This document shows, piece by piece, positions 1 through 64,000 of a DNA stretch of 64,000 nucleotides. Where the stretch lies: the NCBI GenBank assembly GCA_037305845.1, contig CP147778.1:224001-288000 (forward strand), read 5' to 3'. Positions within the stretch are counted from its first letter, which is position 1, and each line of letters begins with the position of its first letter. A model generated the notes under the pieces. That model had not been told where the DNA came from and searched no databases. It saw only the letters and a list, made by a program, of their open reading frames with translations. The DNA is from Candidatus Freyarchaeum deiterrae. Its GTDB lineage: Archaea; Asgardarchaeota; Jordiarchaeia; Jordiarchaeales; Jordiarchaeaceae. Position numbers and translations under genes: made by a program.

Positions 1-1419
1 GAGCGTGGTTTTGATGGGTTGCGTATTACTGGAAACACTTTCTGGCTTGAGAGGAGCCTCTGGCAAAACTTCGTTGACTATGAGGCTAAAATAAACGAGG
101 TGATAGGGCAGCATCGAATGATTGCTGTCTGCACTTACTTTCTTGGAAAATGCACCGGCAGCGATGTTGCTGATGTTATAAGAAATCACCAAAGCACGCT
201 GATTAGAAAGGGAAAATCTTGGTTTATGGTTGAAGATGTTTCAAGGCGTAGATTGGCTGAGAATAAGTTTACAGAGAGCCGGACGCAGTTGAAGAGAAGC
301 GAAGAGAGATATAGTCTGCTAGTCGAACACTTGAATGAAGGCGTTTGGGCTGTAGATGATAAAGGTGTTACTACCTTTGTTAATGAGCGTTTAGCGGAGA
401 TGTTGGGATACACCGTGGATGAGATGACTGGTAAGAATTCACATTTATTCCTAAATGAAGAGGGTGTGGAGATTGCTAAAAAAAATTTGGAACTCCGCAG
501 GCAGGGAATTGAAGGACAGTTCGATTTCGAATTCGTTCGTAAAGACGGAACAAGGATGCTCGGTCGAGTAGGTGCAACACCACTCTTCGATGAAAATGGA
601 AACTTTGCAGGATCGGTTAGTGTAATCATGGACATAACAGAACGCAAGCGATTAGAGGAGGGTCTTAGGCAGTATTCCGAACACCTTAAGGAGTTGGTGG
701 AGGAAGGGACTAGAAAGCTGAGAGAAGCTGAGCGGATGGCTACTATAGGTGAGACTGCGGCTATGGTGGGCCACGACCTCCGCAACCCGTTACAAGCTAT
801 AGTTGGCTCGATCTATTTGGCTAGTGCAAAGTTGAAGTCCATATCCAGACTTAGCCAAGTAAAACAAAAAAGTGACGTAGGGAATCTGTTGCAGACGATT
901 GAGCAACAGGTGGACTACATGAACAAAATTGTTTCCGATCTTGAGGATTACGCTAGACCGTTAAAGCTTCAACTCGTCGAAACTAGCTTGCAACAGTTAA
1001 TTGATGATACATTATCAACATTGACTGTTCCTGAAAATGTTAAAGTATTCATTGGGATTGAAGAGAATCTTCCAAGTATGATGGTTGACCCCACAGCGAT
1101 TCGACGTGTACTCTCTAATTTAATTACAAATGCCTTTCAAGCCATGCCGGGCGGAGGGCAACTAACGATACGAGCGTCCAAGAGTGAGGACTCTGTTATT
1201 ATGAGTGTTGAGGACACGGGTGTAGGCATATCTGAAGAGAATCTCTCAAAGATTTTCCAGCCGCTGTTCACTACGAAGTCTAAGGGGCAGGGTTTTGGAC
1301 TATCCGTCTGCAGGAGATTGGTGGAAGCCCACGGTGGCAGCATCACGGTTGAGAGTGAGGTGGGTAAAGGCTCAACCTTCACGGTCAAAATTCCTCTCAG
1401 AAAAAAGATGAATAATTAA
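1..1419 (+). CDS. MEDS-PAS sensor histidine kinase (5'-truncated by window edge)
   Basis: Frame open from position 1 (ERGFDGLRITGN..., MEDS-like C-terminal half). PAS domain (FVNERLAEMLGY...RKDG), H-box GHDLRNPL, N-box NLITNAFQA, G1 DTGVGI, G2 GQGFGL. Confidence 0.93.
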   Translation, partial: ERGFDGLRITGNTFWLERSLWQNFVDYEAKINEVIGQHRMIAVCTYFLGKCTGSDVADVIRNHQSTLIRKGKSWFMVEDVSRRRLAENKFTESRTQLKRSEERYSLLVEHLNEGVWAVDDKGVTTFVNERLAEMLGYTVDEMTGKNSHLFLNEEGVEIAKKNLELRRQGIEGQFDFEFVRKDGTRMLGRVGATPLFDENGNFAGSVSVIMDITERKRLEEGLRQYSEHLKELVEEGTRKLREAERMATIGETAAMVGHDLRNPLQAIVGSIYLASAKLKSISRLSQVKQKSDVGNLLQTIEQQVDYMNKIVSDLEDYARPLKLQLVETSLQQLIDDTLSTLTVPENVKVFIGIEENLPSMMVDPTAIRRVLSNLITNAFQAMPGGGQLTIRASKSEDSVIMSVEDTGVGISEENLSKIFQPLFTTKSKGQGFGLSVCRRLVEAHGGSITVESEVGKGSTFTVKIPLRKKMNN

Positions 1420-1677
1420 AAAAAGAGGATAAAAACATCCGGATCACTGAGGATTGAGAACCCTTTCCCAGAAGTATAAACACTATACTTATCGGATGAC
1501 AGAAGCAATCAATTAATTGAATGTCTTCTTCTATCGACTGTAAAAATTATTTTTATTTTAGGCAGCTTTTTCAATTTTGGGAAAGGGAAGGCAGGATCCA
1601 ATAATAAATGGATTGAAGATTCTGGTGGCTGCTCCGTCGTTTTAATTCTACGTTTTTTCCTTTTCCTTGCTTTTGTG

Positions 1678-1692
1678 GGAAAAATTTATATA
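1678..1692 (+). promoter_or_regulatory. Putative BRE/TATA promoter of hsp20
   Basis: GGAAAAA followed by TTTATATA (1685-1692), about 65 nt upstream of the hsp20 start; archaeal promoter consensus. Confidence 0.5.
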
Positions 1693-1757
1693 AATCTACT
1701 CATTGTTTACTACTTGATGTTGTATAGCTCACCGAATTGCGAACTGGAGGAATGACA

Positions 1758-2273
1758 ATGAGCCGAATACGCGGTGAAAAAAAGTCAACTGAAATAGAAC
1801 CTAAGGAAACAAGACCTATAGTCTATCGTCCTTTCGATGAGCTCTTTGACGACTTTAGCAGAAGCTTTGATGAACTCATGAGACCTTGGTTTGACATAGT
1901 ACCCTCAAGACGAACGCTGGAGTTAGGAGCAGTGACTCGCTTCCCAAAGGTGGACTTGGCGGATAATGGTGACAGTTATACCGTCACTGCAGAGCTCCCT
2001 GGACTTTCCAAGGATCAGGTGAACCTTAACATTACTAAAAACAGTCTAGAAATCAGCGGAGAGGTGAAAGAGGAGATGGAGGAAAAAGAAAAAAATTACC
2101 TCCATAGAGAGAGATCCTACACCTCATTCAGAAGATACCTAGTCTTCCCGGATGAAGTTCTCCCGGAGAAGGCTGAAGCAGATATTAAAAAGGGAATCCT
2201 CACTTTGAAGGTTCCAAAAAAGGAGCCAACTCCAGTAGAGGAACCTGTTAAAGTCGAAATAAAGGAGGAGTAA
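1758..2273 (+). CDS. hsp20: Small heat-shock protein (Hsp20/alpha-crystallin)
   Basis: Motifs VDLADNGDSYTVTAELPGL, ERSYTSFRR, GILTLKVPK and C-terminal VEI. GGAGG RBS at 1746-1750 favours ATG 1758. Confidence 0.95.
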   Translation: MSRIRGEKKSTEIEPKETRPIVYRPFDELFDDFSRSFDELMRPWFDIVPSRRTLELGAVTRFPKVDLADNGDSYTVTAELPGLSKDQVNLNITKNSLEISGEVKEEMEEKEKNYLHRERSYTSFRRYLVFPDEVLPEKAEADIKKGILTLKVPKKEPTPVEEPVKVEIKEE

Positions 2274-2284
2274 GGGGATTAGGT

Positions 2285-2312
2285 GGGCGAATTCTCTTTT
2301 CGCCCTTTTTTT
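2285..2312 (+). terminator. Hairpin plus T-tract after hsp20
   Basis: GGGCGAA-loop-TTCGCCC followed by a T run. Confidence 0.6.
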
Positions 2313-3381
2313 ATTTATCATTAAAGAGTTTTGCCGATTACTGTGAAGCAATGTGTAAAAATTATGTGCCCTCGACTCCCAGCTTCGGAAACCCTTTAAG
2401 GATTGAAGTAGGGCGAGATTGGCACCAAACGAATGATGCCTCTGGCGTTAAGGGCCAGTTGAGTAAAAGGGTTGAAATAAGGGAGGAGATTCCGCTTCCT
2501 TGTTTAGCGGGTTCTCAGAGACCCTTTGAAGAGCTGTTTGTCGCTCAATAACCTCACGATTAATTTCGAGCAAGCAGGTCCCAAAAACTTGCTTTCATAT
2601 CCTTGGGCTATCAATCGTGGAGTAATTGAACGTAAACCGTATTCCTCCCCCAGCTCTTTGGGGTATACTGAGAGTTCAAAGACCATGTTGATCCTTGAAC
2701 TTAAACCCGTTATATAAGCGGAACTCCATCAGGATTCAGAAGCTCTCAATAGTTCAGAGTATGACACAGTGTAACGCATTGAAGATTCACACGAGAAAGA
2801 GGATCGGGTAATTGTACGGTCATTCACAATTTACAGCATTCAAACATTCTCTAGAGTTTTCTCTCCAAAATTCGCTGAAGTCAGTATTTCAGAGTATTAA
2901 ACATTTTTTAGTACGACGTTGCGTAAGATTCAATGAACGGATCGGCGAATGCTTAAAATTTCCTTTCATAGTAACTATTGAATAATAGTGTAGTTGAGGC
3001 ACCTCTTGGAGATTTATTATTATCCCGATCCTCCTTGATATGGGTTAAGGTATTTGCCTCTTGAACTTGATTATATAGGGGCTGATATCAGCTTGATTTT
3101 GTATTACATAAATAGAAGTTTAGCTTAAAATTTAAGCGGGCTCTTTTTTTGAGTTTTTAAAATGGTGTGGGAGAATTTAGATTAATTCTCTTTGCTCTTG
3201 TGAGCATAAGTGATAGTATAACATTTTTATAACGCATCCCTTAATATGAGTATCCAAATTTTGTAAACGCTTCAATGATAAACTAAGTTTTGCTTCACTC
3301 TGCTTTCAAGGATAGAAGCATTTTTAAGGCAAATTCGTAATATTTTTTGAATAGTGTTTTGAATTTTTGGAGGTTAAGAGC

Positions 3382-5100
3382 TTGAGTGGAGATGGTAAAG
3401 AGGATTCTTTATTTGAGGTTGAATTAGATTTTGAGAATCCGAGTCCTTGGGTGCGTCCGAATCGACCTTGGGAGAAGATGTATCAAAATGTGGTCTATGA
3501 AGGGAAGAAAGTAAATCTTCCAAAGACCATTAAATATCCCGAGATACCCATTCACTATATCGGGCGGCAGGCGGCGCTGGATTATCCGAACAATGTGGCG
3601 GTGTATTATCATCCAGAGGAGAAGAAGTACACTTATCGGGAGCTTATGTATTTCAGTGATAAACTGTCAGCGGCGTTAGCGGACCTTGGGATAGGGAAAG
3701 ATGACGCCGTGGGTATATATATGACTAATACGCCTGAATTCGTCTTTTCCATCTACGGTATAAGTCAAACTGGAGCGGCGGTTACTCCCATAAACCCCTT
3801 GCTGAAAGCTCCGGACATTGTTCATATGGTGAGGGATAGTGGCATTATAAAGTCTCTGATCTGTACCTCCAATCTTTATCCTTCGGTGCAGCAGGCATCG
3901 GAGGAGGTAGAATTGGAAAACGTGATAGTGGTGGGTCAGAAAATACCGGGAACCATGGATTTCTGGGAAGTGACGGAGAAGTATCCGCCGAAACCACCCG
4001 AGGTTACCATAAACCCCAGGGAGGATGTGTGTGCGCTGATGTATAGCGGAGGAACTACTGGGCTGCCCAAAGGCGTGATGCTAACCCACTACAATATAGT
4101 TGCGGATGTCTTAGCGAGCGGTTATTCTCAGATTGGAGAAGATAGGTCTGTATATGGAAAGGATACCATTCTCGCCACCCTGCCGATATGCCACGTATTC
4201 GGTTTTACAATGGTACAAACGTATTTTTATGGAAAGAGCATGATAATAATGTACGCTGGGTTTGACGCGGATTTGGTAATGAGAGATATTGAAAAGTATA
4301 AGAGCCGTGCGTTCGTAGGAATTCCGCTCATGTACTTTGTGATGGTTAACCATCCCAACTTCAGAAAGTATGACCTCTCGTCTTTGAAATTGGCGGCTTC
4401 TGGAGCAGACACACTGCAAGGCACGGTTTCTGAGGAGTGGAAAAAAGTCACAAAACTCGACGTGGGTCAGGGTTACGGTCTATCGGAGGCAGGTCCCGTA
4501 ACGCACAGTCAACCCGTATGGTTGCCTAAAATTGCAAACAGTATAGAAATACCATTAATAGATACGGATGCAAAAATCGTGGACTTGGATACCGGAACCC
4601 AGGAACTACCCCCAGGAGAAATTGGTGAACTCATGGTCCGGGGACCGCAGATAATGAAGGGCTACTGGAAACAACCCGAAAAAACGAAAGAAGCCATAAC
4701 CGAGGATGGCTGGCTGCACACGGGAGACCTAGCGCAAATGGATGAAAACGGTTACTTCTACGTAGAAGGGCGATTCAAAGAGATAATCAAGTATAAGGGT
4801 TACAAGGTGTTACCCGACGAGGTTGAAGATAAACTGTACCAGCACTCCGCGGTTTTCGAGTGCGCCGTGGTCGGGGTACCGGAACCAAAGGTAGGGGAAA
4901 CTATCAAAGCATTTGTGGTAGTAAAGGAAGAGTATAAGAATAAAATCACGGAGCAGGAAATAAGGGATTGGGCTAAGAACGAGATGGCGGGATACAAGTG
5001 GCCCCGAATAGTGCAGTTCATTGATAAGCTTCCGAGAACTCCAGTTGGAAAAGTTTTCAGAAGAAAACTAAGAGAAATGGACCAAAGCAAAGAAGCCTAA
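3382..5100 (+). CDS. Long-chain fatty acid/acyl-CoA ligase (AMP-binding)
   Basis: Motifs YSGGTTGLPKG, QGYGLSE, GWLHTGD, LPRTPVGK. GGAGGT RBS before TTG 3382 (ORF track start 3367). Confidence 0.95.
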   Translation: MSGDGKEDSLFEVELDFENPSPWVRPNRPWEKMYQNVVYEGKKVNLPKTIKYPEIPIHYIGRQAALDYPNNVAVYYHPEEKKYTYRELMYFSDKLSAALADLGIGKDDAVGIYMTNTPEFVFSIYGISQTGAAVTPINPLLKAPDIVHMVRDSGIIKSLICTSNLYPSVQQASEEVELENVIVVGQKIPGTMDFWEVTEKYPPKPPEVTINPREDVCALMYSGGTTGLPKGVMLTHYNIVADVLASGYSQIGEDRSVYGKDTILATLPICHVFGFTMVQTYFYGKSMIIMYAGFDADLVMRDIEKYKSRAFVGIPLMYFVMVNHPNFRKYDLSSLKLAASGADTLQGTVSEEWKKVTKLDVGQGYGLSEAGPVTHSQPVWLPKIANSIEIPLIDTDAKIVDLDTGTQELPPGEIGELMVRGPQIMKGYWKQPEKTKEAITEDGWLHTGDLAQMDENGYFYVEGRFKEIIKYKGYKVLPDEVEDKLYQHSAVFECAVVGVPEPKVGETIKAFVVVKEEYKNKITEQEIRDWAKNEMAGYKWPRIVQFIDKLPRTPVGKVFRRKLREMDQSKEA

Positions 5101-5398
5101 GCAAACCCCAAAGAGGGAGAGAAATTACAAGACTGGCTAATTCTCTTTTTTTTTTTAAATAATTTATATTCTTGGTCTATTTTTCAGGGATCAGACATTT
5201 TTGGTAACAAAAGTTAAAAACGGGTTAGAGCATATGCCTTCCAATTTTTTTTGAAACTAGTTGGTGAGTAGAACTAAATAATTCTTTTATGAAACTGGCA
5301 AACATGCGCTAAATGACTTGAAAAAATAAAATAGAGCCAGATTTCCTTTTCTTTCCTCCCAAAAAACCGCTGCTCAAGATTCCGCGACGTTATTTAAT

Positions 5399-5923
5399 TT
5401 ATATTTCTTCGTCTAGTTCTTTTTGTTTTTTGGATGCGGAGCCGGTGCGTACCCAGTCCCAGACCCAGGCCAGCATCTCGAAGAATTCCATGACCTTTTT
5501 CTGGGCGTCGGGGTTGTCTCCCGCTATGGCTTTGGCTAGTCTCTCCTTTTCCAGGTTTAGGAGGTCTCGGAAGTAGTCGAAGTGGCTTCCGGCGTAGGCT
5601 ACGATTTCCTTAAGGAGGGTCACGGAGTCTCTCTCGTAGTAGTCTCTCAGGAATTCGATTAGGGCTGTGCGGAATTCGTCCCTCAGATTCGTGAATAATT
5701 CAGATTTTTGGAACTCGGTGAAGAATTTGTTGGTCCACACCACCTCGCGGTCACCGAACTCGGAGTCGCCGATGCCGAACGCTAACAGTCTGTCGGCGGA
5801 CTCGTTGAAGGAATACCCGTAGCGATGCGCGTACTTCCAGATCTTCTCGTACATGTCCCTGGGAACCCGCAGAGTAACCTTAACCAGTTCCTCAGGCTCA
5901 AACCTTCTAGGCTTACCAGGCAT
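5399..5923 (-). CDS. Putative ribbon-helix-helix (Arc-like) DNA-binding protein with helical C-terminal domain
   Basis: N-terminal KVTLRVPRDMYEKIWKYAHRYGYSFNESADRLL fits the RHH pattern; ATG 5923. Confidence 0.6.
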   Translation of the reverse strand: MPGKPRRFEPEELVKVTLRVPRDMYEKIWKYAHRYGYSFNESADRLLAFGIGDSEFGDREVVWTNKFFTEFQKSELFTNLRDEFRTALIEFLRDYYERDSVTLLKEIVAYAGSHFDYFRDLLNLEKERLAKAIAGDNPDAQKKVMEFFEMLAWVWDWVRTGSASKKQKELDEEI

Positions 5924-6131
5924 AAAAAACACTCCAAATAAGCTCAATACAATTATTCTACATTAACATTAAGACTCCGATATAAATATTATTGGAAAAC
6001 CAATAGCGCAATTCTCACCTTTTCATTATTATTATTATTTATAATGTAAATAATAAATTACTAAATTACAAGTTTTTATAATAAAAAAAGGGATAGGGAA
6101 TTTGAGCTAACAGACCTGTTAGCAGTCTTTT

Positions 6132-6392
6132 CTAGGTGCTTTGTCTGCTGAGCCGAATCCTTATGCGACCGTACGCGAAGATGGCGAATCCTCCGACCCA
6201 AACCACAGCCAATCCTATGAGCGACGTGAAGAGTACGGGCAGTGTGGATACCCCGTTAAGCCCGGTTCCAATCACCATCGAGAGACCCAGACCAACCACG
6301 AAAGCGATGACAGTTACTACCATTAGAATCCAGCCCCAAAGGCTGAACCGTTCAAACAACGCGACATTAGCCATATCCCTCAAGACCTCCAA
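6132..6392 (-). CDS. Small two-TM membrane protein, probably co-transcribed with the beta-solenoid gene
   Basis: Two hydrophobic helices; lies 14 nt downstream of 6407-9073. Confidence 0.65.
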   Translation of the reverse strand: MEVLRDMANVALFERFSLWGWILMVVTVIAFVVGLGLSMVIGTGLNGVSTLPVLFTSLIGLAVVWVGGFAIFAYGRIRIRLSRQST

Positions 6393-6406
6393 ACTTCATT
6401 TCTCAC

Positions 6407-9073
6407 TCACTCACTTTCCGTGTTTGCTTCACTCTCGGATCCGCCGGAAGACCTACTGAACGCCTTTCTCAGGCGTGCAAACCGTTCCCTAAGCATAATC
6501 AGCATTACCCCAGGAATCTGAACCAGCATCCGCCTATCTTGGTATCCTATGTAGATGCCTCTCGCTACTACGAAGATTGTGCCAATGGCCATTATGCCCA
6601 GTGCTACTAGTGCTAGTGGATTTACTATCAGTGACATGTGTGGGACTGGTATTCCGCTCAGGGATGCGCTGTTCATTTCGAGGATTGTTGATGATGAAAT
6701 TGATGGGGTGTTGCTTGTGTAGAGTGTGCCTGTGAGGATGACTCCGCCGTTGATTACTGCTGCGGCGGGTGATACAATCATGGAGCCCATGATGTTGGTG
6801 CCTCCGTTGATCATGGTCACACCGGACATTACGGTGTTTCCGGTGATGGTCATTACGCCGTTGATTGTTCCCAGGCCGCCCATGCTCATGATGCCGTCGG
6901 TCGCCATGATGCCGGTTATGCTCATGGGTATCGTTAACTTGAAGTTGCCGTTCATGGTCACTCGTCCAGCGTTTGTTACTGTTCCGGACACGTCGATCTG
7001 GTCGCTGGTGATGCTGGTGTTGCTGTGGATGGTGGTTCCGGTTGGGCTCATGTCTATTTCGCCGTCTACTGTTACCACTCCGTTGGTTAAGGTCATGGTG
7101 CCGATTGTTTGCATGTAGCCGTTGGATACCTTGATGGTTCCGGTTCCGCTCATTAAGCCGTTGTTAATGTTCAGGGTTGAGTTGGATATGGAAACCGGTC
7201 CGTAAATGGTGCTGCTTCCCATCTTGAAGGAGTCTCCCTGTATAGTGGTGTTGCCGTTGACCGTGGTTGTTCCCAGAGAGTTTATCTGGTCGCCGGTAAT
7301 GGAGATTGTGGTGCCTGTGATGAATGAGCCGGTGCTGTTCATAACCATAGTGCTTCCGCTGGGGACTTTTATCGCACCGTTGGTTATGGTCATGGAGCTA
7401 TCGCTTGAAGCAATCATTGTGCCGGCAATAGTTAGGATCATTGTGCCAGTAGTTTGGTCGTTTATGTTCAAGTTTCCGTTTACGGTTATGTTGCCCTGCA
7501 TGTTGCTGTTTCCTGAGATTCCTATGTTTCCTTGCAGGGATGGATTTCCAGTAATCTTCATTGTGCCGGTTGAGGTTATGTTGCCTCCGATTGTAGTGTT
7601 TGAAGCGCCGTACATGTATATTCCAGTGGAGTTCATGTTCATCGTTCCACTGGTGATGTTCATTCCGCCGTTAACTATGTTCATTGTGCCGTTTGTTTCC
7701 ATGCTTCCGCTCGGAAGATTAAGGGTCACTGCTCCAGACATCAGGCCGCTGTTCACGTTCATCTGTCCTGAGATTGTTACTGGGGCTTGCAGGTTGTTGT
7801 ATCCGGTGATGGTTACATTGCCTTGTATTGTTTGGTTTCCATTTACGAGCATGCTGCCCGTGTATGAGAAATTGCCGTTTGTTACCTGGTTTATGTTCTT
7901 AATGTCTGAGTAGCCGGATGTTGAGATGCCACCGTTCGTGATGTAAGTATTGCCAAGGCCAGTTATACTCTGATTCGTGGTTGAGATGTCCATTTCCGCC
8001 TTGGGATAATGGTCGCTATTTAGGAGGGTTATCGCTGGCCCCGAGTCGTTGTCCAAGAACCAGTAGCTTATGGGGGAACTTGAATTCATGTAGATGTAGG
8101 TGTCGATTAGAACCATTACACCACCTTCGGTTAGGCTGCTTCCTACGGCGAACCAGGGACCCCAAGAGTCAAAAATCGTTCCGGGCATAATTTCCATGTA
8201 TCTGGTGCGCGTTGTAGCTCCGATACCGAGGCTGAGGAGACCGAAATCTCCATTGCTGTTAATCTGGGTTACGTTGGCTATCCCGTTGTAGTTTGTACTT
8301 GAACCTTGGCCTCCCCACAGGTTAACTTGAGCAGATACGGGTAGTACATAGAGCCCTACTGCGGTGATGTTAAACCAGTCGTGGGTTATCCAGATGTCTA
8401 TACTGGAAATTAATGTATTGGGCCATTCGCTGTGTATGTAGAGTTCGCCAGTGTTGACTCTGATTGCGTCGCTGCTTAGAAGTGTGAGGGCATTTACACC
8501 GCTCACGGTGGTTCCTATGTAGCCGCCTTCTTTGCAATCGACGTACTGGTAGTAGTCTGTGATGTTAAAGTAGACCCGGCTCCCTGTGTTATAATTTCCC
8601 ACAGATAGGGATCCATTAGCGGAGTTCACCGCTGGCCAGGTGCTGTTTCCGCCTATGATTATGCTTCCTCCGGAATTTGTGGGTTCGCCTAACAGGATTG
8701 CATCTCCCGTTATGTTCATTGTTCCGTTGGCCATGAGGGGTGAGCCGAGAATCACTTGCTGAGCGTTCGATACAGCCAAGTTCCCGTTCAGGGTAGTGTT
8801 GCCGTTAACAGTCATGTTCCCAATAAAGGATAAACCGTCTGTACCGCTCTGTCCTTGTGGTGGGTTACTTTTGAGGGCTATGCCGCTGCTGGGGTTCGTA
8901 CTACTTGTCTGTGGTAAAGCGTAAGCTTGAATTTTACCCGATGCTAGGGGTATGACTAGAATACAGGTCAAAAATATGATTGCTGATAGTGCTAATAGAG
9001 TGTGTTTGGTTCTTCCTCCAAAGAGTCTAGTTTTTCGCGTGTGTGTTGTACTGTTTCTTTTGCTTCTTTCCAA
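6407..9073 (-). CDS. Large secreted, membrane-anchored G/N/T/S/I/M-rich beta-solenoid protein
   Basis: N-terminal signal/TM segment, many 6-residue G-x-hydrophobic-x-hydrophobic-x repeats (GNMTVNGNTTLNGNLAVS, GNSNMQGNITVNGNLNIN), C-terminal TM helix and basic tail. Confidence 0.8.
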   Translation of the reverse strand: MERSKRNSTTHTRKTRLFGGRTKHTLLALSAIIFLTCILVIPLASGKIQAYALPQTSSTNPSSGIALKSNPPQGQSGTDGLSFIGNMTVNGNTTLNGNLAVSNAQQVILGSPLMANGTMNITGDAILLGEPTNSGGSIIIGGNSTWPAVNSANGSLSVGNYNTGSRVYFNITDYYQYVDCKEGGYIGTTVSGVNALTLLSSDAIRVNTGELYIHSEWPNTLISSIDIWITHDWFNITAVGLYVLPVSAQVNLWGGQGSSTNYNGIANVTQINSNGDFGLLSLGIGATTRTRYMEIMPGTIFDSWGPWFAVGSSLTEGGVMVLIDTYIYMNSSSPISYWFLDNDSGPAITLLNSDHYPKAEMDISTTNQSITGLGNTYITNGGISTSGYSDIKNINQVTNGNFSYTGSMLVNGNQTIQGNVTITGYNNLQAPVTISGQMNVNSGLMSGAVTLNLPSGSMETNGTMNIVNGGMNITSGTMNMNSTGIYMYGASNTTIGGNITSTGTMKITGNPSLQGNIGISGNSNMQGNITVNGNLNINDQTTGTMILTIAGTMIASSDSSMTITNGAIKVPSGSTMVMNSTGSFITGTTISITGDQINSLGTTTVNGNTTIQGDSFKMGSSTIYGPVSISNSTLNINNGLMSGTGTIKVSNGYMQTIGTMTLTNGVVTVDGEIDMSPTGTTIHSNTSITSDQIDVSGTVTNAGRVTMNGNFKLTIPMSITGIMATDGIMSMGGLGTINGVMTITGNTVMSGVTMINGGTNIMGSMIVSPAAAVINGGVILTGTLYTSNTPSISSSTILEMNSASLSGIPVPHMSLIVNPLALVALGIMAIGTIFVVARGIYIGYQDRRMLVQIPGVMLIMLRERFARLRKAFSRSSGGSESEANTESE

Positions 9074-9540
9074 TTACTCTCTCCTCTTTTTTTTATTTTG
9101 TAGATTTGCTACAAAGTTTATTATTAGTAGGATTTCATTAGAGCCGATCTAAAAAATTGTAGAAACGCGCCTCTTCTACTCCTATCTGAAGACTTGGCGC
9201 CTTTTTTTATTTAAATGTTTTGTCAAATGCTGTATTTTTACGGCGTTTAACTATCTCAATATCAAGAGAATGCACATTTTCATGTATGCCTCTTTTATTG
9301 GAAGCGTTTGCAGTTTCTTTAGTCTTCCTTGACTATAATTTGGATCTTTTAGAAAATTTCCCATTCTAATCGATTCTGAAGAAAAAGAGGAAGAGGGGAA
9401 ACTTATTTTTTGAAGATAATATTCCTATCTACTTTCCCTTCTTTTTTTTCTTTACAACAAATTTGGCGATTTTGATGCTAAACCAAAAAAGGGGAGAAAG
9501 TCGAACTTATTTTACGATAGCTGCTTTTAGGGCTTATTCC

Positions 9541-10218
9541 TTAGGCTCTTCTTCCTTTAATTACCATTTCTGTTCCCAGAGGGTAAATCCAGATTACCAG
9601 TGTGAGTAGCATGAGCCATTCTGGAATAGCACCGTAGAGCACGGTGAGAACTCCGAGAGCCCAGCCCGCTGCCCACTCGAAGTATCCAATGTACTGTACC
9701 GCCTTTGAGAAGAATGAGGAGGAACGCATACCGAGACTCAGCACTCCCGCTACTAGGGCGACAGGCATCCAGAAGAGGACTGAGAACGTGTAATGGTAGA
9801 TCCCTGTGACCTCTGAAAAGAGTCCGATACCTATTAGGGATGCAACTGCAAAAATACCTATAAGTACCCCGATCTTCGCGGTTCTGGTGTACTCTAATGG
9901 TTTAAGCAGCGTTGGAAAGACTGGGAAAAATAGAACGCCGGTAATAATTAACCCTACATTAAACATGTAAGAGGTGGTGCCCACTCCTAGGTCACTGATG
10001 GCCTGATAATTCCAGTGATAACCCAAGTTAGGATAAGGAATCCATATCCTAAAATCGAAAAACCTGACGGCTAGGGGCATCGAAATAGAAGCACTAGAAT
10101 AAAGAAACACAGCACCCAAAATACAAGCAACGGCGATACTAATAGCTATAATCCCAACAATTCCACCAATCAGGGTATATCGTCTACTCTTAGGTGTAAC
10201 TGATTTCTTGCTCGTCAC
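9541..10218 (-). CDS. DUF998-like multipass membrane protein (paralog 1)
   Basis: Motifs ISDLGVG, FNVGL, GIGLFSE...H; about 6 TM helices; GGTGAT RBS before GTG 10218. Confidence 0.75.
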   Translation of the reverse strand: MTSKKSVTPKSRRYTLIGGIVGIIAISIAVACILGAVFLYSSASISMPLAVRFFDFRIWIPYPNLGYHWNYQAISDLGVGTTSYMFNVGLIITGVLFFPVFPTLLKPLEYTRTAKIGVLIGIFAVASLIGIGLFSEVTGIYHYTFSVLFWMPVALVAGVLSLGMRSSSFFSKAVQYIGYFEWAAGWALGVLTVLYGAIPEWLMLLTLVIWIYPLGTEMVIKGRRA

Positions 10219-10433
10219 AAATATCACCGTGTTATAAAATGTATAATTTATACTCGTTCAAAAAGGCTATTATCCTTTTCTCTAAAGAAATTTCACTACA
10301 GCAGAACAAGCTAATCAAACATGAAATCATTTTAGAAACTCGACGGGAATGTTAACATCTCTAAAAAAAGGGCTCAGAAATAAAAAGGGATGGGGATAAT
10401 TGGAGTATGCTGTGGTCTCCGCTTCTTAGATTT

Positions 10434-11108
10434 TTAGGACGTTCTTCCCTTAATCAGCATCGTAATGCCCGCAGCGTAAACCCAGATTACCAGTATTAAG
10501 AGCATAATCCACTCTGGAACAGCGCCGTAGATTCCACTGAGAACCAAGGTGGTCAGACCGCCTACCAGTTCGAAGTAACCGATATACTGAGTAGCCCTCG
10601 GGAACAGTGAGGTTGAGCGCATGGCGAAACTTAGAACTCCAGCCGACACGGCGAAAAGTGACCAAAAGAGTACAGAGAAAAGCGGATGGTAGAACCCCGT
10701 AGTCTCCGGAAAGGCTCCTATACCAATCAAGGCTGCACCAGCAACAATTCCAATCACTACGCCAATCTTCGCTGACCTAGTATATCCTAGAGGTTTAAGC
10801 AGCGTGGGAAAGAATGGTAAACAGACAACACCGGCAATCATCAAACCCACGTTAAATATGAAAGCTGAAGGACCCACACCAAGATCACTTATCCACTGAG
10901 TAGTCCAGTTATACCCAAAATTAAACCAAGGATACCATATTGTACCCCCGAACAAATCGAGGGAGTAGAGCCTCAGAGGGGAACTTGTGTAAAGCAGCAC
11001 GGAACCCAAAATGCACGCTACTGCGAAGCTAATAAGCCCAACTGCAATAATTCCACCAATCAGAGTGGATGATACGCCACTGGACGAAGTAGACTTCGTT
11101 CTTGCCAC
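10434..11108 (-). CDS. DUF998-like multipass membrane protein (paralog 2)
   Basis: Colinear paralog of 9541-10218 (ISDLGVG, FNVGL, PTLLKPLGYTR). Homology and the GGTGAT RBS put the start near 11108 rather than 11252. Confidence 0.75.
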   Translation of the reverse strand: MARTKSTSSSGVSSTLIGGIIAVGLISFAVACILGSVLLYTSSPLRLYSLDLFGGTIWYPWFNFGYNWTTQWISDLGVGPSAFIFNVGLMIAGVVCLPFFPTLLKPLGYTRSAKIGVVIGIVAGAALIGIGAFPETTGFYHPLFSVLFWSLFAVSAGVLSFAMRSTSLFPRATQYIGYFELVGGLTTLVLSGIYGAVPEWIMLLILVIWVYAAGITMLIKGRTS

Positions 11109-11364
11109 ATAAATCACCACATTAACAAAATATATATGCTGAAATCCATTCAGAACCAAACTATTATTTTTTTCCCAAAAAAATCGACTCCAAAAACACT
11201 CGAAAAACTGACAGATAAAAAAAATAGAGAGAGATATGCCCAACTGGCGCAATCATCGCTTTTACGGGGTGTTGGTCTGAGCTGGTGTGGAAAAACTAGC
11301 CGAATAAAGTTTGGAAAAATTTAGATTATTTAAAAATGCTCGTGCTTAAGTGGTTCGTGAACAG

Positions 11365-11619
11365 TTATTCGTCCTCGGAATCCTCTCCTACTCCTTCTTC
11401 CTCTTCCTCTTCTTCTTCCTGTTTTTCCTCTTCCTGTTCCTGTTTTTCCTCTTCCTGTTCCCGTATTTCCTTTTCTTCTTCCTGTTTTTCCTCTTCCTCT
11501 ATTTCGTCTTTTTTTCCGAATTTTTCTTCATTTTGGATTACTTCTTCCTCTTCCTGTACGAGTTTCTTGTCTCTTTCTTTCTCTTTTTCGAAACCTTTCA
11601 CTTTAGCTTTTTTAGGCAT
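11365..11619 (-). CDS. Small Glu-rich intrinsically disordered protein
   Basis: AGGAGG RBS upstream of ATG; basic N-terminus (MPKKAKVK), then about half of residues are Glu/Asp. Confidence 0.65.
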   Translation of the reverse strand: MPKKAKVKGFEKEKERDKKLVQEEEEVIQNEEKFGKKDEIEEEEKQEEEKEIREQEEEKQEQEEEKQEEEEEEEEGVGEDSEDE

Positions 11620-11742
11620 TCCGCGAACCTCCTTAAAGCGCTAATACCCAAAAAATAGGGATGCTTTTAATTTTTTCTCTTCATCAACTACGCTTTCATA
11701 GTAGTTGCTCTCACTATTTTTTTCTAACTATTTTCAGCTATT

Positions 11743-13158
11743 TTAAATCGGCGGCTTCTTATCCCGCCAGGGGAAGGCCTTCTCGAATGCTCTTGAAGCT
11801 TGAAGCACGCCTAGTTCGTTGAAACGGTCGCCCACAATCTGGAGACCCACGGGGAGCTTATCTTTGGTGAAGCCGCAGGGAACCGAAGCCGCTGGTACTC
11901 GGGTGAAGTTAAATGGAAGACTGAACGCTACCCAGCCTGTTGGCCCCACAGTTTTTCCATCGATCTCGTTGGGACCAATTCCTACGTCTATTTTGAATGG
12001 TGGGACTGCGTTTGTCGGAGTTAGGAGAAAATGGTAATTCTCAAAAACTCTTCTAAGCTGATTCCACAATTCTTTGCGCCGGTACTCGATCTTAACGTAG
12101 TCCGTGGCCTTGATATGATCCGCCAGCCAGAGAAAGTCTAGGTACGGCTTGTAAGCCACTTTCTTCCATTCTTCCATCCGATCTCCAACTGTTGCAACAA
12201 TATCCGCGACCTCCATGCTGACAAAATCCGCGCCCATGTCAAGTAGATTCAGCTTAACTTCTTCCACCACGCAGCCCATACTATGAAAGGAAAAAGCTGC
12301 ACGTCTCACGATCTCCGCAACCTCTGGGTCAACTGCTGCAAAACCCAGATCGGGACTGAAAGCAAACTTCTTTCCCTTTACGCCCTTCTCCAAGTTTTTA
12401 AGGTAACTCTCCTCCGAAGCTGGTAGTGAGAGATAATCCCTGCTGTCCGGTCCCGCCATAACGTCCATCATTGCGGCGGCGTCCGCAACTGTCCGGGTGA
12501 TGGGCCCTTCAACGGCTAATGTTTCAAAGCCTGGCAGCTGAGGCCAACGCGGAATACGCCCCAGATGTGTTTTCAGGCCGTAGACGCCACAGAAATTAGT
12601 GGGAGTCCTTAGGGAACCTCCCCAATCGTTACCGGTTGCTATGGGACACATGCCCGCAGCCACCGCAGCCGCGGAACCCCCACTTGAGCCTCCGGGGGTT
12701 CTAGTTGTGTCCCAGGGATTTCGGGTGACTCCGAAAACGGGATTGTCCGTGATGGCGACCAAGCCGAACTCCGGTGTATTAGTCTTGCCCAATATTATGG
12801 CACCGGCGTTCCGCAGCCGCTCTACAAGAACCGCATCCTCGTCGGCAATATAGTTCTCGTATAGCTTCGAGCCCCAGGTGGTTCTAACTTTTTTGACTAG
12901 AGTGTTATCCTTTATGACGACAGGTACACCGTGCAGAGGCTCCAACTTCTTGCGGTCCTTAACAGCTTTCTCGGCGGCAACAGCCTCTTTTTTGGCAGTC
13001 TTCTCGGTTAGTGTTACGATAGCGTTAAGTTTAGGATTCACTTTTTTAATTCTTTCAAGGAAAGCGTCGACAACCTCTACCGGCGATAATTTACCGTCTT
13101 TTATTGCTTTGGAAAGCTCTAGAGCACTCATCCAGAAAATTTCTTCTTCTTGAGCCAT
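11743..13158 (-). CDS. Amidase-signature (GatA-like) amidase 1
   Basis: Motifs LHGVPVVIKD, GKTNTPEF, GGSSGGSAAAVA, DWGGSLR. Confidence 0.93.
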   Translation of the reverse strand: MAQEEEIFWMSALELSKAIKDGKLSPVEVVDAFLERIKKVNPKLNAIVTLTEKTAKKEAVAAEKAVKDRKKLEPLHGVPVVIKDNTLVKKVRTTWGSKLYENYIADEDAVLVERLRNAGAIILGKTNTPEFGLVAITDNPVFGVTRNPWDTTRTPGGSSGGSAAAVAAGMCPIATGNDWGGSLRTPTNFCGVYGLKTHLGRIPRWPQLPGFETLAVEGPITRTVADAAAMMDVMAGPDSRDYLSLPASEESYLKNLEKGVKGKKFAFSPDLGFAAVDPEVAEIVRRAAFSFHSMGCVVEEVKLNLLDMGADFVSMEVADIVATVGDRMEEWKKVAYKPYLDFLWLADHIKATDYVKIEYRRKELWNQLRRVFENYHFLLTPTNAVPPFKIDVGIGPNEIDGKTVGPTGWVAFSLPFNFTRVPAASVPCGFTKDKLPVGLQIVGDRFNELGVLQASRAFEKAFPWRDKKPPI

Positions 13159-13711
13159 GAAAAACCACCATTTTTAAAGGATATTTAGGGAAGTATAACT
13201 ATTATAAAATTTCCGTTCTCCGGTTATGTCCACTTATTATCGATAGCCGCCTTAAAAAATAAAACTTATCCAAATGAGTTGAGCGATTTAAGTTAATTAG
13301 TAATTTTTCGATAATGTCATGCTGCTATATTTTGCCATATTGTTTTAATTGTTCTATGCGTTCTTTGATCCTATTTTTCTCACCATTATTTTTATGTTCT
13401 TCTTCATTATATAGAATATTTCTCTTATAGAAGGTGCTATTCTCCTTGAATGCCCTCTTCAAAACTTTTCCGTCTACGTCTGATGGGATAGCTAAACTGG
13501 TAAAAATAGGGGTGAGTTGAGTTTTAATGGTTTTTATATAAAGAATTCCGATTATTTTGCAGCAAACTCAGCGTGTCAACTTCCTACTTCAATAGCTTTA
13601 CGTTGTTTTGCTTCTTTTGGCTTTTTAGATTTCTTAACCATTTTACCTTTTCCCATTTTTGATTTGCCTCCTTTAATGTTGAATATACGTAAATCATATC
13701 TATTCCAACTT

Positions 13712-13850
13712 CTACCGGCGATAATTTACTGTCTTTTATTGCTTTGGAAGGCTCTAGAGCGCTCATCCAGAAAATTTCTTCCTCTTGAGAGCCATTAAAA
13801 TCCTCCATTAAAGCATATTTAGAGAAGAGTAAATGATATAAAACTTATCC
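13712..13850 (-). pseudogene. 5' remnant of a third amidase copy
   Basis: Near-identical to 13077-13158 (QEEEIFWMSALE.SKAIKD.KLSPVEV), with a 2-nt GA insertion after the start codon; homology stops after about 28 codons. Confidence 0.85.
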
Positions 13851-13931
13851 CTCAAAAAATTGTTCCATAATCTTCTTGTTTCTTAAACGCTTTCCACATG
13901 TTTAGATTCCTTTTTCTGGGGATGTTTGAGA

Positions 13932-14369
13932 TTAAAGTATTTGTTCGATTATCTCGGCTGCATCTTTGACAAAATTTGGACATATGGTCCTAAACAGTTT
14001 TTTCTCCTTTGCCAACTTCATTCCCTCGGGGGTGCTTACATCGCAGCCGAGAAGCTCTCTGCAGACGATTGATCCATTCCGAGACTTGAATTTGTTGACA
14101 AATTCTTTAACCATGCGGTAAGCCTTCTCTTTTGACTCCACATCCTCAACTCTTGTCTGCCCATACTTGAGCCCGATGACCATAAACGCCCCAGTCACCG
14201 CTCCGCAAGTTTCTCCCATGCGGCTCATTCCGCTGCCAAAGGCTCCGGAAATCTTTAAGGCGATTTCACGATCCAGACCAAAAAATTGTGTGCCGTATGT
14301 TGAAAGTATTGCCTGAGAACAGCTGAAGCCTTCTTTGAAAACAGAGACCGCACGCTCAACATTATTCAA
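13932..14369 (-). CDS. C_GCAxxG_C_C family putative redox-active protein
   Basis: Cysteine pattern SCSQA...GETCGAVTG...VCRELLG...ICP. Confidence 0.9.
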   Translation of the reverse strand: MNNVERAVSVFKEGFSCSQAILSTYGTQFFGLDREIALKISGAFGSGMSRMGETCGAVTGAFMVIGLKYGQTRVEDVESKEKAYRMVKEFVNKFKSRNGSIVCRELLGCDVSTPEGMKLAKEKKLFRTICPNFVKDAAEIIEQIL

Positions 14370-14521
14370 TTTTTAATCCTCCAATTTTTAGGGGTAAGGA
14401 AAAATTTTTCTCTCCGCTTCCGCCACAAAAATGTATTTATGAACAACAGAGTTTCTTATATAGAAATAAATGTTATGACCCACTGATTAAGAAAAGTAGA
14501 AAGACATGAGGTAATCGTCAA

Positions 14522-15331
14522 ATGACCAGGAAAATAGATAGGATAAGGATTTATCAGGTAGATTCTTTTACAAACCGAGCCTATTCGGGAAATCCGGCAG
14601 CAGTCTGTATATTATCCGAATTGAAGGATGAAAGTTGGTTGCAGGTTGTTGCAAGAGAATTGAATCCATTGTCAGAAACGGCTTTTCTCCATAAGAAAAA
14701 GGATGGGTATGATCTGCGCTGGTTTACTCCGAAAGAAGAAGTTGACCTATGTGGCCACGCAACACTCGCCAGTGCTCACATTTTGTGGGAGACTAATCAA
14801 CTAAGGGAAGATGAGGAAGCACGCTTTCATACACTAAGCGGACTCCTAACAGCTAAAAAACAAGACGAATGGATAGAGCTTAATTTTCCAGCAGAAGTTG
14901 AAAAAGAAGCAGACCCACCGAAAGAACTACTTGAATCACTGGGCATAGAAGCGAAATACGTTGGAAAAAATAGATTCGATTACTTAATAGAGGTTGAATC
15001 AGAGGAAACCGTAAGAAACATTACACCCAACTTCGAACTGTTAAAAAAAGTAAACACAAGAGGAGTAATGGTTACAAGCACCTCTGCCTCAAAAGAGTAT
15101 GATTTTGTCTCCAGATTTTTCGCTCCAAGAATAGGAATAAACGAAGACCCGGTCACAGGCTCCGCGCACTGTTGCCTAGGACCCTACTGGAAAAAGAAAT
15201 TAAAAAGAGACGAATTTTTAGCTTACCAAGCCTCGGAACGCGGCGGAATCATAAAAGTCAGAGTAGGAAAAGAACGCGTTTACCTAGGAGGCCAAGCGGT
15301 AACAGTACTAATCGGAGAACTAGTAGCATAG
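14522..15331 (+). CDS. PhzF-family epimerase/isomerase
   Basis: Motifs VDSFT...GNPAAV, SETAF, EVDLCGHATLA, EDPVTGSAH. Confidence 0.95.
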   Translation: MTRKIDRIRIYQVDSFTNRAYSGNPAAVCILSELKDESWLQVVARELNPLSETAFLHKKKDGYDLRWFTPKEEVDLCGHATLASAHILWETNQLREDEEARFHTLSGLLTAKKQDEWIELNFPAEVEKEADPPKELLESLGIEAKYVGKNRFDYLIEVESEETVRNITPNFELLKKVNTRGVMVTSTSASKEYDFVSRFFAPRIGINEDPVTGSAHCCLGPYWKKKLKRDEFLAYQASERGGIIKVRVGKERVYLGGQAVTVLIGELVA

Positions 15332-15400
15332 AAAAAAATGCTTAAAGGTCGTCCTACATACTTCGCCTTTTTTTAGCTTCAACTGCATCATCAAGGAGGT

Positions 15401-16810
15401 TCAAATCGGCGGCTTGTTATCTCGCCAGGGGAAGGCCTTCTCGAATGCTCTGGAAGCTTGAAGCACGCCCAGTTCATTGAAACGGTCGCCCACAATCTGG
15501 AGACCTACGGGGAGCTTATCTTTGGTGAAGCCGCAGGGAACCGCTGCTGCTGGTTGATGAGTGAAGTTAAAAGGAGCAGTGAGCGTCCAGCCCTTATCGC
15601 CTAGGGGCTGCCCATCAATCTCCGAAGGACCCAAACCCAAACTTGAATCGAATGCTGGAATCCCCGTTATTGGAGTTATTAGAAAATCATACTTCTCAAA
15701 CACTTGCCTAACCTGTTCCCACAACCCTTTACGGTGATACTGAATTTTAACATAGTCCGTAGCTTTAAGGTTGTCCGCCACCGACAGAAAGTCCAAGTAA
15801 TTTGGAAAAGCTACCTTTTTCCACTCCTCTATACGGTTCCCGAAAGCTGCAACTGTTTCGGAAGCCAACTGGGCAACAAAATCGGGTGCCATGTTTATGA
15901 GGTCAAGCTTCACCTCTTTCACATCACAACCCAGATCCTCAAAAGAGAAAGCAGCCTTTTCAATAATATTGCCGACCTCCTTCTCAATCACCGCGTATCC
16001 CAAATCTGGGCTGAAAGCGAATTTCTTCTTTTTGAAATCGTCCAAGTTTTTGAGATAGCTTACCCCTGACGCAGGCAGACTGAGGTAATCTCTATGGGAC
16101 GGGCCGGATATCACGTCCATCACTAGAGCTGTGTCCGCGACCGTTCTTGTAATGGGTCCCTCAACTAGCATGGATTCCCAGCCAGGCAGAGTCGGGTAAA
16201 TGGGAACGCGTCCCAAATGCGGTTTCAAGCCGAAAACGCCGCAAAAATTGCAGGGAATCCTGATAGAACCCGCACCATCGCTACCTATAGCAATGGGGGA
16301 CATGCCTGCAGCCACTGCCACCGCGGAGCCTCCGCTGGAACCTCCGGGGGTCTTACGCGTATCCCAGGGATTCCTAGTCGGTCCGAAGAGAGGATTATCC
16401 GTAATAGCAACCAGACCGAACTCCGGCATATTGGTCTTGCCCAAAATAATTGCACCCGCCTTCACCAGCCGTTCAACGACAACCGAGTCCACATTAGAAA
16501 CATTGTACTGGTACAGTTTGGAACCATAGGTTGTACGGGAACCATTGACTGGTATGTTATCCTTAATAGCGACTGGAACACCGTGAAGCGGTCCCAGTTT
16601 CTTATGGCTCTTCACCGCCTTCTCTGCAAACTCAGCCTCCTTCTTAGCCCTCTCCTCTGTCAATGTTATAAAGGCGTTAAGTTCAAGATTCACCCTATGG
16701 ATCCTATTTAAAAAAGCCTGCACAACATCGACCGGAGATAGCTTGCCCTCTTTTATAGCCTTGGCAAGCTCCACTGCACCCATCCAGATAATATCCTGAG
16801 TCTGAGCCAT
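15401..16810 (-). CDS. Amidase-signature (GatA-like) amidase 2
   Basis: Motifs GPLHGVPVAIKD, GGSSGGSAVAVA, GSDGAGSIRIP; paralog of 11743-13158. Confidence 0.93.
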   Translation of the reverse strand: MAQTQDIIWMGAVELAKAIKEGKLSPVDVVQAFLNRIHRVNLELNAFITLTEERAKKEAEFAEKAVKSHKKLGPLHGVPVAIKDNIPVNGSRTTYGSKLYQYNVSNVDSVVVERLVKAGAIILGKTNMPEFGLVAITDNPLFGPTRNPWDTRKTPGGSSGGSAVAVAAGMSPIAIGSDGAGSIRIPCNFCGVFGLKPHLGRVPIYPTLPGWESMLVEGPITRTVADTALVMDVISGPSHRDYLSLPASGVSYLKNLDDFKKKKFAFSPDLGYAVIEKEVGNIIEKAAFSFEDLGCDVKEVKLDLINMAPDFVAQLASETVAAFGNRIEEWKKVAFPNYLDFLSVADNLKATDYVKIQYHRKGLWEQVRQVFEKYDFLITPITGIPAFDSSLGLGPSEIDGQPLGDKGWTLTAPFNFTHQPAAAVPCGFTKDKLPVGLQIVGDRFNELGVLQASRAFEKAFPWRDNKPPI

Positions 16811-17169
16811 TAAAATCCACCATCATTTAAGCCTACTAAGAGAAGCGCAAATAATATAAAACTTATTCTATGTTCCTCCACTGGTCTCAAAAATGTGATA
16901 CTTCTTAAGCAATTATAAGAAAATTATTGAGAGACTGAATAAGAGCAGATTCCCACATTAGGAAGTTGAGTTATCGCATAATAATACTTAAGGGAGACCG
17001 GCGTAGGCTACTTCGGTAGTGTATCTTTTCCCCCAATCTGGGTAAATCAGCCACCACTTAGAAGAAGCCTCTCCACCCACAAAAAATGTATGACAGACTT
17101 TATATTTGTCAACTACTTTAAATATAACTGCCTCTCACATGAGAACAATCTTTTTTGGAGGTTATTGGG

Positions 17170-17703
17170 ATGCCAGAGAGAGGAGAGTATCCAAAGCAAT
17201 TTGAAACGGTGTTGAAACTCAGGGATGGAACAGAAGTTTTTGTAAGGCCCCTAAAAATTGAAGACAGGGACAAACTTTACCAATTGTATGTTTCTCTCTC
17301 AAAGCAAACAAACTATGAACGCTTCTTCTCAAGAACACACATCACCATGGAGATGGTGGAAAAATGGAGCGATGTAAACTACATAGACAGCATGGCCCTC
17401 ATAGCAATAGCAAACGAAGATGGAGACGAGAAAATAGTTGCGGACAGCCGATTTTACCTCGACAAGAATACGGGGGAAGCCGAGGGCGCAATAGTCATAC
17501 TCGACACCTGGCAGGAGAGAGGAGTCGGAACGAAACTCATAGAATACGGCTTAGAAGTAGCGAAAAAAATGGGAGTCAAAAAACTCCGAGCAGACATCGC
17601 CCCAGACAACAGGAGAATAATACACGTAATGAAGAAACTAGGCTTTCAAGTAAAGTGGATACCAGACATCGGCGGTTACGAAATCAACTTAACTCTAGAA
17701 TAG
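17170..17703 (+). CDS. GNAT N-acetyltransferase (stand-alone, resembles protein-acetyltransferase GNAT domains)
   Basis: Motifs LRDGTEVFVRPL, YERFF, DTWQERGVGTKL, DNRRIIHVMKKLGF. Confidence 0.85.
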   Translation: MPERGEYPKQFETVLKLRDGTEVFVRPLKIEDRDKLYQLYVSLSKQTNYERFFSRTHITMEMVEKWSDVNYIDSMALIAIANEDGDEKIVADSRFYLDKNTGEAEGAIVILDTWQERGVGTKLIEYGLEVAKKMGVKKLRADIAPDNRRIIHVMKKLGFQVKWIPDIGGYEINLTLE

Positions 17704-17850
17704 GAAAACCAAAGAAAAAGCCACACCCAAAAAAGTTAGCACAATTTTGCTGCCCCTAAGTTTTTGATTCTTCCAGTTCACCCTTACAAGCCCCAGTAAA
17801 CGTAAAACTTAAATGTCTACGTATAAAGGGATGTTTCGGAGGTAAATGAA

Positions 17851-17997
17851 TTGGTGGAGAAACTTCTTGCTAAATGCCCAAGGTGTGGTGCGGAAATTGA
17901 GGTTAAGAGATCAATGAGATGGCGGCTGTCGGTAGAGGGAAATTGCAGCGCCTGCGGAATACACTTCACAACTCCGACATTTTGGGAAAAAAAATAA
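17851..17997 (+). CDS. 48-aa CPxCG zinc-ribbon microprotein (absent from ORF track)
   Basis: Manual translation MVEKLLAKCPRCGAEIEVKRSMRWRLSVEGNCSACGIHFTTPTFWEKK*; GGAGGT RBS upstream of TTG; two CxxCG motifs. Confidence 0.8.
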   Translation: MVEKLLAKCPRCGAEIEVKRSMRWRLSVEGNCSACGIHFTTPTFWEKK

Positions 17998-18316
17998 AGT
18001 GATTGTGGAATGGAAAATTCCTTATTCCTTCCTGTCTCCTTTACCAACAATCCATCTATCATCTGAAAAGTAATCACTCTGCAATCATAACTCCAAATGT
18101 TCAAATGAAAAAAGGAATTCCTCGTTCTCAAAATTTTTTATGGGAAGCAGTGGAAGCACCAGAAATGATACTTACAGAGGTTCTTATATTTTAAAAAGAC
18201 ACAAGACCATAATTGGATGCGAAAAAAACCCATCATCATTTGTAGTAGAAGAACCCTTTAACCAAACAAAATTCACGCTATTAAGGAGGAAGAATAAGAA
18301 TAGAGAGGGTTTCACC

Positions 18317-18679
18317 ATGCTAACAATACCAGTATCATTAGAGATTAAGACCCAGCAGAGAAAACAAGTAGCGACCACGATAACCATGGATTTGTATAAC
18401 ATGATTACTTCCAAAATTGGAATCTATGGATCATTAGCAGCCTATATAAGATACTTAATTTTGAGGGATAACGACCAGAACTATAATGCAAACCTCAGCA
18501 TGGTGACCACTTATCGGCAAACAACACTAGAAATAACCCAAACCAAATTCATGAACCCGCCCAGAAACACAAGCGATGACAAAAACGCCAATAATTGCAA
18601 CCCTAATTTTGCAGGATACGGCGACTTACACCAACAATTAATACTAGAACTAAAAAGCAAAATCAGAAAAATAGACTAA
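18317..18679 (+). CDS. Putative RHH DNA-binding protein
   Basis: RKQVATTITMDLYNMI...SLAAYIRYLILRD fits the RHH pattern; GAGAGGG RBS before ATG 18317. Confidence 0.5.
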   Translation: MLTIPVSLEIKTQQRKQVATTITMDLYNMITSKIGIYGSLAAYIRYLILRDNDQNYNANLSMVTTYRQTTLEITQTKFMNPPRNTSDDKNANNCNPNFAGYGDLHQQLILELKSKIRKID

Positions 18680-18968
18680 CTAACTACTAAAGCAATATAA
18701 ACAACTACAAGAAGAAAAAAAATCATTACTCTACTAAGATGAAAAGAAAAGAAAAAAGTTCCCCCCCCTTTTTCCAGATTCAATTAAAGGTTTCTCTAAA
18801 GGAGAATATAGGCCGTCTTTTCGAGACTTTTGTAAACCAAAGCAAGTATTTGAATACAACCTACCTGCAGAGAGATTCAGTCCTGTAGCGTACCCGTATC
18901 CATCGGTTTATTTCCAGTGGATGGGTAAAAAGTAAGTGTTCCTTTTTAGCTCAGTTTGTAGTAACACT

Positions 18969-19550
18969 TTACTGCACAGGAGCAGTTTTTAGTTTATGAG
19001 CATTATTATTACTCTCTAGTTCTGGGGCGCTACCCTTGCGACTTTTCGCGGTGCGCTTTGATTTACTTTTCATTAGGCTTTCTAGGTATTTTGTTTCCTC
19101 TTCGTCGAGGTAGCGGTATGTTCCTTGACCCCAGTTTACACCAAATATGTCTTTGGCTTTAATGCCTTTTATCCAGTTTTCTTCGGGCATGGGTTTGAAT
19201 TCTTTGAAGTACAACCAGTAATCGTTCCTTCCAGTCTCGACGTGGTCGACTTCCGATGTTGCCCATAGGACAAGCGTGTTGTCTGTGTCGGGAAAAACGA
19301 AAAACACTTTCCCGTTTGCTTTTTCAAAGGGTTTATCGCTTACCCAGCGATACTCGGTGCAGAGTGTTGACTCGTAGCACCAGAGACAGGCGCATGTTCC
19401 ATTCTTGTCTGTTTTGAATACGCCAGTATCAGGGAATCTCACATCAACTATCTGTTTACTGCACTTGAAGAGACGGGGATCCTTATCAGCATTCGTACAT
19501 TTACCCATCCATTTCTGGTTATTAAACGCTACACGAATTACAATATCCAT
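18969..19550 (-). CDS. Cys-containing hypothetical protein, possibly PUA/EVE-like
   Basis: 193-aa ORF with RBS; beta-rich pattern (GKVFFVF...LVLWA...WGQGTYRYLD). The fold call is weak. Confidence 0.6.
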   Translation of the reverse strand: MDIVIRVAFNNQKWMGKCTNADKDPRLFKCSKQIVDVRFPDTGVFKTDKNGTCACLWCYESTLCTEYRWVSDKPFEKANGKVFFVFPDTDNTLVLWATSEVDHVETGRNDYWLYFKEFKPMPEENWIKGIKAKDIFGVNWGQGTYRYLDEEETKYLESLMKSKSKRTAKSRKGSAPELESNNNAHKLKTAPVQ

Positions 19551-19890
19551 TACAAATTCCCTTCATTTCTCACTTTTTTAAATTGTTTAGACACAATTCA
19601 GTTCAAAGGGATGGTACGAGGACATTGATTGTTTCACGGTCAGCGTGGAACAGAGCAGAGGGGAGGTAAAGCAAGTCCAACTTTTTACCTATTGGAGTAC
19701 ACTAATTCCTCTTTCCATTTTTCATGTTGGTCTAAATAAGAATAAGTCCAAATAGAAATATAAACATTTTCATTTTCGAAACCTAATAGAACCGACCTTT
19801 TAAGCAATTAGTTCGATACTCAAACAGGTCTCTTTTAGGTATCTTCAGAAGAGGAATTTAAGCGAAGCCTACCAAGCCGGATAATATTTG

Positions 19891-20103
19891 TTAGGCGACA
19901 CTACCTTTGAGACTTATTGAAATCGGTCTGTCCTTAAGTGTGCTCACATTTAGAATGGAGAAGCCGATAATGTTTCCTTCCATATCGACCCTTTCCATTA
20001 CTGCGTCGTTCTCTGTTTCTCTGAAGTAACCTGCTTTTATCTCAAATATGACTTCTAGATAGTCTCCCTCCTTATCATACCAAACTGTTATCTCCTTTCC
20101 CAT
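19891..20103 (-). CDS. DUF2283-family putative antitoxin
   Basis: Motifs VWYDKEGDYLEV and GNIIGFSILN; overlaps the upstream gene. Confidence 0.85.
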   Translation of the reverse strand: MGKEITVWYDKEGDYLEVIFEIKAGYFRETENDAVMERVDMEGNIIGFSILNVSTLKDRPISISLKGSVA

Positions 20104-20402
20104 AATATCTCACCTTTTTTTACCGTGTTCGTAAGGTACGCAGTTATAATAAACAAATCATCAATTAATACTTTAACTGCGACACATAAATATTTCTCGG
20201 TAACCGATGTAACCTTATAATATCTGTAAAATAGTTCAACAAGAGGGTCTGACCTTGACTTGATAACTATATCCGGATTTAATAAAGTTTCAAATATTTT
20301 GTCAATTTGCCCAGACATTTCTGTATGTTTTGCTTCAATATACTTTTGTCGTTCATCTGTCAATCGAATTAGCCTATTGTGAACATCTTTAAAACGTTTC
20401 AT
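20088..20402 (-). CDS. Putative RelE/barnase-fold toxin partner of DUF2283
   Basis: Motifs IRLTDER...KH.EM, LLNPD.V.KS, KYLCVAVK, FIITAY; 16-nt overlap with the DUF2283 gene. Confidence 0.75.
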   Translation of the reverse strand: MKRFKDVHNRLIRLTDERQKYIEAKHTEMSGQIDKIFETLLNPDIVIKSRSDPLVELFYRYYKVTSVTEKYLCVAVKVLIDDLFIITAYLTNTVKKGEILWERR

Positions 20403-20542
20403 TCATCTACACCAATGTTCCTATTATTTTTACTACATCGCCCAATCACGGATACACTAAATCCCAACTTCAATCCATCCTGTGAGACTACCACTGCACA
20501 ACTTCGTGTCATCTTCGATTCAGATGAATTAAAAAAAAGTCG

Positions 20543-20737
20543 TTAATATTTGTCGTATCTGATCTCTCTCAGCTTCTTCAAGTACTCTGTGCTCGTGGCT
20601 CCATTTGGAACAGCTTCTTTAAAGGCGCCTAGGAGCTCGTCGACAACACTCTTGCTAGTGACCTCTGTCTTGACCTTGTACCCCATGTTTTTAATGAATT
20701 CCACCAGGTCTTTCAACTCAACGGGCACAAAACTCAC
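20543..20737 (-). CDS. Small antitoxin-like protein, partner apparently decayed
   Basis: C-terminus ELLGAFKEAVPNGATSTEYLKKLRE resembles archaeal VapB tails; no intact downstream ORF. Confidence 0.45.
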   Translation of the reverse strand: MSFVPVELKDLVEFIKNMGYKVKTEVTSKSVVDELLGAFKEAVPNGATSTEYLKKLREIRYDKY

Positions 20738-21078
20738 CTAAAAATAGTATCGCTGGACTATCTTCTTAAACATTTATCCTCCTATGGTTTCAATGTAATC
20801 TTTTTACTTAAAAAATTTAAAAAATTCGACAAGGATGAAAAGCGGATTATAGTTTAAATACAGAAGATTATTATACTTCCTTTTAAAAGTAAAATTGATA
20901 ATAACCCAAATAAAATTAAAGGCGAACACAAGCAATCTTTATACATTACCTTAACTCCGCATTAGGTTTGGAGCAATTGTCAGGAATCGCATGATCGCTA
21001 TTCGCATAATTTTCTATCAACCTGAAACGCTCAGATTTGGATGTTGTTAAATTTAGAAGTTAAGTTTGAGGGAAACTA

Positions 21079-21294
21079 ATGCGTTCAATAAAAATAATCG
21101 TTGAAAAACATCCTGAGGGATATGTGGCGTATCCTCTTGGACTAAAGGGTATAGTGGTTGGAGAAGGAGACACCTATGAGGAAGCTCTTGCAGATGTAAA
21201 ATCCGCTATCCTTTTTCACATCGAAACATTTGGGGAAGAGTCTTTTGAAGTGGAGGATATAGAAGAAGCCTTTGTAACAGAAGTAGCAGTATAA
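21079..21294 (+). CDS. hicB: HicB-family antitoxin
   Basis: YVAYPLGLKGIVVGEGDTYEEALADVKSAI. Confidence 0.9.
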   Translation: MRSIKIIVEKHPEGYVAYPLGLKGIVVGEGDTYEEALADVKSAILFHIETFGEESFEVEDIEEAFVTEVAV

Positions 21295-21530
21295 TGAAAT
21301 TTCCCAGAGATGCACCAAAACGCAAAGTTATAAAGACTTTAGAAAATCTAGGGTTCCGGATTGTAAGAGAGGGGAATCATATCTCAATGGAAAGAGAAAA
21401 TCCCGATGGTACTAAAACACCATTAACTATACCAAACCCTAAAACAATAAAAGGTCCCACTTTAAGAACAATTTGCAGGCAAGCGGATATATCTAGGGAG
21501 GAGTTCCTTAGAATTTACAACAAAGCCTGA
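21294..21530 (+). CDS. hicA: HicA-family toxin
   Basis: LENLGFRIVREGNH...TLRTICRQA; TAATG overlap with hicB. Confidence 0.9.
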   Translation: MKFPRDAPKRKVIKTLENLGFRIVREGNHISMERENPDGTKTPLTIPNPKTIKGPTLRTICRQADISREEFLRIYNKA

Positions 21531-21832
21531 ATCAAATCTACTAATTATTTTTAGGAATTCCCAAGAAATAGGGAAAACAGAAAACTCGAAGGATCAGAGA
21601 ATCTGAAAGATTTTAAATTTGAGAAATAATTCTAAATTAGTGAAACTTTATATCCAAAACCGTGTTTATGAGACGCAGCGAAATAAAATGAATAGTCTAA
21701 AAAGCGATGACAAGTGTTCCATGGAAAAAGGGGTCCTATGCCGCATATAAGATAGTGGATAAATTAGTAGAGGATAATAAAATTTTCAGGAATTCAGATA
21801 AAACTAAACTTGTGGAGTTTTTATCATCTCTG

Positions 21833-21994
21833 ATGGAGAAGTTGCCTCCTTAACAAAGGATGTCTGTTACCGATGATAAGCTGACTGATAAAATTGAAAA
21901 AATAATGTTGGCAGAAGCGACCATTTAAGTATTCAACGAAATAAGCCCCGAACAAATGGCTTCTTTTGAAGCGGCAACGAAAAAAATGCGTTAA
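21833..21994 (+). pseudogene. Degraded small ORF with two in-frame stops, antitoxin-like
   Basis: Reads MEKLPP*QRMSVTDDKLTDKIEKIMLAEATI*VFNEISPEQMASFEAATKKMR*; looks protein-like across both stops. Confidence 0.3.
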
Positions 21995-22368
21995 AACTTG
22001 ATTTGAATTAAAAATCATTTTTCAGAGGAGTCAGCTGACAAATTCATCAACTCTCTTTTTTATGGCACGCACCTGAGTAATAAGTATTTAAATTCAGCAT
22101 ATACAATGAGAAAACTTAAAAAACTCGAAATACGCGTTTGAGCATACTAGATTCATCAAAGAACAAAAAGGGATTGTGGAAGAGGAATTTAACGAAACAC
22201 GTAGAAGATAATTAAGAACACCAAAAAGGGAATAGCTAAGCTCAAAACAAAACCGTCAACAATAAAAAATAAAAAAACGAGCAAAAAAATACGATAAAAT
22301 AATGAACAAAAATAAAACCAAACAACCTCAAAAAAAATAGTATGTTACGCTAACAGAAGGTGTAAAAA

Positions 22369-23247
22369 ATGAATTATAAAGACGAAGAAGATGATAAGGA
22401 AGAAAACAACGAAGAAGAAGAAGAAGAGGAAGAAGAAGAAGATTCTGATGAAGAATCCTGGGAAGATGAAGTTTTTGCAGAAGAAGAACCAGGAGAAAAC
22501 GAAACCGAGGATGAAGCAAGCCTAAGACTGCTAATAGTCCTACTGGACGACAGAAACGATAAAGAGCGCGCAAACGCGGTAGAGGCTATAGCAGATTACG
22601 CTACCCAAGGAATAACAGACAAGAACGCCCTACCCAAACTCGTCAAAATGCTGGACGACAAATACGAGGATGCACGCCTCAACGCTGCATTAGCCCTTTC
22701 TAATTACGCAGGTCAAGGACTCACGGATCCTTCCGCTCTACCAAAGATCGTGAAAATGCTGAATGACGACCCGGAGGTAGTAGTATTCGCCGTAACCGCC
22801 CTCGCAGCCTACGCTAACGCAGGGCTTACCGACAAGTCCACCCTACCAAAATTCGTCCAGCTACTGGATGACGACGAAATACGCATGTTCGCCCTAACCG
22901 CCCTAGCCGCATACGCCTCCAAAGGACTCCCAGACAAAACCGCACTACCCAAACTCACACCACTGCTCGACGACAGCGACGAAGGAATACGAATGTACAC
23001 CCTAGCCACAATCGGAGCCTACGCCCAAGCAGGAGCCACAGACAAAACCATACTACCAAAAATAGTAGAACTACTAGAAGACGGATACGTCTGCACACAA
23101 GCCTCAGAAACACTCGGCAAATACGCAGAAAAAGGACTCACAGACAAAAACGCCGTACCCAAACTCAAAGAACTCCTAAAAGACGAAGAATACCACGACA
23201 AAGCCCAAAACGCCCTCGACAAATACGCAGAAAAAGGACTCAAATAA
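22369..23247 (+). CDS. HEAT/ARM-repeat protein with acidic N-terminal tail
   Basis: About six ~38-aa repeats (ALPKLVKMLDD...R..A..AL..YA..GLTD); poly-Glu/Asp N-terminus. Confidence 0.9.
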   Translation: MNYKDEEDDKEENNEEEEEEEEEEDSDEESWEDEVFAEEEPGENETEDEASLRLLIVLLDDRNDKERANAVEAIADYATQGITDKNALPKLVKMLDDKYEDARLNAALALSNYAGQGLTDPSALPKIVKMLNDDPEVVVFAVTALAAYANAGLTDKSTLPKFVQLLDDDEIRMFALTALAAYASKGLPDKTALPKLTPLLDDSDEGIRMYTLATIGAYAQAGATDKTILPKIVELLEDGYVCTQASETLGKYAEKGLTDKNAVPKLKELLKDEEYHDKAQNALDKYAEKGLK

Positions 23248-23459
23248 ATAAACAACTCAACAAGCCAAAGTGAAACACCCACAAAACCCAAAAACAAGTC
23301 CACCCAATGAGCAACAACACCAGAAGCGTGAACACGAGGCAAAAGCTTCCAGTCAACTCTTCACTTACTTCACTTAACTTTTTTATTTTAACAGGAAATT
23401 AGTTTAGTTAACAGACACACATGTGTGTATGTATGTATTTTATCGTGGGACTGAGAGGT

Positions 23460-24407
23460 ATGGATAAAGAATTAAGAAAAAAGTTGAGCGAGGAACAACA
23501 GGACACAGTGGAAAAGGTTGAAAGTACCCTGGAGGGAGTTGCCGAGATTGAGGACTGGGAATTCGAAGACCAGGTCCTAAGGCTCTTCTCAGACTCGAAC
23601 CTAACCCTCCACATCGACTTTGAAAGCAAGAACCTCTACCTCTACTCCGAGGACAACTACGGCGCATCCGCCCCCCAAGGCGAAACAGTAGAAGAAGTAG
23701 CCAACTGGTTCCGAATGTACGCCGACCAAATGGAGAAAGAACACAAAAAAATGCTGGACCTGGGCTTCGCCCCGGAAAACGTGGAACACGAAGACGTATC
23801 CGACATATTCTGCCTCTACAGCAAAGCCTACCCCCTCGACCAGTTAGACGACCTGACGAAAGACCTGAAAAAACTCAACCAACTATGGGACGAGACGGAG
23901 AACGAGTGGAAAAAACTCTACCCGGGAACCCAAGACGCTGAAGACCAGAAAAACTACGAGTACGAAGACGAAGAAAACCTGATGGAACTCGTGGAACAAC
24001 TAGGAGACCAGGACAAACAATCACGAATGAACGCACTAATAGCCATAGGAGACTACGCCTGCGACGGACTCACAACCAAAACCGCCCTACCAAAACTAGT
24101 AGAACTACTGGACGACCAAGACACAGAGATAAGAATGAACGCATTGTACGCACTCGGAGACTACGCCACCGAAGGACTCACAGTTGAAACCATACTACCA
24201 AAACTCACAAAACTACTCGACGACCAAGACGAAAGAGTACGCAGCGGAGCAGCATACGCCCTAGCCACCTACGCCACCAAAGGACTCACAATCAAAACAG
24301 CCCTACCGAAACTCGCAAAACTACTAAAAGACAAAAGCGAGGAAACAAGAGACTACGCAGCGTACGCCCTCGACGAGTACGATGAAAAGGGACTAAAACC
24401 CACATAG
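23460..24407 (+). CDS. Acidic N-terminal domain plus HEAT repeats (paralogous repeats to 22369)
   Basis: About 4 repeats LPKLVELLDDQD..IRMNALYALGDYA..GLT; GAGGT RBS before ATG 23460. Confidence 0.88.
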   Translation: MDKELRKKLSEEQQDTVEKVESTLEGVAEIEDWEFEDQVLRLFSDSNLTLHIDFESKNLYLYSEDNYGASAPQGETVEEVANWFRMYADQMEKEHKKMLDLGFAPENVEHEDVSDIFCLYSKAYPLDQLDDLTKDLKKLNQLWDETENEWKKLYPGTQDAEDQKNYEYEDEENLMELVEQLGDQDKQSRMNALIAIGDYACDGLTTKTALPKLVELLDDQDTEIRMNALYALGDYATEGLTVETILPKLTKLLDDQDERVRSGAAYALATYATKGLTIKTALPKLAKLLKDKSEETRDYAAYALDEYDEKGLKPT

Positions 24408-24814
24408 ACACCAACCAAAAAAACTGGCGCATCTTTATTCAGACTAAATAATCCTACCCTTTCGCTTTTCTAAAGGACAGCATACTTTTTTTTATTCTTA
24501 AATGGCCTGATTACAACTTCTTAAATAAGGAAAGAAATAAGAGAATTTTTGAAGCGTCTAATAGCAATGGAAAAAGAAAAAGTCAAGTCTTCTCCGAATC
24601 GCTTACCAAAGCTTCTAGGATAGAATGCCCCGCTAAATCTATTATTCACGGATTAAACCCCGACCCCTAGGCATCTATCAGCGAAACCCCCACAGCAACC
24701 AGTCAAGTAGTCCGCATAGTTATCAATCTGAACACTTTACCTCAACCAATAAATTTATTTCGAGAGTTTTACATAAATAACCACAGTCAACCTCGAGAAG
24801 GGAGTGATAAAGAA

Positions 24815-24970
24815 ATGAAATGTAAGGTAATATCAGCCGCAGGCGTCAGGAAAACCGAAGTACTAGAAGAAAAAATTAATGACTGGCTAAAGTTCCAGAG
24901 CAAAGCCCAAATCAAAAACGTGGTCACACTGGGCGATTGGAACTGGGTAGTAATTTTCTACGAGGAATAA
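24815..24970 (+). CDS. 51-aa small protein, Cse60/DUF2758-like pattern (absent from ORF track)
   Basis: MKCKVISAAGVRKTEVLEEKINDWLKFQSKAQIKNVVTLGDWNWVVIFYEE*; GGAGTGA RBS. Confidence 0.7.
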   Translation: MKCKVISAAGVRKTEVLEEKINDWLKFQSKAQIKNVVTLGDWNWVVIFYEE

Positions 24971-25138
24971 TCATCGAAAATCCCAAACCAATCCAACACA
25001 CTTTTTTACAAACACACCCGCTCCAAAACTTATAAGAAAGAAACACACACTCATAGAAATGAGTCTGGAACAAATAATAGTTCCCTCATTCAAACCCCTT
25101 TAAGATTCTCTCCAAGTTTCTTTGATTTTTAGTTCTTT

Positions 25139-25543
25139 TCAAATCTTATTTAGAGCTTCAATAACGCCTTCCACCGATTTGCAGATTACCTTCATTGGAA
25201 CTTCAATGATTAAATTTATATCTTCTACGTTTGAGAAGGTTCGGCAGTCGGTTTTCAGTCCAATAATGGGTTTACCCAGAGCCGCCGCGTACCCGATTTC
25301 GAAGGCTACACCGCACTCGACATCTATTCCATCCAGCACCGCAACCACCACCTCACTCTTCTCAAGTGCTCTTATGTCATTTTTATAAATAGTGGTTTTC
25401 TCCTCCTTTGTCGGCTCCTTTATGAATAATTCCTCCTGAGCCATCCAAACTTCAAAGCCAGCTTCCCGGAGTCCTTTGGCGATTTTCTCATTGAATGCTA
25501 GTTCGCCTTCGCTGAACAAGGGGGCAGACAAGTAAATCTGCAT
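25139..25543 (-). CDS. Nucleoside 2-deoxyribosyltransferase family protein
   Basis: Motifs IYLSAPLFS, NDIRALEKSEVVVAVLDG, VECGVAFEIGYAAALGKP; AGGAGG RBS before ATG 25543. Confidence 0.9.
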   Translation of the reverse strand: MQIYLSAPLFSEGELAFNEKIAKGLREAGFEVWMAQEELFIKEPTKEEKTTIYKNDIRALEKSEVVVAVLDGIDVECGVAFEIGYAAALGKPIIGLKTDCRTFSNVEDINLIIEVPMKVICKSVEGVIEALNKI

Positions 25544-25990
25544 TAAACATCCTCCTTTATTGATACGCAAATAAAGGGGTAATACGTGAAGCCAATTCAC
25601 TTTTTGTATTTCCCTAAACTGACAATACTGAATTTGATGTTGTTCTAGTGGACTTATCAATCTTTGGAATAATTAGGACTATCACAACATAAAACTACGT
25701 TTATTAAAGAGCTAATATCGCACATGCCTGTGTAGGGCTTGTCTTGTTCTACGGACACAAATTTATCTCAACTTAATAATTGATTTTATTTATAAATTTC
25801 GAAAATTTTTGTAAAAATTTTATAATGGATTTAAAAATGTATTTTTAATAAATAAGTCTATTATTTCAATTAACTTTCTTATCCAATGATAATTGAATTT
25901 AAGTCAATTTGGATCGAAATGTATAATAAGTGGTAACGTACATCTATAATTTGATCTAAATTTCATATAGATATATAAAAAATTAAAATA

Positions 25991-26030
25991 AGATCTAGAA
26001 AGATTTATATATTATTTAGATCTAGATATA
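25991..26030 (+). promoter_or_regulatory. TATA box flanked by two AGATCTAGA motifs upstream of the DGQHR gene
   Basis: AGATCTAGA at 25991 and 26018 bracket TTTATATA at 26004-26011. Confidence 0.5.
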
Positions 26031-26116
26031 ATCTGATGAAGAAAGTGATCTTTAATATATTAAACAGCTTTATTGATCCTTAAATAATTCTGACCCAATA
26101 ATGGAGGTGAATTTAA

Positions 26117-27298
26117 TTGGAGTTTAAACATGTTTGGAAAGTTATTCAATGGGGATACGGCGAAGGTGCAGATAGAACCGCTCTGTATTTACTTAGCGTA
26201 CCAGCTAGGACTCTAATTGGGAAAGCGGACGTTTACCGGAGAACTCCAAAAAGGAGAAATGGATACCAGCGGGAAATTTCAGATGTACGACTAGGAAAAG
26301 GTAAGTATGGAGTAGCCGGCTACCTGTTGAATCAAATGGGTTTATTCCCAACATCTATTCTTGTGAATGTAAGAAAAGAAGAAGCGAAACTTGAGTTCGA
26401 AGAGGAAGAAAAAATAACGGATAATATTTCAGTTGGAAAGCTCGTTATACCTGACGATGTTATGTGGTATGTAATAGACGGACAACACCGGGTACTAGGA
26501 CTGAATGCAGCTTTGAGCGAGGTAGACGAAATCGGAGAGTATCCATTACTTGTTACAATGACAAATGAAAAGATATTCTATGAGATGTTGATTTTTTATA
26601 TGGTAAATAGTAGAGCAAAATCTGTGCCAACAGATTTGGCTTATAAAATTCTTCAGAGAATGTTATATGATGAGGAGGCATCTAAATGGATAGAGAATGA
26701 AATAATGAGGGGAGCGGATAGAAGAAAAGCTGTTGCCGCAACGATAGTTGATTACCTAAATATTAAGGAAGAATCTCCCTTCAACGGAAGAATTCAGGAA
26801 ACTGGAGAAGCTAGGAAACATGAGCATGTGACAACTGATGGCACATTAACACGATACGTAATTTTTATTCTTAAGGAAAAAATCTTCGAAAATATGCTTG
26901 ATGAAGCAGTAGCAGATCTTCTAGCAGATTACTGGGGAGCCATAAAAGAAATTTACCCTAAATGTTTCGATGCCAAGGAACATGAAGACTACGCGTTATT
27001 AAGTACACTTGGGTTGTCAAGCATGAGCAGGCTTTTTCCAGTAATTTATGGGTATTGCTCCAAGGATGGAGATGTCTCAAGAGGAAACATGGAAAAATAC
27101 TTGAGATATCTTCTAGAGGAAACACCGAAACTTAAAGAACCTGACTTTCAACGACCTATTACTGACAAATGGTGGAATAAGGCAGATGGCCCAGGAACAA
27201 TTCACGGATCGGGAGAGGGCCATTACACAAGAATTGCAAATAATTTTGCCCAAAAAATAGCTACAGTTATTTCAAAGAAAAAAGGCGGTGACACTTAA
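26117..27298 (+). CDS. DGQHR-domain protein (DndB/DpdB-related, ParB-like superfamily)
   Basis: Motifs GYQREIS..R, FPTSILVN, VIDGQHR, F..VN..AK.V. Confidence 0.92.
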   Translation: MEFKHVWKVIQWGYGEGADRTALYLLSVPARTLIGKADVYRRTPKRRNGYQREISDVRLGKGKYGVAGYLLNQMGLFPTSILVNVRKEEAKLEFEEEEKITDNISVGKLVIPDDVMWYVIDGQHRVLGLNAALSEVDEIGEYPLLVTMTNEKIFYEMLIFYMVNSRAKSVPTDLAYKILQRMLYDEEASKWIENEIMRGADRRKAVAATIVDYLNIKEESPFNGRIQETGEARKHEHVTTDGTLTRYVIFILKEKIFENMLDEAVADLLADYWGAIKEIYPKCFDAKEHEDYALLSTLGLSSMSRLFPVIYGYCSKDGDVSRGNMEKYLRYLLEETPKLKEPDFQRPITDKWWNKADGPGTIHGSGEGHYTRIANNFAQKIATVISKKKGGDT

Positions 27299-27429
27299 GA
27301 CGCTAAAATTTGGCGTTAAACAATAATGGGAATAAAATCAATTCTCTTTACTCCTATTTTTTGTAAGTTTTCTGTCTCACTTGAATTTGGTTTATTCCCA
27401 AATCGGAAGATAGGAGGAGTCTCGGAAAA

Positions 27430-27894
27430 ATGAAAGTAAGAATCATCCCTTGCGATAAAATGTATATAATTTATTACCTCGGAGAGTACGAATACGGCGA
27501 TGGAATAGAGATATATGATATAGGCTGCGGTAAAGAAAATTACATCTTTTTCTATAAGGATAGAGAACCGATAATGGAGATAAACAATTACAATCTACGA
27601 GAAGAGATGCTTATAGAGGCAGACTATATTGCCGAAATCCGGCGAAACTGGTTAGGCGATTTAATAGTAACTATTATTATGCCTTACGGAGACAATGAGT
27701 ACAGAATACCAGAAAGTCTAATGGAAGTGGATAGAGTTGTTGTGCATGATTTCGAAAGGAAACTCATTTACAGAATGGTGGAAAACGGAGCAAATATTTT
27801 TTTCAAAGCTGGAAGGACGAATAGAATTATTCCGTATGGAGAGGCAAAAAAAGAAATTGAAGATGTTTTTACTTTAGAATTTTTCTGCATGTAG
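27430..27894 (+). CDS. Hypothetical protein
   Basis: 154-aa ORF with AGGAGG RBS; no motif recognised. Confidence 0.65.
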   Translation: MKVRIIPCDKMYIIYYLGEYEYGDGIEIYDIGCGKENYIFFYKDREPIMEINNYNLREEMLIEADYIAEIRRNWLGDLIVTIIMPYGDNEYRIPESLMEVDRVVVHDFERKLIYRMVENGANIFFKAGRTNRIIPYGEAKKEIEDVFTLEFFCM

Positions 27895-28000
27895 ATATAT
27901 TTATCAGAATTTTACTATTCTATTTTGCTTATAAGATACCTAATGCAGGTTAGCTTGCAGAGAATTTGTACTAAATCGTGAAATTCTGAGAAAATTATTT

Positions 28001-28507
28001 TCACAAGTCTATCCCTATCACATAAATAGGTACTTGTATAGCGCTCTTAAAATGTGGAAGATATCTGACAACTTTTTCGAAAGTCAATGATCCTTCCCAG
28101 TTCTGGTTATAATCTTTTTTCATCCGATTCTGGAATTCTCTGGTTGTGACAATGTAAACGCTCACATCGATTTTATCTAGTCCAGAATAAGAGGCTACCT
28201 GAAACTTTAGAAGGTCTATTCCTATAAAGGAGGAGTGCCCGAACTCGACTTCTATGCCTACTCTTTCCTTCAAAAAGTCCATTTTTGCACCCGGATCTCC
28301 CGATTCGTCGAAAACAGATGGCTGACTTTCCCATCCCTTGGTAACGAATAGATTTTCAAGTACCTTGTTAAAATTAGGACGAGACAAAGAAGAAATTTCG
28401 ATATTCGGATTTGTGAGCACATTTTCAATCTCTTGTTTTATAGTTAATTTACTGTTTAAGACCTCTTCAGCGAATCGATAGGAAAATTTCCGTAATCTTA
28501 ATGTCAT
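28001..28507 (-). CDS. BglII/BstYI-like PD-(D/E)xK restriction endonuclease
   Basis: Motifs FVTKGW, MDFLKERVGIEVEFG, DLLKF, PIYVIGI. Confidence 0.82.
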   Translation of the reverse strand: MTLRLRKFSYRFAEEVLNSKLTIKQEIENVLTNPNIEISSLSRPNFNKVLENLFVTKGWESQPSVFDESGDPGAKMDFLKERVGIEVEFGHSSFIGIDLLKFQVASYSGLDKIDVSVYIVTTREFQNRMKKDYNQNWEGSLTFEKVVRYLPHFKSAIQVPIYVIGIDL

Positions 28508-28816
28508 TCATCGTGTCTCCCTATATTGTGAAAAGTAATTTTAAAGTTACATTTTTTCCTTTCAAAAGTATTATTTGTACCATTACGTTATTAATATTTA
28601 TCATTAATTTGGATTTCAGTTCTGCCTTGAGTGTAGACACATGTAAGATTTTTGATTTTATTCATCTTCTTCTTGACTGGATGTATGAAACCTTCTTTAG
28701 ATTATATTAATTTAATACATCTTCAGTATCGATATTGTTTGCTTATAGCTCATATAAAAGAATAGAATTAAAATCTAGCAAATAAGGCTAAATAGTTGAT
28801 TAAAAAGGGAGTGCAT

Positions 28817-29263
28817 ATGAAAGAATATATCAGAGACGGTAGAGCACCGATACCTGAATCCGAGATTGTCTCTAAAAGAATGAGCGCTGTCAGAGGCAAA
28901 CATACAAAACCCGAATTAGCTTTAAGAAAGGCTTTAAGGGAAATAGGCTTGGCAGGCTATAGGCTCCATTGGAAAAAAGCGCCAGGGCGACCAGATATAG
29001 CATATCCTAAGAGGAAGGTAGCGATATTCGTCCATGGTTGTTTCTGGCATCGATGTCCATACTGCAATCCTCCTTTGCCGAAAACACATACCGACTTTTG
29101 GATAAATAAATTTGAGAGGAACAAAGAAAGAGATATCGCGAAGGTACGCGCTCTTGAAGATGCTGGTTGGAAAGTATTCATATTCTGGGAATGCGAGATA
29201 AGGAAGGATGCCTTAGAGTGCGCTAAAAAGGTAAAGGATTTCATTGAAAGTGTACCACGATAA
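28817..29263 (+). CDS. vsr: Very-short-patch (G:T mismatch) repair endonuclease
   Basis: Motifs MSAVRGKHTKPE, PGRPDI, FVHGCFWH, FW..KF.RN.ERD, WECE. Confidence 0.95.
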   Translation: MKEYIRDGRAPIPESEIVSKRMSAVRGKHTKPELALRKALREIGLAGYRLHWKKAPGRPDIAYPKRKVAIFVHGCFWHRCPYCNPPLPKTHTDFWINKFERNKERDIAKVRALEDAGWKVFIFWECEIRKDALECAKKVKDFIESVPR

Positions 29264-29596
29264 TATATAGCACCATAATATTCGTCGCCATATAAACGAT
29301 TACATCATTTAGTTAACACTAACTAAAGATGCACCCTACTTAAATAAGCATTTTAAAATCTTTATTTTATAAAAGACGCTTTATTATGATAGTATTAAGT
29401 TGTTATCAAATTTTATTAAATGGTTTATAAATGCATTAAAATTTGAAAAACATAACTCAAAAAGAAATCATTTTGAAACATTGCTTATTTTTTGTAAAGA
29501 ATAATATAGAAAAGACATTTATTATTGTATAGTAATTACATTATTTAGTAATCTTCATTTGATAAGTGATAAAACTGCTAGTTGGTGGGGTCGGCA

Positions 29597-32500
29597 ATGG
29601 AAAGTGGTGAATTTTTACGTTGTTCGCGTTGTGGAAAATTAACCGATGTCCGAAAAAGCGATGTAGAAGAGAGCGAATGGGATAGATACGTATGCTCTGA
29701 ATGCGAAGGTGAGGAATACGGTCAAGTGTTCGTTAATTGGATTCAAGATAGGATAAGCCCTTCTACGAGTGAAGATACTACAGGTAGGTTCGTTCTGAGA
29801 GAATTGGTTCAGAATGCTGATGATGTTGAAGCGGAGATAATGGTTCTACGATTCTGCAAAAAAGCGTTGTATGTTTACAACGATGGTTTCGGTTTCCGGT
29901 CTTCAGTAGACAACGGGCCAGGCGACTTTGAGAGAATATCCAGTGTATTGGCCAAACCAAAAGAGAAGGAGTTTTACACATCTGGGAACTTTGGTACCGG
30001 ATTCCAAACAGTATACCTCTTTACTAACTTCCCAGAAGTCCATTCCAATGGCAAATCGTTCAGATATGACCCTACAGGTCCCAAGAAAGAAGCATTAGCA
30101 GGCAAGGATAAAATCGGTTCACCGTATCATGATAGGAAGAACAAAGGAGCGGTGTTCAGGCTGCCTTGGCGAACAGAAAGGAACGCTGTGGTCAAAGACA
30201 AATTCTTCAAAGATAAGGAACTCTGGAAAAGGTGGGATGAGGACGACACTTATGAACTGTTCAAGGAATTGAGAGAATACTTACATGATTCCCTCCTCTG
30301 TTGCCAGCATTTGAAAAAAATCCGTATAATCTGGGAGGGAGATAACGTTAATGAGGGCTATCAAGCAGAGAGGGACTTCATATTAAAATACATCGATAAT
30401 GATGGAAAGATAGGAAAAGTTACAGAAGGTAAGGGAAGAGGCGGCCTTTTACCAGAAGACTGGAAGTATGAGGACAAGAAAGAGTTCAAGTATTTTATAG
30501 GTTCAACTTTCGTCTCGAACCGTTCTGTAAAGGAAGATAATATAACTATCATACATATAAAAAATGAAGATGATAAGACCTCTAAGATGGACATCAAGAC
30601 CCTAACAGGGAGTTCTTGTAGGTTATGTAAAGAAAGTTATGAAAGGTATTTTGAATCATTAAAAAAGGAAAACGCCATCAAGAAGAGCGATATCCATATT
30701 CTTATACCACTCTTCAAATGGGAAAAAAGGGTTGGAGAGAAACGGAGGAAAGCATGGACATATAGTGTTATACCATTACCAAAGGAGAGTGGGAATAACT
30801 TCACGTTCACAGCCCACCTTTTCCCTAAGCAGACAAGGGAATCTTTCGAAATCCATCAAGAAGAGGCTAAGAGAGAATGGCTGGAAAACGTGCTTCAGAG
30901 CGGAGCACGCCTTTTTCTAAGAACATACGAGCTCTATATAAAAATGGTCCATGGGATGGAAGAGCTCGATGATGAGACGAAGCAGGCAATGATTCTAGAC
31001 TACCTCCCAGCACAAAAATTATCAGATTGGGTAAAAGTCCCACTTGATGACACCGAAAAAAAAGCCAAGTTTTTGTTCGGTTGGGACAGGATACCTGGAA
31101 ACGATAACGATAGGCTCAGAGAAACTCTAATACATGATTTTGGTATTGATTGGGCGAAAAACGCAAAAATCGAAAAAACCGATCGTGGTAAGATTATAAG
31201 GGTTATCACTGTGAAGAACCAAATCTTACTGAAACTGAACGATGAAAACACAGAGGTATCGCTAATCTATGGGGCTAGAACCAGTAGGTTATCTGTGAAA
31301 ATGGAAAATAACGACATAAACATATATGAACCTCCCTTAGATGAGTACGTTTTCGCTGAAGTTTTCAGTAAAGAGATATTAGTTTCTGATGGCGAATGGC
31401 ATACACCTTTAGGTTCAGAAGAATTTATACCGTTCCCGAGGAATGAAAAGGAACGGTGGTTATTGGATAAGATGGACATAGTTACCTTTACCGACTCTTT
31501 CTTGAAGCATCCCAGGTTCAAAGAATTGCAAGAGTTCAGAAAACGATTGATGGATGAAATAGCAATGACAGATGGGAGATTCGAATCCTATTACAACAAA
31601 TATTTCTTTGATCAGATTAAGGATACGAACGGGAAGGTGACATATGGAAGCGCTACCATAGATAAGGAGTTGATAGAGAACCTTATTGAGCATTGCTTAG
31701 TGAGCCCTTGTGCTCGAATAATGGACTCGTTGAAAATCATACCCAATAAGCAAGGAACACTTTGTAGCCCAAAGGAACTTAGAAAAGAGCCTGAAGGTGA
31801 CTTTAGAGAATTAAGGAGTATTATACCGTCTTATCTCTATCCTCACGAGGACTTCGAGTCGAAGGTCAAGGTATACATCAACGAAATAAATGACCCTATA
31901 GAGCTGCTAGAAGGCATTAAAGAGAACAAGGTGATTTTAGAGAATGATACGAAATTGACCAGGATGTGTTATGAATGGTTGGAGAAATCGGATAAGAAAC
32001 TGCCAAAGGACATCAAGGATTACCCTCTCGTTCTTGATGATAACGGTCATATGGTACCAATCAATGATGTGTTTTGGACACCTACTCACCATCATGACTT
32101 AATCAAGGATTTTCTGATTTCCCAGAAAGGCGAATCACATTTGGTCTCCAAGTCAATCCTTACGGATTTCGAGGACTTCATCTGCAAAAGTCTTAAAGTC
32201 CAAATCTTGGATTACCATGAAATAATCACAAAATATCGAAATGCCATTGAAGGGACAGAGCAGCAAAAGATAGAGTTACAGGCTATAATGGCAGAGGGGA
32301 TTATGCTTGGACTTGCGAATAGGTCATGGCAGGCGGACGAGGTGAATGAATTGCATTTTCTGCCGGTGAACGGGGTATTGGAAATCCCTCGTAATGCTTG
32401 TGTTGGCTCTGTTAATGACAAAGAACTGGATAGTTTTTTGGGATCCATCGACGGTTATGTACAAGAGATGATTGAAAAAAGCGGTTATAAGAAGGCTATT

Positions 32501-35500
32501 ATAGAATTGGGATGCGGGGATTTGAACAAAGATTTTATCGGATGCATCATTGGTAGGATAGATAGGTACGCAGAGGAGAATAAGGATGAAGAAGGTATAT
32601 GCCGCTTGGATGATAAACATCACAGGTTGGTTTCAGATTGTTTGTATAGACTGACCAAAATATCTCAGTTTAGGGGATATGAAGGAATCCTAAAGAAGAG
32701 AATATTGCCTGTAGATTATCGTAACTCATTGATTCTTTCTACTCCTCCAAGATGGGACACGGTAAAAGGAGAATGGCGACTTGAAAAATATGATAGGGAT
32801 TGGCCTTGGGTTAGACCCGAACTAAACTTTTTGAATGAAGGGGCATCTTCGGTTTGGAAATCAATCCAATTCGTTCATCTCCATGAGGATTTCCAAGACG
32901 CTGAGAAATTGATAATAAGGGAGTTCGGGATAGAACGCCTTAATATTAGAGCATTGATTATGCACTTCCTATTACCAAGGGACGAGCCTAGGACTTCCCT
33001 CTTCTTTGATGATTCATTAATCGCATTCATTGGACCTTCCCATAAGATGAATAATACCGATAAAATCAAAAAAACTTTTCTTGGTTATTTGAATGAATAT
33101 TATAAGGAAAGTAAACATGCGGGTGAGAAACTGTCCATTGAAGATAAACCGTGTCTCTACGATGACAAACCAGTGCCAGTCTGGAGAACGCCAAAAGAAT
33201 TCGCCTTCAAAATAAATGAGGATTTGGAGGTATTGGGATACAATAACCTTAGCGAGGACTTCTCTGAAGAGGGAGGATGGGATAGAAAGACGCTCACAAA
33301 TATGGGGGTTGTGGACAGACTTGAATTCGAGATTATAGGGAAAGCAATCCGTAGATACTCTGCCGAAGACAGGAACACTGATACGGATAGAGTGATACTG
33401 AGAACTCTTATACTCTGCTTACGTGAAAGAATAGGCACTTACGATGATTGGAAGAAACTATCTGATGTAAAATGGGTGCCTACTATAGATGGCAAGTGGA
33501 ACAAGCCAAGCTCCGCACTTCCTCTTACAGAAAAAATTGGAAAGTTGATTGGTGATTATAAGCTCAATTCTCTTATCGACTTTGCGTCTTTAAAAGGTGA
33601 AGAGGAGGATGAATTATCGAAGTTCACTGAAGAGGACTTCAAAAATATTGGTTTCAGGAACACCCCTACTTTTGATGAATTGATAGAAGTATGGACGCAT
33701 TACCAGAATGAAAAGAAAAGCCCACCACCAGAACTCTTTGACGAACTCGAAAATAGGTTCCGGGGGAATAAGGAAAAGTTTCTACATACGAAATATACGG
33801 GTGAAATATTATATTTCGTAGATGATGAATGGAAAGACCCAAAATTTGTGGTAATGGGCAAACGGGAAGATTTCCCAGAACCGATAAGAGAAAGATTCGC
33901 ATTCACGAGTAAACATGAGAACCTGTTAAAATGGATGCGTGGAGAGCTAGATACAGAAGAAAGACCCAGGATTAAAGTGAAGGACGCACTTGCGATAGTG
34001 GACGACCTTTCTGATGAGGAGATGAAATCTGTCTGGGATTTTATCATAGCCCGACGGACCGAAATAGATGAAGGATTGAAAAATGAGTTCAAGGAAAAGA
34101 AGATTTTCCTTTATGATGACCAACGTTATGCTCCCATCAGGATATTGATTCCATCGAGTGACGTAACTGGTCTAAAGTTCAAAGGGAAGCTCGGGAACTG
34201 GCTGTCAATCGGTTCTGAGACTAGTCGGAAGGCAATGGACACGCTGTCCAGCCTAGGAGCACAAGAATTAGATAAAATCATCCATGAACAAATCAACCTG
34301 CAGGATTTAATAAAATGTATGATAACCGAAAAACCCAGACCGGGGATGACTCTTTGGTCCGACTACCTCCTGGTAATATCGAAAATGATTGATGGAGGGG
34401 TTACAATCCCCACCGATTTTGAGGCAGTTCCTTTTGAACAATCTTCTGAAATAGTCTTTAAAGCGCCGAAGGAAATCCTGTTAAGGGATAACTCAGGAGT
34501 ATGGGAGCTGTTCCAAAATGAGAACAGGTTGAATATCTTAGATCCTACCTTGTTCTTGGATGAGAAGATATCTGCGGATAAGTTGGAAAGTTGGTTAAGA
34601 AGATGTGGTGCAAGAAACTTCAAAAAGGTCTTGGGGGGCATCCAAGAACCACATATAAGCGAAGCGGAGCAAGAAACTAATCTTACAGATGACTTCAAAA
34701 ATGCGTTGAAAAGACTTGAAGAGAGTGTCAGCTCAGAGTTTGAGGTTGATGATCAAAATCTCATCAATCAAAAGATAAGTGGATTACGAGAAGCAATCAT
34801 ATACTCATGCAAGAAGATAGTGCGATTATATGAAATAGACATGACCCAAATCGATGGTGGTCCCTCTATATCCAAGGAGATATCCCAATCCTGCTATTTA
34901 GCGAAGAATAATACAAGATGGATTATCTTTATGGGAAAAGATTCCGAGAACTATATGTTAGACCTAGAAAAGATGGTTAGAGAGGATTTCAACCCTGGCT
35001 TTGGAGATATATACCGAAAGAGATTTTGGGAGAGTACAGTAAAATCCGCTTTCTTTGACCAAGCAACAGATATAACTCGTGAGCGGGTATTACCTAATTT
35101 AGCTGAAAACATAAGTAAGCTAGATAAGTGGTGGAGTATCTATCTCTCAGACCCAAATAAATCGTCTTTCCCTACGCTAGATGGTGATTTTTGGTGGCCT
35201 GCCCTTGGTCTTGATGACGAAGGTAATGAAGAAAAAAGAGTGGCTATATTGAAAGGTGAACTGCTGAAGAATAGAAAGGTGATGTTCAACTTATTTTCAA
35301 TGGCTACTTTATTGAGCGCAAACGTTCAGAGAAATCAAATAAAGAGCTTCTTGGATATCCTAAAGGGCAAAGGGCTGTCATTCAGTGAGATGTACGATAT
35401 GGAGGAAGAAGAGGTCATTAGAAAGATGATTGATGATATGTTTGGGGATATCGACAGTAAAGGTCTCACAGAGAACATCTACCCTGAACTCAGACGTCGG

Positions 35501-35986
35501 ATATTTGATATTCTGACCTTGAGAAGGGCGATGAAGGATGAAATCATAGGTGGGAACATACTAAGCATGATAAAATCTTATGAAGATGATGGCATTTCCC
35601 CTGAGCTTTTCTTTACCCGTGGCCGAGGGTATGGAGCAAAACCATTCATGAAAGGGTTCAAAGGAATGTTCACAGGGCAAATATATTTCTTCGTAAGAGA
35701 GATGGCCAGGCTCGGGCTCGCGGACAAATGGAAAGAAATAGCTTTCCATACCCCGTCTCAGGTGAGGAAATTGATTGATAACTTGGGCGGAAGAGTACCC
35801 TCAGAGTCCAAGGATGGTTGGAGAGAAGGTTTGGCCCAATCCATGATGCGCTCTATAAATGATTACCCCAATCTGAATGGATGGTACGATATCCCATTTT
35901 TCATATATTATGACGAGTTCTGTAGAGAATGCATGCGAGGTAATCCTCCGCATGAATGCGAGATGAATTGTTATCAACGTGAGTGA
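29597..35986 (+). CDS. Giant sacsin-N-like GHKL ATPase protein with N-terminal Zn ribbon and C-terminal Cys cluster
   Basis: GHKL motifs LRELVQNADD, VYNDG..F, GNFGTGF, GAVFRLP; CSRC...CSEC at the N-terminus; CRECMRGNPPHECEMNC at the C-terminus; overlaps the next gene by 8 nt. Confidence 0.85.
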   Translation: MESGEFLRCSRCGKLTDVRKSDVEESEWDRYVCSECEGEEYGQVFVNWIQDRISPSTSEDTTGRFVLRELVQNADDVEAEIMVLRFCKKALYVYNDGFGFRSSVDNGPGDFERISSVLAKPKEKEFYTSGNFGTGFQTVYLFTNFPEVHSNGKSFRYDPTGPKKEALAGKDKIGSPYHDRKNKGAVFRLPWRTERNAVVKDKFFKDKELWKRWDEDDTYELFKELREYLHDSLLCCQHLKKIRIIWEGDNVNEGYQAERDFILKYIDNDGKIGKVTEGKGRGGLLPEDWKYEDKKEFKYFIGSTFVSNRSVKEDNITIIHIKNEDDKTSKMDIKTLTGSSCRLCKESYERYFESLKKENAIKKSDIHILIPLFKWEKRVGEKRRKAWTYSVIPLPKESGNNFTFTAHLFPKQTRESFEIHQEEAKREWLENVLQSGARLFLRTYELYIKMVHGMEELDDETKQAMILDYLPAQKLSDWVKVPLDDTEKKAKFLFGWDRIPGNDNDRLRETLIHDFGIDWAKNAKIEKTDRGKIIRVITVKNQILLKLNDENTEVSLIYGARTSRLSVKMENNDINIYEPPLDEYVFAEVFSKEILVSDGEWHTPLGSEEFIPFPRNEKERWLLDKMDIVTFTDSFLKHPRFKELQEFRKRLMDEIAMTDGRFESYYNKYFFDQIKDTNGKVTYGSATIDKELIENLIEHCLVSPCARIMDSLKIIPNKQGTLCSPKELRKEPEGDFRELRSIIPSYLYPHEDFESKVKVYINEINDPIELLEGIKENKVILENDTKLTRMCYEWLEKSDKKLPKDIKDYPLVLDDNGHMVPINDVFWTPTHHHDLIKDFLISQKGESHLVSKSILTDFEDFICKSLKVQILDYHEIITKYRNAIEGTEQQKIELQAIMAEGIMLGLANRSWQADEVNELHFLPVNGVLEIPRNACVGSVNDKELDSFLGSIDGYVQEMIEKSGYKKAIIELGCGDLNKDFIGCIIGRIDRYAEENKDEEGICRLDDKHHRLVSDCLYRLTKISQFRGYEGILKKRILPVDYRNSLILSTPPRWDTVKGEWRLEKYDRDWPWVRPELNFLNEGASSVWKSIQFVHLHEDFQDAEKLIIREFGIERLNIRALIMHFLLPRDEPRTSLFFDDSLIAFIGPSHKMNNTDKIKKTFLGYLNEYYKESKHAGEKLSIEDKPCLYDDKPVPVWRTPKEFAFKINEDLEVLGYNNLSEDFSEEGGWDRKTLTNMGVVDRLEFEIIGKAIRRYSAEDRNTDTDRVILRTLILCLRERIGTYDDWKKLSDVKWVPTIDGKWNKPSSALPLTEKIGKLIGDYKLNSLIDFASLKGEEEDELSKFTEEDFKNIGFRNTPTFDELIEVWTHYQNEKKSPPPELFDELENRFRGNKEKFLHTKYTGEILYFVDDEWKDPKFVVMGKREDFPEPIRERFAFTSKHENLLKWMRGELDTEERPRIKVKDALAIVDDLSDEEMKSVWDFIIARRTEIDEGLKNEFKEKKIFLYDDQRYAPIRILIPSSDVTGLKFKGKLGNWLSIGSETSRKAMDTLSSLGAQELDKIIHEQINLQDLIKCMITEKPRPGMTLWSDYLLVISKMIDGGVTIPTDFEAVPFEQSSEIVFKAPKEILLRDNSGVWELFQNENRLNILDPTLFLDEKISADKLESWLRRCGARNFKKVLGGIQEPHISEAEQETNLTDDFKNALKRLEESVSSEFEVDDQNLINQKISGLREAIIYSCKKIVRLYEIDMTQIDGGPSISKEISQSCYLAKNNTRWIIFMGKDSENYMLDLEKMVREDFNPGFGDIYRKRFWESTVKSAFFDQATDITRERVLPNLAENISKLDKWWSIYLSDPNKSSFPTLDGDFWWPALGLDDEGNEEKRVAILKGELLKNRKVMFNLFSMATLLSANVQRNQIKSFLDILKGKGLSFSEMYDMEEEEVIRKMIDDMFGDIDSKGLTENIYPELRRRIFDILTLRRAMKDEIIGGNILSMIKSYEDDGISPELFFTRGRGYGAKPFMKGFKGMFTGQIYFFVREMARLGLADKWKEIAFHTPSQVRKLIDNLGGRVPSESKDGWREGLAQSMMRSINDYPNLNGWYDIPFFIYYDEFCRECMRGNPPHECEMNCYQRE

Positions 35987-38654
35987 TTCGAGATTGGTAA
36001 AGAGGGTAAAAGACAGACTGGGTAGGTATCATAATATCGGTAAAGTTCTGGCGGAAGAGTTATTTGGTGGTTTCCTCCAGTATGTGGTGGACTTTGGGGA
36101 GGAAGGGATACAAAGGCTGAAAGTCGATGAACTGGATATAATACCCTTGGAAGAAAGATTGTACGATGGTAACTATAACTTGAAAGAATTCATCCTCAGG
36201 ATAAAAGCTTCACTGATGTTCAATGATGATATAAAGACTGGGTGTGTATCCAGAATGAAACTTGACCTGATACCACACCAGATAATAATGGCAGATAAGG
36301 TCATGAACACAAAATCCAAAGGGTTCCTTATCGCAGATGATGTGGGACTTGGCAAAACGATAGAAGCGGGACTAGTAATCCGTTCCATGATAGCTCATGG
36401 AAGGGCGGACAGGATTCTACTTCTCTGTCCTGCAAATCTAGCGCCTCAGTGGAGGGAACAGTTATCAGAACGCTTTGATGAGTGGTTCGATATATTAAGG
36501 ACAGAGATGAACATCACCGATCCAAGGAAATGGGACTATAGTCCTAGGATGATAGCAAGCATCCAGACACTCAGGTTACCACAACACAGAGATATACTGT
36601 TGGAGAGCGTACTGGACTGGGATCTCGTAATAGTAGATGAGGCGCACCACTTAACAGCAAGGGAGTATGCCTCGAAAATCACCTCAAAAATCGATAAGAA
36701 CAAGAGCTATCAGTTGCTCGACAGACTTAGAGAGAGGAGCAAGTTCTTTCTCTTCCTGACGGCTACCCCACATCAAGGTGAGGACGATAGGTTCGCCATG
36801 TTGTTAAGGCTACTTGACCCGGAACATATCAAGAACACTAAGGATCTAGATGGTCTCGGTCCCAAGATAAACGAGTTGATGGGGAGGAACATAAAGTCTG
36901 AGGTCACGGATTTTGAGGGTAACCAACTGTTCAAAGGGCATGATATGTTCAGACATGAGGTCATGCCTACTTTGGAGTATTCATCTTTCTTGGAAGAGTT
37001 GAAACAGTACGTGAATGATGGATTTATATCGTTGGATGAGCAAAAAGGTAACCGTTTAAGTGCGGAGGGCTTCGTCCTCACATCATTCTTGAAGTTAGCC
37101 GCTTCAAGTCCGGAGGCCATAAGGAGGACATTGACCAATAGATATGACAACTTAAAGAAAGTAAGCGTTGTGTCAGCCGTCAGTTCTGAGCATGACGATA
37201 GGTTTGAAGGGGAGTATGAGGAGAAATCTGCGTCAGAAGCGAAAGAACTTTTCGAGGGTGAAAGAAAAAGGATTGAGAACCTTATTAACAAATTGAAGAA
37301 TATCAGAGATACAAAATTAGCGGAACTGGACGAGATACTTGAGCAAGAGGGTATACTTCATGACAAAGACAAAAGGATTCTGATATTCACAGAATACCGT
37401 GGTACACAGGAAATGATTAAGAACCACTTAGAAGCAAATTTTGAGAAAGGGTCGGTACTACTGATGAATGGGGACATGGACGCTAACCAGAAGAGAAACG
37501 TGGTGAAGAAGTTCGATACCGAGAAAAGGTTCCTTGTATCGACAGAGGCTGGTGGAGAGGGCATCGATCTTCAAAACAATTGCCATATCATGGTCAATTA
37601 CGACATACCATGGAACCCTATGAGGTTGCACCAGAGGACGGGTAGGCTAGACAGATACGGCCAAAAAGAAAAGGTTCATGTGCACTACATTGTCGTTAAA
37701 GGAACGATAGATGAAAAGATACAGCTTTTCCTAAAGGAGAAAATCGAGCGAATAGAGAGAAGATTGGGCGATTTGAAAGGCGACAAAGCAGAAAGACTAC
37801 GTGAAGATGTACTTGGCCAACTAACATTGTCCAGAGATGACATATCAAAGCTATATCTTTCAAATATCAAAGAATCTGAGGAAAGGTTAGAAAAGAACAT
37901 AGAAAATGCTATCGAATCGCTTAAAAGACAGGAGAGCATATTCAAAGAGATAAAAAGGTTCGACCTGAAAGAATTCAGAAAAATAAAATCTGAATATGAA
38001 CTTGGAAATCTTGAAGAACTCATTAGACAATATCTAGCATCTATGCACAAACGGATGGTCGAAGAGGGGGATGGCGTCGTTCACTTCGATATACCTGACG
38101 AAATAAGTGATATGAAGGTCTTCCACGGCAGAAGACTCAATATGTCTAAAATCAGAGGGACGTTCGATAGAGTTAAATCTGGAAAGCTTGGCATAGATTT
38201 GCTTGGCACAGGGAACGAGTACATAGATGCCATGTTGGACAGGATGATTAAAAGGGCTGACAGCGGTGATGTGTTAGCCTCAAGGATATATGTGGATGAA
38301 GGGCATATGCTCGATGGGAAAAGAGGGCTACTAGCATCCTACATAGTGACATCCACTCCCACTGTAGGGGGGAAACAAAGTTTTGATGGTGTCGAGTTCA
38401 TTTTTTATAATCCCGATGAGGAAAGATTGTATGATTCACAAGAGGACTTGAGGGAAATCCTAAAAACCATATGTGATGAGCGAAGGCACCATATGCTGAA
38501 TCCGCATGATGTTCCAGATGAAAATAAGATTGTTAGCATCGCCAAGGAAATCGAGAACTTCATAAACGGGAAAATCCGTGATGGTCGTATAGGTTCTGTG
38601 AACATGAACTCAATAGCTTGGTTGGAATTCTATGGGCAGAAGCCGCTCGCTTGA
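35979..38654 (+). CDS. drmD: SNF2/RapA-like helicase, DrmD-like
   Basis: Motifs PHQ, LIADDVGLGKTIEAG, DEAHH, LTATPHQG, STEAGGEGIDLQ, PWNPMRLHQRTGRLDRYGQ; located in the drmABC operon. Confidence 0.85.
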   Translation: MSDSRLVKRVKDRLGRYHNIGKVLAEELFGGFLQYVVDFGEEGIQRLKVDELDIIPLEERLYDGNYNLKEFILRIKASLMFNDDIKTGCVSRMKLDLIPHQIIMADKVMNTKSKGFLIADDVGLGKTIEAGLVIRSMIAHGRADRILLLCPANLAPQWREQLSERFDEWFDILRTEMNITDPRKWDYSPRMIASIQTLRLPQHRDILLESVLDWDLVIVDEAHHLTAREYASKITSKIDKNKSYQLLDRLRERSKFFLFLTATPHQGEDDRFAMLLRLLDPEHIKNTKDLDGLGPKINELMGRNIKSEVTDFEGNQLFKGHDMFRHEVMPTLEYSSFLEELKQYVNDGFISLDEQKGNRLSAEGFVLTSFLKLAASSPEAIRRTLTNRYDNLKKVSVVSAVSSEHDDRFEGEYEEKSASEAKELFEGERKRIENLINKLKNIRDTKLAELDEILEQEGILHDKDKRILIFTEYRGTQEMIKNHLEANFEKGSVLLMNGDMDANQKRNVVKKFDTEKRFLVSTEAGGEGIDLQNNCHIMVNYDIPWNPMRLHQRTGRLDRYGQKEKVHVHYIVVKGTIDEKIQLFLKEKIERIERRLGDLKGDKAERLREDVLGQLTLSRDDISKLYLSNIKESEERLEKNIENAIESLKRQESIFKEIKRFDLKEFRKIKSEYELGNLEELIRQYLASMHKRMVEEGDGVVHFDIPDEISDMKVFHGRRLNMSKIRGTFDRVKSGKLGIDLLGTGNEYIDAMLDRMIKRADSGDVLASRIYVDEGHMLDGKRGLLASYIVTSTPTVGGKQSFDGVEFIFYNPDEERLYDSQEDLREILKTICDERRHHMLNPHDVPDENKIVSIAKEIENFINGKIRDGRIGSVNMNSIAWLEFYGQKPLA

Positions 38655-38767
38655 ATTGAAAGGTTTATAGATATGGACACCCAGAATAAAGAGATTAATA
38701 ATATATGAAAGGAAATAAAAATCGTTACGGTAATTTGTCCAAATAGAAAAAAGAGGATGAACTTGAG

Positions 38768-40612
38768 ATGGGATTGAAGGTGGCAGATTTTTTCTGTGGT
38801 GCGGGTGGCTTTTCCGAAGGTTTCAGACAGATGGGATTTGAGATAGTTTATGGGACTGACATATGGCCACATGCAGTAGAGACTTTTCGAAAGAACTTCC
38901 CTGAGGCTGATGTACCAGACCCTATCGACATATTAGACATAGAGATAAAAGACTTACCTGATGTAGATGTGATAATTGGCGGTCCCCCCTGTACTTTTTT
39001 CTCTCCATCAAATAACGGTGGGAATGGCAATACCGACAAAGGTATGAGACTGGTAAAAGGGTTTCTAAAGATAATAGATGAAATGAACCCTAAATGGTGG
39101 ATAATGGAGAATGTTCCAAGACTATCACTGACTTTACCTAAAAGCATCTCTCTCTATGATTCAGCGATTGGGAAGAAAGACAAGTGTTTCGAAATACCAA
39201 ATAGAAATGTATTGAACGCTGCAGATTATGGGGTACCTCAAGGAAGAAAAAGACTTTTCGTAGGGAACTATCCATCGCCTAAGCCGTCCCACTCAGACAA
39301 AGGAGAAGGAGGAACGGAGCAATGGAGACTGATGCGGGATGTTATAGAAGGCCTGCCTTATCCACTGGACGAAGAGAACAGTAGTAATGTTAACGACCCC
39401 CTCTACACAGGAATCACATTGGATTGTGATGAATTCACTGAACATAGGTACGATACCTTCCTTACAAAGATAGAGGTAGAAGAAGCGAAGAGATTGAAAA
39501 CCAGACACAGGTATTATGGAAAGATAAACTTCCCGGACGATATCGACAGACCAGCAAGGACCGTTATGGCTTCGATTAGCAGAACAAGCAGAGAGATGAT
39601 GGTTATTAAAGAGAATAGAGGTAGTAAGGAAGGATATAGGATTCCGACCTTACGGGAATGTGCCTCCCTTCAATCTTTCCCTATTACCTACCAGTTTTGG
39701 GCTCAGAACATCTCTCCGAAATACAAATTGGTAGGCAACGCTGTCCCTCCCATGTTATCGAGGGCGATAGCTAGAGCGATACTGATTGTTGAAGGACGTA
39801 CCCCTCCAGATGAACCAATTATTCGAAAGAAAGTGACCGAGATACCTGAAGTTCTACCTGTTGATGCAATCTCCAGAGGAAGGCTAAGAACCAATTATCG
39901 CCTCAACAGACATTATTGCGACTTCATAGATCATCATGCCAACCATTCAAGAACTGGTTGCCGTATAGATATTGATAACGAAGGTAAGCGGCCAAAAGAA
40001 CACCCTATGTATAGTGGAAAACATGGTTGGAGGAGAAAAGTGATACGGCATATCAAGGAATGGAGGTGCGTCCTATATACTGGGTACGCTAAGAATGCCG
40101 AGAACATGGTAGTTTCTTTGAAAGATGCTTTGAGCTTATTGAATGACAGCAACCCACTAGAGTTCAATAAAAAGATGACTTGCATCATTGACGATATTAT
40201 TAATAAAAAGATACATGAGATACCAGACGCAACAACGTGCCAGGGTATATTGTCGGGTAAGGTCAAGGGCATAAAGGAGAGCCCCCTTTGGATTAGAAAA
40301 ATGTTGACGAAAATCGTAAATGATAATTTTCCTGAAAAAGAAAAAACAACGAACAAAATCAAAGATTATGGACGTATCCATGTCAGATCGGAAATAATGT
40401 TAACTCAGAGAGATGCAGCACAGTTGATAATAGCAGCTCTTACATGTGCCGTGATGAATGAGAGCGATGTATGGTTATTAGAGAACTGGGGTAAGCACTT
40501 TTGGTTGAAGGAATGGCCAGTAATTGAGAAACTCCCTTACAAAGAATCTAAATGGGTAAAAAAAATCGAGGGAAAAATAAAGATGCATAAATGGTCAGGC
40601 GATACGAATTGA
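38768..40612 (+). CDS. DNA (cytosine-5) methyltransferase, DrmMII-like role, with ~270-aa C-terminal extension
   Basis: Motif I DFFCGAGG, IV GGPPC, VI ENV, VIII PQGRKR, IX RECASLQSFP, X VGNAVPP. Confidence 0.95.
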   Translation: MGLKVADFFCGAGGFSEGFRQMGFEIVYGTDIWPHAVETFRKNFPEADVPDPIDILDIEIKDLPDVDVIIGGPPCTFFSPSNNGGNGNTDKGMRLVKGFLKIIDEMNPKWWIMENVPRLSLTLPKSISLYDSAIGKKDKCFEIPNRNVLNAADYGVPQGRKRLFVGNYPSPKPSHSDKGEGGTEQWRLMRDVIEGLPYPLDEENSSNVNDPLYTGITLDCDEFTEHRYDTFLTKIEVEEAKRLKTRHRYYGKINFPDDIDRPARTVMASISRTSREMMVIKENRGSKEGYRIPTLRECASLQSFPITYQFWAQNISPKYKLVGNAVPPMLSRAIARAILIVEGRTPPDEPIIRKKVTEIPEVLPVDAISRGRLRTNYRLNRHYCDFIDHHANHSRTGCRIDIDNEGKRPKEHPMYSGKHGWRRKVIRHIKEWRCVLYTGYAKNAENMVVSLKDALSLLNDSNPLEFNKKMTCIIDDIINKKIHEIPDATTCQGILSGKVKGIKESPLWIRKMLTKIVNDNFPEKEKTTNKIKDYGRIHVRSEIMLTQRDAAQLIIAALTCAVMNESDVWLLENWGKHFWLKEWPVIEKLPYKESKWVKKIEGKIKMHKWSGDTN

Positions 40613-43600
40613 CGAAAGCGGAAGTAAGAAAGCAACTAGTTAAGAACTTGGAAAGAGATTTGCTTGGCCCAAAGAAAGGGCCGGATGAAGAATTCATGGA
40701 ACTACCCACACAACGATATGTAATTGGTATTCTTTTCCCTTCAAGTACACCGATAGGTCCAGAACAGGACATAAACAATCCTCCTGAAGGGGAGGACGAT
40801 GAAGAATATAGCCCGATGTATAGAACTCCCCTTGAAAACGAGCTCCGTCCCTCGTCCATGGGAATGTCGTTCATCGTTGATAAGAATATTACATCACTGC
40901 CCGTCGAGATAAGATGGGCGACATATATACAAAAAGAAGAATATGGTTCTTTCAGGCGGTGTGAACACACAGTCTCTATGGAACTTGATGTATCTGCCGA
41001 TGACCTCAAGGGGGATGAGCCTCTTTACAGAAAAGATATGGCTGATGCTAAAGAATTCAGAGTGTTCTGGAGGACATACAGAGGAGAGAAGGAAGATCGT
41101 CCTGTTAGCGTCTTTCTCTGGAACAAGGAAACTACTTCATCGAACAAAGCGGAGCTGTCCCAGCGATGTATGTTCTCTCCTTCAATAAGGATAGAGTTCA
41201 AAGACAGGTTCATCATCGCAAGAAAGAGGATGACGATTGCCAGTGAGGAGGAGGATTTGAAATCCCTAAATCTCCTTTATCATGATAGACATGAGTTCGG
41301 CGTTGGTCATGGTTGTTCAATAATGTGGATGGATGTACAGGGGAACCGCTGTGGGCTCATTGAGACGACATTCATGCCAACGTATCATTGGCAACCCTTG
41401 TCGTTTAGGGAGGAAGAATATCCTTTTTATATGAAGAATATGTCAGAAAAAAAAAGGAAAGAACAAATCCAGGAAGAACTTGAACTGTTAAAGTCTTATG
41501 AGGAGTGGATATCTGGAACGTTCTCTGAAGTTGAGAAGAATCAATTAGAGCCTATGTTCCACGAGACCTTTGACAGACATAAGAATGAATGCATGACATC
41601 CCTCGTCAGGATTAAAAAGGGCATCGAACTGTTAGAAGATGACCAAGTTTTCAACGCATTCTGCTTTATGAACGAAGCGATGTTCCTTCAAAGGGCATAT
41701 TACGACGCTGCTGTTGAATATAGAAAAGAGGGCAAAAAGTTCAAAGATCCTTCTCTCACAGATTCGAAGGTAATCGCGAAGCATAGATGGAGACCGTTCC
41801 AAATCGCTTTCATTCTACAGGCCATCCCAGGGATTGTGAATCCCAACGATGATGATCGAAAGATTGTAGACCTTCTCTGGATTCCTACAGGAGGAGGTAA
41901 GACAGAGGCGTATCTAGGTCTTGCCGCCTTTACTATGGCATACAGGAGGCTAAAAAGCAAGGCGCTAGAAGACTATGCAGGTGTTAGCGTCATGATGAGA
42001 TACACGCTACGCCTCTTAACTATACAACAATTCCAAAGAGCCGGAGCTTTGATGTGCGCTTGCGAAGCCATCAGGGACAAGAACAAAGCTAAATGGGGTG
42101 AAATTCCGTTCCTTGTTGGACTTTTCGTCGGTCAAAGCACCACTCCGAACATCATAGGTAAAAAGAATGATTATGTCAAGTACAATGAAGACGGATGGAA
42201 AAACAAAAATTGTGAAGATACTGCATATTATGCATTGGAATATTGGAAAAAGGAACATCAGAAACCTACGGGTAGTAATCCTTTCCAATTGTTATACTGT
42301 CCTTGGTGCGGTGAGGAGCTTACTGAAAAGAGCTATACGATTGACGATGAAAAACAAAATGTAATCACACATTGCGTTCGAGACGGGTGCCTTTTCAAAC
42401 TTCTGGAAATCCCTGCGATAACAGTAGACGAAGATGTATACAATCGCCTCCCCTCTATGGTCATAGGCACAGTTGACAAATTCGCCATGCTCCCGTTCAG
42501 CCCCAAAATAGGTAAAATGTTCGGGCACGTAGACAGGTACTGCCCTACACATGGCTTTCTCTGCCGAACCGAGAATCATTCAGATTCGCATAAGAGCGGT
42601 GTGCAAGTGCGTTCAATAAGGAATCCGCTTAACCCGCCTAATCTGATTATACAGGATGAACTGCACCTTATCAATGGGCCGTTGGGTAGCATGGTCGGCA
42701 TTTATGAAAGTACAGTAGATAGGCTTTGTTCCAGAAATATTGGAACTGTTATCGTAAAGCCTAAGGTCATCGCGTCGACTGCAACAATACGAAGAGCAAG
42801 GGATCAGGTCTGGAACATCTTCGCAAGGGATGTCAAGCGTTTCCCTGCTCCTGGGACCGAGTTCTCAGATTCTTTCTTCGTTAAGGAAGTCCAAGATGAT
42901 AACAATGCCAAGCAATTCATAGGTGTTTTCCCCTCGGGGATAGGTCAGAAAACCGTAATGAAGAGAACGTTATCCAGCCTTCTATTATCTGCGTTGGAAT
43001 TTAATAAGAAAGGTTCACCAGTGGAGGACTGGGACGAATATTGGACCTTGGTTTCCTATTTCAATAGTATCCGCGAACTTGGCAGTGCTAAGACAACAAT
43101 CGAGGACGATGTTAACAGTGCTGTTAAAGAAAGGAGAAAAATATTACCAATCGATGAACTTACAAGCAGAATCAACTCTAAGGATTTACCATCCATTTTG
43201 GCAAAACTTAACATCAGAGGGGACACTGACAAAGCCGTCAACATCTTGGCATGTTCCAACATGTTCTCGGTCGGTGTCGACGTCCAGCGACTTGGGTTGA
43301 TGGTAATGAACAACCAGCCAAAAGCGACATCAGAATACATCCAATCTACAGGGAGGGTAGGAAGGAACAAGTCAGGGTTGGTCATAGTGTTATATAATTG
43401 GGTGAGACCAAGGGATCAATCACATTATGAAAGGTTCTATGATTACCATAACAGGATACAATCATATGTGGAAGCCATGACCGTGACCCCGTTCTCAGAA
43501 GGCGCTAGTGAACGCGCCCTGCATGCCCAATATGTGAGCATGATAAGGATATTGAGCGATGCGCAATTGTCACGCCAGTCAGAAGCAGGTAATTTCAATT

Positions 43601-43929
43601 CTGTAATAAGGTGCTCCTCAGCCAGCCGTGCGTATGAAGAGTGGTTAGAGGAGCGAATGAAGACTGTCACAGGGGAAAGTAGTGGAGACCTGAAAGAAAG
43701 GCTGACGAAATTTCTAGATAAATGGATTGATTGGGTCGATTTAGTAGGGAAAGAACTATGTTATGAAAAAGGCCAGTACGGTCAGTGCAGAAACTACCTA
43801 TTGAGGAGAATAGACGATGTCCGTCAACCGGAAGACGGAGGCCTTAAAAAATTGACCCCTACCTCAATGAGGAACGTTGAGCAACAAGTGCCGTTACATA
43901 GGGTGAAAATACCAAGGTCGGGAAGGTGA
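40591..43929 (+). CDS. drmA: DISARM helicase DrmA
   Basis: Motifs WRPFQIAF, PTGGGKTEAYLG, RYTLRLLTIQQFQRA, CPWCG, IQDELHL, SEYIQSTGRVGR. Confidence 0.93.
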   Translation: MVRRYELTKAEVRKQLVKNLERDLLGPKKGPDEEFMELPTQRYVIGILFPSSTPIGPEQDINNPPEGEDDEEYSPMYRTPLENELRPSSMGMSFIVDKNITSLPVEIRWATYIQKEEYGSFRRCEHTVSMELDVSADDLKGDEPLYRKDMADAKEFRVFWRTYRGEKEDRPVSVFLWNKETTSSNKAELSQRCMFSPSIRIEFKDRFIIARKRMTIASEEEDLKSLNLLYHDRHEFGVGHGCSIMWMDVQGNRCGLIETTFMPTYHWQPLSFREEEYPFYMKNMSEKKRKEQIQEELELLKSYEEWISGTFSEVEKNQLEPMFHETFDRHKNECMTSLVRIKKGIELLEDDQVFNAFCFMNEAMFLQRAYYDAAVEYRKEGKKFKDPSLTDSKVIAKHRWRPFQIAFILQAIPGIVNPNDDDRKIVDLLWIPTGGGKTEAYLGLAAFTMAYRRLKSKALEDYAGVSVMMRYTLRLLTIQQFQRAGALMCACEAIRDKNKAKWGEIPFLVGLFVGQSTTPNIIGKKNDYVKYNEDGWKNKNCEDTAYYALEYWKKEHQKPTGSNPFQLLYCPWCGEELTEKSYTIDDEKQNVITHCVRDGCLFKLLEIPAITVDEDVYNRLPSMVIGTVDKFAMLPFSPKIGKMFGHVDRYCPTHGFLCRTENHSDSHKSGVQVRSIRNPLNPPNLIIQDELHLINGPLGSMVGIYESTVDRLCSRNIGTVIVKPKVIASTATIRRARDQVWNIFARDVKRFPAPGTEFSDSFFVKEVQDDNNAKQFIGVFPSGIGQKTVMKRTLSSLLLSALEFNKKGSPVEDWDEYWTLVSYFNSIRELGSAKTTIEDDVNSAVKERRKILPIDELTSRINSKDLPSILAKLNIRGDTDKAVNILACSNMFSVGVDVQRLGLMVMNNQPKATSEYIQSTGRVGRNKSGLVIVLYNWVRPRDQSHYERFYDYHNRIQSYVEAMTVTPFSEGASERALHAQYVSMIRILSDAQLSRQSEAGNFNSVIRCSSASRAYEEWLEERMKTVTGESSGDLKERLTKFLDKWIDWVDLVGKELCYEKGQYGQCRNYLLRRIDDVRQPEDGGLKKLTPTSMRNVEQQVPLHRVKIPRSGR

Positions 43930-45680
43930 TTTTTATTAACGAGATGAGACCAAGCAAATTGATAATGACCTTTGGACCTGGATCTATAGTCGATTTTCCA
44001 GATAGGGAATCTTACATCGTGATGGGACCAGATTATTGGAAGTCACATGAAACGATACAAGAACCTAGACTTGCTAAGAAATTGGATTGCGACCATTTTG
44101 GTTCGCCCCAAAAGAGATGGGACGACAAATCCCATTTTTTTGTGGGCATCGCCGTCCGTGATTTCCCTCATATGAGGGTATGTCCATCTTGCGGTAAGCT
44201 TTCATATGAGTTCCGTTGCAAGGATTGTAAGGGATCTGAAGATGAAAAAGGCCCTAAGACGATGCCTCCGAGACTCGTCGCCGCTTGTAAGGGTGGTCAT
44301 ATCCAAGATTTTCCATGGAAAGCGTGGTGCGGTTGCACTTGCAACCGTAATGATGCACGGTTGTTCCTAATCGGAGAGAGTATAGAGGCGGAAGGTTCGG
44401 ATTTGAAAGTCGTATGTAAAAATTGTAGGAGCGAGAGGAATTTGATGCTGGCACTAGGGCAGTTGAAATACAGTTGCAATGGGGAACGGCCGTGGTTAGG
44501 CGATGAAGAGACCTGTTCGGAAAAACTATATGGGCTGATGAGAGGGGCGAGCAATGTTTACTTCCCAGTGATTGAGAGCTCTTTAAGCATACCACCTTAC
44601 TCAACAGAGATACATAAGGATGTAGAAAAGCATATGGACGCTGCTAGGGCAAACTGGGTTAACAATAACATTAAAGGGTACATCGAAAATAATGATGAAC
44701 TGAAAAAGTACATCGAAGATGGGAAATACACCGAAAATCAACTTATAAGGGCTTTCGGCGAGAAATTTGGAGGGCCTTCCTCCATCGATATAAAAGGGGA
44801 GGAGTGGGACCGGCTCGTTCACGATGTAAAATACGGTCCAAACGATGATTTCCAGACAAAAAGTATTGACATAACCGGCTCCAATCTCGATAAATGGTTC
44901 GCCCGCATCGTACTTGTTACAAAACTGCGCGAGGTCGTCGCAGTGACTGGTTTCAATAGAGTGGAACCAAACAATCCTGACACGAAACAAAAATTGAGGA
45001 TGGAGATGGAGAACTGGTCGGATTTCCTTAATAATCATCCGGATATAAGTCCTAGTCTGGACATCGAAATATCTAGAAATTGGCTACCAGGTGTAGAACT
45101 GTTCGGTGAAGGTATCTTCTTCAAGTTTAAAGAGTCCATGGTCAATAGATGGAATGGTGACTCAGCTAATATTAAACGTTGCAAACGGATAATCTCGCAG
45201 CCGAAACAACCCTTCAAAAAGGAAGGAGTAGACCTCACCGACGAGCGGACAATCCTTGTGCATACCTTCGCTCACCAGTTCATTCGTCAAATATCACTAG
45301 AATGCGGTTATTCTATGGCGTCTCTAAAGGAAAGACTTTATGTTAGGAGAAGTGATGAAAGGGACATGTGCGGTGTCCTTATTTACACAGCCTCGTCAGA
45401 TAGTGAAGGAACCCTAGGTGGACTAGTAGCACAAGCAAAGGACAGCAGAACCCTTCTTGGTCATATCTCAAGTATAATCGATTCCGTAAGGTTTTGTTCT
45501 CAAGATCCATTATGCGGAACACATGAACCGACCACTACGAAAAACCCATGGGGAGCCTCATGCCATTCATGTTCCCAATTGCCTGAGACCTCCTGCGAGG
45601 GACTACAGAACAAACTATTAGACCGTTTCACATTGATAAGCAATGATGAAGTGACGGGATATTTCGATGACAGTCTATAA
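43926..45680 (+). CDS. drmB: DISARM DUF1998 protein DrmB
   Basis: Motifs RPSKLIMTFGPGS, C..GHIQDFPW, RGASNVYF, HTFAH...ECGYS..SLKERLY, CSQDPLC...CHSC...ETSCE; GTGA overlap with drmA. Confidence 0.93.
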   Translation: MIFINEMRPSKLIMTFGPGSIVDFPDRESYIVMGPDYWKSHETIQEPRLAKKLDCDHFGSPQKRWDDKSHFFVGIAVRDFPHMRVCPSCGKLSYEFRCKDCKGSEDEKGPKTMPPRLVAACKGGHIQDFPWKAWCGCTCNRNDARLFLIGESIEAEGSDLKVVCKNCRSERNLMLALGQLKYSCNGERPWLGDEETCSEKLYGLMRGASNVYFPVIESSLSIPPYSTEIHKDVEKHMDAARANWVNNNIKGYIENNDELKKYIEDGKYTENQLIRAFGEKFGGPSSIDIKGEEWDRLVHDVKYGPNDDFQTKSIDITGSNLDKWFARIVLVTKLREVVAVTGFNRVEPNNPDTKQKLRMEMENWSDFLNNHPDISPSLDIEISRNWLPGVELFGEGIFFKFKESMVNRWNGDSANIKRCKRIISQPKQPFKKEGVDLTDERTILVHTFAHQFIRQISLECGYSMASLKERLYVRRSDERDMCGVLIYTASSDSEGTLGGLVAQAKDSRTLLGHISSIIDSVRFCSQDPLCGTHEPTTTKNPWGASCHSCSQLPETSCEGLQNKLLDRFTLISNDEVTGYFDDSL

Positions 45681-46458
45681 AAGAACATCATTGGAAAGGT
45701 TAGCTGATTTGGCAACCAAGATAAAGATAACTCTATCCCCTGAGAAAACCACGATGTTCTTGAAGATGTTGGAAGAAAGAGGCTTCACACATCCGACATC
45801 ATTCGATATAGATAGACTAGGTCTCCCGCCAAACAAAGCTGATTTGTTAAAAAGGTACATCGGAAGCATTGAGAAAAAGGAAGAATTAATTGCAATCTCA
45901 TTATCCCTTTTAGATGACACAAAATCAGAGTCCTCATCCCCAATGGAAGTATGTTGGACAGGTCCTTCAGAAAATCGGCATATACGCATGACATGGCCTG
46001 CTCTTTCGGAGATGCTGTTATCTGCTGAGAAAAGCATACTTATAATCGGTTATGCAATCAACGCCAACATGAGAAGCTTAATGGACTATCTGGAAGAGAA
46101 ATCTAAATCCGGTGTGAGGCTGGTTTTTATGATGGATAGATTGAAAGAGAAAGAGGATTTCCTTTGCTGGGCCAAGGGGCTACCTCAACCACCAGAACTC
46201 TATGATAGACCCGAAGACCCAGAAGACCCTATGTCCGCGCTTCACGTCAAATGCGTGGTTGTCGACGAGAAAGTAGCTATGTTCGGATCAGCGAACTTAA
46301 CATATCATGGCATGAAGGGAAATATAGAGTTAGGTCTAGTATTACACGATGAGAAAATCGTCAAAAACATAGTAGATTTATTAGAGGGGTTAAAAAAGGA
46401 ACTGGTCAGATTCAACCTGTCCGAATATAGAGCGAACAGCAATGTTGGAAATAGTTGA
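45667..46458 (+). CDS. drmC: DISARM phospholipase-D nuclease DrmC
   Basis: WTGP, a single HKD motif LHVKCVVVD, GSANLT..G...NIELG; overlaps drmB. Confidence 0.92.
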   Translation: MTVYKRTSLERLADLATKIKITLSPEKTTMFLKMLEERGFTHPTSFDIDRLGLPPNKADLLKRYIGSIEKKEELIAISLSLLDDTKSESSSPMEVCWTGPSENRHIRMTWPALSEMLLSAEKSILIIGYAINANMRSLMDYLEEKSKSGVRLVFMMDRLKEKEDFLCWAKGLPQPPELYDRPEDPEDPMSALHVKCVVVDEKVAMFGSANLTYHGMKGNIELGLVLHDEKIVKNIVDLLEGLKKELVRFNLSEYRANSNVGNS

Positions 46459-46569
46459 AAGGAAAAAAGCGATTTCAGCGTTCAACAGACTTGGCAAATA
46501 GACATTGAGAAGGATTGTCAGGAGACACACACAGAAAAAACGCATTACGAATTTGTAAAAGTTGCTGAA

Positions 46570-46770
46570 TTAGTTTGTATAGTTGTTATTTGTAGTTTTC
46601 TTTTTGTTTTTGTTATTTATTTGGATGTCTGGACTAGTTTCGATTATTGCCCTTACTTTTTTCTTATCTGAACGATGTTTACGTTTGTTTTTATTTTTTC
46701 CTTCGATTATTTTTATTGTGGTTGCGTTTGCAATTTTTGGTAAGCATCTCTTGGGAAATTTAATAAGATA
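46570..46770 (-). pseudogene. Degenerate copy of the 3' end of the PIN-domain gene (47621-47825)
   Basis: IANATTIKI...KVRAIIETSPDIQI is shared with the C-terminus of 47621-49366; frameshifting indels present. Confidence 0.85.
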
Positions 46771-46946
46771 AAAAGCCGCAAAAAGTTTGCCTCTACATTT
46801 TAGAAGAAGAAACAGTTTAGCACTTTTTTCTGTGTAGCAGAGAATAAAAGTAATATTAAAATCGGCGAAATACAATAGATAATATTATTGAATGTTAGTA
46901 GTTTATGAGCATTAAAATCATTGAAGACAAATAAAGAGGTATCAAT

Positions 46947-47576
46947 ATGAAAAACGAGGAGAGAGCAGAAGAAAAAAGAAAAGAAATAGTGGATATTTTA
47001 AATGATGCCCTTAAAAACCATATTACTCAATATATGAAAGATAATTCAAATTTGCGTATTGAAGATATATCCTCAAGAATAACAAATAACTTTGTGAGAA
47101 TAACTTCTCCTGAGTCAGATGATAAAATTTATTTGATTACTGAGAGAATGATGGGTAGAGGAGGAGGCAGAAGCGTAAAACCAGGAAATATTTTTTTAAA
47201 CTGGAAAAAGCTCATAGTAGTTCTTTCTGAAAGCTTTCTGACAATTTTTGGAGCCATTCAAATGCCACTCTTAATTCCATTTGCATGTCTTGTCGTTTGG
47301 GATAAACTTTATTCTTTATCAAATATTCCGATTTCAGAAAAACACGCTGCTGTTATTTATGTTATGTGGAAAAATCGGGATGAAAAACAATGCATCAGAG
47401 AAGACTTGATTTTAAATTATATAAACACAGAACTATCTAAATTTAATCTCCCTACGATGAGCCAAGAAGAACTAAACCAGATATTGAAAGATTTAGAAAA
47501 AATGAAAAGCATTGAAAAAAGTAAAAGTGATAGAAATAAATGGTGGTTACGAGAATGGGTTAGGGTTGAATACTAG
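46947..47576 (+). CDS. AT-rich hypothetical protein with a hydrophobic segment and possible C-terminal winged helix
   Basis: 209-aa ORF with GAGGT RBS; hydrophobic LIVVLSESFLTIFGAIQMPLLIPFACLVVW; ELNQILKDLEKMKSIEK...WWLRE tail. Confidence 0.75.
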   Translation: MKNEERAEEKRKEIVDILNDALKNHITQYMKDNSNLRIEDISSRITNNFVRITSPESDDKIYLITERMMGRGGGRSVKPGNIFLNWKKLIVVLSESFLTIFGAIQMPLLIPFACLVVWDKLYSLSNIPISEKHAAVIYVMWKNRDEKQCIREDLILNYINTELSKFNLPTMSQEELNQILKDLEKMKSIEKSKSDRNKWWLREWVRVEY

Positions 47577-47620
47577 TAGCTATGAAAAAAGCTTTAATTT
47601 AAGAAAGCCGCTATCTCGGT

Positions 47621-49366
47621 TTATTTTGTTGGTGTTGTTGTTATTTGTATTTTTCTTTTAGTTGTCGTTATTTGTATGTCTGGGCTTGTTTCTATTATTG
47701 CTCTTACTTTGTTTTCTCTTGTCTGTGTGATGTTCTGGTTTGTTTTTATTTTTCCTTTGGTTATTTTTATGGTTGTTGCGTTTGCTATTTCTGGTGTGCA
47801 TTTTTTGGGTAGGCGTATTAGTAGTGCTGATTTTAGTGCTGGGTGCCATGCTTTTACTTGTATTTCGTTTTGTTGTTGTGTGGTTTGTAGTATGTACATG
47901 GGTTGGCAGTATGGTTTGGGGCATTCTTCGATTGGGGTGAGGGTTTCTATTCTTAGGGCTTTGTCTAGTGGTGATTTTGTTTGGTTTCGGAGTTCTTCTT
48001 CTGGGAGGGTTTCTTTTAGTTTTTTCATGGTGGTTTCTGTTGCTTCTTCGTCTTCTTGTAGTCTGCAATAGTTCAGGAGGCAGTGTGCTGCTTCTGTTTT
48101 TGTGATTTGTGTTGTTTCTAGTTCTAGTATGGCTTCGAGTATTTGGGGTGGGTGTTCTGTGTTTCCGAGTGTGTGGAGGTCTTGTACTGTGTTTAGTAGG
48201 TATTGTGTGTCTGCGTCTGGTGGTAGGGGTTCTCCTTTTGCTGCTTTTATTAGGTTTTGTATTTGTTTGAGTGTGTTTGTTGTTGGTTTTGTTGTTGTTT
48301 GTTGTTGTAGTATTTGGTTTATTGTGTTTTCGGCTTTTTCTATTTCTTTGTTTGCGAGTTGGAGTACTGCTGCTAGTGCTAGGGTGCTTTCTAGGTTTTC
48401 TATGGTGTGGGCGTGGTATAGTCCGAGGGCGTTTGTTATGTTGGTGAGTGCTTTTTGGACTTCTCCCTGTTCTAGGTTTTTCGCTGCTGCTCTTATTTGG
48501 GCTTGGAACATTTCTTGTTGAATGATTAGTACGAGCGATAGGTGGAATTCGGGTCTTAGTTGATTTTCTTTTAGTGTTAGTTGCCATGCGATTTCTATTG
48601 ATAGGTTTTCCAGTTCGTTGGGTTCTCCTATTTGGTTTAGTTTTTTTAGGAGGTTTGGGATTGGTTGAAATATGTTTAGCTCTTTTTCCTCTTCTCTATC
48701 GGTTTCTTCTCCCATTATGATTTTTTGTAGGGCTTGGGTGATTCGGGGTGGGAGTGTGGGTACTTGTTGTTCTGTCTGCTGTAGTATTTGTCGGGTTGTT
48801 TCCAGTATTTTTTGGACTATTGGTGAAATGGAGCGTCCAGATCTCGCGCGCCACTGGATGAAGTAGCCTGCGGTTCCGGTTGCTGCGAGAAGGAGTTGGT
48901 TTTTTTGGTTTTGGGTGGGTGCCTTTGAGGATAGTATGCTGAGGAAATTGAAGGGTTTGATTACGCGGAGGTTTGGGATTCTCAGATTGTTTGTAACTGT
49001 TTCTTCGATGCCTTGGTCATCGGTTACGATTTGGGTTTCTCCTTGCTCCGATAGTTTTTTTGCGAAGTATACGATTTCGAAGTCGGTGTCGCTTTTATCT
49101 CCTGAGATGTATCCTTTTCTTATGGCTTCATTTTTTATGGTTTTGAATTCCTCGTTGTATCGGTTTACTTGCTCTGATTTGTCTATGAACTGCTTCACCT
49201 TGACCACGGGCAGTCTTCCCTGGTCTACTTCATCTAGGACTGACTTGGTGGTGTAGATGTTCATGTTGTTTTCCTGTTTGATTATGTTTCTTATGTCTGA
49301 GAGTTGGTTTATGTTATTGGTGTTCTCGAGAGCCATGAAGAAGTTTGCGTCGAAAACTAGGTTCAA
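47621..49366 (-). CDS. PIN-domain protein with TPR-like helical region
   Basis: PIN acidic motifs VFDANF, SVLDEV, SDTDFEI, IVTDDQGI, followed by helical repeats. Confidence 0.8.
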   Translation of the reverse strand: MNLVFDANFFMALENTNNINQLSDIRNIIKQENNMNIYTTKSVLDEVDQGRLPVVKVKQFIDKSEQVNRYNEEFKTIKNEAIRKGYISGDKSDTDFEIVYFAKKLSEQGETQIVTDDQGIEETVTNNLRIPNLRVIKPFNFLSILSSKAPTQNQKNQLLLAATGTAGYFIQWRARSGRSISPIVQKILETTRQILQQTEQQVPTLPPRITQALQKIIMGEETDREEEKELNIFQPIPNLLKKLNQIGEPNELENLSIEIAWQLTLKENQLRPEFHLSLVLIIQQEMFQAQIRAAAKNLEQGEVQKALTNITNALGLYHAHTIENLESTLALAAVLQLANKEIEKAENTINQILQQQTTTKPTTNTLKQIQNLIKAAKGEPLPPDADTQYLLNTVQDLHTLGNTEHPPQILEAILELETTQITKTEAAHCLLNYCRLQEDEEATETTMKKLKETLPEEELRNQTKSPLDKALRIETLTPIEECPKPYCQPMYILQTTQQQNEIQVKAWHPALKSALLIRLPKKCTPEIANATTIKITKGKIKTNQNITQTRENKVRAIIETSPDIQITTTKRKIQITTTPTK

Positions 49367-49463
49367 GGTAATTAATCTCCTCCTAGAAGAATTATTTTGT
49401 ATTTCATTTCTATTTCTTAAGCTTAGCTCGGGCTTAAAGCCTGGTTTTTTCTTGAAAATCAGC

Positions 49464-49795
49464 TTATATTCTGAATATTTTCTCTAATTTTCTGTTAACT
49501 TCCTTTTTGAGCTCTTGCCCCGCTTCGCCGATTTCTCCAATTACAAACTCTTTTAAAATTGTTGTAACTTTATCGAGCCTTATAATCGAATCTACTTTTA
49601 AGCCGGTTAGTTTGAATTCTGGATGATTCTCTCTGTGACAACAATATCTCCAGATAATGGAGTGTCAGGAACTCTTGATGAGATGAAGGCAACTACTACG
49701 TCCTTTGTTCCTTCATGGATTACTAGAGCAGGTCTCAATTTTGCCGTAGTTAGATCTGTGAAGGGGAAGGGGACGAGAACGATTTTGCCTTTCAT
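49464..49795 (-). pseudogene. mazF: MazF/PemK toxin, frameshifted
   Basis: GKIVLVPFPFTDL..AKLRPALVI in one frame; NHPEFKLTGLKVDSIIRLDKVTT...KLEKIFRI* in another; shift at ACAGAGAGAAT near 49630; total 332 nt. Confidence 0.9.
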
Positions 49796-49977
49796 TGGTA
49801 TCTAACCTTTAGATCTTCAACTCTGTAGATGTCCGGTTCACTTTCGAGGAATTTTAATGATTTCTCAGAAATTCGCATCATTGACATGATTTCTCTCTCG
49901 TAGAGGAGCTCGTCGAGCTTTTTTGATATTTCGATTATTTGCTTTCTTATCTCGCTCAATTCAGCTTCAACGTTCAT
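49792..49977 (-). CDS. Putative antitoxin of the MazF-like toxin
   Basis: ATGA overlap with mazF; tail SEKSLKFLESEPDIYRVEDLK. Confidence 0.75.
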   Translation of the reverse strand: MNVEAELSEIRKQIIEISKKLDELLYEREIMSMMRISEKSLKFLESEPDIYRVEDLKVRYQ

Positions 49978-50225
49978 AATTTAAAATGAGGAGGGCAATT
50001 ATTAATTCTTTCTCCTACTTCTACATTTTTTTAACTGCTTGTGTTTAATATCTTAAATTGTTCTGCTTTTCTTTATTGTAAAATGTGATAATCGAAGTCT
50101 AGAACCAGTTTCTTCGTTTTGACTCGCTGGTTGCAGTGACCAGTCTGCGTGGTGGTGCTGGACTGTGCTTCCTTTGTTCTTCTAGGAAAATCTGAAATAT
50201 GGGGAGTGTGTGAATACTTTGAGAA

Positions 50226-50669
50226 GTGATAAGTTTGAGTTATGAACCGCATGGAAATGAGTATATTGAGATGTACGGCGCTTTAGCGAAACGGTTTGTT
50301 TCCATAGATGGTCAGGGAGAAGTTAGTATTATTGTTGAGGGAAGCGATGAGGAAAGGATTTTATTGTATCTGATTGGAAAATTGTATGCTTTAAAGGATG
50401 GTTTAGTGCCTTCTGCGTTTGTGGACAGCTCAGAGTTTATGGAGAAATTAGGTATTCCTGAGGATTCTCTTGTGGAACTGTTGAAAGAACTTGGTAATAA
50501 GCAGCTGATAAGCGAGAATAGAATGGTTAGTAGGATGGGTAGAAGGGGCAGGAAGAGTAGGAAGGGTATGGGTGAGGGTAGAACGGTTTACTATGGTATA
50601 ATTGTCGATAAGCTTGAGCCGGTACTTAAAATGATAGAAGCGAGACTTTCTGGAAGTGAGGATGATTAG
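50226..50669 (+). CDS. Hypothetical winged-helix-like protein
   Basis: ERILLYLIGK...EFMEKLGIPEDSLVELLKEL..KQLI pattern. Confidence 0.6.
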   Translation: MISLSYEPHGNEYIEMYGALAKRFVSIDGQGEVSIIVEGSDEERILLYLIGKLYALKDGLVPSAFVDSSEFMEKLGIPEDSLVELLKELGNKQLISENRMVSRMGRRGRKSRKGMGEGRTVYYGIIVDKLEPVLKMIEARLSGSEDD

Positions 50670-50695
50670 AAGCATTTTGGAAGCCGGAGTGGCTA

Positions 50696-50871
50696 TTTAA
50701 GAAGCGGACTACGATCTCTCTCTCTCTCTCTTTCTGATGCTATTAAAAAGGAGTTGTTGCGGGAGATGGCTAGGTTACAGTTGAAGTGGGGGAGAAAGGT
50801 GGATTTTGAGGATGTTATAATGAACCTGGTTCTTCAGGGAAGAAGAAGGCCTGAACTATTGGAAGAGGCTT
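50696..50871 (+). pseudogene. VapB-like RHH antitoxin remnant, frameshifted in a (TC)8 tract and cut by a mini-element
   Basis: KKRTTISL / LSDAIKKELLREMARLQLKWGRKVDFEDVI...RRPELLEEA split across frames at 50715-50730; ends at the element boundary 50872. Confidence 0.65.
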
Positions 50872-51086
50872 CTGACATACTCCCCACCTTGAAAGGTTGG
50901 GGGTTCTACACTTCTGTTGTTAGAAGTGTGGGGGGCGTGTCACCGCCCGGTTAATGGCTTCCGCACCTTCTTCTTCGTCGGGTGAGCAAGCCCTATTATT
51001 TTTTTTCCTCTTTTTTCGGTATTTAAACTCCAAGCAATTCATTCCCGCCTTAAAGGGACCGGGGCTTTCTTGCCAATCATCTTTAG
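50872..51086 (-). mobile_element. Non-autonomous IS200/IS605-family mini-element, copy 1, with omega-RNA-like scaffold
   Basis: Minus strand: TTAC target, left end with AAAG and subterminal hairpin, TTTAAATA, structured region, GAAC-CCCCAACC-TTTCAA-GGTGGGG hairpin, terminal TCAG. No ORF. Confidence 0.85.
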
Positions 51087-51227
51087 GTAATTAAAAATTC
51101 AGGGTGCTTCTTACCTATTTCTTGAACGAAGGGAATTCATAAAGTCTATAATAATTTCAGATTTCTTGGTTTCAAATTAACTCTTCATGTGTTTCTTGTC
51201 GCTCTTTTACTTCTTCTTCTTTAATGC

Positions 51228-51599
51228 TTAGGGGTCATGAATTTCGAAATGTAAGTTTTTGCCATCCAAGACGATTTTAAAATTATTTAATATGTCTCTT
51301 CCAATAATTACTTCGTCTTGAGGTAATGCCACAACTTCTATAAACTCGAGCAAGAAATTGTTGAAATCTACATTAATATAGTAGGTCCATTCTTTAACTA
51401 GCCTTCCATAGACATCAATGTAATCTTTTTTTCTAACTTTTTGCAGACCGAGTTCAGCTATTAAGTTACTCGGAATGGCGGTGTCATCTGCACCTGTATC
51501 TAGGATTCCGTAATATTGTACATTATTACCAGAGATTGGGTTAAATATTGTCACTTTGATAGTTGGGGCTGGTGGATCTTTTATTGTGTCATATTTCAA
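51228..51599 (-). CDS. Retropepsin-like (clan AA) aspartyl protease
   Basis: Motifs GILDTGADDT and IIGRDILN. Confidence 0.9.
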   Translation of the reverse strand: MKYDTIKDPPAPTIKVTIFNPISGNNVQYYGILDTGADDTAIPSNLIAELGLQKVRKKDYIDVYGRLVKEWTYYINVDFNNFLLEFIEVVALPQDEVIIGRDILNNFKIVLDGKNLHFEIHDP

Positions 51600-51600
51600 A

Positions 51601-51858
51601 TTAGAGTCTCCTTGGGGCTGGCAGTCTAGCGGGTTTTTTTCCGTTTACTTTGTCCATGTAGATTGGGAGATAGCCATATTTTGTGTAGACTCTTTTTGCA
51701 AGTCTTATCTTATCCTCATCTGAGTCAATCACTTTTTCATTTAAAATAGCCACGTATTTACCCTTATACTTGTTGAGGAGACCCGTTTCTTGCATCTTCT
51801 CGAAGGCAAGTCTTTCCTTTTCAATATTTTGTAAACTTGTATCCACATTCTCTTTCAT
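51601..51858 (-). CDS. DUF5678-family protein
   Basis: LLNKYKGKYVAILNEKVIDSDED; directly upstream of the aspartyl protease. Confidence 0.8.
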   Translation of the reverse strand: MKENVDTSLQNIEKERLAFEKMQETGLLNKYKGKYVAILNEKVIDSDEDKIRLAKRVYTKYGYLPIYMDKVNGKKPARLPAPRRL

Positions 51859-52098
51859 AGAATATTCCTCGGGAAATTTATAAGAGGCGTCAACATAACT
51901 GCGCAAATAATTCAAATACTTTAATCCTTTTCCTTAATTCGGAGCCAGAAAGTTGCAAGTGATTCCTAGTTAGGATAAAGATGCGAATTCATTCTCAAAG
52001 GATGAACTAAAACCTGACTCTGATATAATAAATCGCGCCTCAAGTCTTTTTTTATTTATCGTATAGATAAAAGTTTTGTGTTCTGCATTTCTTAATAG

Positions 52099-52317
52099 CT
52101 GACATACTCCCCTCCTTGAAAGGTTGGGGGTTCTACACTTCTATGTTATTGTTGTTAGAAGTGTGGGGGGCGTGTCACCGCCCGGTTAATGGCTTCCGCA
52201 CCTTCTTCTTCGTCGGGTGAGCAAGCCCTATTATTTTTTTTCCTCTTTTTTCGGTATTTAAACTCCATGCAATTCTTCCCCGCCCTAAGGGGACCGGGGC
52301 TTGCTAATCATCTTTAG
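52099..52317 (-). mobile_element. IS200/IS605-family mini-element, copy 2
   Basis: Near-identical to copy 1 with the same TTAC/TCAG boundaries; small insertion in one loop and a 4-nt deletion at the left-end AAAG. Confidence 0.85.
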
Positions 52318-52521
52318 GTAATTAAAAATTCGGGGTGCCTCTTACCTATTTCTTGAACGAAGGAAATTCATAAAGTATGATCTCATTTGTGGAGGGGGGC
52401 TTTTGATCTTGAGAGAAGGTATGCTTGGTTCATAATTTACCAGTAATATATATGGTTAAAATCTAGTTTGTGTGAGAAGAATTGGGTTGCTGTTGGGGAT
52501 TTTGTTTAGGGCTGGGTGCTG

Positions 52522-52962
52522 TTAGTATGGTATGGCTTTTGGGTTGAAGTACCATTTTTTTCCATCCTTTTTTAGGCTGTATTTTCCTTTGATTTCTTGG
52601 TAGATTTGTTTGGCTTTTTCCCATGTTCCGTCGTCTCTTAGTGGGATTCCTTCTAGGATGGCGTCTAGGATTACGAAGCTTGGTCTTCTTACTGTTTCTT
52701 CGAGTTCTTTTCGGGTGTAGATGAGTGCTTGGAGGGGGAACTGTGCGTGTTTGCTTATTGCTTTTTGGCGGTTGAGCCAGTTTCGGGGGAGGTTTCTGCA
52801 AACGATTATCATGTCCACGTCGCTGTGCTGGGTTGCGAGGTTTTTCGCGTGGCTTCCGAAGACGACAGCGGTTCTCAGACCGTGAGCCTGGTCAACTTCT
52901 TCTAGGAATTTCTCTATTTTTTCAGCGTATTTCTCCAGTGATGCGAGACCTGCAGTACTCAA
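52522..52962 (-). CDS. Minimal nucleotidyltransferase (MNT) antitoxin
   Basis: VVFGSHAK...HSDVDMIIV (GS...DxD); start approximate and overlapping the HEPN gene. Confidence 0.85.
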   Translation of the reverse strand: MSTAGLASLEKYAEKIEKFLEEVDQAHGLRTAVVFGSHAKNLATQHSDVDMIIVCRNLPRNWLNRQKAISKHAQFPLQALIYTRKELEETVRRPSFVILDAILEGIPLRDDGTWEKAKQIYQEIKGKYSLKKDGKKWYFNPKAIPY

Positions 52963-53311
52963 CAATTCTTTCAGCACTCTTAACCGCCTCCTCAGCCATT
53001 TTCTTAGTGTAATGGTCGGATGGTGTACCCGAAGCAAAAGCGTCGGGATATCTTGAGGGAATATAGTGATGGTCAAGCTCTTTTGCGAGGTCAACTAGCT
53101 CCTCTGGAGCGTTTGTTTCTTCAACCATTTCGCCTACCGTGTGTCCCCTTACTTCCACTCCTCGGAACTGGAGAAGAGCCTTTACAGCCTTCTCGGCGGC
53201 GGCCTGCTGCGATGTAAAACACGCCCACTCGTAGTCTCCTTCGGAGAGGTCTCTTTTCGCCTTCGCCAAATCCCTCTCTGCTTGACGCAACCAGTCTAGG
53301 TGCCGCTTCAC
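52922..53311 (-). CDS. HEPN-domain protein
   Basis: Motifs WLRQAERDL, YEWACF.SQQAAAEKAVKA, GHTV, YIPSRYPD. Confidence 0.93.
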   Translation of the reverse strand: MKRHLDWLRQAERDLAKAKRDLSEGDYEWACFTSQQAAAEKAVKALLQFRGVEVRGHTVGEMVEETNAPEELVDLAKELDHHYIPSRYPDAFASGTPSDHYTKKMAEEAVKSAERIVEYCRSRITGEIR

Positions 53312-53470
53312 GATTATCCCTCAAAACAGTTTCCTTATGCATTTTCACTGATGCTTTTAGAAGCCGAGTGTTATAAGCTTTCGTGTTCTATTCAGTAGTC
53401 TTCTTTTTTTAATCGTTTTTCTTCGTGCTCTTGCAGTTTGGTTTCCAATATGAGCGTATCTTTCTCGTCT

Positions 53471-53680
53471 CTGACATACGCCCCACCTTGAAAGGTTGAG
53501 GGTTCTACACTTCTGTTGTTAAAAGTGTGGGGCGTGTCACCGCCCGGTTAATGGCTTCCGCACCTTCTTCTTCGGGTGAGCAAGCCTTATTATTTTTTTT
53601 CCTCTTTTTTCGGTATTTAAACTCCATGCAATTCATTCCGGCCTTAAAGGGACCGGGGCTTTCTTGCTAATCATCTTTAT
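53471..53680 (-). mobile_element. IS200/IS605-family mini-element, copy 3
   Basis: Near-identical to copies 1 and 2; homology ends exactly at TTAC (plus-strand GTAA 53681-53684) and TCAG (plus-strand CTGA 53471). Confidence 0.85.
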
Positions 53681-53758
53681 GTAAGAATCGTTCCAGAAAT
53701 TCGTCAGTGAGGACTATCCTGTAGGATTCTCCGAATGGACCCGTTTTTTATCCTTTTT

Positions 53759-54091
53759 TCACTTTTGTGGGAACCAGCCTTCTTTTTGCATTACTTCCAT
53801 TGCAATCTGGTTGCTTGGGCTGTCTCCTCCGGCTACGTTGACTCCGACTTTTTCTCCTACTGTTTCTTGAATCTCTGCGATGTTTTTGTTTGTGAATCCG
53901 GGGCAGAGGATAATTGCGTGTATGCCCTCTTTTTTGACGTGGTTTTTGCACTCCTCCAGTGCTTGTTCTTGGCTTCTGACCACTACTACGAAGAGTTTGT
54001 ACTTGCCTGTTTCAATCACGCACCTGTTCTTCTTCGGCTCCGCGTCTGGGGCGTGGGCGAGGAAGAGCGCTTTAAACGCCATACCTACCAT
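53759..54091 (-). CDS. DUF6506-like protein
   Basis: FKALFLAHAPDA.P...EGIHAIILCPGF pattern; start 54082 or 54091. Confidence 0.75.
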   Translation of the reverse strand: MVGMAFKALFLAHAPDAEPKKNRCVIETGKYKLFVVVVRSQEQALEECKNHVKKEGIHAIILCPGFTNKNIAEIQETVGEKVGVNVAGGDSPSNQIAMEVMQKEGWFPQK

Positions 54092-54217
54092 CTCCTATTT
54101 GGTGTGTAATACAGTACGAATAATTACCTAATTTATCCGTGCACATATATGTTTTGGGTTTCTCTTTTTTGTGATATGGAAAAAGTATTAATATTTGGGA
54201 ATGCTTTTGTTGATTTT

Positions 54218-55027
54218 ATGAGAATGGTGAAGTTGGGTAAGACCGGGGAGAAGATTAGTATCCTCGGGCAGGGTACTTGGGGTCTTAATCGTGGGAACTA
54301 TGAGCTGTTTAAGGATTCTTTGAGGAAGGGTATTGAGTTGGGTATGACTCATATTGATACGGCTGAGGTTTATGCTTGGGGTGTTGCGGAGCGGGCTGTG
54401 GGTGAGGTTGTTTCTGAGTATAATAGGGATGATCTTTTTATTACTAGTAAATTGTTTCCGATGCATGTTACTGATGGGCGTTCTAAGAAAGCCTGTTACA
54501 GTAGTTTGAAACGGTTAGGGTTGAAGAACGTGGATTTGTATTTGGTTCACTGGCCTATTCCTTCTACCATGAAGAGGATGATGAGGGTGATGGAGGCGCT
54601 GGTGAAGGAGGGGAAGACCCGGTATATTGGGGTTAGTAATTACTCGGTTGCACAATTCAAGAAGGCTCAGAGCTATCTCAAGAAGTATGAGCTTGTGGAT
54701 AATCAGTTGAAGGCTCATTTGGAGCATCAGGTTCACATTAATGAGTCTTTGCCCTTCTACCAGAAGGAAGGAGTGACGATGACCGCTTATAGTCCTTTAG
54801 CGCATTCCGGTTTCACAAAACTGGGGGGGAAGCTTGGAGAGAACTTGGAGAAGGTTGCGAAGAGTCATAAGGCTACGATTCAGCAGATTGCGATTGCTTG
54901 GCTTATTAATCATGATAACGTGATTGCTATTCCTAAGGCGTTTAAGGTGAAGCATGTGGAGTCAAATGCGGAAGCGGCTGATATTAAATTGAAAAAGGAA
55001 GACATTGAGTTACTTTCTACAAAATGA
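54218..55027 (+). CDS. Aldo/keto reductase
   Basis: Motifs LGQGTW, HIDTAEVY, FITSK, DLYLVHWP, IGVSNY, AYSPLA, AIPKA. Confidence 0.95.
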   Translation: MRMVKLGKTGEKISILGQGTWGLNRGNYELFKDSLRKGIELGMTHIDTAEVYAWGVAERAVGEVVSEYNRDDLFITSKLFPMHVTDGRSKKACYSSLKRLGLKNVDLYLVHWPIPSTMKRMMRVMEALVKEGKTRYIGVSNYSVAQFKKAQSYLKKYELVDNQLKAHLEHQVHINESLPFYQKEGVTMTAYSPLAHSGFTKLGGKLGENLEKVAKSHKATIQQIAIAWLINHDNVIAIPKAFKVKHVESNAEAADIKLKKEDIELLSTK

Positions 55028-55198
55028 AAATTATTTTTCAGTGTTGGGGTGAAGTTGGTCTGATTTTCAACTATTCCAACCATTGAGTTGATTGTTCCGT
55101 TTAATAGTGGGATGCCTGGGCTAATTTCGCCTTTTTGATTTTGATTTTCTATTATTCTATTTTAGATTACTCTTCTCTTTACTTTTCAATGTCAGTTT

Positions 55199-55624
55199 CT
55201 AGTGTATTTCTTGTCCGCACAATCCACAGTAACTGGCTCCTTCAATTATTTCAGCTCCGCAATGGGGGCATTTTGTAGATGTCGATTGTATAGTCGGGGC
55301 CTTACCGTCTCTGAGCATGTTGGATAATCCCAGGGCGACCAACATAGCTTTTTTTCCTTCGTAAGTGATTGTGAATTTTCCTTTCTTAGAAACGTCTATT
55401 AGGATTTTGTATCGCTCCTGACCAAACCAATAAACTGCCGCCAACGCCGGGGACAATGGAACCAATCCAGCGGCAACTGCTTTGCTACCAGGCCGGCCAT
55501 CCATTGCTTCCAGTGTGTTGTCCATTTGATTAAGACGGTATCCCAATTGTGTTAAGCGACTGCAGCATAATGTCATTATTTCGTCTGGCGAATAATTCGT
55601 TTCATAACTAAAACTTTTTGAAAT
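55199..55624 (-). CDS. Zinc-ribbon membrane protein family, paralog A (start uncertain)
   Basis: KGKFTITYEGKKA...KCPHCG...YCGLCG; homology to the paralogs extends upstream of ATG 55576 to about 55624. Confidence 0.7.
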   Translation of the reverse strand: MSKSFSYETNYSPDEIMTLCCSRLTQLGYRLNQMDNTLEAMDGRPGSKAVAAGLVPLSPALAAVYWFGQERYKILIDVSKKGKFTITYEGKKAMLVALGLSNMLRDGKAPTIQSTSTKCPHCGAEIIEGASYCGLCGQEIH

Positions 55625-55947
55625 TGCAAACCTCTCCTTTCATTCATTAATCCTCAATTTAATCCGCTTATTATTTTTAAAATATTTAAATTTTTAGGTA
55701 TCGGCATTGGTGCGGATTGAGAAGAAAAATGGGAAAAGGCGTTGAGTTTAATCTTCCTTTTTTTATGCGGTTTTTTGGACAGTGTGATTAATTGGTTCTT
55801 TATATCAAAATCATGATTGGTGGTGTGTTGTGGAGCTTTTTTATTTGCTGTATTGGGGTGTCTTGATTTGGCTGATTTTTATTCTTTTTGATTTGGTTTT
55901 TCTGTTTTAGATTACTTTTTACTTTTCAATATTTGCCTTTTCTAGTT

Positions 55948-56403
55948 CTAGTGTATCTCTTGTCCGCATTCTGCGCAGTAACTGGCTCCTTCTATTATAT
56001 GGAATCCGCAATTAGGACATTTTGTAGATGATGATTGTACTGTCTGGGCTTCGCTACTTCTGAGCATATTGGATAATCCTAGGGCGTCCTCAGTGGCTTT
56101 TTTGCCTTCATACATGATTGTGAATTTTCCTTTATTAGTGATGTCTATTATGATTTTGTTTTGCGTTCGAGTGAACCAATAGACGAGAATAGCTATCACG
56201 CCTATCAAGGTAATTGTTAAGATACCTATGACACATAAAATGATAGCCCCTGTACTGTAATCCCGGCCGTCAGTTGCTTTTAGTAAGTTTCCCTCTTGCT
56301 TAACATAGTATCTCCCTCTTAAGCGACTGCTGCATTCTGCTATTATTTCATCTCGCGAATAATCGGTTTCATAGCTTAAACTCATTAGGATCACAACCTC
56401 CAT
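55948..56403 (-). CDS. Zinc-ribbon membrane protein family, paralog B
   Basis: TM hairpin, KGKFTIMYEGKKA, KCPNCG...YCAECG. Confidence 0.8.
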   Translation of the reverse strand: MEVVILMSLSYETDYSRDEIIAECSSRLRGRYYVKQEGNLLKATDGRDYSTGAIILCVIGILTITLIGVIAILVYWFTRTQNKIIIDITNKGKFTIMYEGKKATEDALGLSNMLRSSEAQTVQSSSTKCPNCGFHIIEGASYCAECGQEIH

Positions 56404-56839
56404 ATTCGTTAACTGGTCCTGCATCTATGGTTAGGGGATGCCTGTTGAGAAAAGTCACGGAAAGAGTTGAAATTATTCTTCTCAGGAAACCATTTATCTT
56501 TCCTTTTTACCTTGATCCTTTCATCTCCGCCTTGATTTTTCGAATCCCCATTAAATGTTAGTCTCCGAAAAAATTGTTATTGAACTCTGGCTATTATTAA
56601 TCCGTTCGTATTATCTTTAAAGCTATATAAATTTTTAGCTAGCGGCTGATATTAAATTGAAAAAAAAGGAAATTGAGTTATTTTCTACTGCCAAGAAGTG
56701 AAATTGTCTTTCGATGTGGAGGTAAAGGCTCTTATCTTGTTTTTAACTATTCCAACCGAGATTTTATTGTTTTGTTTAATTTTTGGATTTTTTGGCGTGG
56801 CTTATTTTTTCTTTTTGATTTTTTTCTGTTTTGGATAGG

Positions 56840-57328
56840 TTACTTTTTAGTTTTCGATTTCCGCGTCGAGCGTGATATGTCTTGTCCGCATTCTGCACAG
56901 TAACCGGCTCCTTCTAATATCTCGGCTCCGCAATTTGGGCAGTTTATAGATCATGATTTTGTTTCTGTCTCATCAAATTCGCCACTTCTGAGCACATTTG
57001 ATAATCCTAGGGCTAAATCGGTGGCTTTTTTGCCTTCATATGTGATTGTGAATTTTCCTTTTGTAGACATGTCTATTATGATTTTGTTTTGCGTTCGAGT
57101 GAAATAATAGGCTAGTAAGACTATCAAACCTATTATCAAGGTAAAAAGGCAGAGTATGACACATGCAACGATGATTCCTGTGCTGTAGTCTCGGCCATCC
57201 GTTGATCTTACTAAGTTTCCTTCCTGCCTCGTGTGGAATCCTGATTTTGGTAAGCGGCTATTGCATTCTGCTACTATTTGGTCTCGTGTATAATCTGTTT
57301 TATAAGTAAGACTCGTTAGAATCACCAA
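56840..57328 (-). pseudogene. Zinc-ribbon membrane protein family, paralog C, with in-frame TGA before the zinc ribbon
   Basis: After TGA at 56953-56951 the same frame continues SINCPNCGAEILEGAGYCAECGQDISRSTRKSKTKK* to 56840. Confidence 0.8.
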
Positions 57329-57574
57329 CCTCTCTACTCATTAACTAATTCTCAATTTAATCCAGTTTATTATTTTTTAGACTATATAAATATTTAGCTG
57401 AGGGCAATGATGCCTATTGAGAAGAAAAACGGGAAAATTCAAAGCACAATTTAAGCCTTTTTTCTGCGGTTGTTTGGATAGTATGATTAATTGCCTCGTC
57501 TATCTCAAAATATTCATTGGGACGTAGAGTTGGAGGTGGTGTTTTTACTTGCTGTATTCGGGTTTTGACTCTAG

Positions 57575-57919
57575 TTAGTTTAATTTTTCTCCGCAGCTTG
57601 GGCAGTAATTTACTGTCTCGTGTAGCCCGTAGCCGCAGTATGTGCAGACTTCTTCTTTTGCTTTCGGAGAGGTTAGCGTCTTGAATAGATTCACTGCGTC
57701 TTCTAAGGCCTTTTTTCCTTCGAAGGTTATGGTGAATTTTCCTTTTGTTGTAGCATCCACCTTAATCTTGTTATCTTTTTCATCGGGCATGTTTGCTTCT
57801 ATTACGTTACCCTTTGTGTCGGTTTCGTATCCCTTCTCTTTTAGGTAATCCCCGGATACTGTTATTACTTCATTCTGTTTGTATCCTGTTTTATAATTTA
57901 GACTCATTGGGATTTTCAC
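57575..57919 (-). CDS. Zinc-ribbon family, paralog D (lacks the TM segment)
   Basis: KGKFTITFEGKKA...CTYCG...YCPSCG; hydrophobic hairpin missing. Confidence 0.8.
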   Translation of the reverse strand: MKIPMSLNYKTGYKQNEVITVSGDYLKEKGYETDTKGNVIEANMPDEKDNKIKVDATTKGKFTITFEGKKALEDAVNLFKTLTSPKAKEEVCTYCGYGLHETVNYCPSCGEKLN

Positions 57920-57988
57920 TCCCCTTATTCATTTATAGCATATTGTAAGGGTCGAGAATATTTGTTTTTCGTTTTTGTCAAGTGAACG

Positions 57989-58543
57989 CTAATTCTTTGG
58001 GGCTAATCGTTCTTGGTGGTTTGGATTTGGGTAGGTTAGTTTTCCGTTTTCTATTTTGGCGAAACTTGGGAGTTCATGTGCTATTACCTTTCCTTTGTCG
58101 ACTATGTGGGTGACTTGGTGTCTTTTGACTGTTAGATAGTCCGAGATTATTCTGCGGTGACATTGCCAGTAGAGTTTTTCTGCGCACATGATGGCGACTC
58201 TCTGTTTTTCTGCGAGGCTGAGTAGTTTTTCAGTTCCTCTTTCGAATTCTTGGGTTTGGGTGTGGTCGGCGTAGTTTCTGAAGCTTTCATCAGTCCAAGC
58301 TTTGTTGGGTGATTCCTCGCCCAGTCCCTTTTTTCGGTAGCCTCCCAGCTCTTCTCCTAGCCACAGGTATTTGATTCCCTTCTCCTCCAAGCTTTTTTGC
58401 AGGTTTTCCCGGTTGAATTGTGGGTTGCGTTTGGAGCCGGGTAGGCTTCGTACATCAACTAGGACTTGTATGTCGTGTTCCTTTAGGAGGTCGTAGAACT
58501 CTTCGAAAGTTCTGGTGGAGTGTCCTATGGTGAATATTTGCAT
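57989..58543 (-). CDS. DUF488-family protein
   Basis: Motifs IFTIGHSTR, LVDVRSLPGS, ELGGYR, IMCAE...CHRRII. Confidence 0.92.
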   Translation of the reverse strand: MQIFTIGHSTRTFEEFYDLLKEHDIQVLVDVRSLPGSKRNPQFNRENLQKSLEEKGIKYLWLGEELGGYRKKGLGEESPNKAWTDESFRNYADHTQTQEFERGTEKLLSLAEKQRVAIMCAEKLYWQCHRRIISDYLTVKRHQVTHIVDKGKVIAHELPSFAKIENGKLTYPNPNHQERLAPKN

Positions 58544-58766
58544 TGGTATTCTATCCTTTAGAGGATTTTTGGGGGATTCATTATGTTATAATTTTAATTC
58601 ATTGTAACTTTACTCAGAATGGCTATCACTTACTTATTTAAAATTGTCTTTATCTGGATTTGAACGCAGATTTATTTTTGCCTTATGGGTTCTAGGTGGA
58701 GTGGTGCAAACGTAAGGTAGAAAAGCCAGCTCAGGCATGGAACAAAATATAGGAGTGATATTTCTT

Positions 58767-59099
58767 ATGTCAGAAGTAGCAAAGAATGGTGACACAGTCC
58801 GTGTGCACTACGTGGGGAAATTCCCCGGTGGAAAAGTATTTGATACATCCATGGAGAAAGAAGCGATCCGCGCCGGCATAGCCCAAAAAGGGCGGGATTA
58901 CAAGCCTCTTACAGTCAAGTTAGGCTCTGGGCAGGTCATAAAGGGGTTTAACGACGCGATTATCGGAATGAAGAAAGGGGAGGAGAAGACGGTTACCCTT
59001 CCTCCTGAACAAGCGTACGGGAAAACAGGCAAACATCCCATGGCCGGCAAGACTCTGCAATTCAAACTCGTCTTAGTTGACATCGTTCCTGGAAAATAG
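58767..59099 (+). CDS. FKBP-type peptidyl-prolyl isomerase (short)
   Basis: Motifs GDTVRVHYVG, VFDTS, GQVIKGF, PPEQAYG, HPMAGKTLQF. Confidence 0.93.
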   Translation: MSEVAKNGDTVRVHYVGKFPGGKVFDTSMEKEAIRAGIAQKGRDYKPLTVKLGSGQVIKGFNDAIIGMKKGEEKTVTLPPEQAYGKTGKHPMAGKTLQFKLVLVDIVPGK

Positions 59100-59225
59100 T
59101 TGAGACACGGGTATAAGAGACCGTGTGCGAAGACCCGCGTGGTAAGAATCAAGCAACCCTACGAGAGTAGAGCGTGTCACCGCTCCGTTTCTGGCTTCCG
59201 CACCATCAGTGTGAGCCAGCCTTAT
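59100..59225 (-). ncRNA. Diverged homolog of the mini-element RNA scaffold
   Basis: Shares GGCT.GCTCAC...GGTGCGGAAGCC and the GAGCG-GTGACA-CGCTC hairpin with copies 1-3; the 3' half is different. Confidence 0.55.
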
Positions 59226-59255
59226 TACTCTTTTTTTTATACTTTTGGGGTATTA

Positions 59256-59459
59256 TTACCATTCGCAGTTCTTGCCTTTGCAGTATCCGTATTCTACCCA
59301 GGCTTTGGCGTCGACTGCTTTTGACCTTTGCCCTCCGTGTCTTGATGTTCTGTCACTGTATGGTGTTGGCTTGGTGATTTTTCGGGCCTGGATTACTATT
59401 CTTTTTCCTATTATTGCATCATTTTCGTCATCGTGATAGTTTATGCAGGAATCCTCCAT
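59256..59459 (-). CDS. Small hypothetical protein, possibly truncated
   Basis: Abuts the stop of 59460-59837 with a GGAGGAG RBS; ends next to the RNA-like element. Confidence 0.4.
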   Translation of the reverse strand: MEDSCINYHDDENDAIIGKRIVIQARKITKPTPYSDRTSRHGGQRSKAVDAKAWVEYGYCKGKNCEW

Positions 59460-59837
59460 TTAATCTCCTCCTTCTTCTTTTTCCAGTTTATCTTCCTTAA
59501 TGAGCGTGTCAATCACGTTTCGGACCAGCTCATAGTCCAGTCCTAGGGACTCAGCCACATCGCTGGGGTATACGGTTTCGTGTTCCTTGAGGTATTCTTT
59601 CAAAAAGTTTTCAACCATTGGTTTGGCTTCCTCAAAAGACACGTCCTTTACCTCCTCGACTTGTAGTATGACTGGTGATTCTTCAATAAACCGGACGAGC
59701 ATGGTTTTGATTTCTGCTAGGTCTGTTTTCAATTTGGAGATATCGTTTCTTAGCTCGTCTAATATTATTTTATTGTTCTTTTCGTCTGTCTCATTTTCCA
59801 GCTTTTTTCCTTTTTGAGAAATTTTTCCTGAAGCCAT
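59460..59837 (-). CDS. Coiled-coil plus winged-helix protein
   Basis: Heptads LRNDISKLKTDLAEIK; VYPSDVAESLGLDYELVRNVIDTLIKE helix-turn-helix. Confidence 0.75.
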   Translation of the reverse strand: MASGKISQKGKKLENETDEKNNKIILDELRNDISKLKTDLAEIKTMLVRFIEESPVILQVEEVKDVSFEEAKPMVENFLKEYLKEHETVYPSDVAESLGLDYELVRNVIDTLIKEDKLEKEEGGD

Positions 59838-60045
59838 TTATAGCAACCTCATTTCTCCCTAGTGGGGCTTCATTAATTTGTTGCAAATCATAAAAATGGT
59901 GGCGCGGCTGAGTCAACCATTTATTATTGGAATTGAATCGATTGATTTTATTAAAGCTTTTTATTCAAGATTTCTGATACTAAGTTTGAGAGTGATTCCG
60001 AATACTTTGAAACGAGTAATCAAGTGATTTTAGGGAGAATATAGT

Positions 60046-60804
60046 CTAACTGTTATCTTTAAGGAGATACTCTTTAACCGTCCAACAATGCTCTTCATCT
60101 ATCCAGAACCCCCTAGAACGTAATATGTATTCGTTCCACCCCAGAATGGATATTATATCTTTTAAAACCCAGCCCTTATCATCCCCTAGAGGAAGAGCCT
60201 TTGATAAAAGTTTGCTCTCCTTCGTATTCTCCTTCCCTTTCACGATAACGAGGCTATTATGCTCGTCGCACCCTCTATCTAGTTTTGAGTGAGCATTGTT
60301 GGGTACATCGCTGAAATATGATTCTTTAACCGTCTTCGTTTTTCCTCTGAAGTCGTATACCTTTTCCACGGTGAAATAGGCTATGAAGTACGTTCTAATT
60401 TTACCCTTCTCTGTTTCTGCCATCTTTCTTAGTCCGGCGTAGAATATTAGTAGGTCACCTTTTTCTAGTTGGGACATCTTTTGCGCTTTCTCCTTGGCGG
60501 GGTCTCCGTAGGTGAATGTCGTGAATTCGGGATCGTTGTGTGGATGATGGTTCCTATATTTGGGGGGCGTAAACTCGGCTAGATATCTGCTGCTTCTTCC
60601 CATGATATCCGTGTATGTTTGCTTCTCGGATGTTGGGCAGTGTTCTGGACTGTGGGGTATTGGAATGTACTCAAACGTTCCGTCTGAGAATAGGGGTGCT
60701 ACGCATCCGCCTGTTTGGGTATCGATTCCTACTCTTATCAGTAGACCTACTTGCGCTTCCCCTTTCGGTCTACCCCACTTTGCGGGTTTCCATTTTTTCA
60801 GCAT
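60046..60804 (-). CDS. Nmad3-like (nucleotide-modification-associated domain) protein
   Basis: Motifs RVGID...P..DGTFEYIPIP, HNDPEF..FTYGD, LEKGDLLIFYAGL, NAH. Confidence 0.75.
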   Translation of the reverse strand: MLKKWKPAKWGRPKGEAQVGLLIRVGIDTQTGGCVAPLFSDGTFEYIPIPHSPEHCPTSEKQTYTDIMGRSSRYLAEFTPPKYRNHHPHNDPEFTTFTYGDPAKEKAQKMSQLEKGDLLIFYAGLRKMAETEKGKIRTYFIAYFTVEKVYDFRGKTKTVKESYFSDVPNNAHSKLDRGCDEHNSLVIVKGKENTKESKLLSKALPLGDDKGWVLKDIISILGWNEYILRSRGFWIDEEHCWTVKEYLLKDNS

Positions 60805-61112
60805 AATCTATATCAAAAGTAGGGGAGTGTTATAATCATAGCGCAATTACTCATCTTGTTGCTACTATTTGTCGATAGGATAGTGTTGGAGCTGTTAATT
60901 GGTTCTACACGTGTGTGTGAGCACTCAGCTTAGCTTAGTACTTCTTTGAATTCTTTTTCTGCCGCTTTAAGTGATATATAAAAAAGGCGCCTTCCTAAAC
61001 GATTTTATTTATCTTATTTGCATTTTTGCATAATAGATAAATATTCAAATTCTATTATTTTGAACCATAGTAATAATTTCCAAATATAAGATATTTTATA
61101 ACACAGTGATTT

Positions 61113-61511
61113 GTGGCTGTAATTATAGATGCAAGTGAGATGCAGAGGGAAAGATTTATGGTTGTATACGAAGTCCCGGAAACGGGTAATATGATTGAAC
61201 TGGTGGAACTGAATCTTGGTAGATGGAAACCGTTCGTAGTAGCCATCATTGATATTAACTTTAAGGTTTGGGGTCAGAAAGGAGAAATCAGTCCTGAGGT
61301 TTTCGATTACTTTAAAAAGTTTCCTTTAAATGAAATGCATCTCGGAGACAGTGTACATAATAGTAACACTTTTCTAATGAAGGTCACAGAAAAAACGGGA
61401 ATCATAGTGGGAATAGATGATATGCAATTGTCTAGGCTTGCGGCTATTAATCTGCGTGGAAGAATAAGTGCACTATCAGATTTCTACTATTTGGAAAGAT
61501 TCATAGATTAA
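61113..61511 (+). CDS. Hypothetical protein
   Basis: 132-aa ORF; no motif recognised. Confidence 0.55.
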   Translation: MAVIIDASEMQRERFMVVYEVPETGNMIELVELNLGRWKPFVVAIIDINFKVWGQKGEISPEVFDYFKKFPLNEMHLGDSVHNSNTFLMKVTEKTGIIVGIDDMQLSRLAAINLRGRISALSDFYYLERFID

Positions 61512-61889
61512 AGTAGCCCCCCCAAACAAAACCTAGTGATGCTGCCAAATCAGAAGAGATAGTTATTCAACGGAGAAAAAAAGGCTTTTAATGTGGTAAT
61601 ATTTTTCAACTCCAAAAAAGGTCGCATATTAAGATCACCAGCTCCCTTTTTTTAATAATGCTTGATAACTGAATCGCTATCTCTCTTCTTTAGAAGCCGA
61701 CTACTATACTATGAAAAGGAGGCTGCTTCTTAAATCGTGATCAATTTTCATGCCAGAAATCAAATTCAGTAAGTGTCCGTCTACAAAAGCTGTTTTTATA
61801 AGTTTTTCAGTTGGAGAATCACTGGAAAGAGTTAAAATGATTGTTAGCCTATTCATATTTTTTAACGAATATAAGAAAGGGGATACTGA

Positions 61890-62888
61890 ATGAAGATTGC
61901 TTTCTTTGAAACAGAAGAGTGGGAGAGAGAGTACTTGTCAAAAGGATTGGAAGGGTACTCTATTGAGTTTTTTGATGGCCCCTTGAATTCCAAAAATTTG
62001 GATAAAGTAAAGGATTATGAAGTTTTTTCTGTGTCTATCTACTCAAAAGTTAGTCGAGAAGTTATTCAGAAATTGCCGAAACTGAGATTCATTTCTACGA
62101 GGTCCACGGGTTTTGACCACATAGATATCAATGAGTGTAAAGAAAGGAGTATTACCGTTTCTAATGTGCCTACGTACGGTGAGAACACTGTTGCTGAGCA
62201 CGCTTTTGCATTAATCTTGTCGATTACACGAAATGTGCACAAGTCGTATGTGAAGAGCTTGAACGAGGATTATTCAATGGAAGGCTTGAAAGGTTTCGAT
62301 CTGAAGGGAAAAACATTGGGGGTGGTGGGGACCGGGAATATCGGTTTGCACGTTATTAGGATGGCTAAGGGTTTTGGTATGAAGGTTATTGCTTACGACG
62401 TTAAGAGGCAGAAATTCCTTGCCGAGGTTCTTGATTTTACTTACGCTGGAACTCTTGATGAACTTTTGAAGCAGTCCGATATAGTGAGCCTGCATGTTCC
62501 CTATAGCAAACAAACTCACCACATGATTAACGGGGAAAAGCTCCTACTCATGAAAAAGGGAAGCATTCTGATCAATACTGCGAGAGGGGGCTTGGTGGAT
62601 AACAGCGCACTAATTGAAGCCTTGGATAATGGTACACTTAGAGGGGTTGGGCTTGACGTTATCGAGGGAGAAGAAGCAATCAAAGAAGAGAAAGCGTGCC
62701 TAATCGATGGCAGAAACAAAGCATTCTGTAATTTCATGGAGGAATTAGTTGTTAAACACCCCGACAAGGTAGTCTTTACCCCACACATCGCCTTCTACAG
62801 TCAGGAAGCACTGGAAAGAATTCTGGACACCACAATAGAGAACATCAAATCTTTTGAAGCGGGTCAGCCAGAAAACGTTATAGCATAG
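61890..62888 (+). CDS. D-isomer-specific 2-hydroxyacid (D-lactate-like) dehydrogenase
   Basis: Motifs RSTGFDHID, VAEHA, GVVGTGNIG, INTARG, TPHIAFYS. Confidence 0.95.
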   Translation: MKIAFFETEEWEREYLSKGLEGYSIEFFDGPLNSKNLDKVKDYEVFSVSIYSKVSREVIQKLPKLRFISTRSTGFDHIDINECKERSITVSNVPTYGENTVAEHAFALILSITRNVHKSYVKSLNEDYSMEGLKGFDLKGKTLGVVGTGNIGLHVIRMAKGFGMKVIAYDVKRQKFLAEVLDFTYAGTLDELLKQSDIVSLHVPYSKQTHHMINGEKLLLMKKGSILINTARGGLVDNSALIEALDNGTLRGVGLDVIEGEEAIKEEKACLIDGRNKAFCNFMEELVVKHPDKVVFTPHIAFYSQEALERILDTTIENIKSFEAGQPENVIA

Positions 62889-62973
62889 ATTCCATGTAAT
62901 AGTAAGGTTATTGAATCAGTTCAGTTAATGAACGCTGGCAGATATCCTACAAAAAAATGGAGGTGAACTGGAA

Positions 62974-63192
62974 ATGGTTAAAGATGAGGAACACGAAATA
63001 GCTGAAACTATGGCTGCTAACGCTTCATACCTGCAGGAAATTCTATGGGAGGCTCTGTCTATGAGGTTGTTTCTGAAGAAGAAGGGACTCCTGGACGAGT
63101 ATGTCGACGATAAGGAGATTATTAACGAGACCGATAACCTGTTTGAAAATGCTTTCAAAGAAATCGCAAAGGATGAAGACCAAGAAGAATAA
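62974..63192 (+). CDS. Small acidic hypothetical protein
   Basis: GGAGGTG RBS; 72-aa ORF. Confidence 0.6.
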   Translation: MVKDEEHEIAETMAANASYLQEILWEALSMRLFLKKKGLLDEYVDDKEIINETDNLFENAFKEIAKDEDQEE

Positions 63193-63703
63193 TGACAAAA
63201 AAAAGGAGACGCATTTTAGTAGTATCAGTAGAGGAATAGTTGGACACATTCCATGATGCGTTTCTGTCGAAATCCCTTTTCGCTAGCTAGTTCTTTCTAT
63301 TAGTTTGGGAAATTTTTGAATCCTATTCACAATTTTTCAATTTTTTATAGCCTTTCGTAAATTAATTTTTTCATTTTTCCAGTGGAAATAAAGGGGCTGT
63401 TGAGAGAATCGCAATACTAAAGCTCCAATGTTTATAAATAGACCCCAAAATTAATGCCAAGTTCTCAGCTTTGCTTATAAGGAATCATCAAAAATCGCGT
63501 TCACGAAAATCCTCAACCCTAGTTTTACACTCTTCTCTTCGAAAAGGATTAGGCTCAAAAATAAAAAAAATTTAATCTAGTGCGGATATCCGAAGCATAA
63601 TCTACTATGTTTTTATCTTATTATTCCCGCGATATATTATTTGATTTAAAAAATGATTATTTTCAGTTACTTGACAGAGTCTCCCTGTGGGTAAATCAGG
63701 CTC

Positions 63704-64000
63704 CTAGTATTTGTGGAATCCCTTTCCCGCTGCTTGACCAGTCCACCCATTCTTTACATATTCCTCGAATAAGGGGCAGGGCTTGTACAGTTCCATCTCA
63801 TACTCGGTATACAGTTTATTCAGGATTTCGAGCAGTTTATCCAGGCCTATGGTGTCTGCCAGCTCGCACATCCCAACGGGGGCCATTAAGCCTAGTTTTG
63901 TGACGGTATCTATTGTTTTGGGGTCGGCCATCTTGTCAGTGATCAACCAAAAGGCTTCGTTAGCCGCGTTAGCAAATACTCTCATAACGTCGTACTTGCC
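63704..64000 (-). CDS. 3-hydroxyacyl-CoA dehydrogenase, C-terminal part (runs off window)
   Basis: Motifs ANEAFWL, IDTVTKLG, LADTIGLD, GWTGQAAGKGFHKY. Confidence 0.9.
   Translation of the reverse strand, partial: GKYDVMRVFANAANEAFWLITDKMADPKTIDTVTKLGLMAPVGMCELADTIGLDKLLEILNKLYTEYEMELYKPCPLFEEYVKNGWTGQAAGKGFHKY

Follow-up and report, generated by a model that had tools for sequence, protein, structure and literature searches.

A class 2-type DISARM operon of Candidatus Freyarchaeum deiterrae joined by a giant sacsin/Tiamat-like ATPase with a predicted HhH-GPD-fold domain and its SNF2 partner

The defense locus of Candidatus Freyarchaeum deiterrae that is analyzed here, within a window of 64,000 nucleotides (positions 224,001 to 288,000 of contig CP147778.1, assembly GCA_037305845.1), is best described, judging by its gene sequences, as a class 2-type DISARM core joined by a recruited two-gene module that encodes a giant GHKL ATPase and an SNF2-family translocase. 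We lean toward a reading in which the core, made up of a 5mC methylase and DrmA, DrmB and DrmC together with Vsr, stably recruited this mobile giant/SNF2 module for DNA scanning, with the HhH-GPD domain of the giant being probably non-catalytic. The core is ordinary DISARM and the locus itself has been published; the GHKL-HhH/SNF2 module is conserved and apparently undescribed. The source genome, a single contig of 3,576,204 bp that carries an archaeal 16S gene, has been reported as a complete genome of 3.58 Mbp (PMC11291895).

A Freyarchaeum locus that is almost certainly the same one has been described as DISARM-II plus drmD (drmA, drmB, drmC, drmMII and drmD) in the Freyarchaeia study (PMC11529989; 10.1101/2024.03.22.586370). 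That account differs from ours in that the SNF2 gene is named drmD, the methylase is tied to the CCWGG motif and a drmE is listed, whereas the NF038316 model detects no drmE in the genome; the giant is not mentioned in the text, where the word sacsin does not occur. The preliminary description of this DNA had presented the locus as a new hybrid and as an undescribed DISARM subtype in an archaeon. The combination of drmABC, drmMII and 'drmD' was already in print for this genome (PMC11529989) and hence is not new; the conserved archaeal subtype holds, and neither the giant architecture, nor the pairing of the giant with an SNF2 protein of this clade, nor the conserved subtype was found in the literature searched.

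The operon consists of six plus-strand ORFs, which an ORF check of the window confirmed along with their overlaps at 35979-86, 40591-612, 43926-29 and 45667-80; the frames thus overlap at four junctions, indicative of translational coupling, and the only gap is the 113 nt between the SNF2 and methylase genes, exactly as the preliminary description of six co-oriented, mostly coupled genes had it. The first gene, as also recognized there, encodes a GHKL/sacsin-like protein, here of 2129 aa (29597..35986), and is followed by genes for the SNF2-family translocase with SNF2 and Helicase_C domains (35979..38654), a C5-cytosine methyltransferase of 614 aa (38768..40612; PF00145 E 2e-49, motifs intact), a short-form DrmA helicase (40591..43929), DrmB of the DUF1998/MZB type (43926..45680) and a DrmC-like PLD nuclease (45667..46458). 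The catalytic motifs of the giant (ExxxN, GxG), SNF2, Dcm, DrmA and DrmC are intact. The earlier list of six genes stands but missed the HhH-GPD-fold end of the giant and the upstream gene for a Vsr T:G mismatch endonuclease (28796..29263, plus strand; TIGR00632 124 > 98), which normally opens the unit. A BglII/BstYI-family restriction endonuclease gene (28001..28507, minus strand; PF09195 E 7e-47, BstYI E 3.5e-8), which we treat as accessory, and a DGQHR gene are also located upstream of the operon; both were rejected as core parts because tblastn did not find them in the related loci.

The giant has 12 near homologs with 31-53% identity, and the order giant-SNF2-[dcm]-drmA recurs in all nine related loci that were fetched (L002/3, L004, L005, L006, L007, L008, the P0007 contig, L009 and the more distant L022). 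The preliminary description had proposed a genome search for this order and had named, as the alternative to its view of the GHKL ATPase/SNF2 pair as a module, a chance juxtaposition of two systems, with sacsin and SNF2 homologs occurring only apart from drmABC; since giant, SNF2 and drmA are kept together in 9 of 9 near relatives, chance juxtaposition is excluded and the pair is upheld as a module. The drmB and drmC genes are found in the near-clade loci wherever the contig reaches that far. The vsr gene belongs to the conserved unit and lies immediately 5' of the giant in four to five loci, among them L002, L004, L005 and L009. Both vsr and the methylase gene are frequent but variable members of the related loci: the latter separates SNF2 from drmA in three of the nine loci, is upstream of vsr in two, and is not seen in the fetched DNA of four, three of which begin at a contig end.

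A profile of the C-terminal domain of the giant identified distant giants of 1900-2450 aa, several of them with a second sacsin-type ATPase. In the distant loci examined, an SNF2 gene again follows the giant, with no drmABC in view; the neighbors include Type III RM, Mrr and WYL genes in one locus and an SBD-HNH nuclease gene in another, and a split giant gene with its SNF2 partner is present on a Sphingomonas plasmid. Conversely, the sister DrmA locus L025, from a Nitrososphaerota MAG, contains vsr, the long methylase gene and drmABC but neither giant nor SNF2; before drmA, it has a 691-aa gene that is not detectably DrmE. In principle, therefore, neither the core nor the module needs the other. 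These separate occurrences agree with the possibility that two independent systems travel together, the giant with SNF2 being a complete defense system and drmABC with the methylase an ordinary class 2 one, united in an operon for co-expression or synergy with no direct coupling. We regard this possibility as unlikely given that, in the near clade, the pair is never separated from drmA, the gene order is fixed with overlapping reading frames, and SNF2 abuts drmA directly in at least five loci, with the methylase gene being the one that moves.

The giant combines a Cys-finger N-terminus, the GHKL ATPase, a repeat body and the C-terminal HhH-GPD-fold domain. Its start is most likely the ATG at 29597, in agreement with the starts of the homologs, rather than the alternative TTG at 29582. 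The sacsin-type GHKL domain (approximately residues 35-260, 29696..30376) scores above the cut-off of PF25794 (E 3e-13), with E69/N73 and GxG intact and with GHKL motifs that are nearly invariant among the homologs; the N-terminus also shows weak matches to TmtA (E 2e-24). An in-frame insert of about 88 aa (31067..31330) occurs elsewhere only in the closest relative (P0004/L007) and corresponds to a gap in the 10 other homologs. The body (31334..34876), modeled as repeated alpha/beta units (AF2 pLDDT 81, pTM 0.48), has no match to DUF3684-type repeat bodies in Pfam, and the middle of the giant has none in PDB; its nearest shapes in the Atlas, at a weak TM of 0.2-0.3, belong to SACS/DUF3684/NOV_C clusters, which suggests that the giant is Tiamat-like. 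With Tiamat and Tiamat-like proteins, it shares the sacsin-type GHKL ATPase, perhaps the repeat body, and a swappable C-terminal effector position (10.64898/2026.09.30.754977). The same preprint documents many effector swaps among these proteins and a requirement for ATP turnover in Tiamat defense, and describes a type III-C neighborhood in which a cytosine methylase, DrmA and DrmB lie alongside the Tiamat-like protein, although that protein has a helicase at its end and is accompanied by GajB. In contrast to Tiamat, the giant lacks a C-terminal NOV_C/DUF3883 nuclease of the PD-(D/E)xK type; its end is all-helical with no Pfam match, and an HhH or glycosylase C-terminus is not mentioned in the preprint.

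The last 300 residues of the giant are more strongly conserved than the body. As modeled, the final domain (35093..35983, including a C-terminal 4-Cys cluster; AF2 pLDDT 76) has the HhH-GPD DNA-glycosylase fold: its predicted structure aligns in VIA with Ogg TM1821 (Z 10.1, rmsd 4.0 over 200 residues), EndoIII (Z 9.6) and MutY (Z 9.6), and the top 22 VIA rows are all HhH-GPD enzymes or relatives of this fold, with the best unrelated row at Z 5.3. Atlas matches of the domain include AGOG and DUF2400 clusters. The fold is visible only to the structural aligner and the Atlas, and the Z of about 10 refers to a helical fold in a predicted model; a sequence search of the domain against PDB returned nothing, Foldseek gave only E > 0.001, and an hhalign comparison with three EndoIII-like proteins did not reach significance overall (probability 0.6). 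Compared with HhH-GPD glycosylases, including AGOG, and with the queuine salvage enzyme DUF2419, the likeness amounts to the predicted fold (Z 7-10, about 200 residues aligned) and the Cys cluster, whereas identity is only 8-13%, the canonical Lys and Asp are not conserved, and the domain of the giant, unlike the glycosylases, is fused to an ATPase clamp of 1800 aa.

The position of the catalytic Asp of EndoIII is taken by Pro2053 in the giant, in a register that, at an hhalign probability of 0.6, depends on one short stretch of the alignment; in the homologs, this position holds Pro or other non-acidic residues, and no invariant Lys of the HhH motif is found among them. For these two reasons, the domain is likely to be a pseudo-glycosylase that is catalytically dead. 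The alternative is that it is an active, atypical DNA glycosylase, so that the giant would be an effector excising particular bases, for example, hypermodified or unmethylated ones, and the resulting abasic sites or gaps would load DrmAB. The domain occupies the position of the nuclease effector of Tiamat (10.64898/2026.09.30.754977), and seven residues (W1846, D1971, R2034, E2035, R2038, D2098 and P2100) are invariant in 17 very divergent sequences; of these, the acidic D1971, E2035 and D2098 are candidates for an atypical active site. DUF2419 (Z 8.7), moreover, exemplifies rewired chemistry in the same fold. Nevertheless, with the canonical residues replaced and the Cys cluster lost in several distant members, an active enzyme appears improbable.

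On the score and tree evidence, the SNF2 protein is the dedicated partner of the giant and not an ortholog of DrmD. Although DrmD is its best PADLOC match, the score of 342 is far below the cut-off of 610 and contrasts with 1363 for a true DrmD; an unrelated SNF2 protein of the same genome reaches 355. In the phylogenetic tree, the operon SNF2 groups with the partner SNF2 proteins of the distant giants and with other non-DrmD helicases (support 100/99), and a clade uniting it with DrmD was rejected by the AU test (p=0.003, with two true DrmD sequences as references and long branches present). The claim that a class I SNF2 is combined here with a class II 5mC methylase is thus unsupported by score and by tree. 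In addition, drmD and a 5mC methylase had been found together before, in the class 1 system of Serratia (10.1101/2021.12.28.474362), and a Microvirga locus also has both.

A class 1/class 2 recombinant (drmD and drmMII, respectively), with the giant as an extra, as first envisaged, would accord with the best PADLOC match, with the name drmD in PMC11529989 and with the placement of SNF2 and methylase genes ahead of drmABC, as in the class 1 locus of Serratia sp. SCBI (PDB 7S9V), the DrmA core of which can be aligned with that of Freyarchaeum along its length (E 8e-154). Against this recombinant, which we consider very unlikely, stand the SNF2 results and the DrmA protein, which is without the N-terminal extension of class 1 and falls outside the class 1 branch: the DrmA proteins of these loci form a clade of their own (SH-aLRT 100) apart from the class 1 references, in a tree that holds no verified class 2 DrmA. 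Of the comparison with both classes that was proposed earlier, the DrmA tree gave a separation from the class 1 references. An adenine methylase (DrmMI) is likewise found neither in the operon nor in the related loci.

When each gene was compared with the corresponding models, as had been suggested, DrmA and DrmB passed the cut-offs (NF038325, 1003 against 950, a DrmAS model that class 1 proteins also pass and that does not separate the classes; NF038324, 429 > 240), SNF2 failed as DrmD, and DrmC fell just under (NF038319, 105 < 133). The best PADLOC match of the latter is still DrmC, with an intact HKD motif (HxKxxxxD at residue 193), and the drmA, drmB and drmC genes are adjacent. As noted before, no drmMI or drmE is recognizable; NF038316 finds none of the latter in the whole genome, and the giant has no DrmE match. 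Class 2 requires only drmABC and a 5mC methylase, with drmE optional, so that its absence is not exceptional. With class 2 (Ofir et al., 2018, via 10.1101/2021.12.28.474362), the locus shares drmA, drmB, drmC and a C5-cytosine methylase with no adenine methylase; it differs in lacking DrmE and adding vsr, the giant and SNF2, and in a methylase that has a conserved C-terminal extension of about 270 aa, for which the analysis yielded no assignment, fits the generic MTase_II models better than DrmMII (209 vs 120 bits in PADLOC) and probably recognizes GATC instead of CCWGG.

This methylase is the only C5 enzyme (PF00145 protein) in the genome. Its full-length homologs adjoin nucleases of the Sau3AI/MutH family in two other loci, one on a Haladaptatus plasmid and the other L025 (Sau3AI E 7e-24). 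Sau3AI/MutH-family nucleases cut GATC, and the BstYI-like nuclease upstream of the operon is of a family with GATC-core sites. The cassette contains 20 GATC sites against 90 expected (O/E 0.22; genome tile median 0.57), a depletion that exceeds those of all 202 equal tiles of the genome, and CCWGG is not similarly depleted against the same tiles; in the relatives, GATC depletion is mixed (O/E 0.35-0.94). Several N4/N6 methylases are encoded in the genome and could write CCWGG, which is among the motifs called m4C in PMC11529989, where a possible GATm5C from nanopore data also appears; a nanopore call of this kind could have mistaken m4C for 5mC. From this context, the specificity of the methylase is probably GATC rather than CCWGG.

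We give very little credence indeed to the proposal that the module and Vsr serve maintenance and not attack, by finding and processing mismatches from 5mC deamination or protein-DNA blocks for which the methylase and helicases are responsible: it would explain why vsr precedes the giant and why a canonical HhH-GPD gene lies beside vsr and the methylase gene in L025, but no C5 methylase is visible near the distant pairs, the domain of the giant and the L025 glycosylase are not significantly similar, and Tiamat-like proteins are defense proteins.

Under the favored reading, a class 2-type core with a recruited scanning module, the methylase, an enzyme of demonstrated class, would place 5mC on the DNA of the host, with GATC as the most likely site. 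The Vsr family has an established role in T:G mismatch repair, and here Vsr would mend the mismatches that arise from 5mC. In Serratia, unmethylated DNA with 5' overhangs activates DrmAB, and the system can dispense with DrmC (PMC9142583); by analogy, DrmAB would load here where unmethylated DNA has single-stranded 5' overhangs, translocate, and either block the DNA or pass it to DrmC. The giant might act as an ATP-cycled clamp, with the glycosylase-fold domain binding duplex DNA and probing modified, mismatched or unmethylated bases with no excision, and SNF2 might move or open the DNA and so supply or license the substrate of DrmAB. A complex prediction for the SNF2 core and the HhH domain scored 0.01, which carries no weight either way. 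Together, giant and SNF2 would occupy the accessory slot that is held by DrmD or DrmE in other DISARM systems and, on the modeled fold, may help to spot foreign or chemically modified DNA.

The locus bears on how DISARM tells foreign from self DNA and on what the accessory subunits do: it is a natural variant in which the accessory slot is filled by an ATP-driven clamp that carries a putative base-probing fold, and it offers a test of accessory subunits as sensors. The predicted domain would also be a new type of C-terminal effector in the Tiamat/sacsin family, and the published annotation of an Asgard defense locus is corrected, with an SNF2 gene that is not drmD, no drmE and a motif that is probably GATC. 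Class 2 DISARM stops even phages with modified DNA (PMC9142583). More tentatively, and with greater doubt than belief, giant and SNF2 could be an undescribed mobile two-gene defense module of archaea and bacteria, in which a Tiamat-like clamp with a repurposed glycosylase fold reads (or excises) modified bases of invading DNA and plugs into varied effectors (DISARM, Type III RM/Mrr, SBD-HNH); if true, this would define a third DISARM class that recognizes base-modified viruses. Because a cultured Sphingomonas has the split pair on one of its plasmids, the module can be tested without the archaeon.

Searches for related loci in GTDB genomes with the DrmA or giant alignment as the query yielded nothing, and those in metagenomes yielded one short contig only. 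In five congeners, which are 87-99% complete and have short contigs that give no view of the integration site, the searches recovered the flanking PIN and HEAT genes but no DrmA, no DGQHR gene and no C5-methylase, a pattern that fits lateral gain of the cassette. A protein from a Euryarchaeota MAG belongs to the cluster of the nearest DrmA relative.

The sacsin/Tiamat-like GHKL ATPase of the operon carries an in-frame insert of ~88 aa (window 31067-31330), which is common only to this giant protein and its closest relative, encoded in locus L007 (48% identical), and is represented by one copy in the genome. The insert resembles a module frequent in ANME/Methanosarcinales-type proteins. In a near-clade locus (L009:3056-9258), the giant is broken at about residue 1390 into proteins of 1314 and 753 aa, suggesting that the break corresponds to a domain boundary or a frameshift. 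A split giant (1607 and 799 aa) followed by a SNF2 gene is also encoded, without drmABC, on plasmid pC33 of Sphingomonas changnyeongensis (L042:2739-12622), which provides a source of the giant/SNF2 pair from a cultured organism. The genome that holds the operon encodes a second SNF2 protein (1174 aa; G000:C1:1609497-1611869, locus L035), which is unrelated to the SNF2 of the operon and scores as high as the latter against the model of DrmD, the class 1 DISARM SNF2.

The C5-cytosine methyltransferase of the operon contains a C-terminal extension of ~270 aa without a family assignment (window 39800-40612). Archaeal homologs, among them one carried on a haloarchaeal plasmid, show conservation of this extension. 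Upstream of the operon, a DGQHR/DpdB-like gene (window 26117-27298; TIGR03187 above the cut-off) has no dnd or dpd partners nearby and was not found in the congeners or related loci. Two ORFs at the island edges (154 and 209 aa; window 27430-27894 and 46947-47576) have neither Pfam matches nor copies in related loci.

A sister DISARM locus, from a Nitrososphaerota MAG (L025:2937-9930), contains genes for a canonical HhH-GPD protein, a Sau3AI-like nuclease, vsr, a long methylase and, immediately upstream of drmABC, a 691-aa protein of no known family. Long-form DrmA proteins (1360-1420 aa), with a short C5-methylase encoded nearby, are present in two other Asgard genomes (L033 and L034 of G029 and G052) and belong to a branch separate from the DrmA clade of the window. 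In a Sphingomonas plasmid, class 1 DISARM (drmD, methylase, drmA, drmB; L032:1251-19796) interrupts a type I-E CRISPR operon between cas3 and casA.

Follow-up and report, generated by a model that had tools for sequence, protein, structure and literature searches.

The window examined here, a stretch of 64,000 nucleotides from the genome of Candidatus Freyarchaeum deiterrae, carries three related mini-elements on its minus strand: E1 (50872-51086, 215 bp), E2 (52099-52317, 219 bp) and E3 (53471-53680, 210 bp), which lie where a preliminary description of this DNA had placed them and score 122.8, 118.7 and 125.7 bits, respectively, against a covariance model of the family. As that description had also claimed, the tetranucleotide TTAC lies directly 5' of each copy (51087-51090, 52318-52321 and 53681-53684); it constitutes the target or left cleavage site and also the predicted TAM. 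The left end of E1 and E3 is composed of the left guide AAAG and a subterminal hairpin (51045-51068 and 53638-53662), the same end being found in both tnpB parents described below. E2 has a left-end hairpin (52280-52300) and has lost AAAG, a point that the preliminary description had overlooked. An archaeal TATA-like box, TTTAAATA, follows in all three (51020-51027, 52255-52262 and 53614-53621); it stems from the promoter of the parental tnpB, and its putative function is that of a promoter. The box had been said to stand about 25 nt ahead of a structured region, and its end lies in fact 27 nt before helix P1.

The remainder of each element is taken up by a putative omega-RNA scaffold (E1, 50872-50996; E2, 52099-52231; E3, 53471-53590, 120 nt). 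All the parts listed in the preliminary description occur in E1-E3: a helix formed by GGCTT/AAGCC, the hairpins GGGCG-GTGACA-CGCCC and ACACTT/AAGTGT, a hairpin at the right end, here with GAAC at the foot, and TGTCAG at the terminus. In E3 these parts map to P1 (53553-53586), P2 (53530-53545, with the pseudoknot loop TGACA), P3 (53507-53528), the right-end hairpin (53478-53503) and TGTCA (53472-53476). Beyond the right end, the 16 nt of flanking DNA provide the predicted guides of E1 (50856-50871), E2 (52083-52098) and E3 (53455-53470), again on the minus strand; the three guide sequences first quoted are exact, and a guide role for them would follow from what is known of TnpB biology (PMC10097598). 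The minis have no terminal inverted repeats and bear subterminal hairpins at both ends. TTAC precedes 16 of 16 left-end matches, a count obtained with a search pattern that itself demanded TTAC, and it also precedes most parent elements in other archaea.

The right end of E1 lies inside a vapB-like gene, and E1 and E2 have in common a left flank of 59 bp (51087-51145 and 52318-52376, minus strand; 95% identical) that occurs at no other site in the genome. A fourth, degenerate copy on the same strand (59077-59225; 42.3 bits, E 1e-9) keeps P1 and P2, with its left end gone and its right end disrupted, and shows no significant fold. An assembly artefact can be ruled out as the source of the three-copy cluster, since independent Logan contigs are 100% identical over the stretches between and into the elements, span the junctions and present the same arrangement of the E1/E2 flank. 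A simple composite-transposon origin of the cluster was likewise rejected, because the half of the vapB-like gene that is missing at E1 does not turn up in the DNA upstream of the TTAC of E3.

The genome is complete, in a single contig of 3,576,204 bp, and a search of it with BLAST, as had been proposed for establishing copy number and parentage, and with the covariance model recovered eight intact minis of 208-226 bp together with two tnpB-bearing parents. Beyond the intact minis and the degenerate copy in the window, the family comprises three decayed minis and some fragments of the ends, three from the left and one from the right. Both parents (C1:2434930-2436345 and C1:3247879-3249298) are 1.4 kb long, share the ends of the minis and carry a lone tnpB. 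A mini corresponds to the first ~90 nt of the parent fused to the final ~120-135 nt; the deletion junction falls a few bases ahead of helix P1, at the Asn-Ile codons right after RuvC-III, and the tnpB remnant amounts to the last ~40 codons only, leaving no coding capacity. Scaffold identity between the parents and E1-E3 is 86-94%. E1-E3 thus derive by internal deletion from a tnpB element of IS1341 type, which makes them PATEs, and the shared ends bear out the IS200/IS605 origin with loss of open reading frames that had been suggested for them. The minis of this genome and those of one sister genome (G002) may descend from one deletion event.

The preliminary reading depended on a cognate TnpB being encoded in the genome, and the parent at C1:2434930-2436345 supplies one with a full catalytic set (D190, G280, alternative E328 and D362), so that its RuvC site is rearranged and intact. 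An alignment of 33 homologues shows no exception to the Gly at the canonical position of RuvC-II or to the Glu further on, and a rearranged RuvC site of this kind is active in TvoTnpB (PMC10312701). By this analogy, the cognate TnpB of C1:2434930-2436345 is probably an active nuclease. The second parent, C1:3247879-3249298, is of full length and has intact ends, and its RuvC-I Asp is replaced by Asn, the sole such case in the 33-homologue alignment. Seven further tnpB genes exist in the genome; over long alignments they reach no more than 29% identity, and their ends differ. The nearest named TnpB relatives belong to Ca. Freyarchaeota and Jordarchaeum, and sequence similarity to solved structures is weak (best E 6e-8).

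Folding of the E1-E3 scaffolds as RNA gives z values between -3.1 and -3.7, a stability that none of 200 shuffled sequences equals, and the end hairpins taken alone as single-stranded DNA are not significant (z from -1.1 to +0.3). A covariance model had been put forward as a check on the scaffold, and its helices do covary across an alignment of 31 sequences, drawn from the minis and parent elements of several groups of archaea: 91% of cells are paired in the named structure, double changes occur in 16 of 35 pairs, and the covariation score is 0.307 (shuffles, 0.163; slid controls, 0.11 or less), with the caveat that related sequences inflate such scores. P1 and P2 are 96-98% paired; the count for P3 is too low owing to a one-column misalignment, and an anchor-based parse recovers this helix in most sequences. 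The end hairpins are also supported by covariation, with double changes in six of the ten pairs of the right-end hairpin. The pseudoknot is 98.7% paired, its variable position showing A-U, G-U and one G-C, and displays only one double change; its conservation calls for caution, for TGTCA doubles as the site at which the DNA is cut. Similarly, part of the conservation of the parental scaffold could reflect its overlap with the tnpB frame. No Rfam model matches the scaffold at E<=1. The known omega-RNA of ISDra2 consists of a 116-nt scaffold with its last bases in a pseudoknot (PMC10097598), and the scaffold described here resembles it in length (~120 nt) and in the pairing of its last bases with an upstream loop.

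The ends of the family obey the base-pairing logic established for IS608, in which the guides AAAG and GAAT correspond to the sites TTAC and TCAA (PMC5934647). The claim that this rule extends to the present elements is sustained by 52 distinct right ends, of which 32 combine GAAC and TCAG and 13 combine GAAT and TCAA; read by the single position involved, the same right ends comprise 35 C-to-G and 13 T-to-A combinations and two discordant ones. Right guide and cleavage site hence covary. An IS607 origin was ruled out by the hairpin ends and by this guide rule.

A Y1 TnpA was sought in this genome with a Pfam profile, with the TnpA of another genome of the phylum and with a TnpA sitting beside a same-clade tnpB, and none was detected by any of the three; none was found in G002 either. 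The enzyme is present in four of five sister genomes, in some of them directly upstream of a same-clade tnpB, and these tnpA-tnpB elements have similar left ends (TTAC...CAAGAAAG); one such genome, G005, holds four tnpA matches and 81 scaffold matches. No TnpA having been found, the copies in this genome are probably immobile at present, and excision, with the homing substrates that it generates, may no longer arise here. The absence of TnpA bears on mobility today and not on the origin of the minis. Several copies are in decay, and E2 lacks AAAG.

These observations also lend themselves to the view that the minis are inert, MITE-like remnants, in the past mere substrates of TnpA, whose promoter and scaffold owe their presence to where a deletion happened to fall and are today silent or unused. 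The lack of TnpA, the decayed copies and the Asp-to-Asn parent fit this view, as does the existence in Haloquadratum of terminal-only PATEs of 52 bp (PMC3119063), which indicates that ends alone can suffice. We nevertheless consider it unlikely, on account of what the minis have retained. Pairs of left and right ends in six genomes of the genus include 44 spaced by 96-230 nt, the length of a scaffold, and none within 95 nt, by a pattern that recovered five of the eight intact copies of this genome. Such a bias speaks for a part played by the RNA in how well the minis have fared, as judged from only about five separate deletion events and from kin that are not independent. None of those separate deletions, moreover, reaches into the scaffold: they stop at its 5' edge or upstream of it, mostly 22-31 nt from a TATA-like box.

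The box itself points in the same direction. TTTAAATA is identical in all eight intact minis and in both parents and altered in the three decayed minis, and its chance of occurring in a given 40-nt stretch is 0.003. The deletion brings the parental TATA box to the start of the scaffold, with a gap of about 23 nt (22-24 nt in the minis of this genome and of G002). The box ends 23-24 nt ahead of the first base of the scaffold, at a distance that suits an archaeal transcription start. The gap, read by eye from the sequence in G003-G005, is 23-25 nt in the separately derived family of G003 and 27-31 nt in three minis of G004, and in another G004 mini and in the G005 family ~100 nt separate the left end from the scaffold. 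A sigma-70 promoter scan, based on a model unsuited to archaea, remained at shuffle level. The contention that the elements kept a promoter plus scaffold is thus upheld by the TATA box of the eight intact minis and by a complete, covarying scaffold, and the proposal that they provide an omega-RNA to a TnpB in trans is, at the level of sequence, well supported.

The nature of the guides was approached through the insertion sites. The right end of E1 breaks a small gene whose intact orthologue, present in four sister genomes, encodes 86 aa with a weak VapB-antitoxin match and is followed by a PIN-domain gene. In the G005 orthologue TTAC stands at the junction, and the 16 nt after it agree with the predicted E1 guide at 14 positions, which fixes the right boundary of the element at TCAG and identifies this guide as its own empty site. 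E1 accordingly inserted exactly 3' of TTAC and without target duplication, as seen at a single junction, the left flank of E1 being rearranged. The empty sites of E2, E3 and four other copies were not recovered in sister species, since the intergenic DNA there is too diverged or non-syntenic, and no sister species carries an element at any insertion site that was checked.

In the preliminary description, the minis had been cast as a dispersed, mobile repertoire of guides. The idea that such a repertoire serves the host against viruses or other invaders draws on the different guide of each copy, on the presence of a cognate and probably active TnpB and on reports that stand-alone omega-RNAs are able to work in trans (PMC10691335), but we regard it as highly improbable. 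The search against viruses that had been suggested was negative in IMG/VR, where none of the three guides, taken as TTAC plus 16 nt, has an exact match (a weak test, the viruses of this host being poorly sampled), and the guides show no overlap beyond controls with 222 CRISPR spacers. No cognate TnpB was found in viral contigs, and the exact mini-junction pattern had no match in JGI metagenomes. The E1 guide is host gene sequence, and the elements have no mechanism to acquire foreign guides. Since the guides equal the DNA at the insertion sites and match nothing else, in viruses, spacers or a second genomic location, the repertoire is best viewed as a by-product of landing sites. The full-length Asp-to-Asn copy with intact ends (C1:3247879-3249298) raises a further alternative, namely that a nuclease-dead TnpB combines with the mini guides into an RNA-guided repressor resembling TldR. 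This also seems very improbable to us, for the substitution, unique among the 33 aligned homologues and a single transition away, looks like recent decay, and TTAC-adjacent guide matches elsewhere in the genome are no better than random (seeds of 6-9 nt against 5-10 nt). The guide set, as far as its sequence tells, fits homing and neither defence nor regulation.

The explanation we favour, and deem probable, is that the minis are PATE derivatives that make omega-RNA for a TnpB in trans and home by cleavage of element-free alleles. It builds on anatomy, parentage, a deletion point, covariation and one empty site that are directly observed, and would proceed as follows. An internal deletion removed nearly all of tnpB from an IS1341/IS605-family transposon, and the resulting mini would have spread by means of a Y1 TnpA acting in trans and presumably lost since from the genome, through single-strand peel-and-paste insertion 3' of TTAC, with the right end cut after TCAG and no target duplication. 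The retained TATA box would drive from each copy an omega-RNA of ~135-150 nt, the last ~16 nt of which would be its own right flank. TnpB is known to process the 5' side of its own mRNA into omega-RNA (PMC10278001), and transcription from the TATA box would spare most of this processing. Loaded in trans onto the TnpB of the full-length copy C1:2434930-2436345, the omega-RNA would direct cleavage at TTAC plus flank, a joint that exists only where the element is absent, and a chromosome that carries the element would then serve as repair template, so that the copy is restored or spread. One may even conjecture, although we hold it to be distinctly unlikely, that minis throughout the genus have been selected to bring the parental TATA box directly up to where the omega-RNA starts, and that they behave as "cheater" homing units, which live off a single active TnpB and still function after the loss of TnpA, for instance by converting empty alleles from other strains. 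Stand-alone omega-RNAs would in that case gain a testable role independent of excision.

The elements have clear precedents. PATEs were defined in Haloquadratum, and those of IS605 type in H. walsbyi (PMC3119063) share with the minis the absence of terminal inverted repeats and target duplication, the subterminal palindromes, the non-coding length, the deletion of the core of an IS605/IS1341 element and the organization in a homogeneous multi-copy family. As opposed to them, the present elements consistently keep the left end, the TATA box and the full omega-RNA, include no terminal-only forms among those found, and reside in an Asgard host. Every testable feature of a PATE was observed here, with the exception of a resident TnpA. 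Meers et al. (2023; PMC10055086) reported that PATEs often encode omega-RNAs served in trans by the TnpB of other elements and proposed homing at the excision joint; their ISGst PATEs of Geobacillus stearothermophilus likewise need a TnpB from elsewhere, in a bacterial host with TnpA, whereas the minis are known from sequence alone and would pair with an archaeal, rearranged-RuvC TnpB in a genome in which no TnpA was found. Altae-Tran et al. (2023), as summarized in PMC10691335, describe stand-alone omega-RNAs of OMEGA systems as mobilized, effector-less loci with effector loci in the same genome, which work in trans and whose role is stated as unknown. The minis present the corresponding traits, a conserved, covarying scaffold with a terminal pseudoknot and a compatible TnpB with an intact nuclease site, and differ in that their scaffold matches no Rfam model and their activity in trans is predicted. 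As to what would mark a defence repertoire, the guides match their own insertion sites rather than invaders. The Gly at RuvC-II and the alternative Glu 48 residues later are also features of TvoTnpB (PMC10312701) and of the Glu-to-Gly RIIr clades (PMC10691335); the likeness is one of RuvC residues and not a clade assignment, and the predicted TAM is TTAC, as opposed to TGAC and TTGAT in the known systems compared.

Trans-acting omega-RNA PATEs having already been published, no new principle emerges from this locus. What it offers is a natural set within a single complete Asgard genome for which metatranscriptomes are published: a rearranged-RuvC TnpB that is probably active, a dead copy, and eight compact omega-RNA loci with their own predicted promoters. 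A minimal scaffold of ~120 nt and a predicted TTAC TAM are thereby defined for an uncharacterized TnpB clade, and the set lends itself to testing directly the function of stand-alone omega-RNAs, the very role left unassigned in PMC10691335. A paper on Asgard mobile elements makes no mention of TnpB or IS200/IS605. As regards other systems in the window, a cluster of methylase, helicase and phospholipase D-like genes occupies positions 38768-46458 and fits DISARM class II as read from its genes, a system that has been reported in the complete 3.58-Mbp genome of a member of the Freyarchaeia (PMC11291895; PMC11529989).

The arrangement of the mini-elements E1 (50872-51086) and E2 (52099-52317) points to a rearrangement of the locus. 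The two share a left flank of 59 bp (51087-51145 and 52318-52376) that occurs nowhere else, and their omega-RNA scaffolds are 99% identical. The right end of E1 lies in a vapB-like gene of which the remainder, together with its PIN-domain partner, was found neither at this site nor in the rest of the genome. This arrangement suggests a duplication accompanied by an element-associated deletion of adjacent DNA. The DNA between the three mini-elements (51228-53311) contains small two-gene modules, namely a toxin-antitoxin-like pair of HEPN and nucleotidyltransferase genes and a DUF5678 gene paired with a retropepsin-like aspartyl protease, and its synteny is not kept in sister species. A degenerate fourth copy (59077-59225) has lost its left end and has a disrupted right end, and its helix P2 is compensated (GAGCG/CGCTC); no such copy is found at the corresponding site of the sister genome G002.

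Within the host genome, the locus at C1:3247879-3249298 (L007) carries a full-length tnpB with intact ends and an Asp-to-Asn change in RuvC-I. Four further, related tnpB genes (L001-L004, 68-80% identical) lack the hairpin ends of the family and look to be bounded by different ones; short tail pieces of these genes are present at three additional sites. Close tnpB relatives (78-87%) in a JGI metagenome (L094:3095-3200 and L096:3122-3227) are both cut by the same foreign sequence within omega-RNA helix P1, after GGGCTTG, and this sequence is possibly another element targeting the scaffold.

Mini-elements of about 270 bp form a family of about 80 copies in the sister genome G005 (L207, L213, L217, L221 and L226), where TnpA is present, and they bear an additional segment of about 75 nt 5' to the scaffold. 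A host mini-element (C1:85802-86027) lies about 1.3 kb past the end of a CRISPR array, and no functional link between the two was seen.

Elsewhere in the window, genes for a C5 methylase, a helicase, a DUF1998-like and a phospholipase D-like protein (38768-46458) fit a DISARM class II system, which has been reported for Freyarchaeia (PMC11529989). Four paralogous small membrane or zinc-ribbon genes stand in tandem at 55199-57919, and two blocks of coding repeats, with units of 102-108 nt (34-36 aa), occupy 22574-24407.
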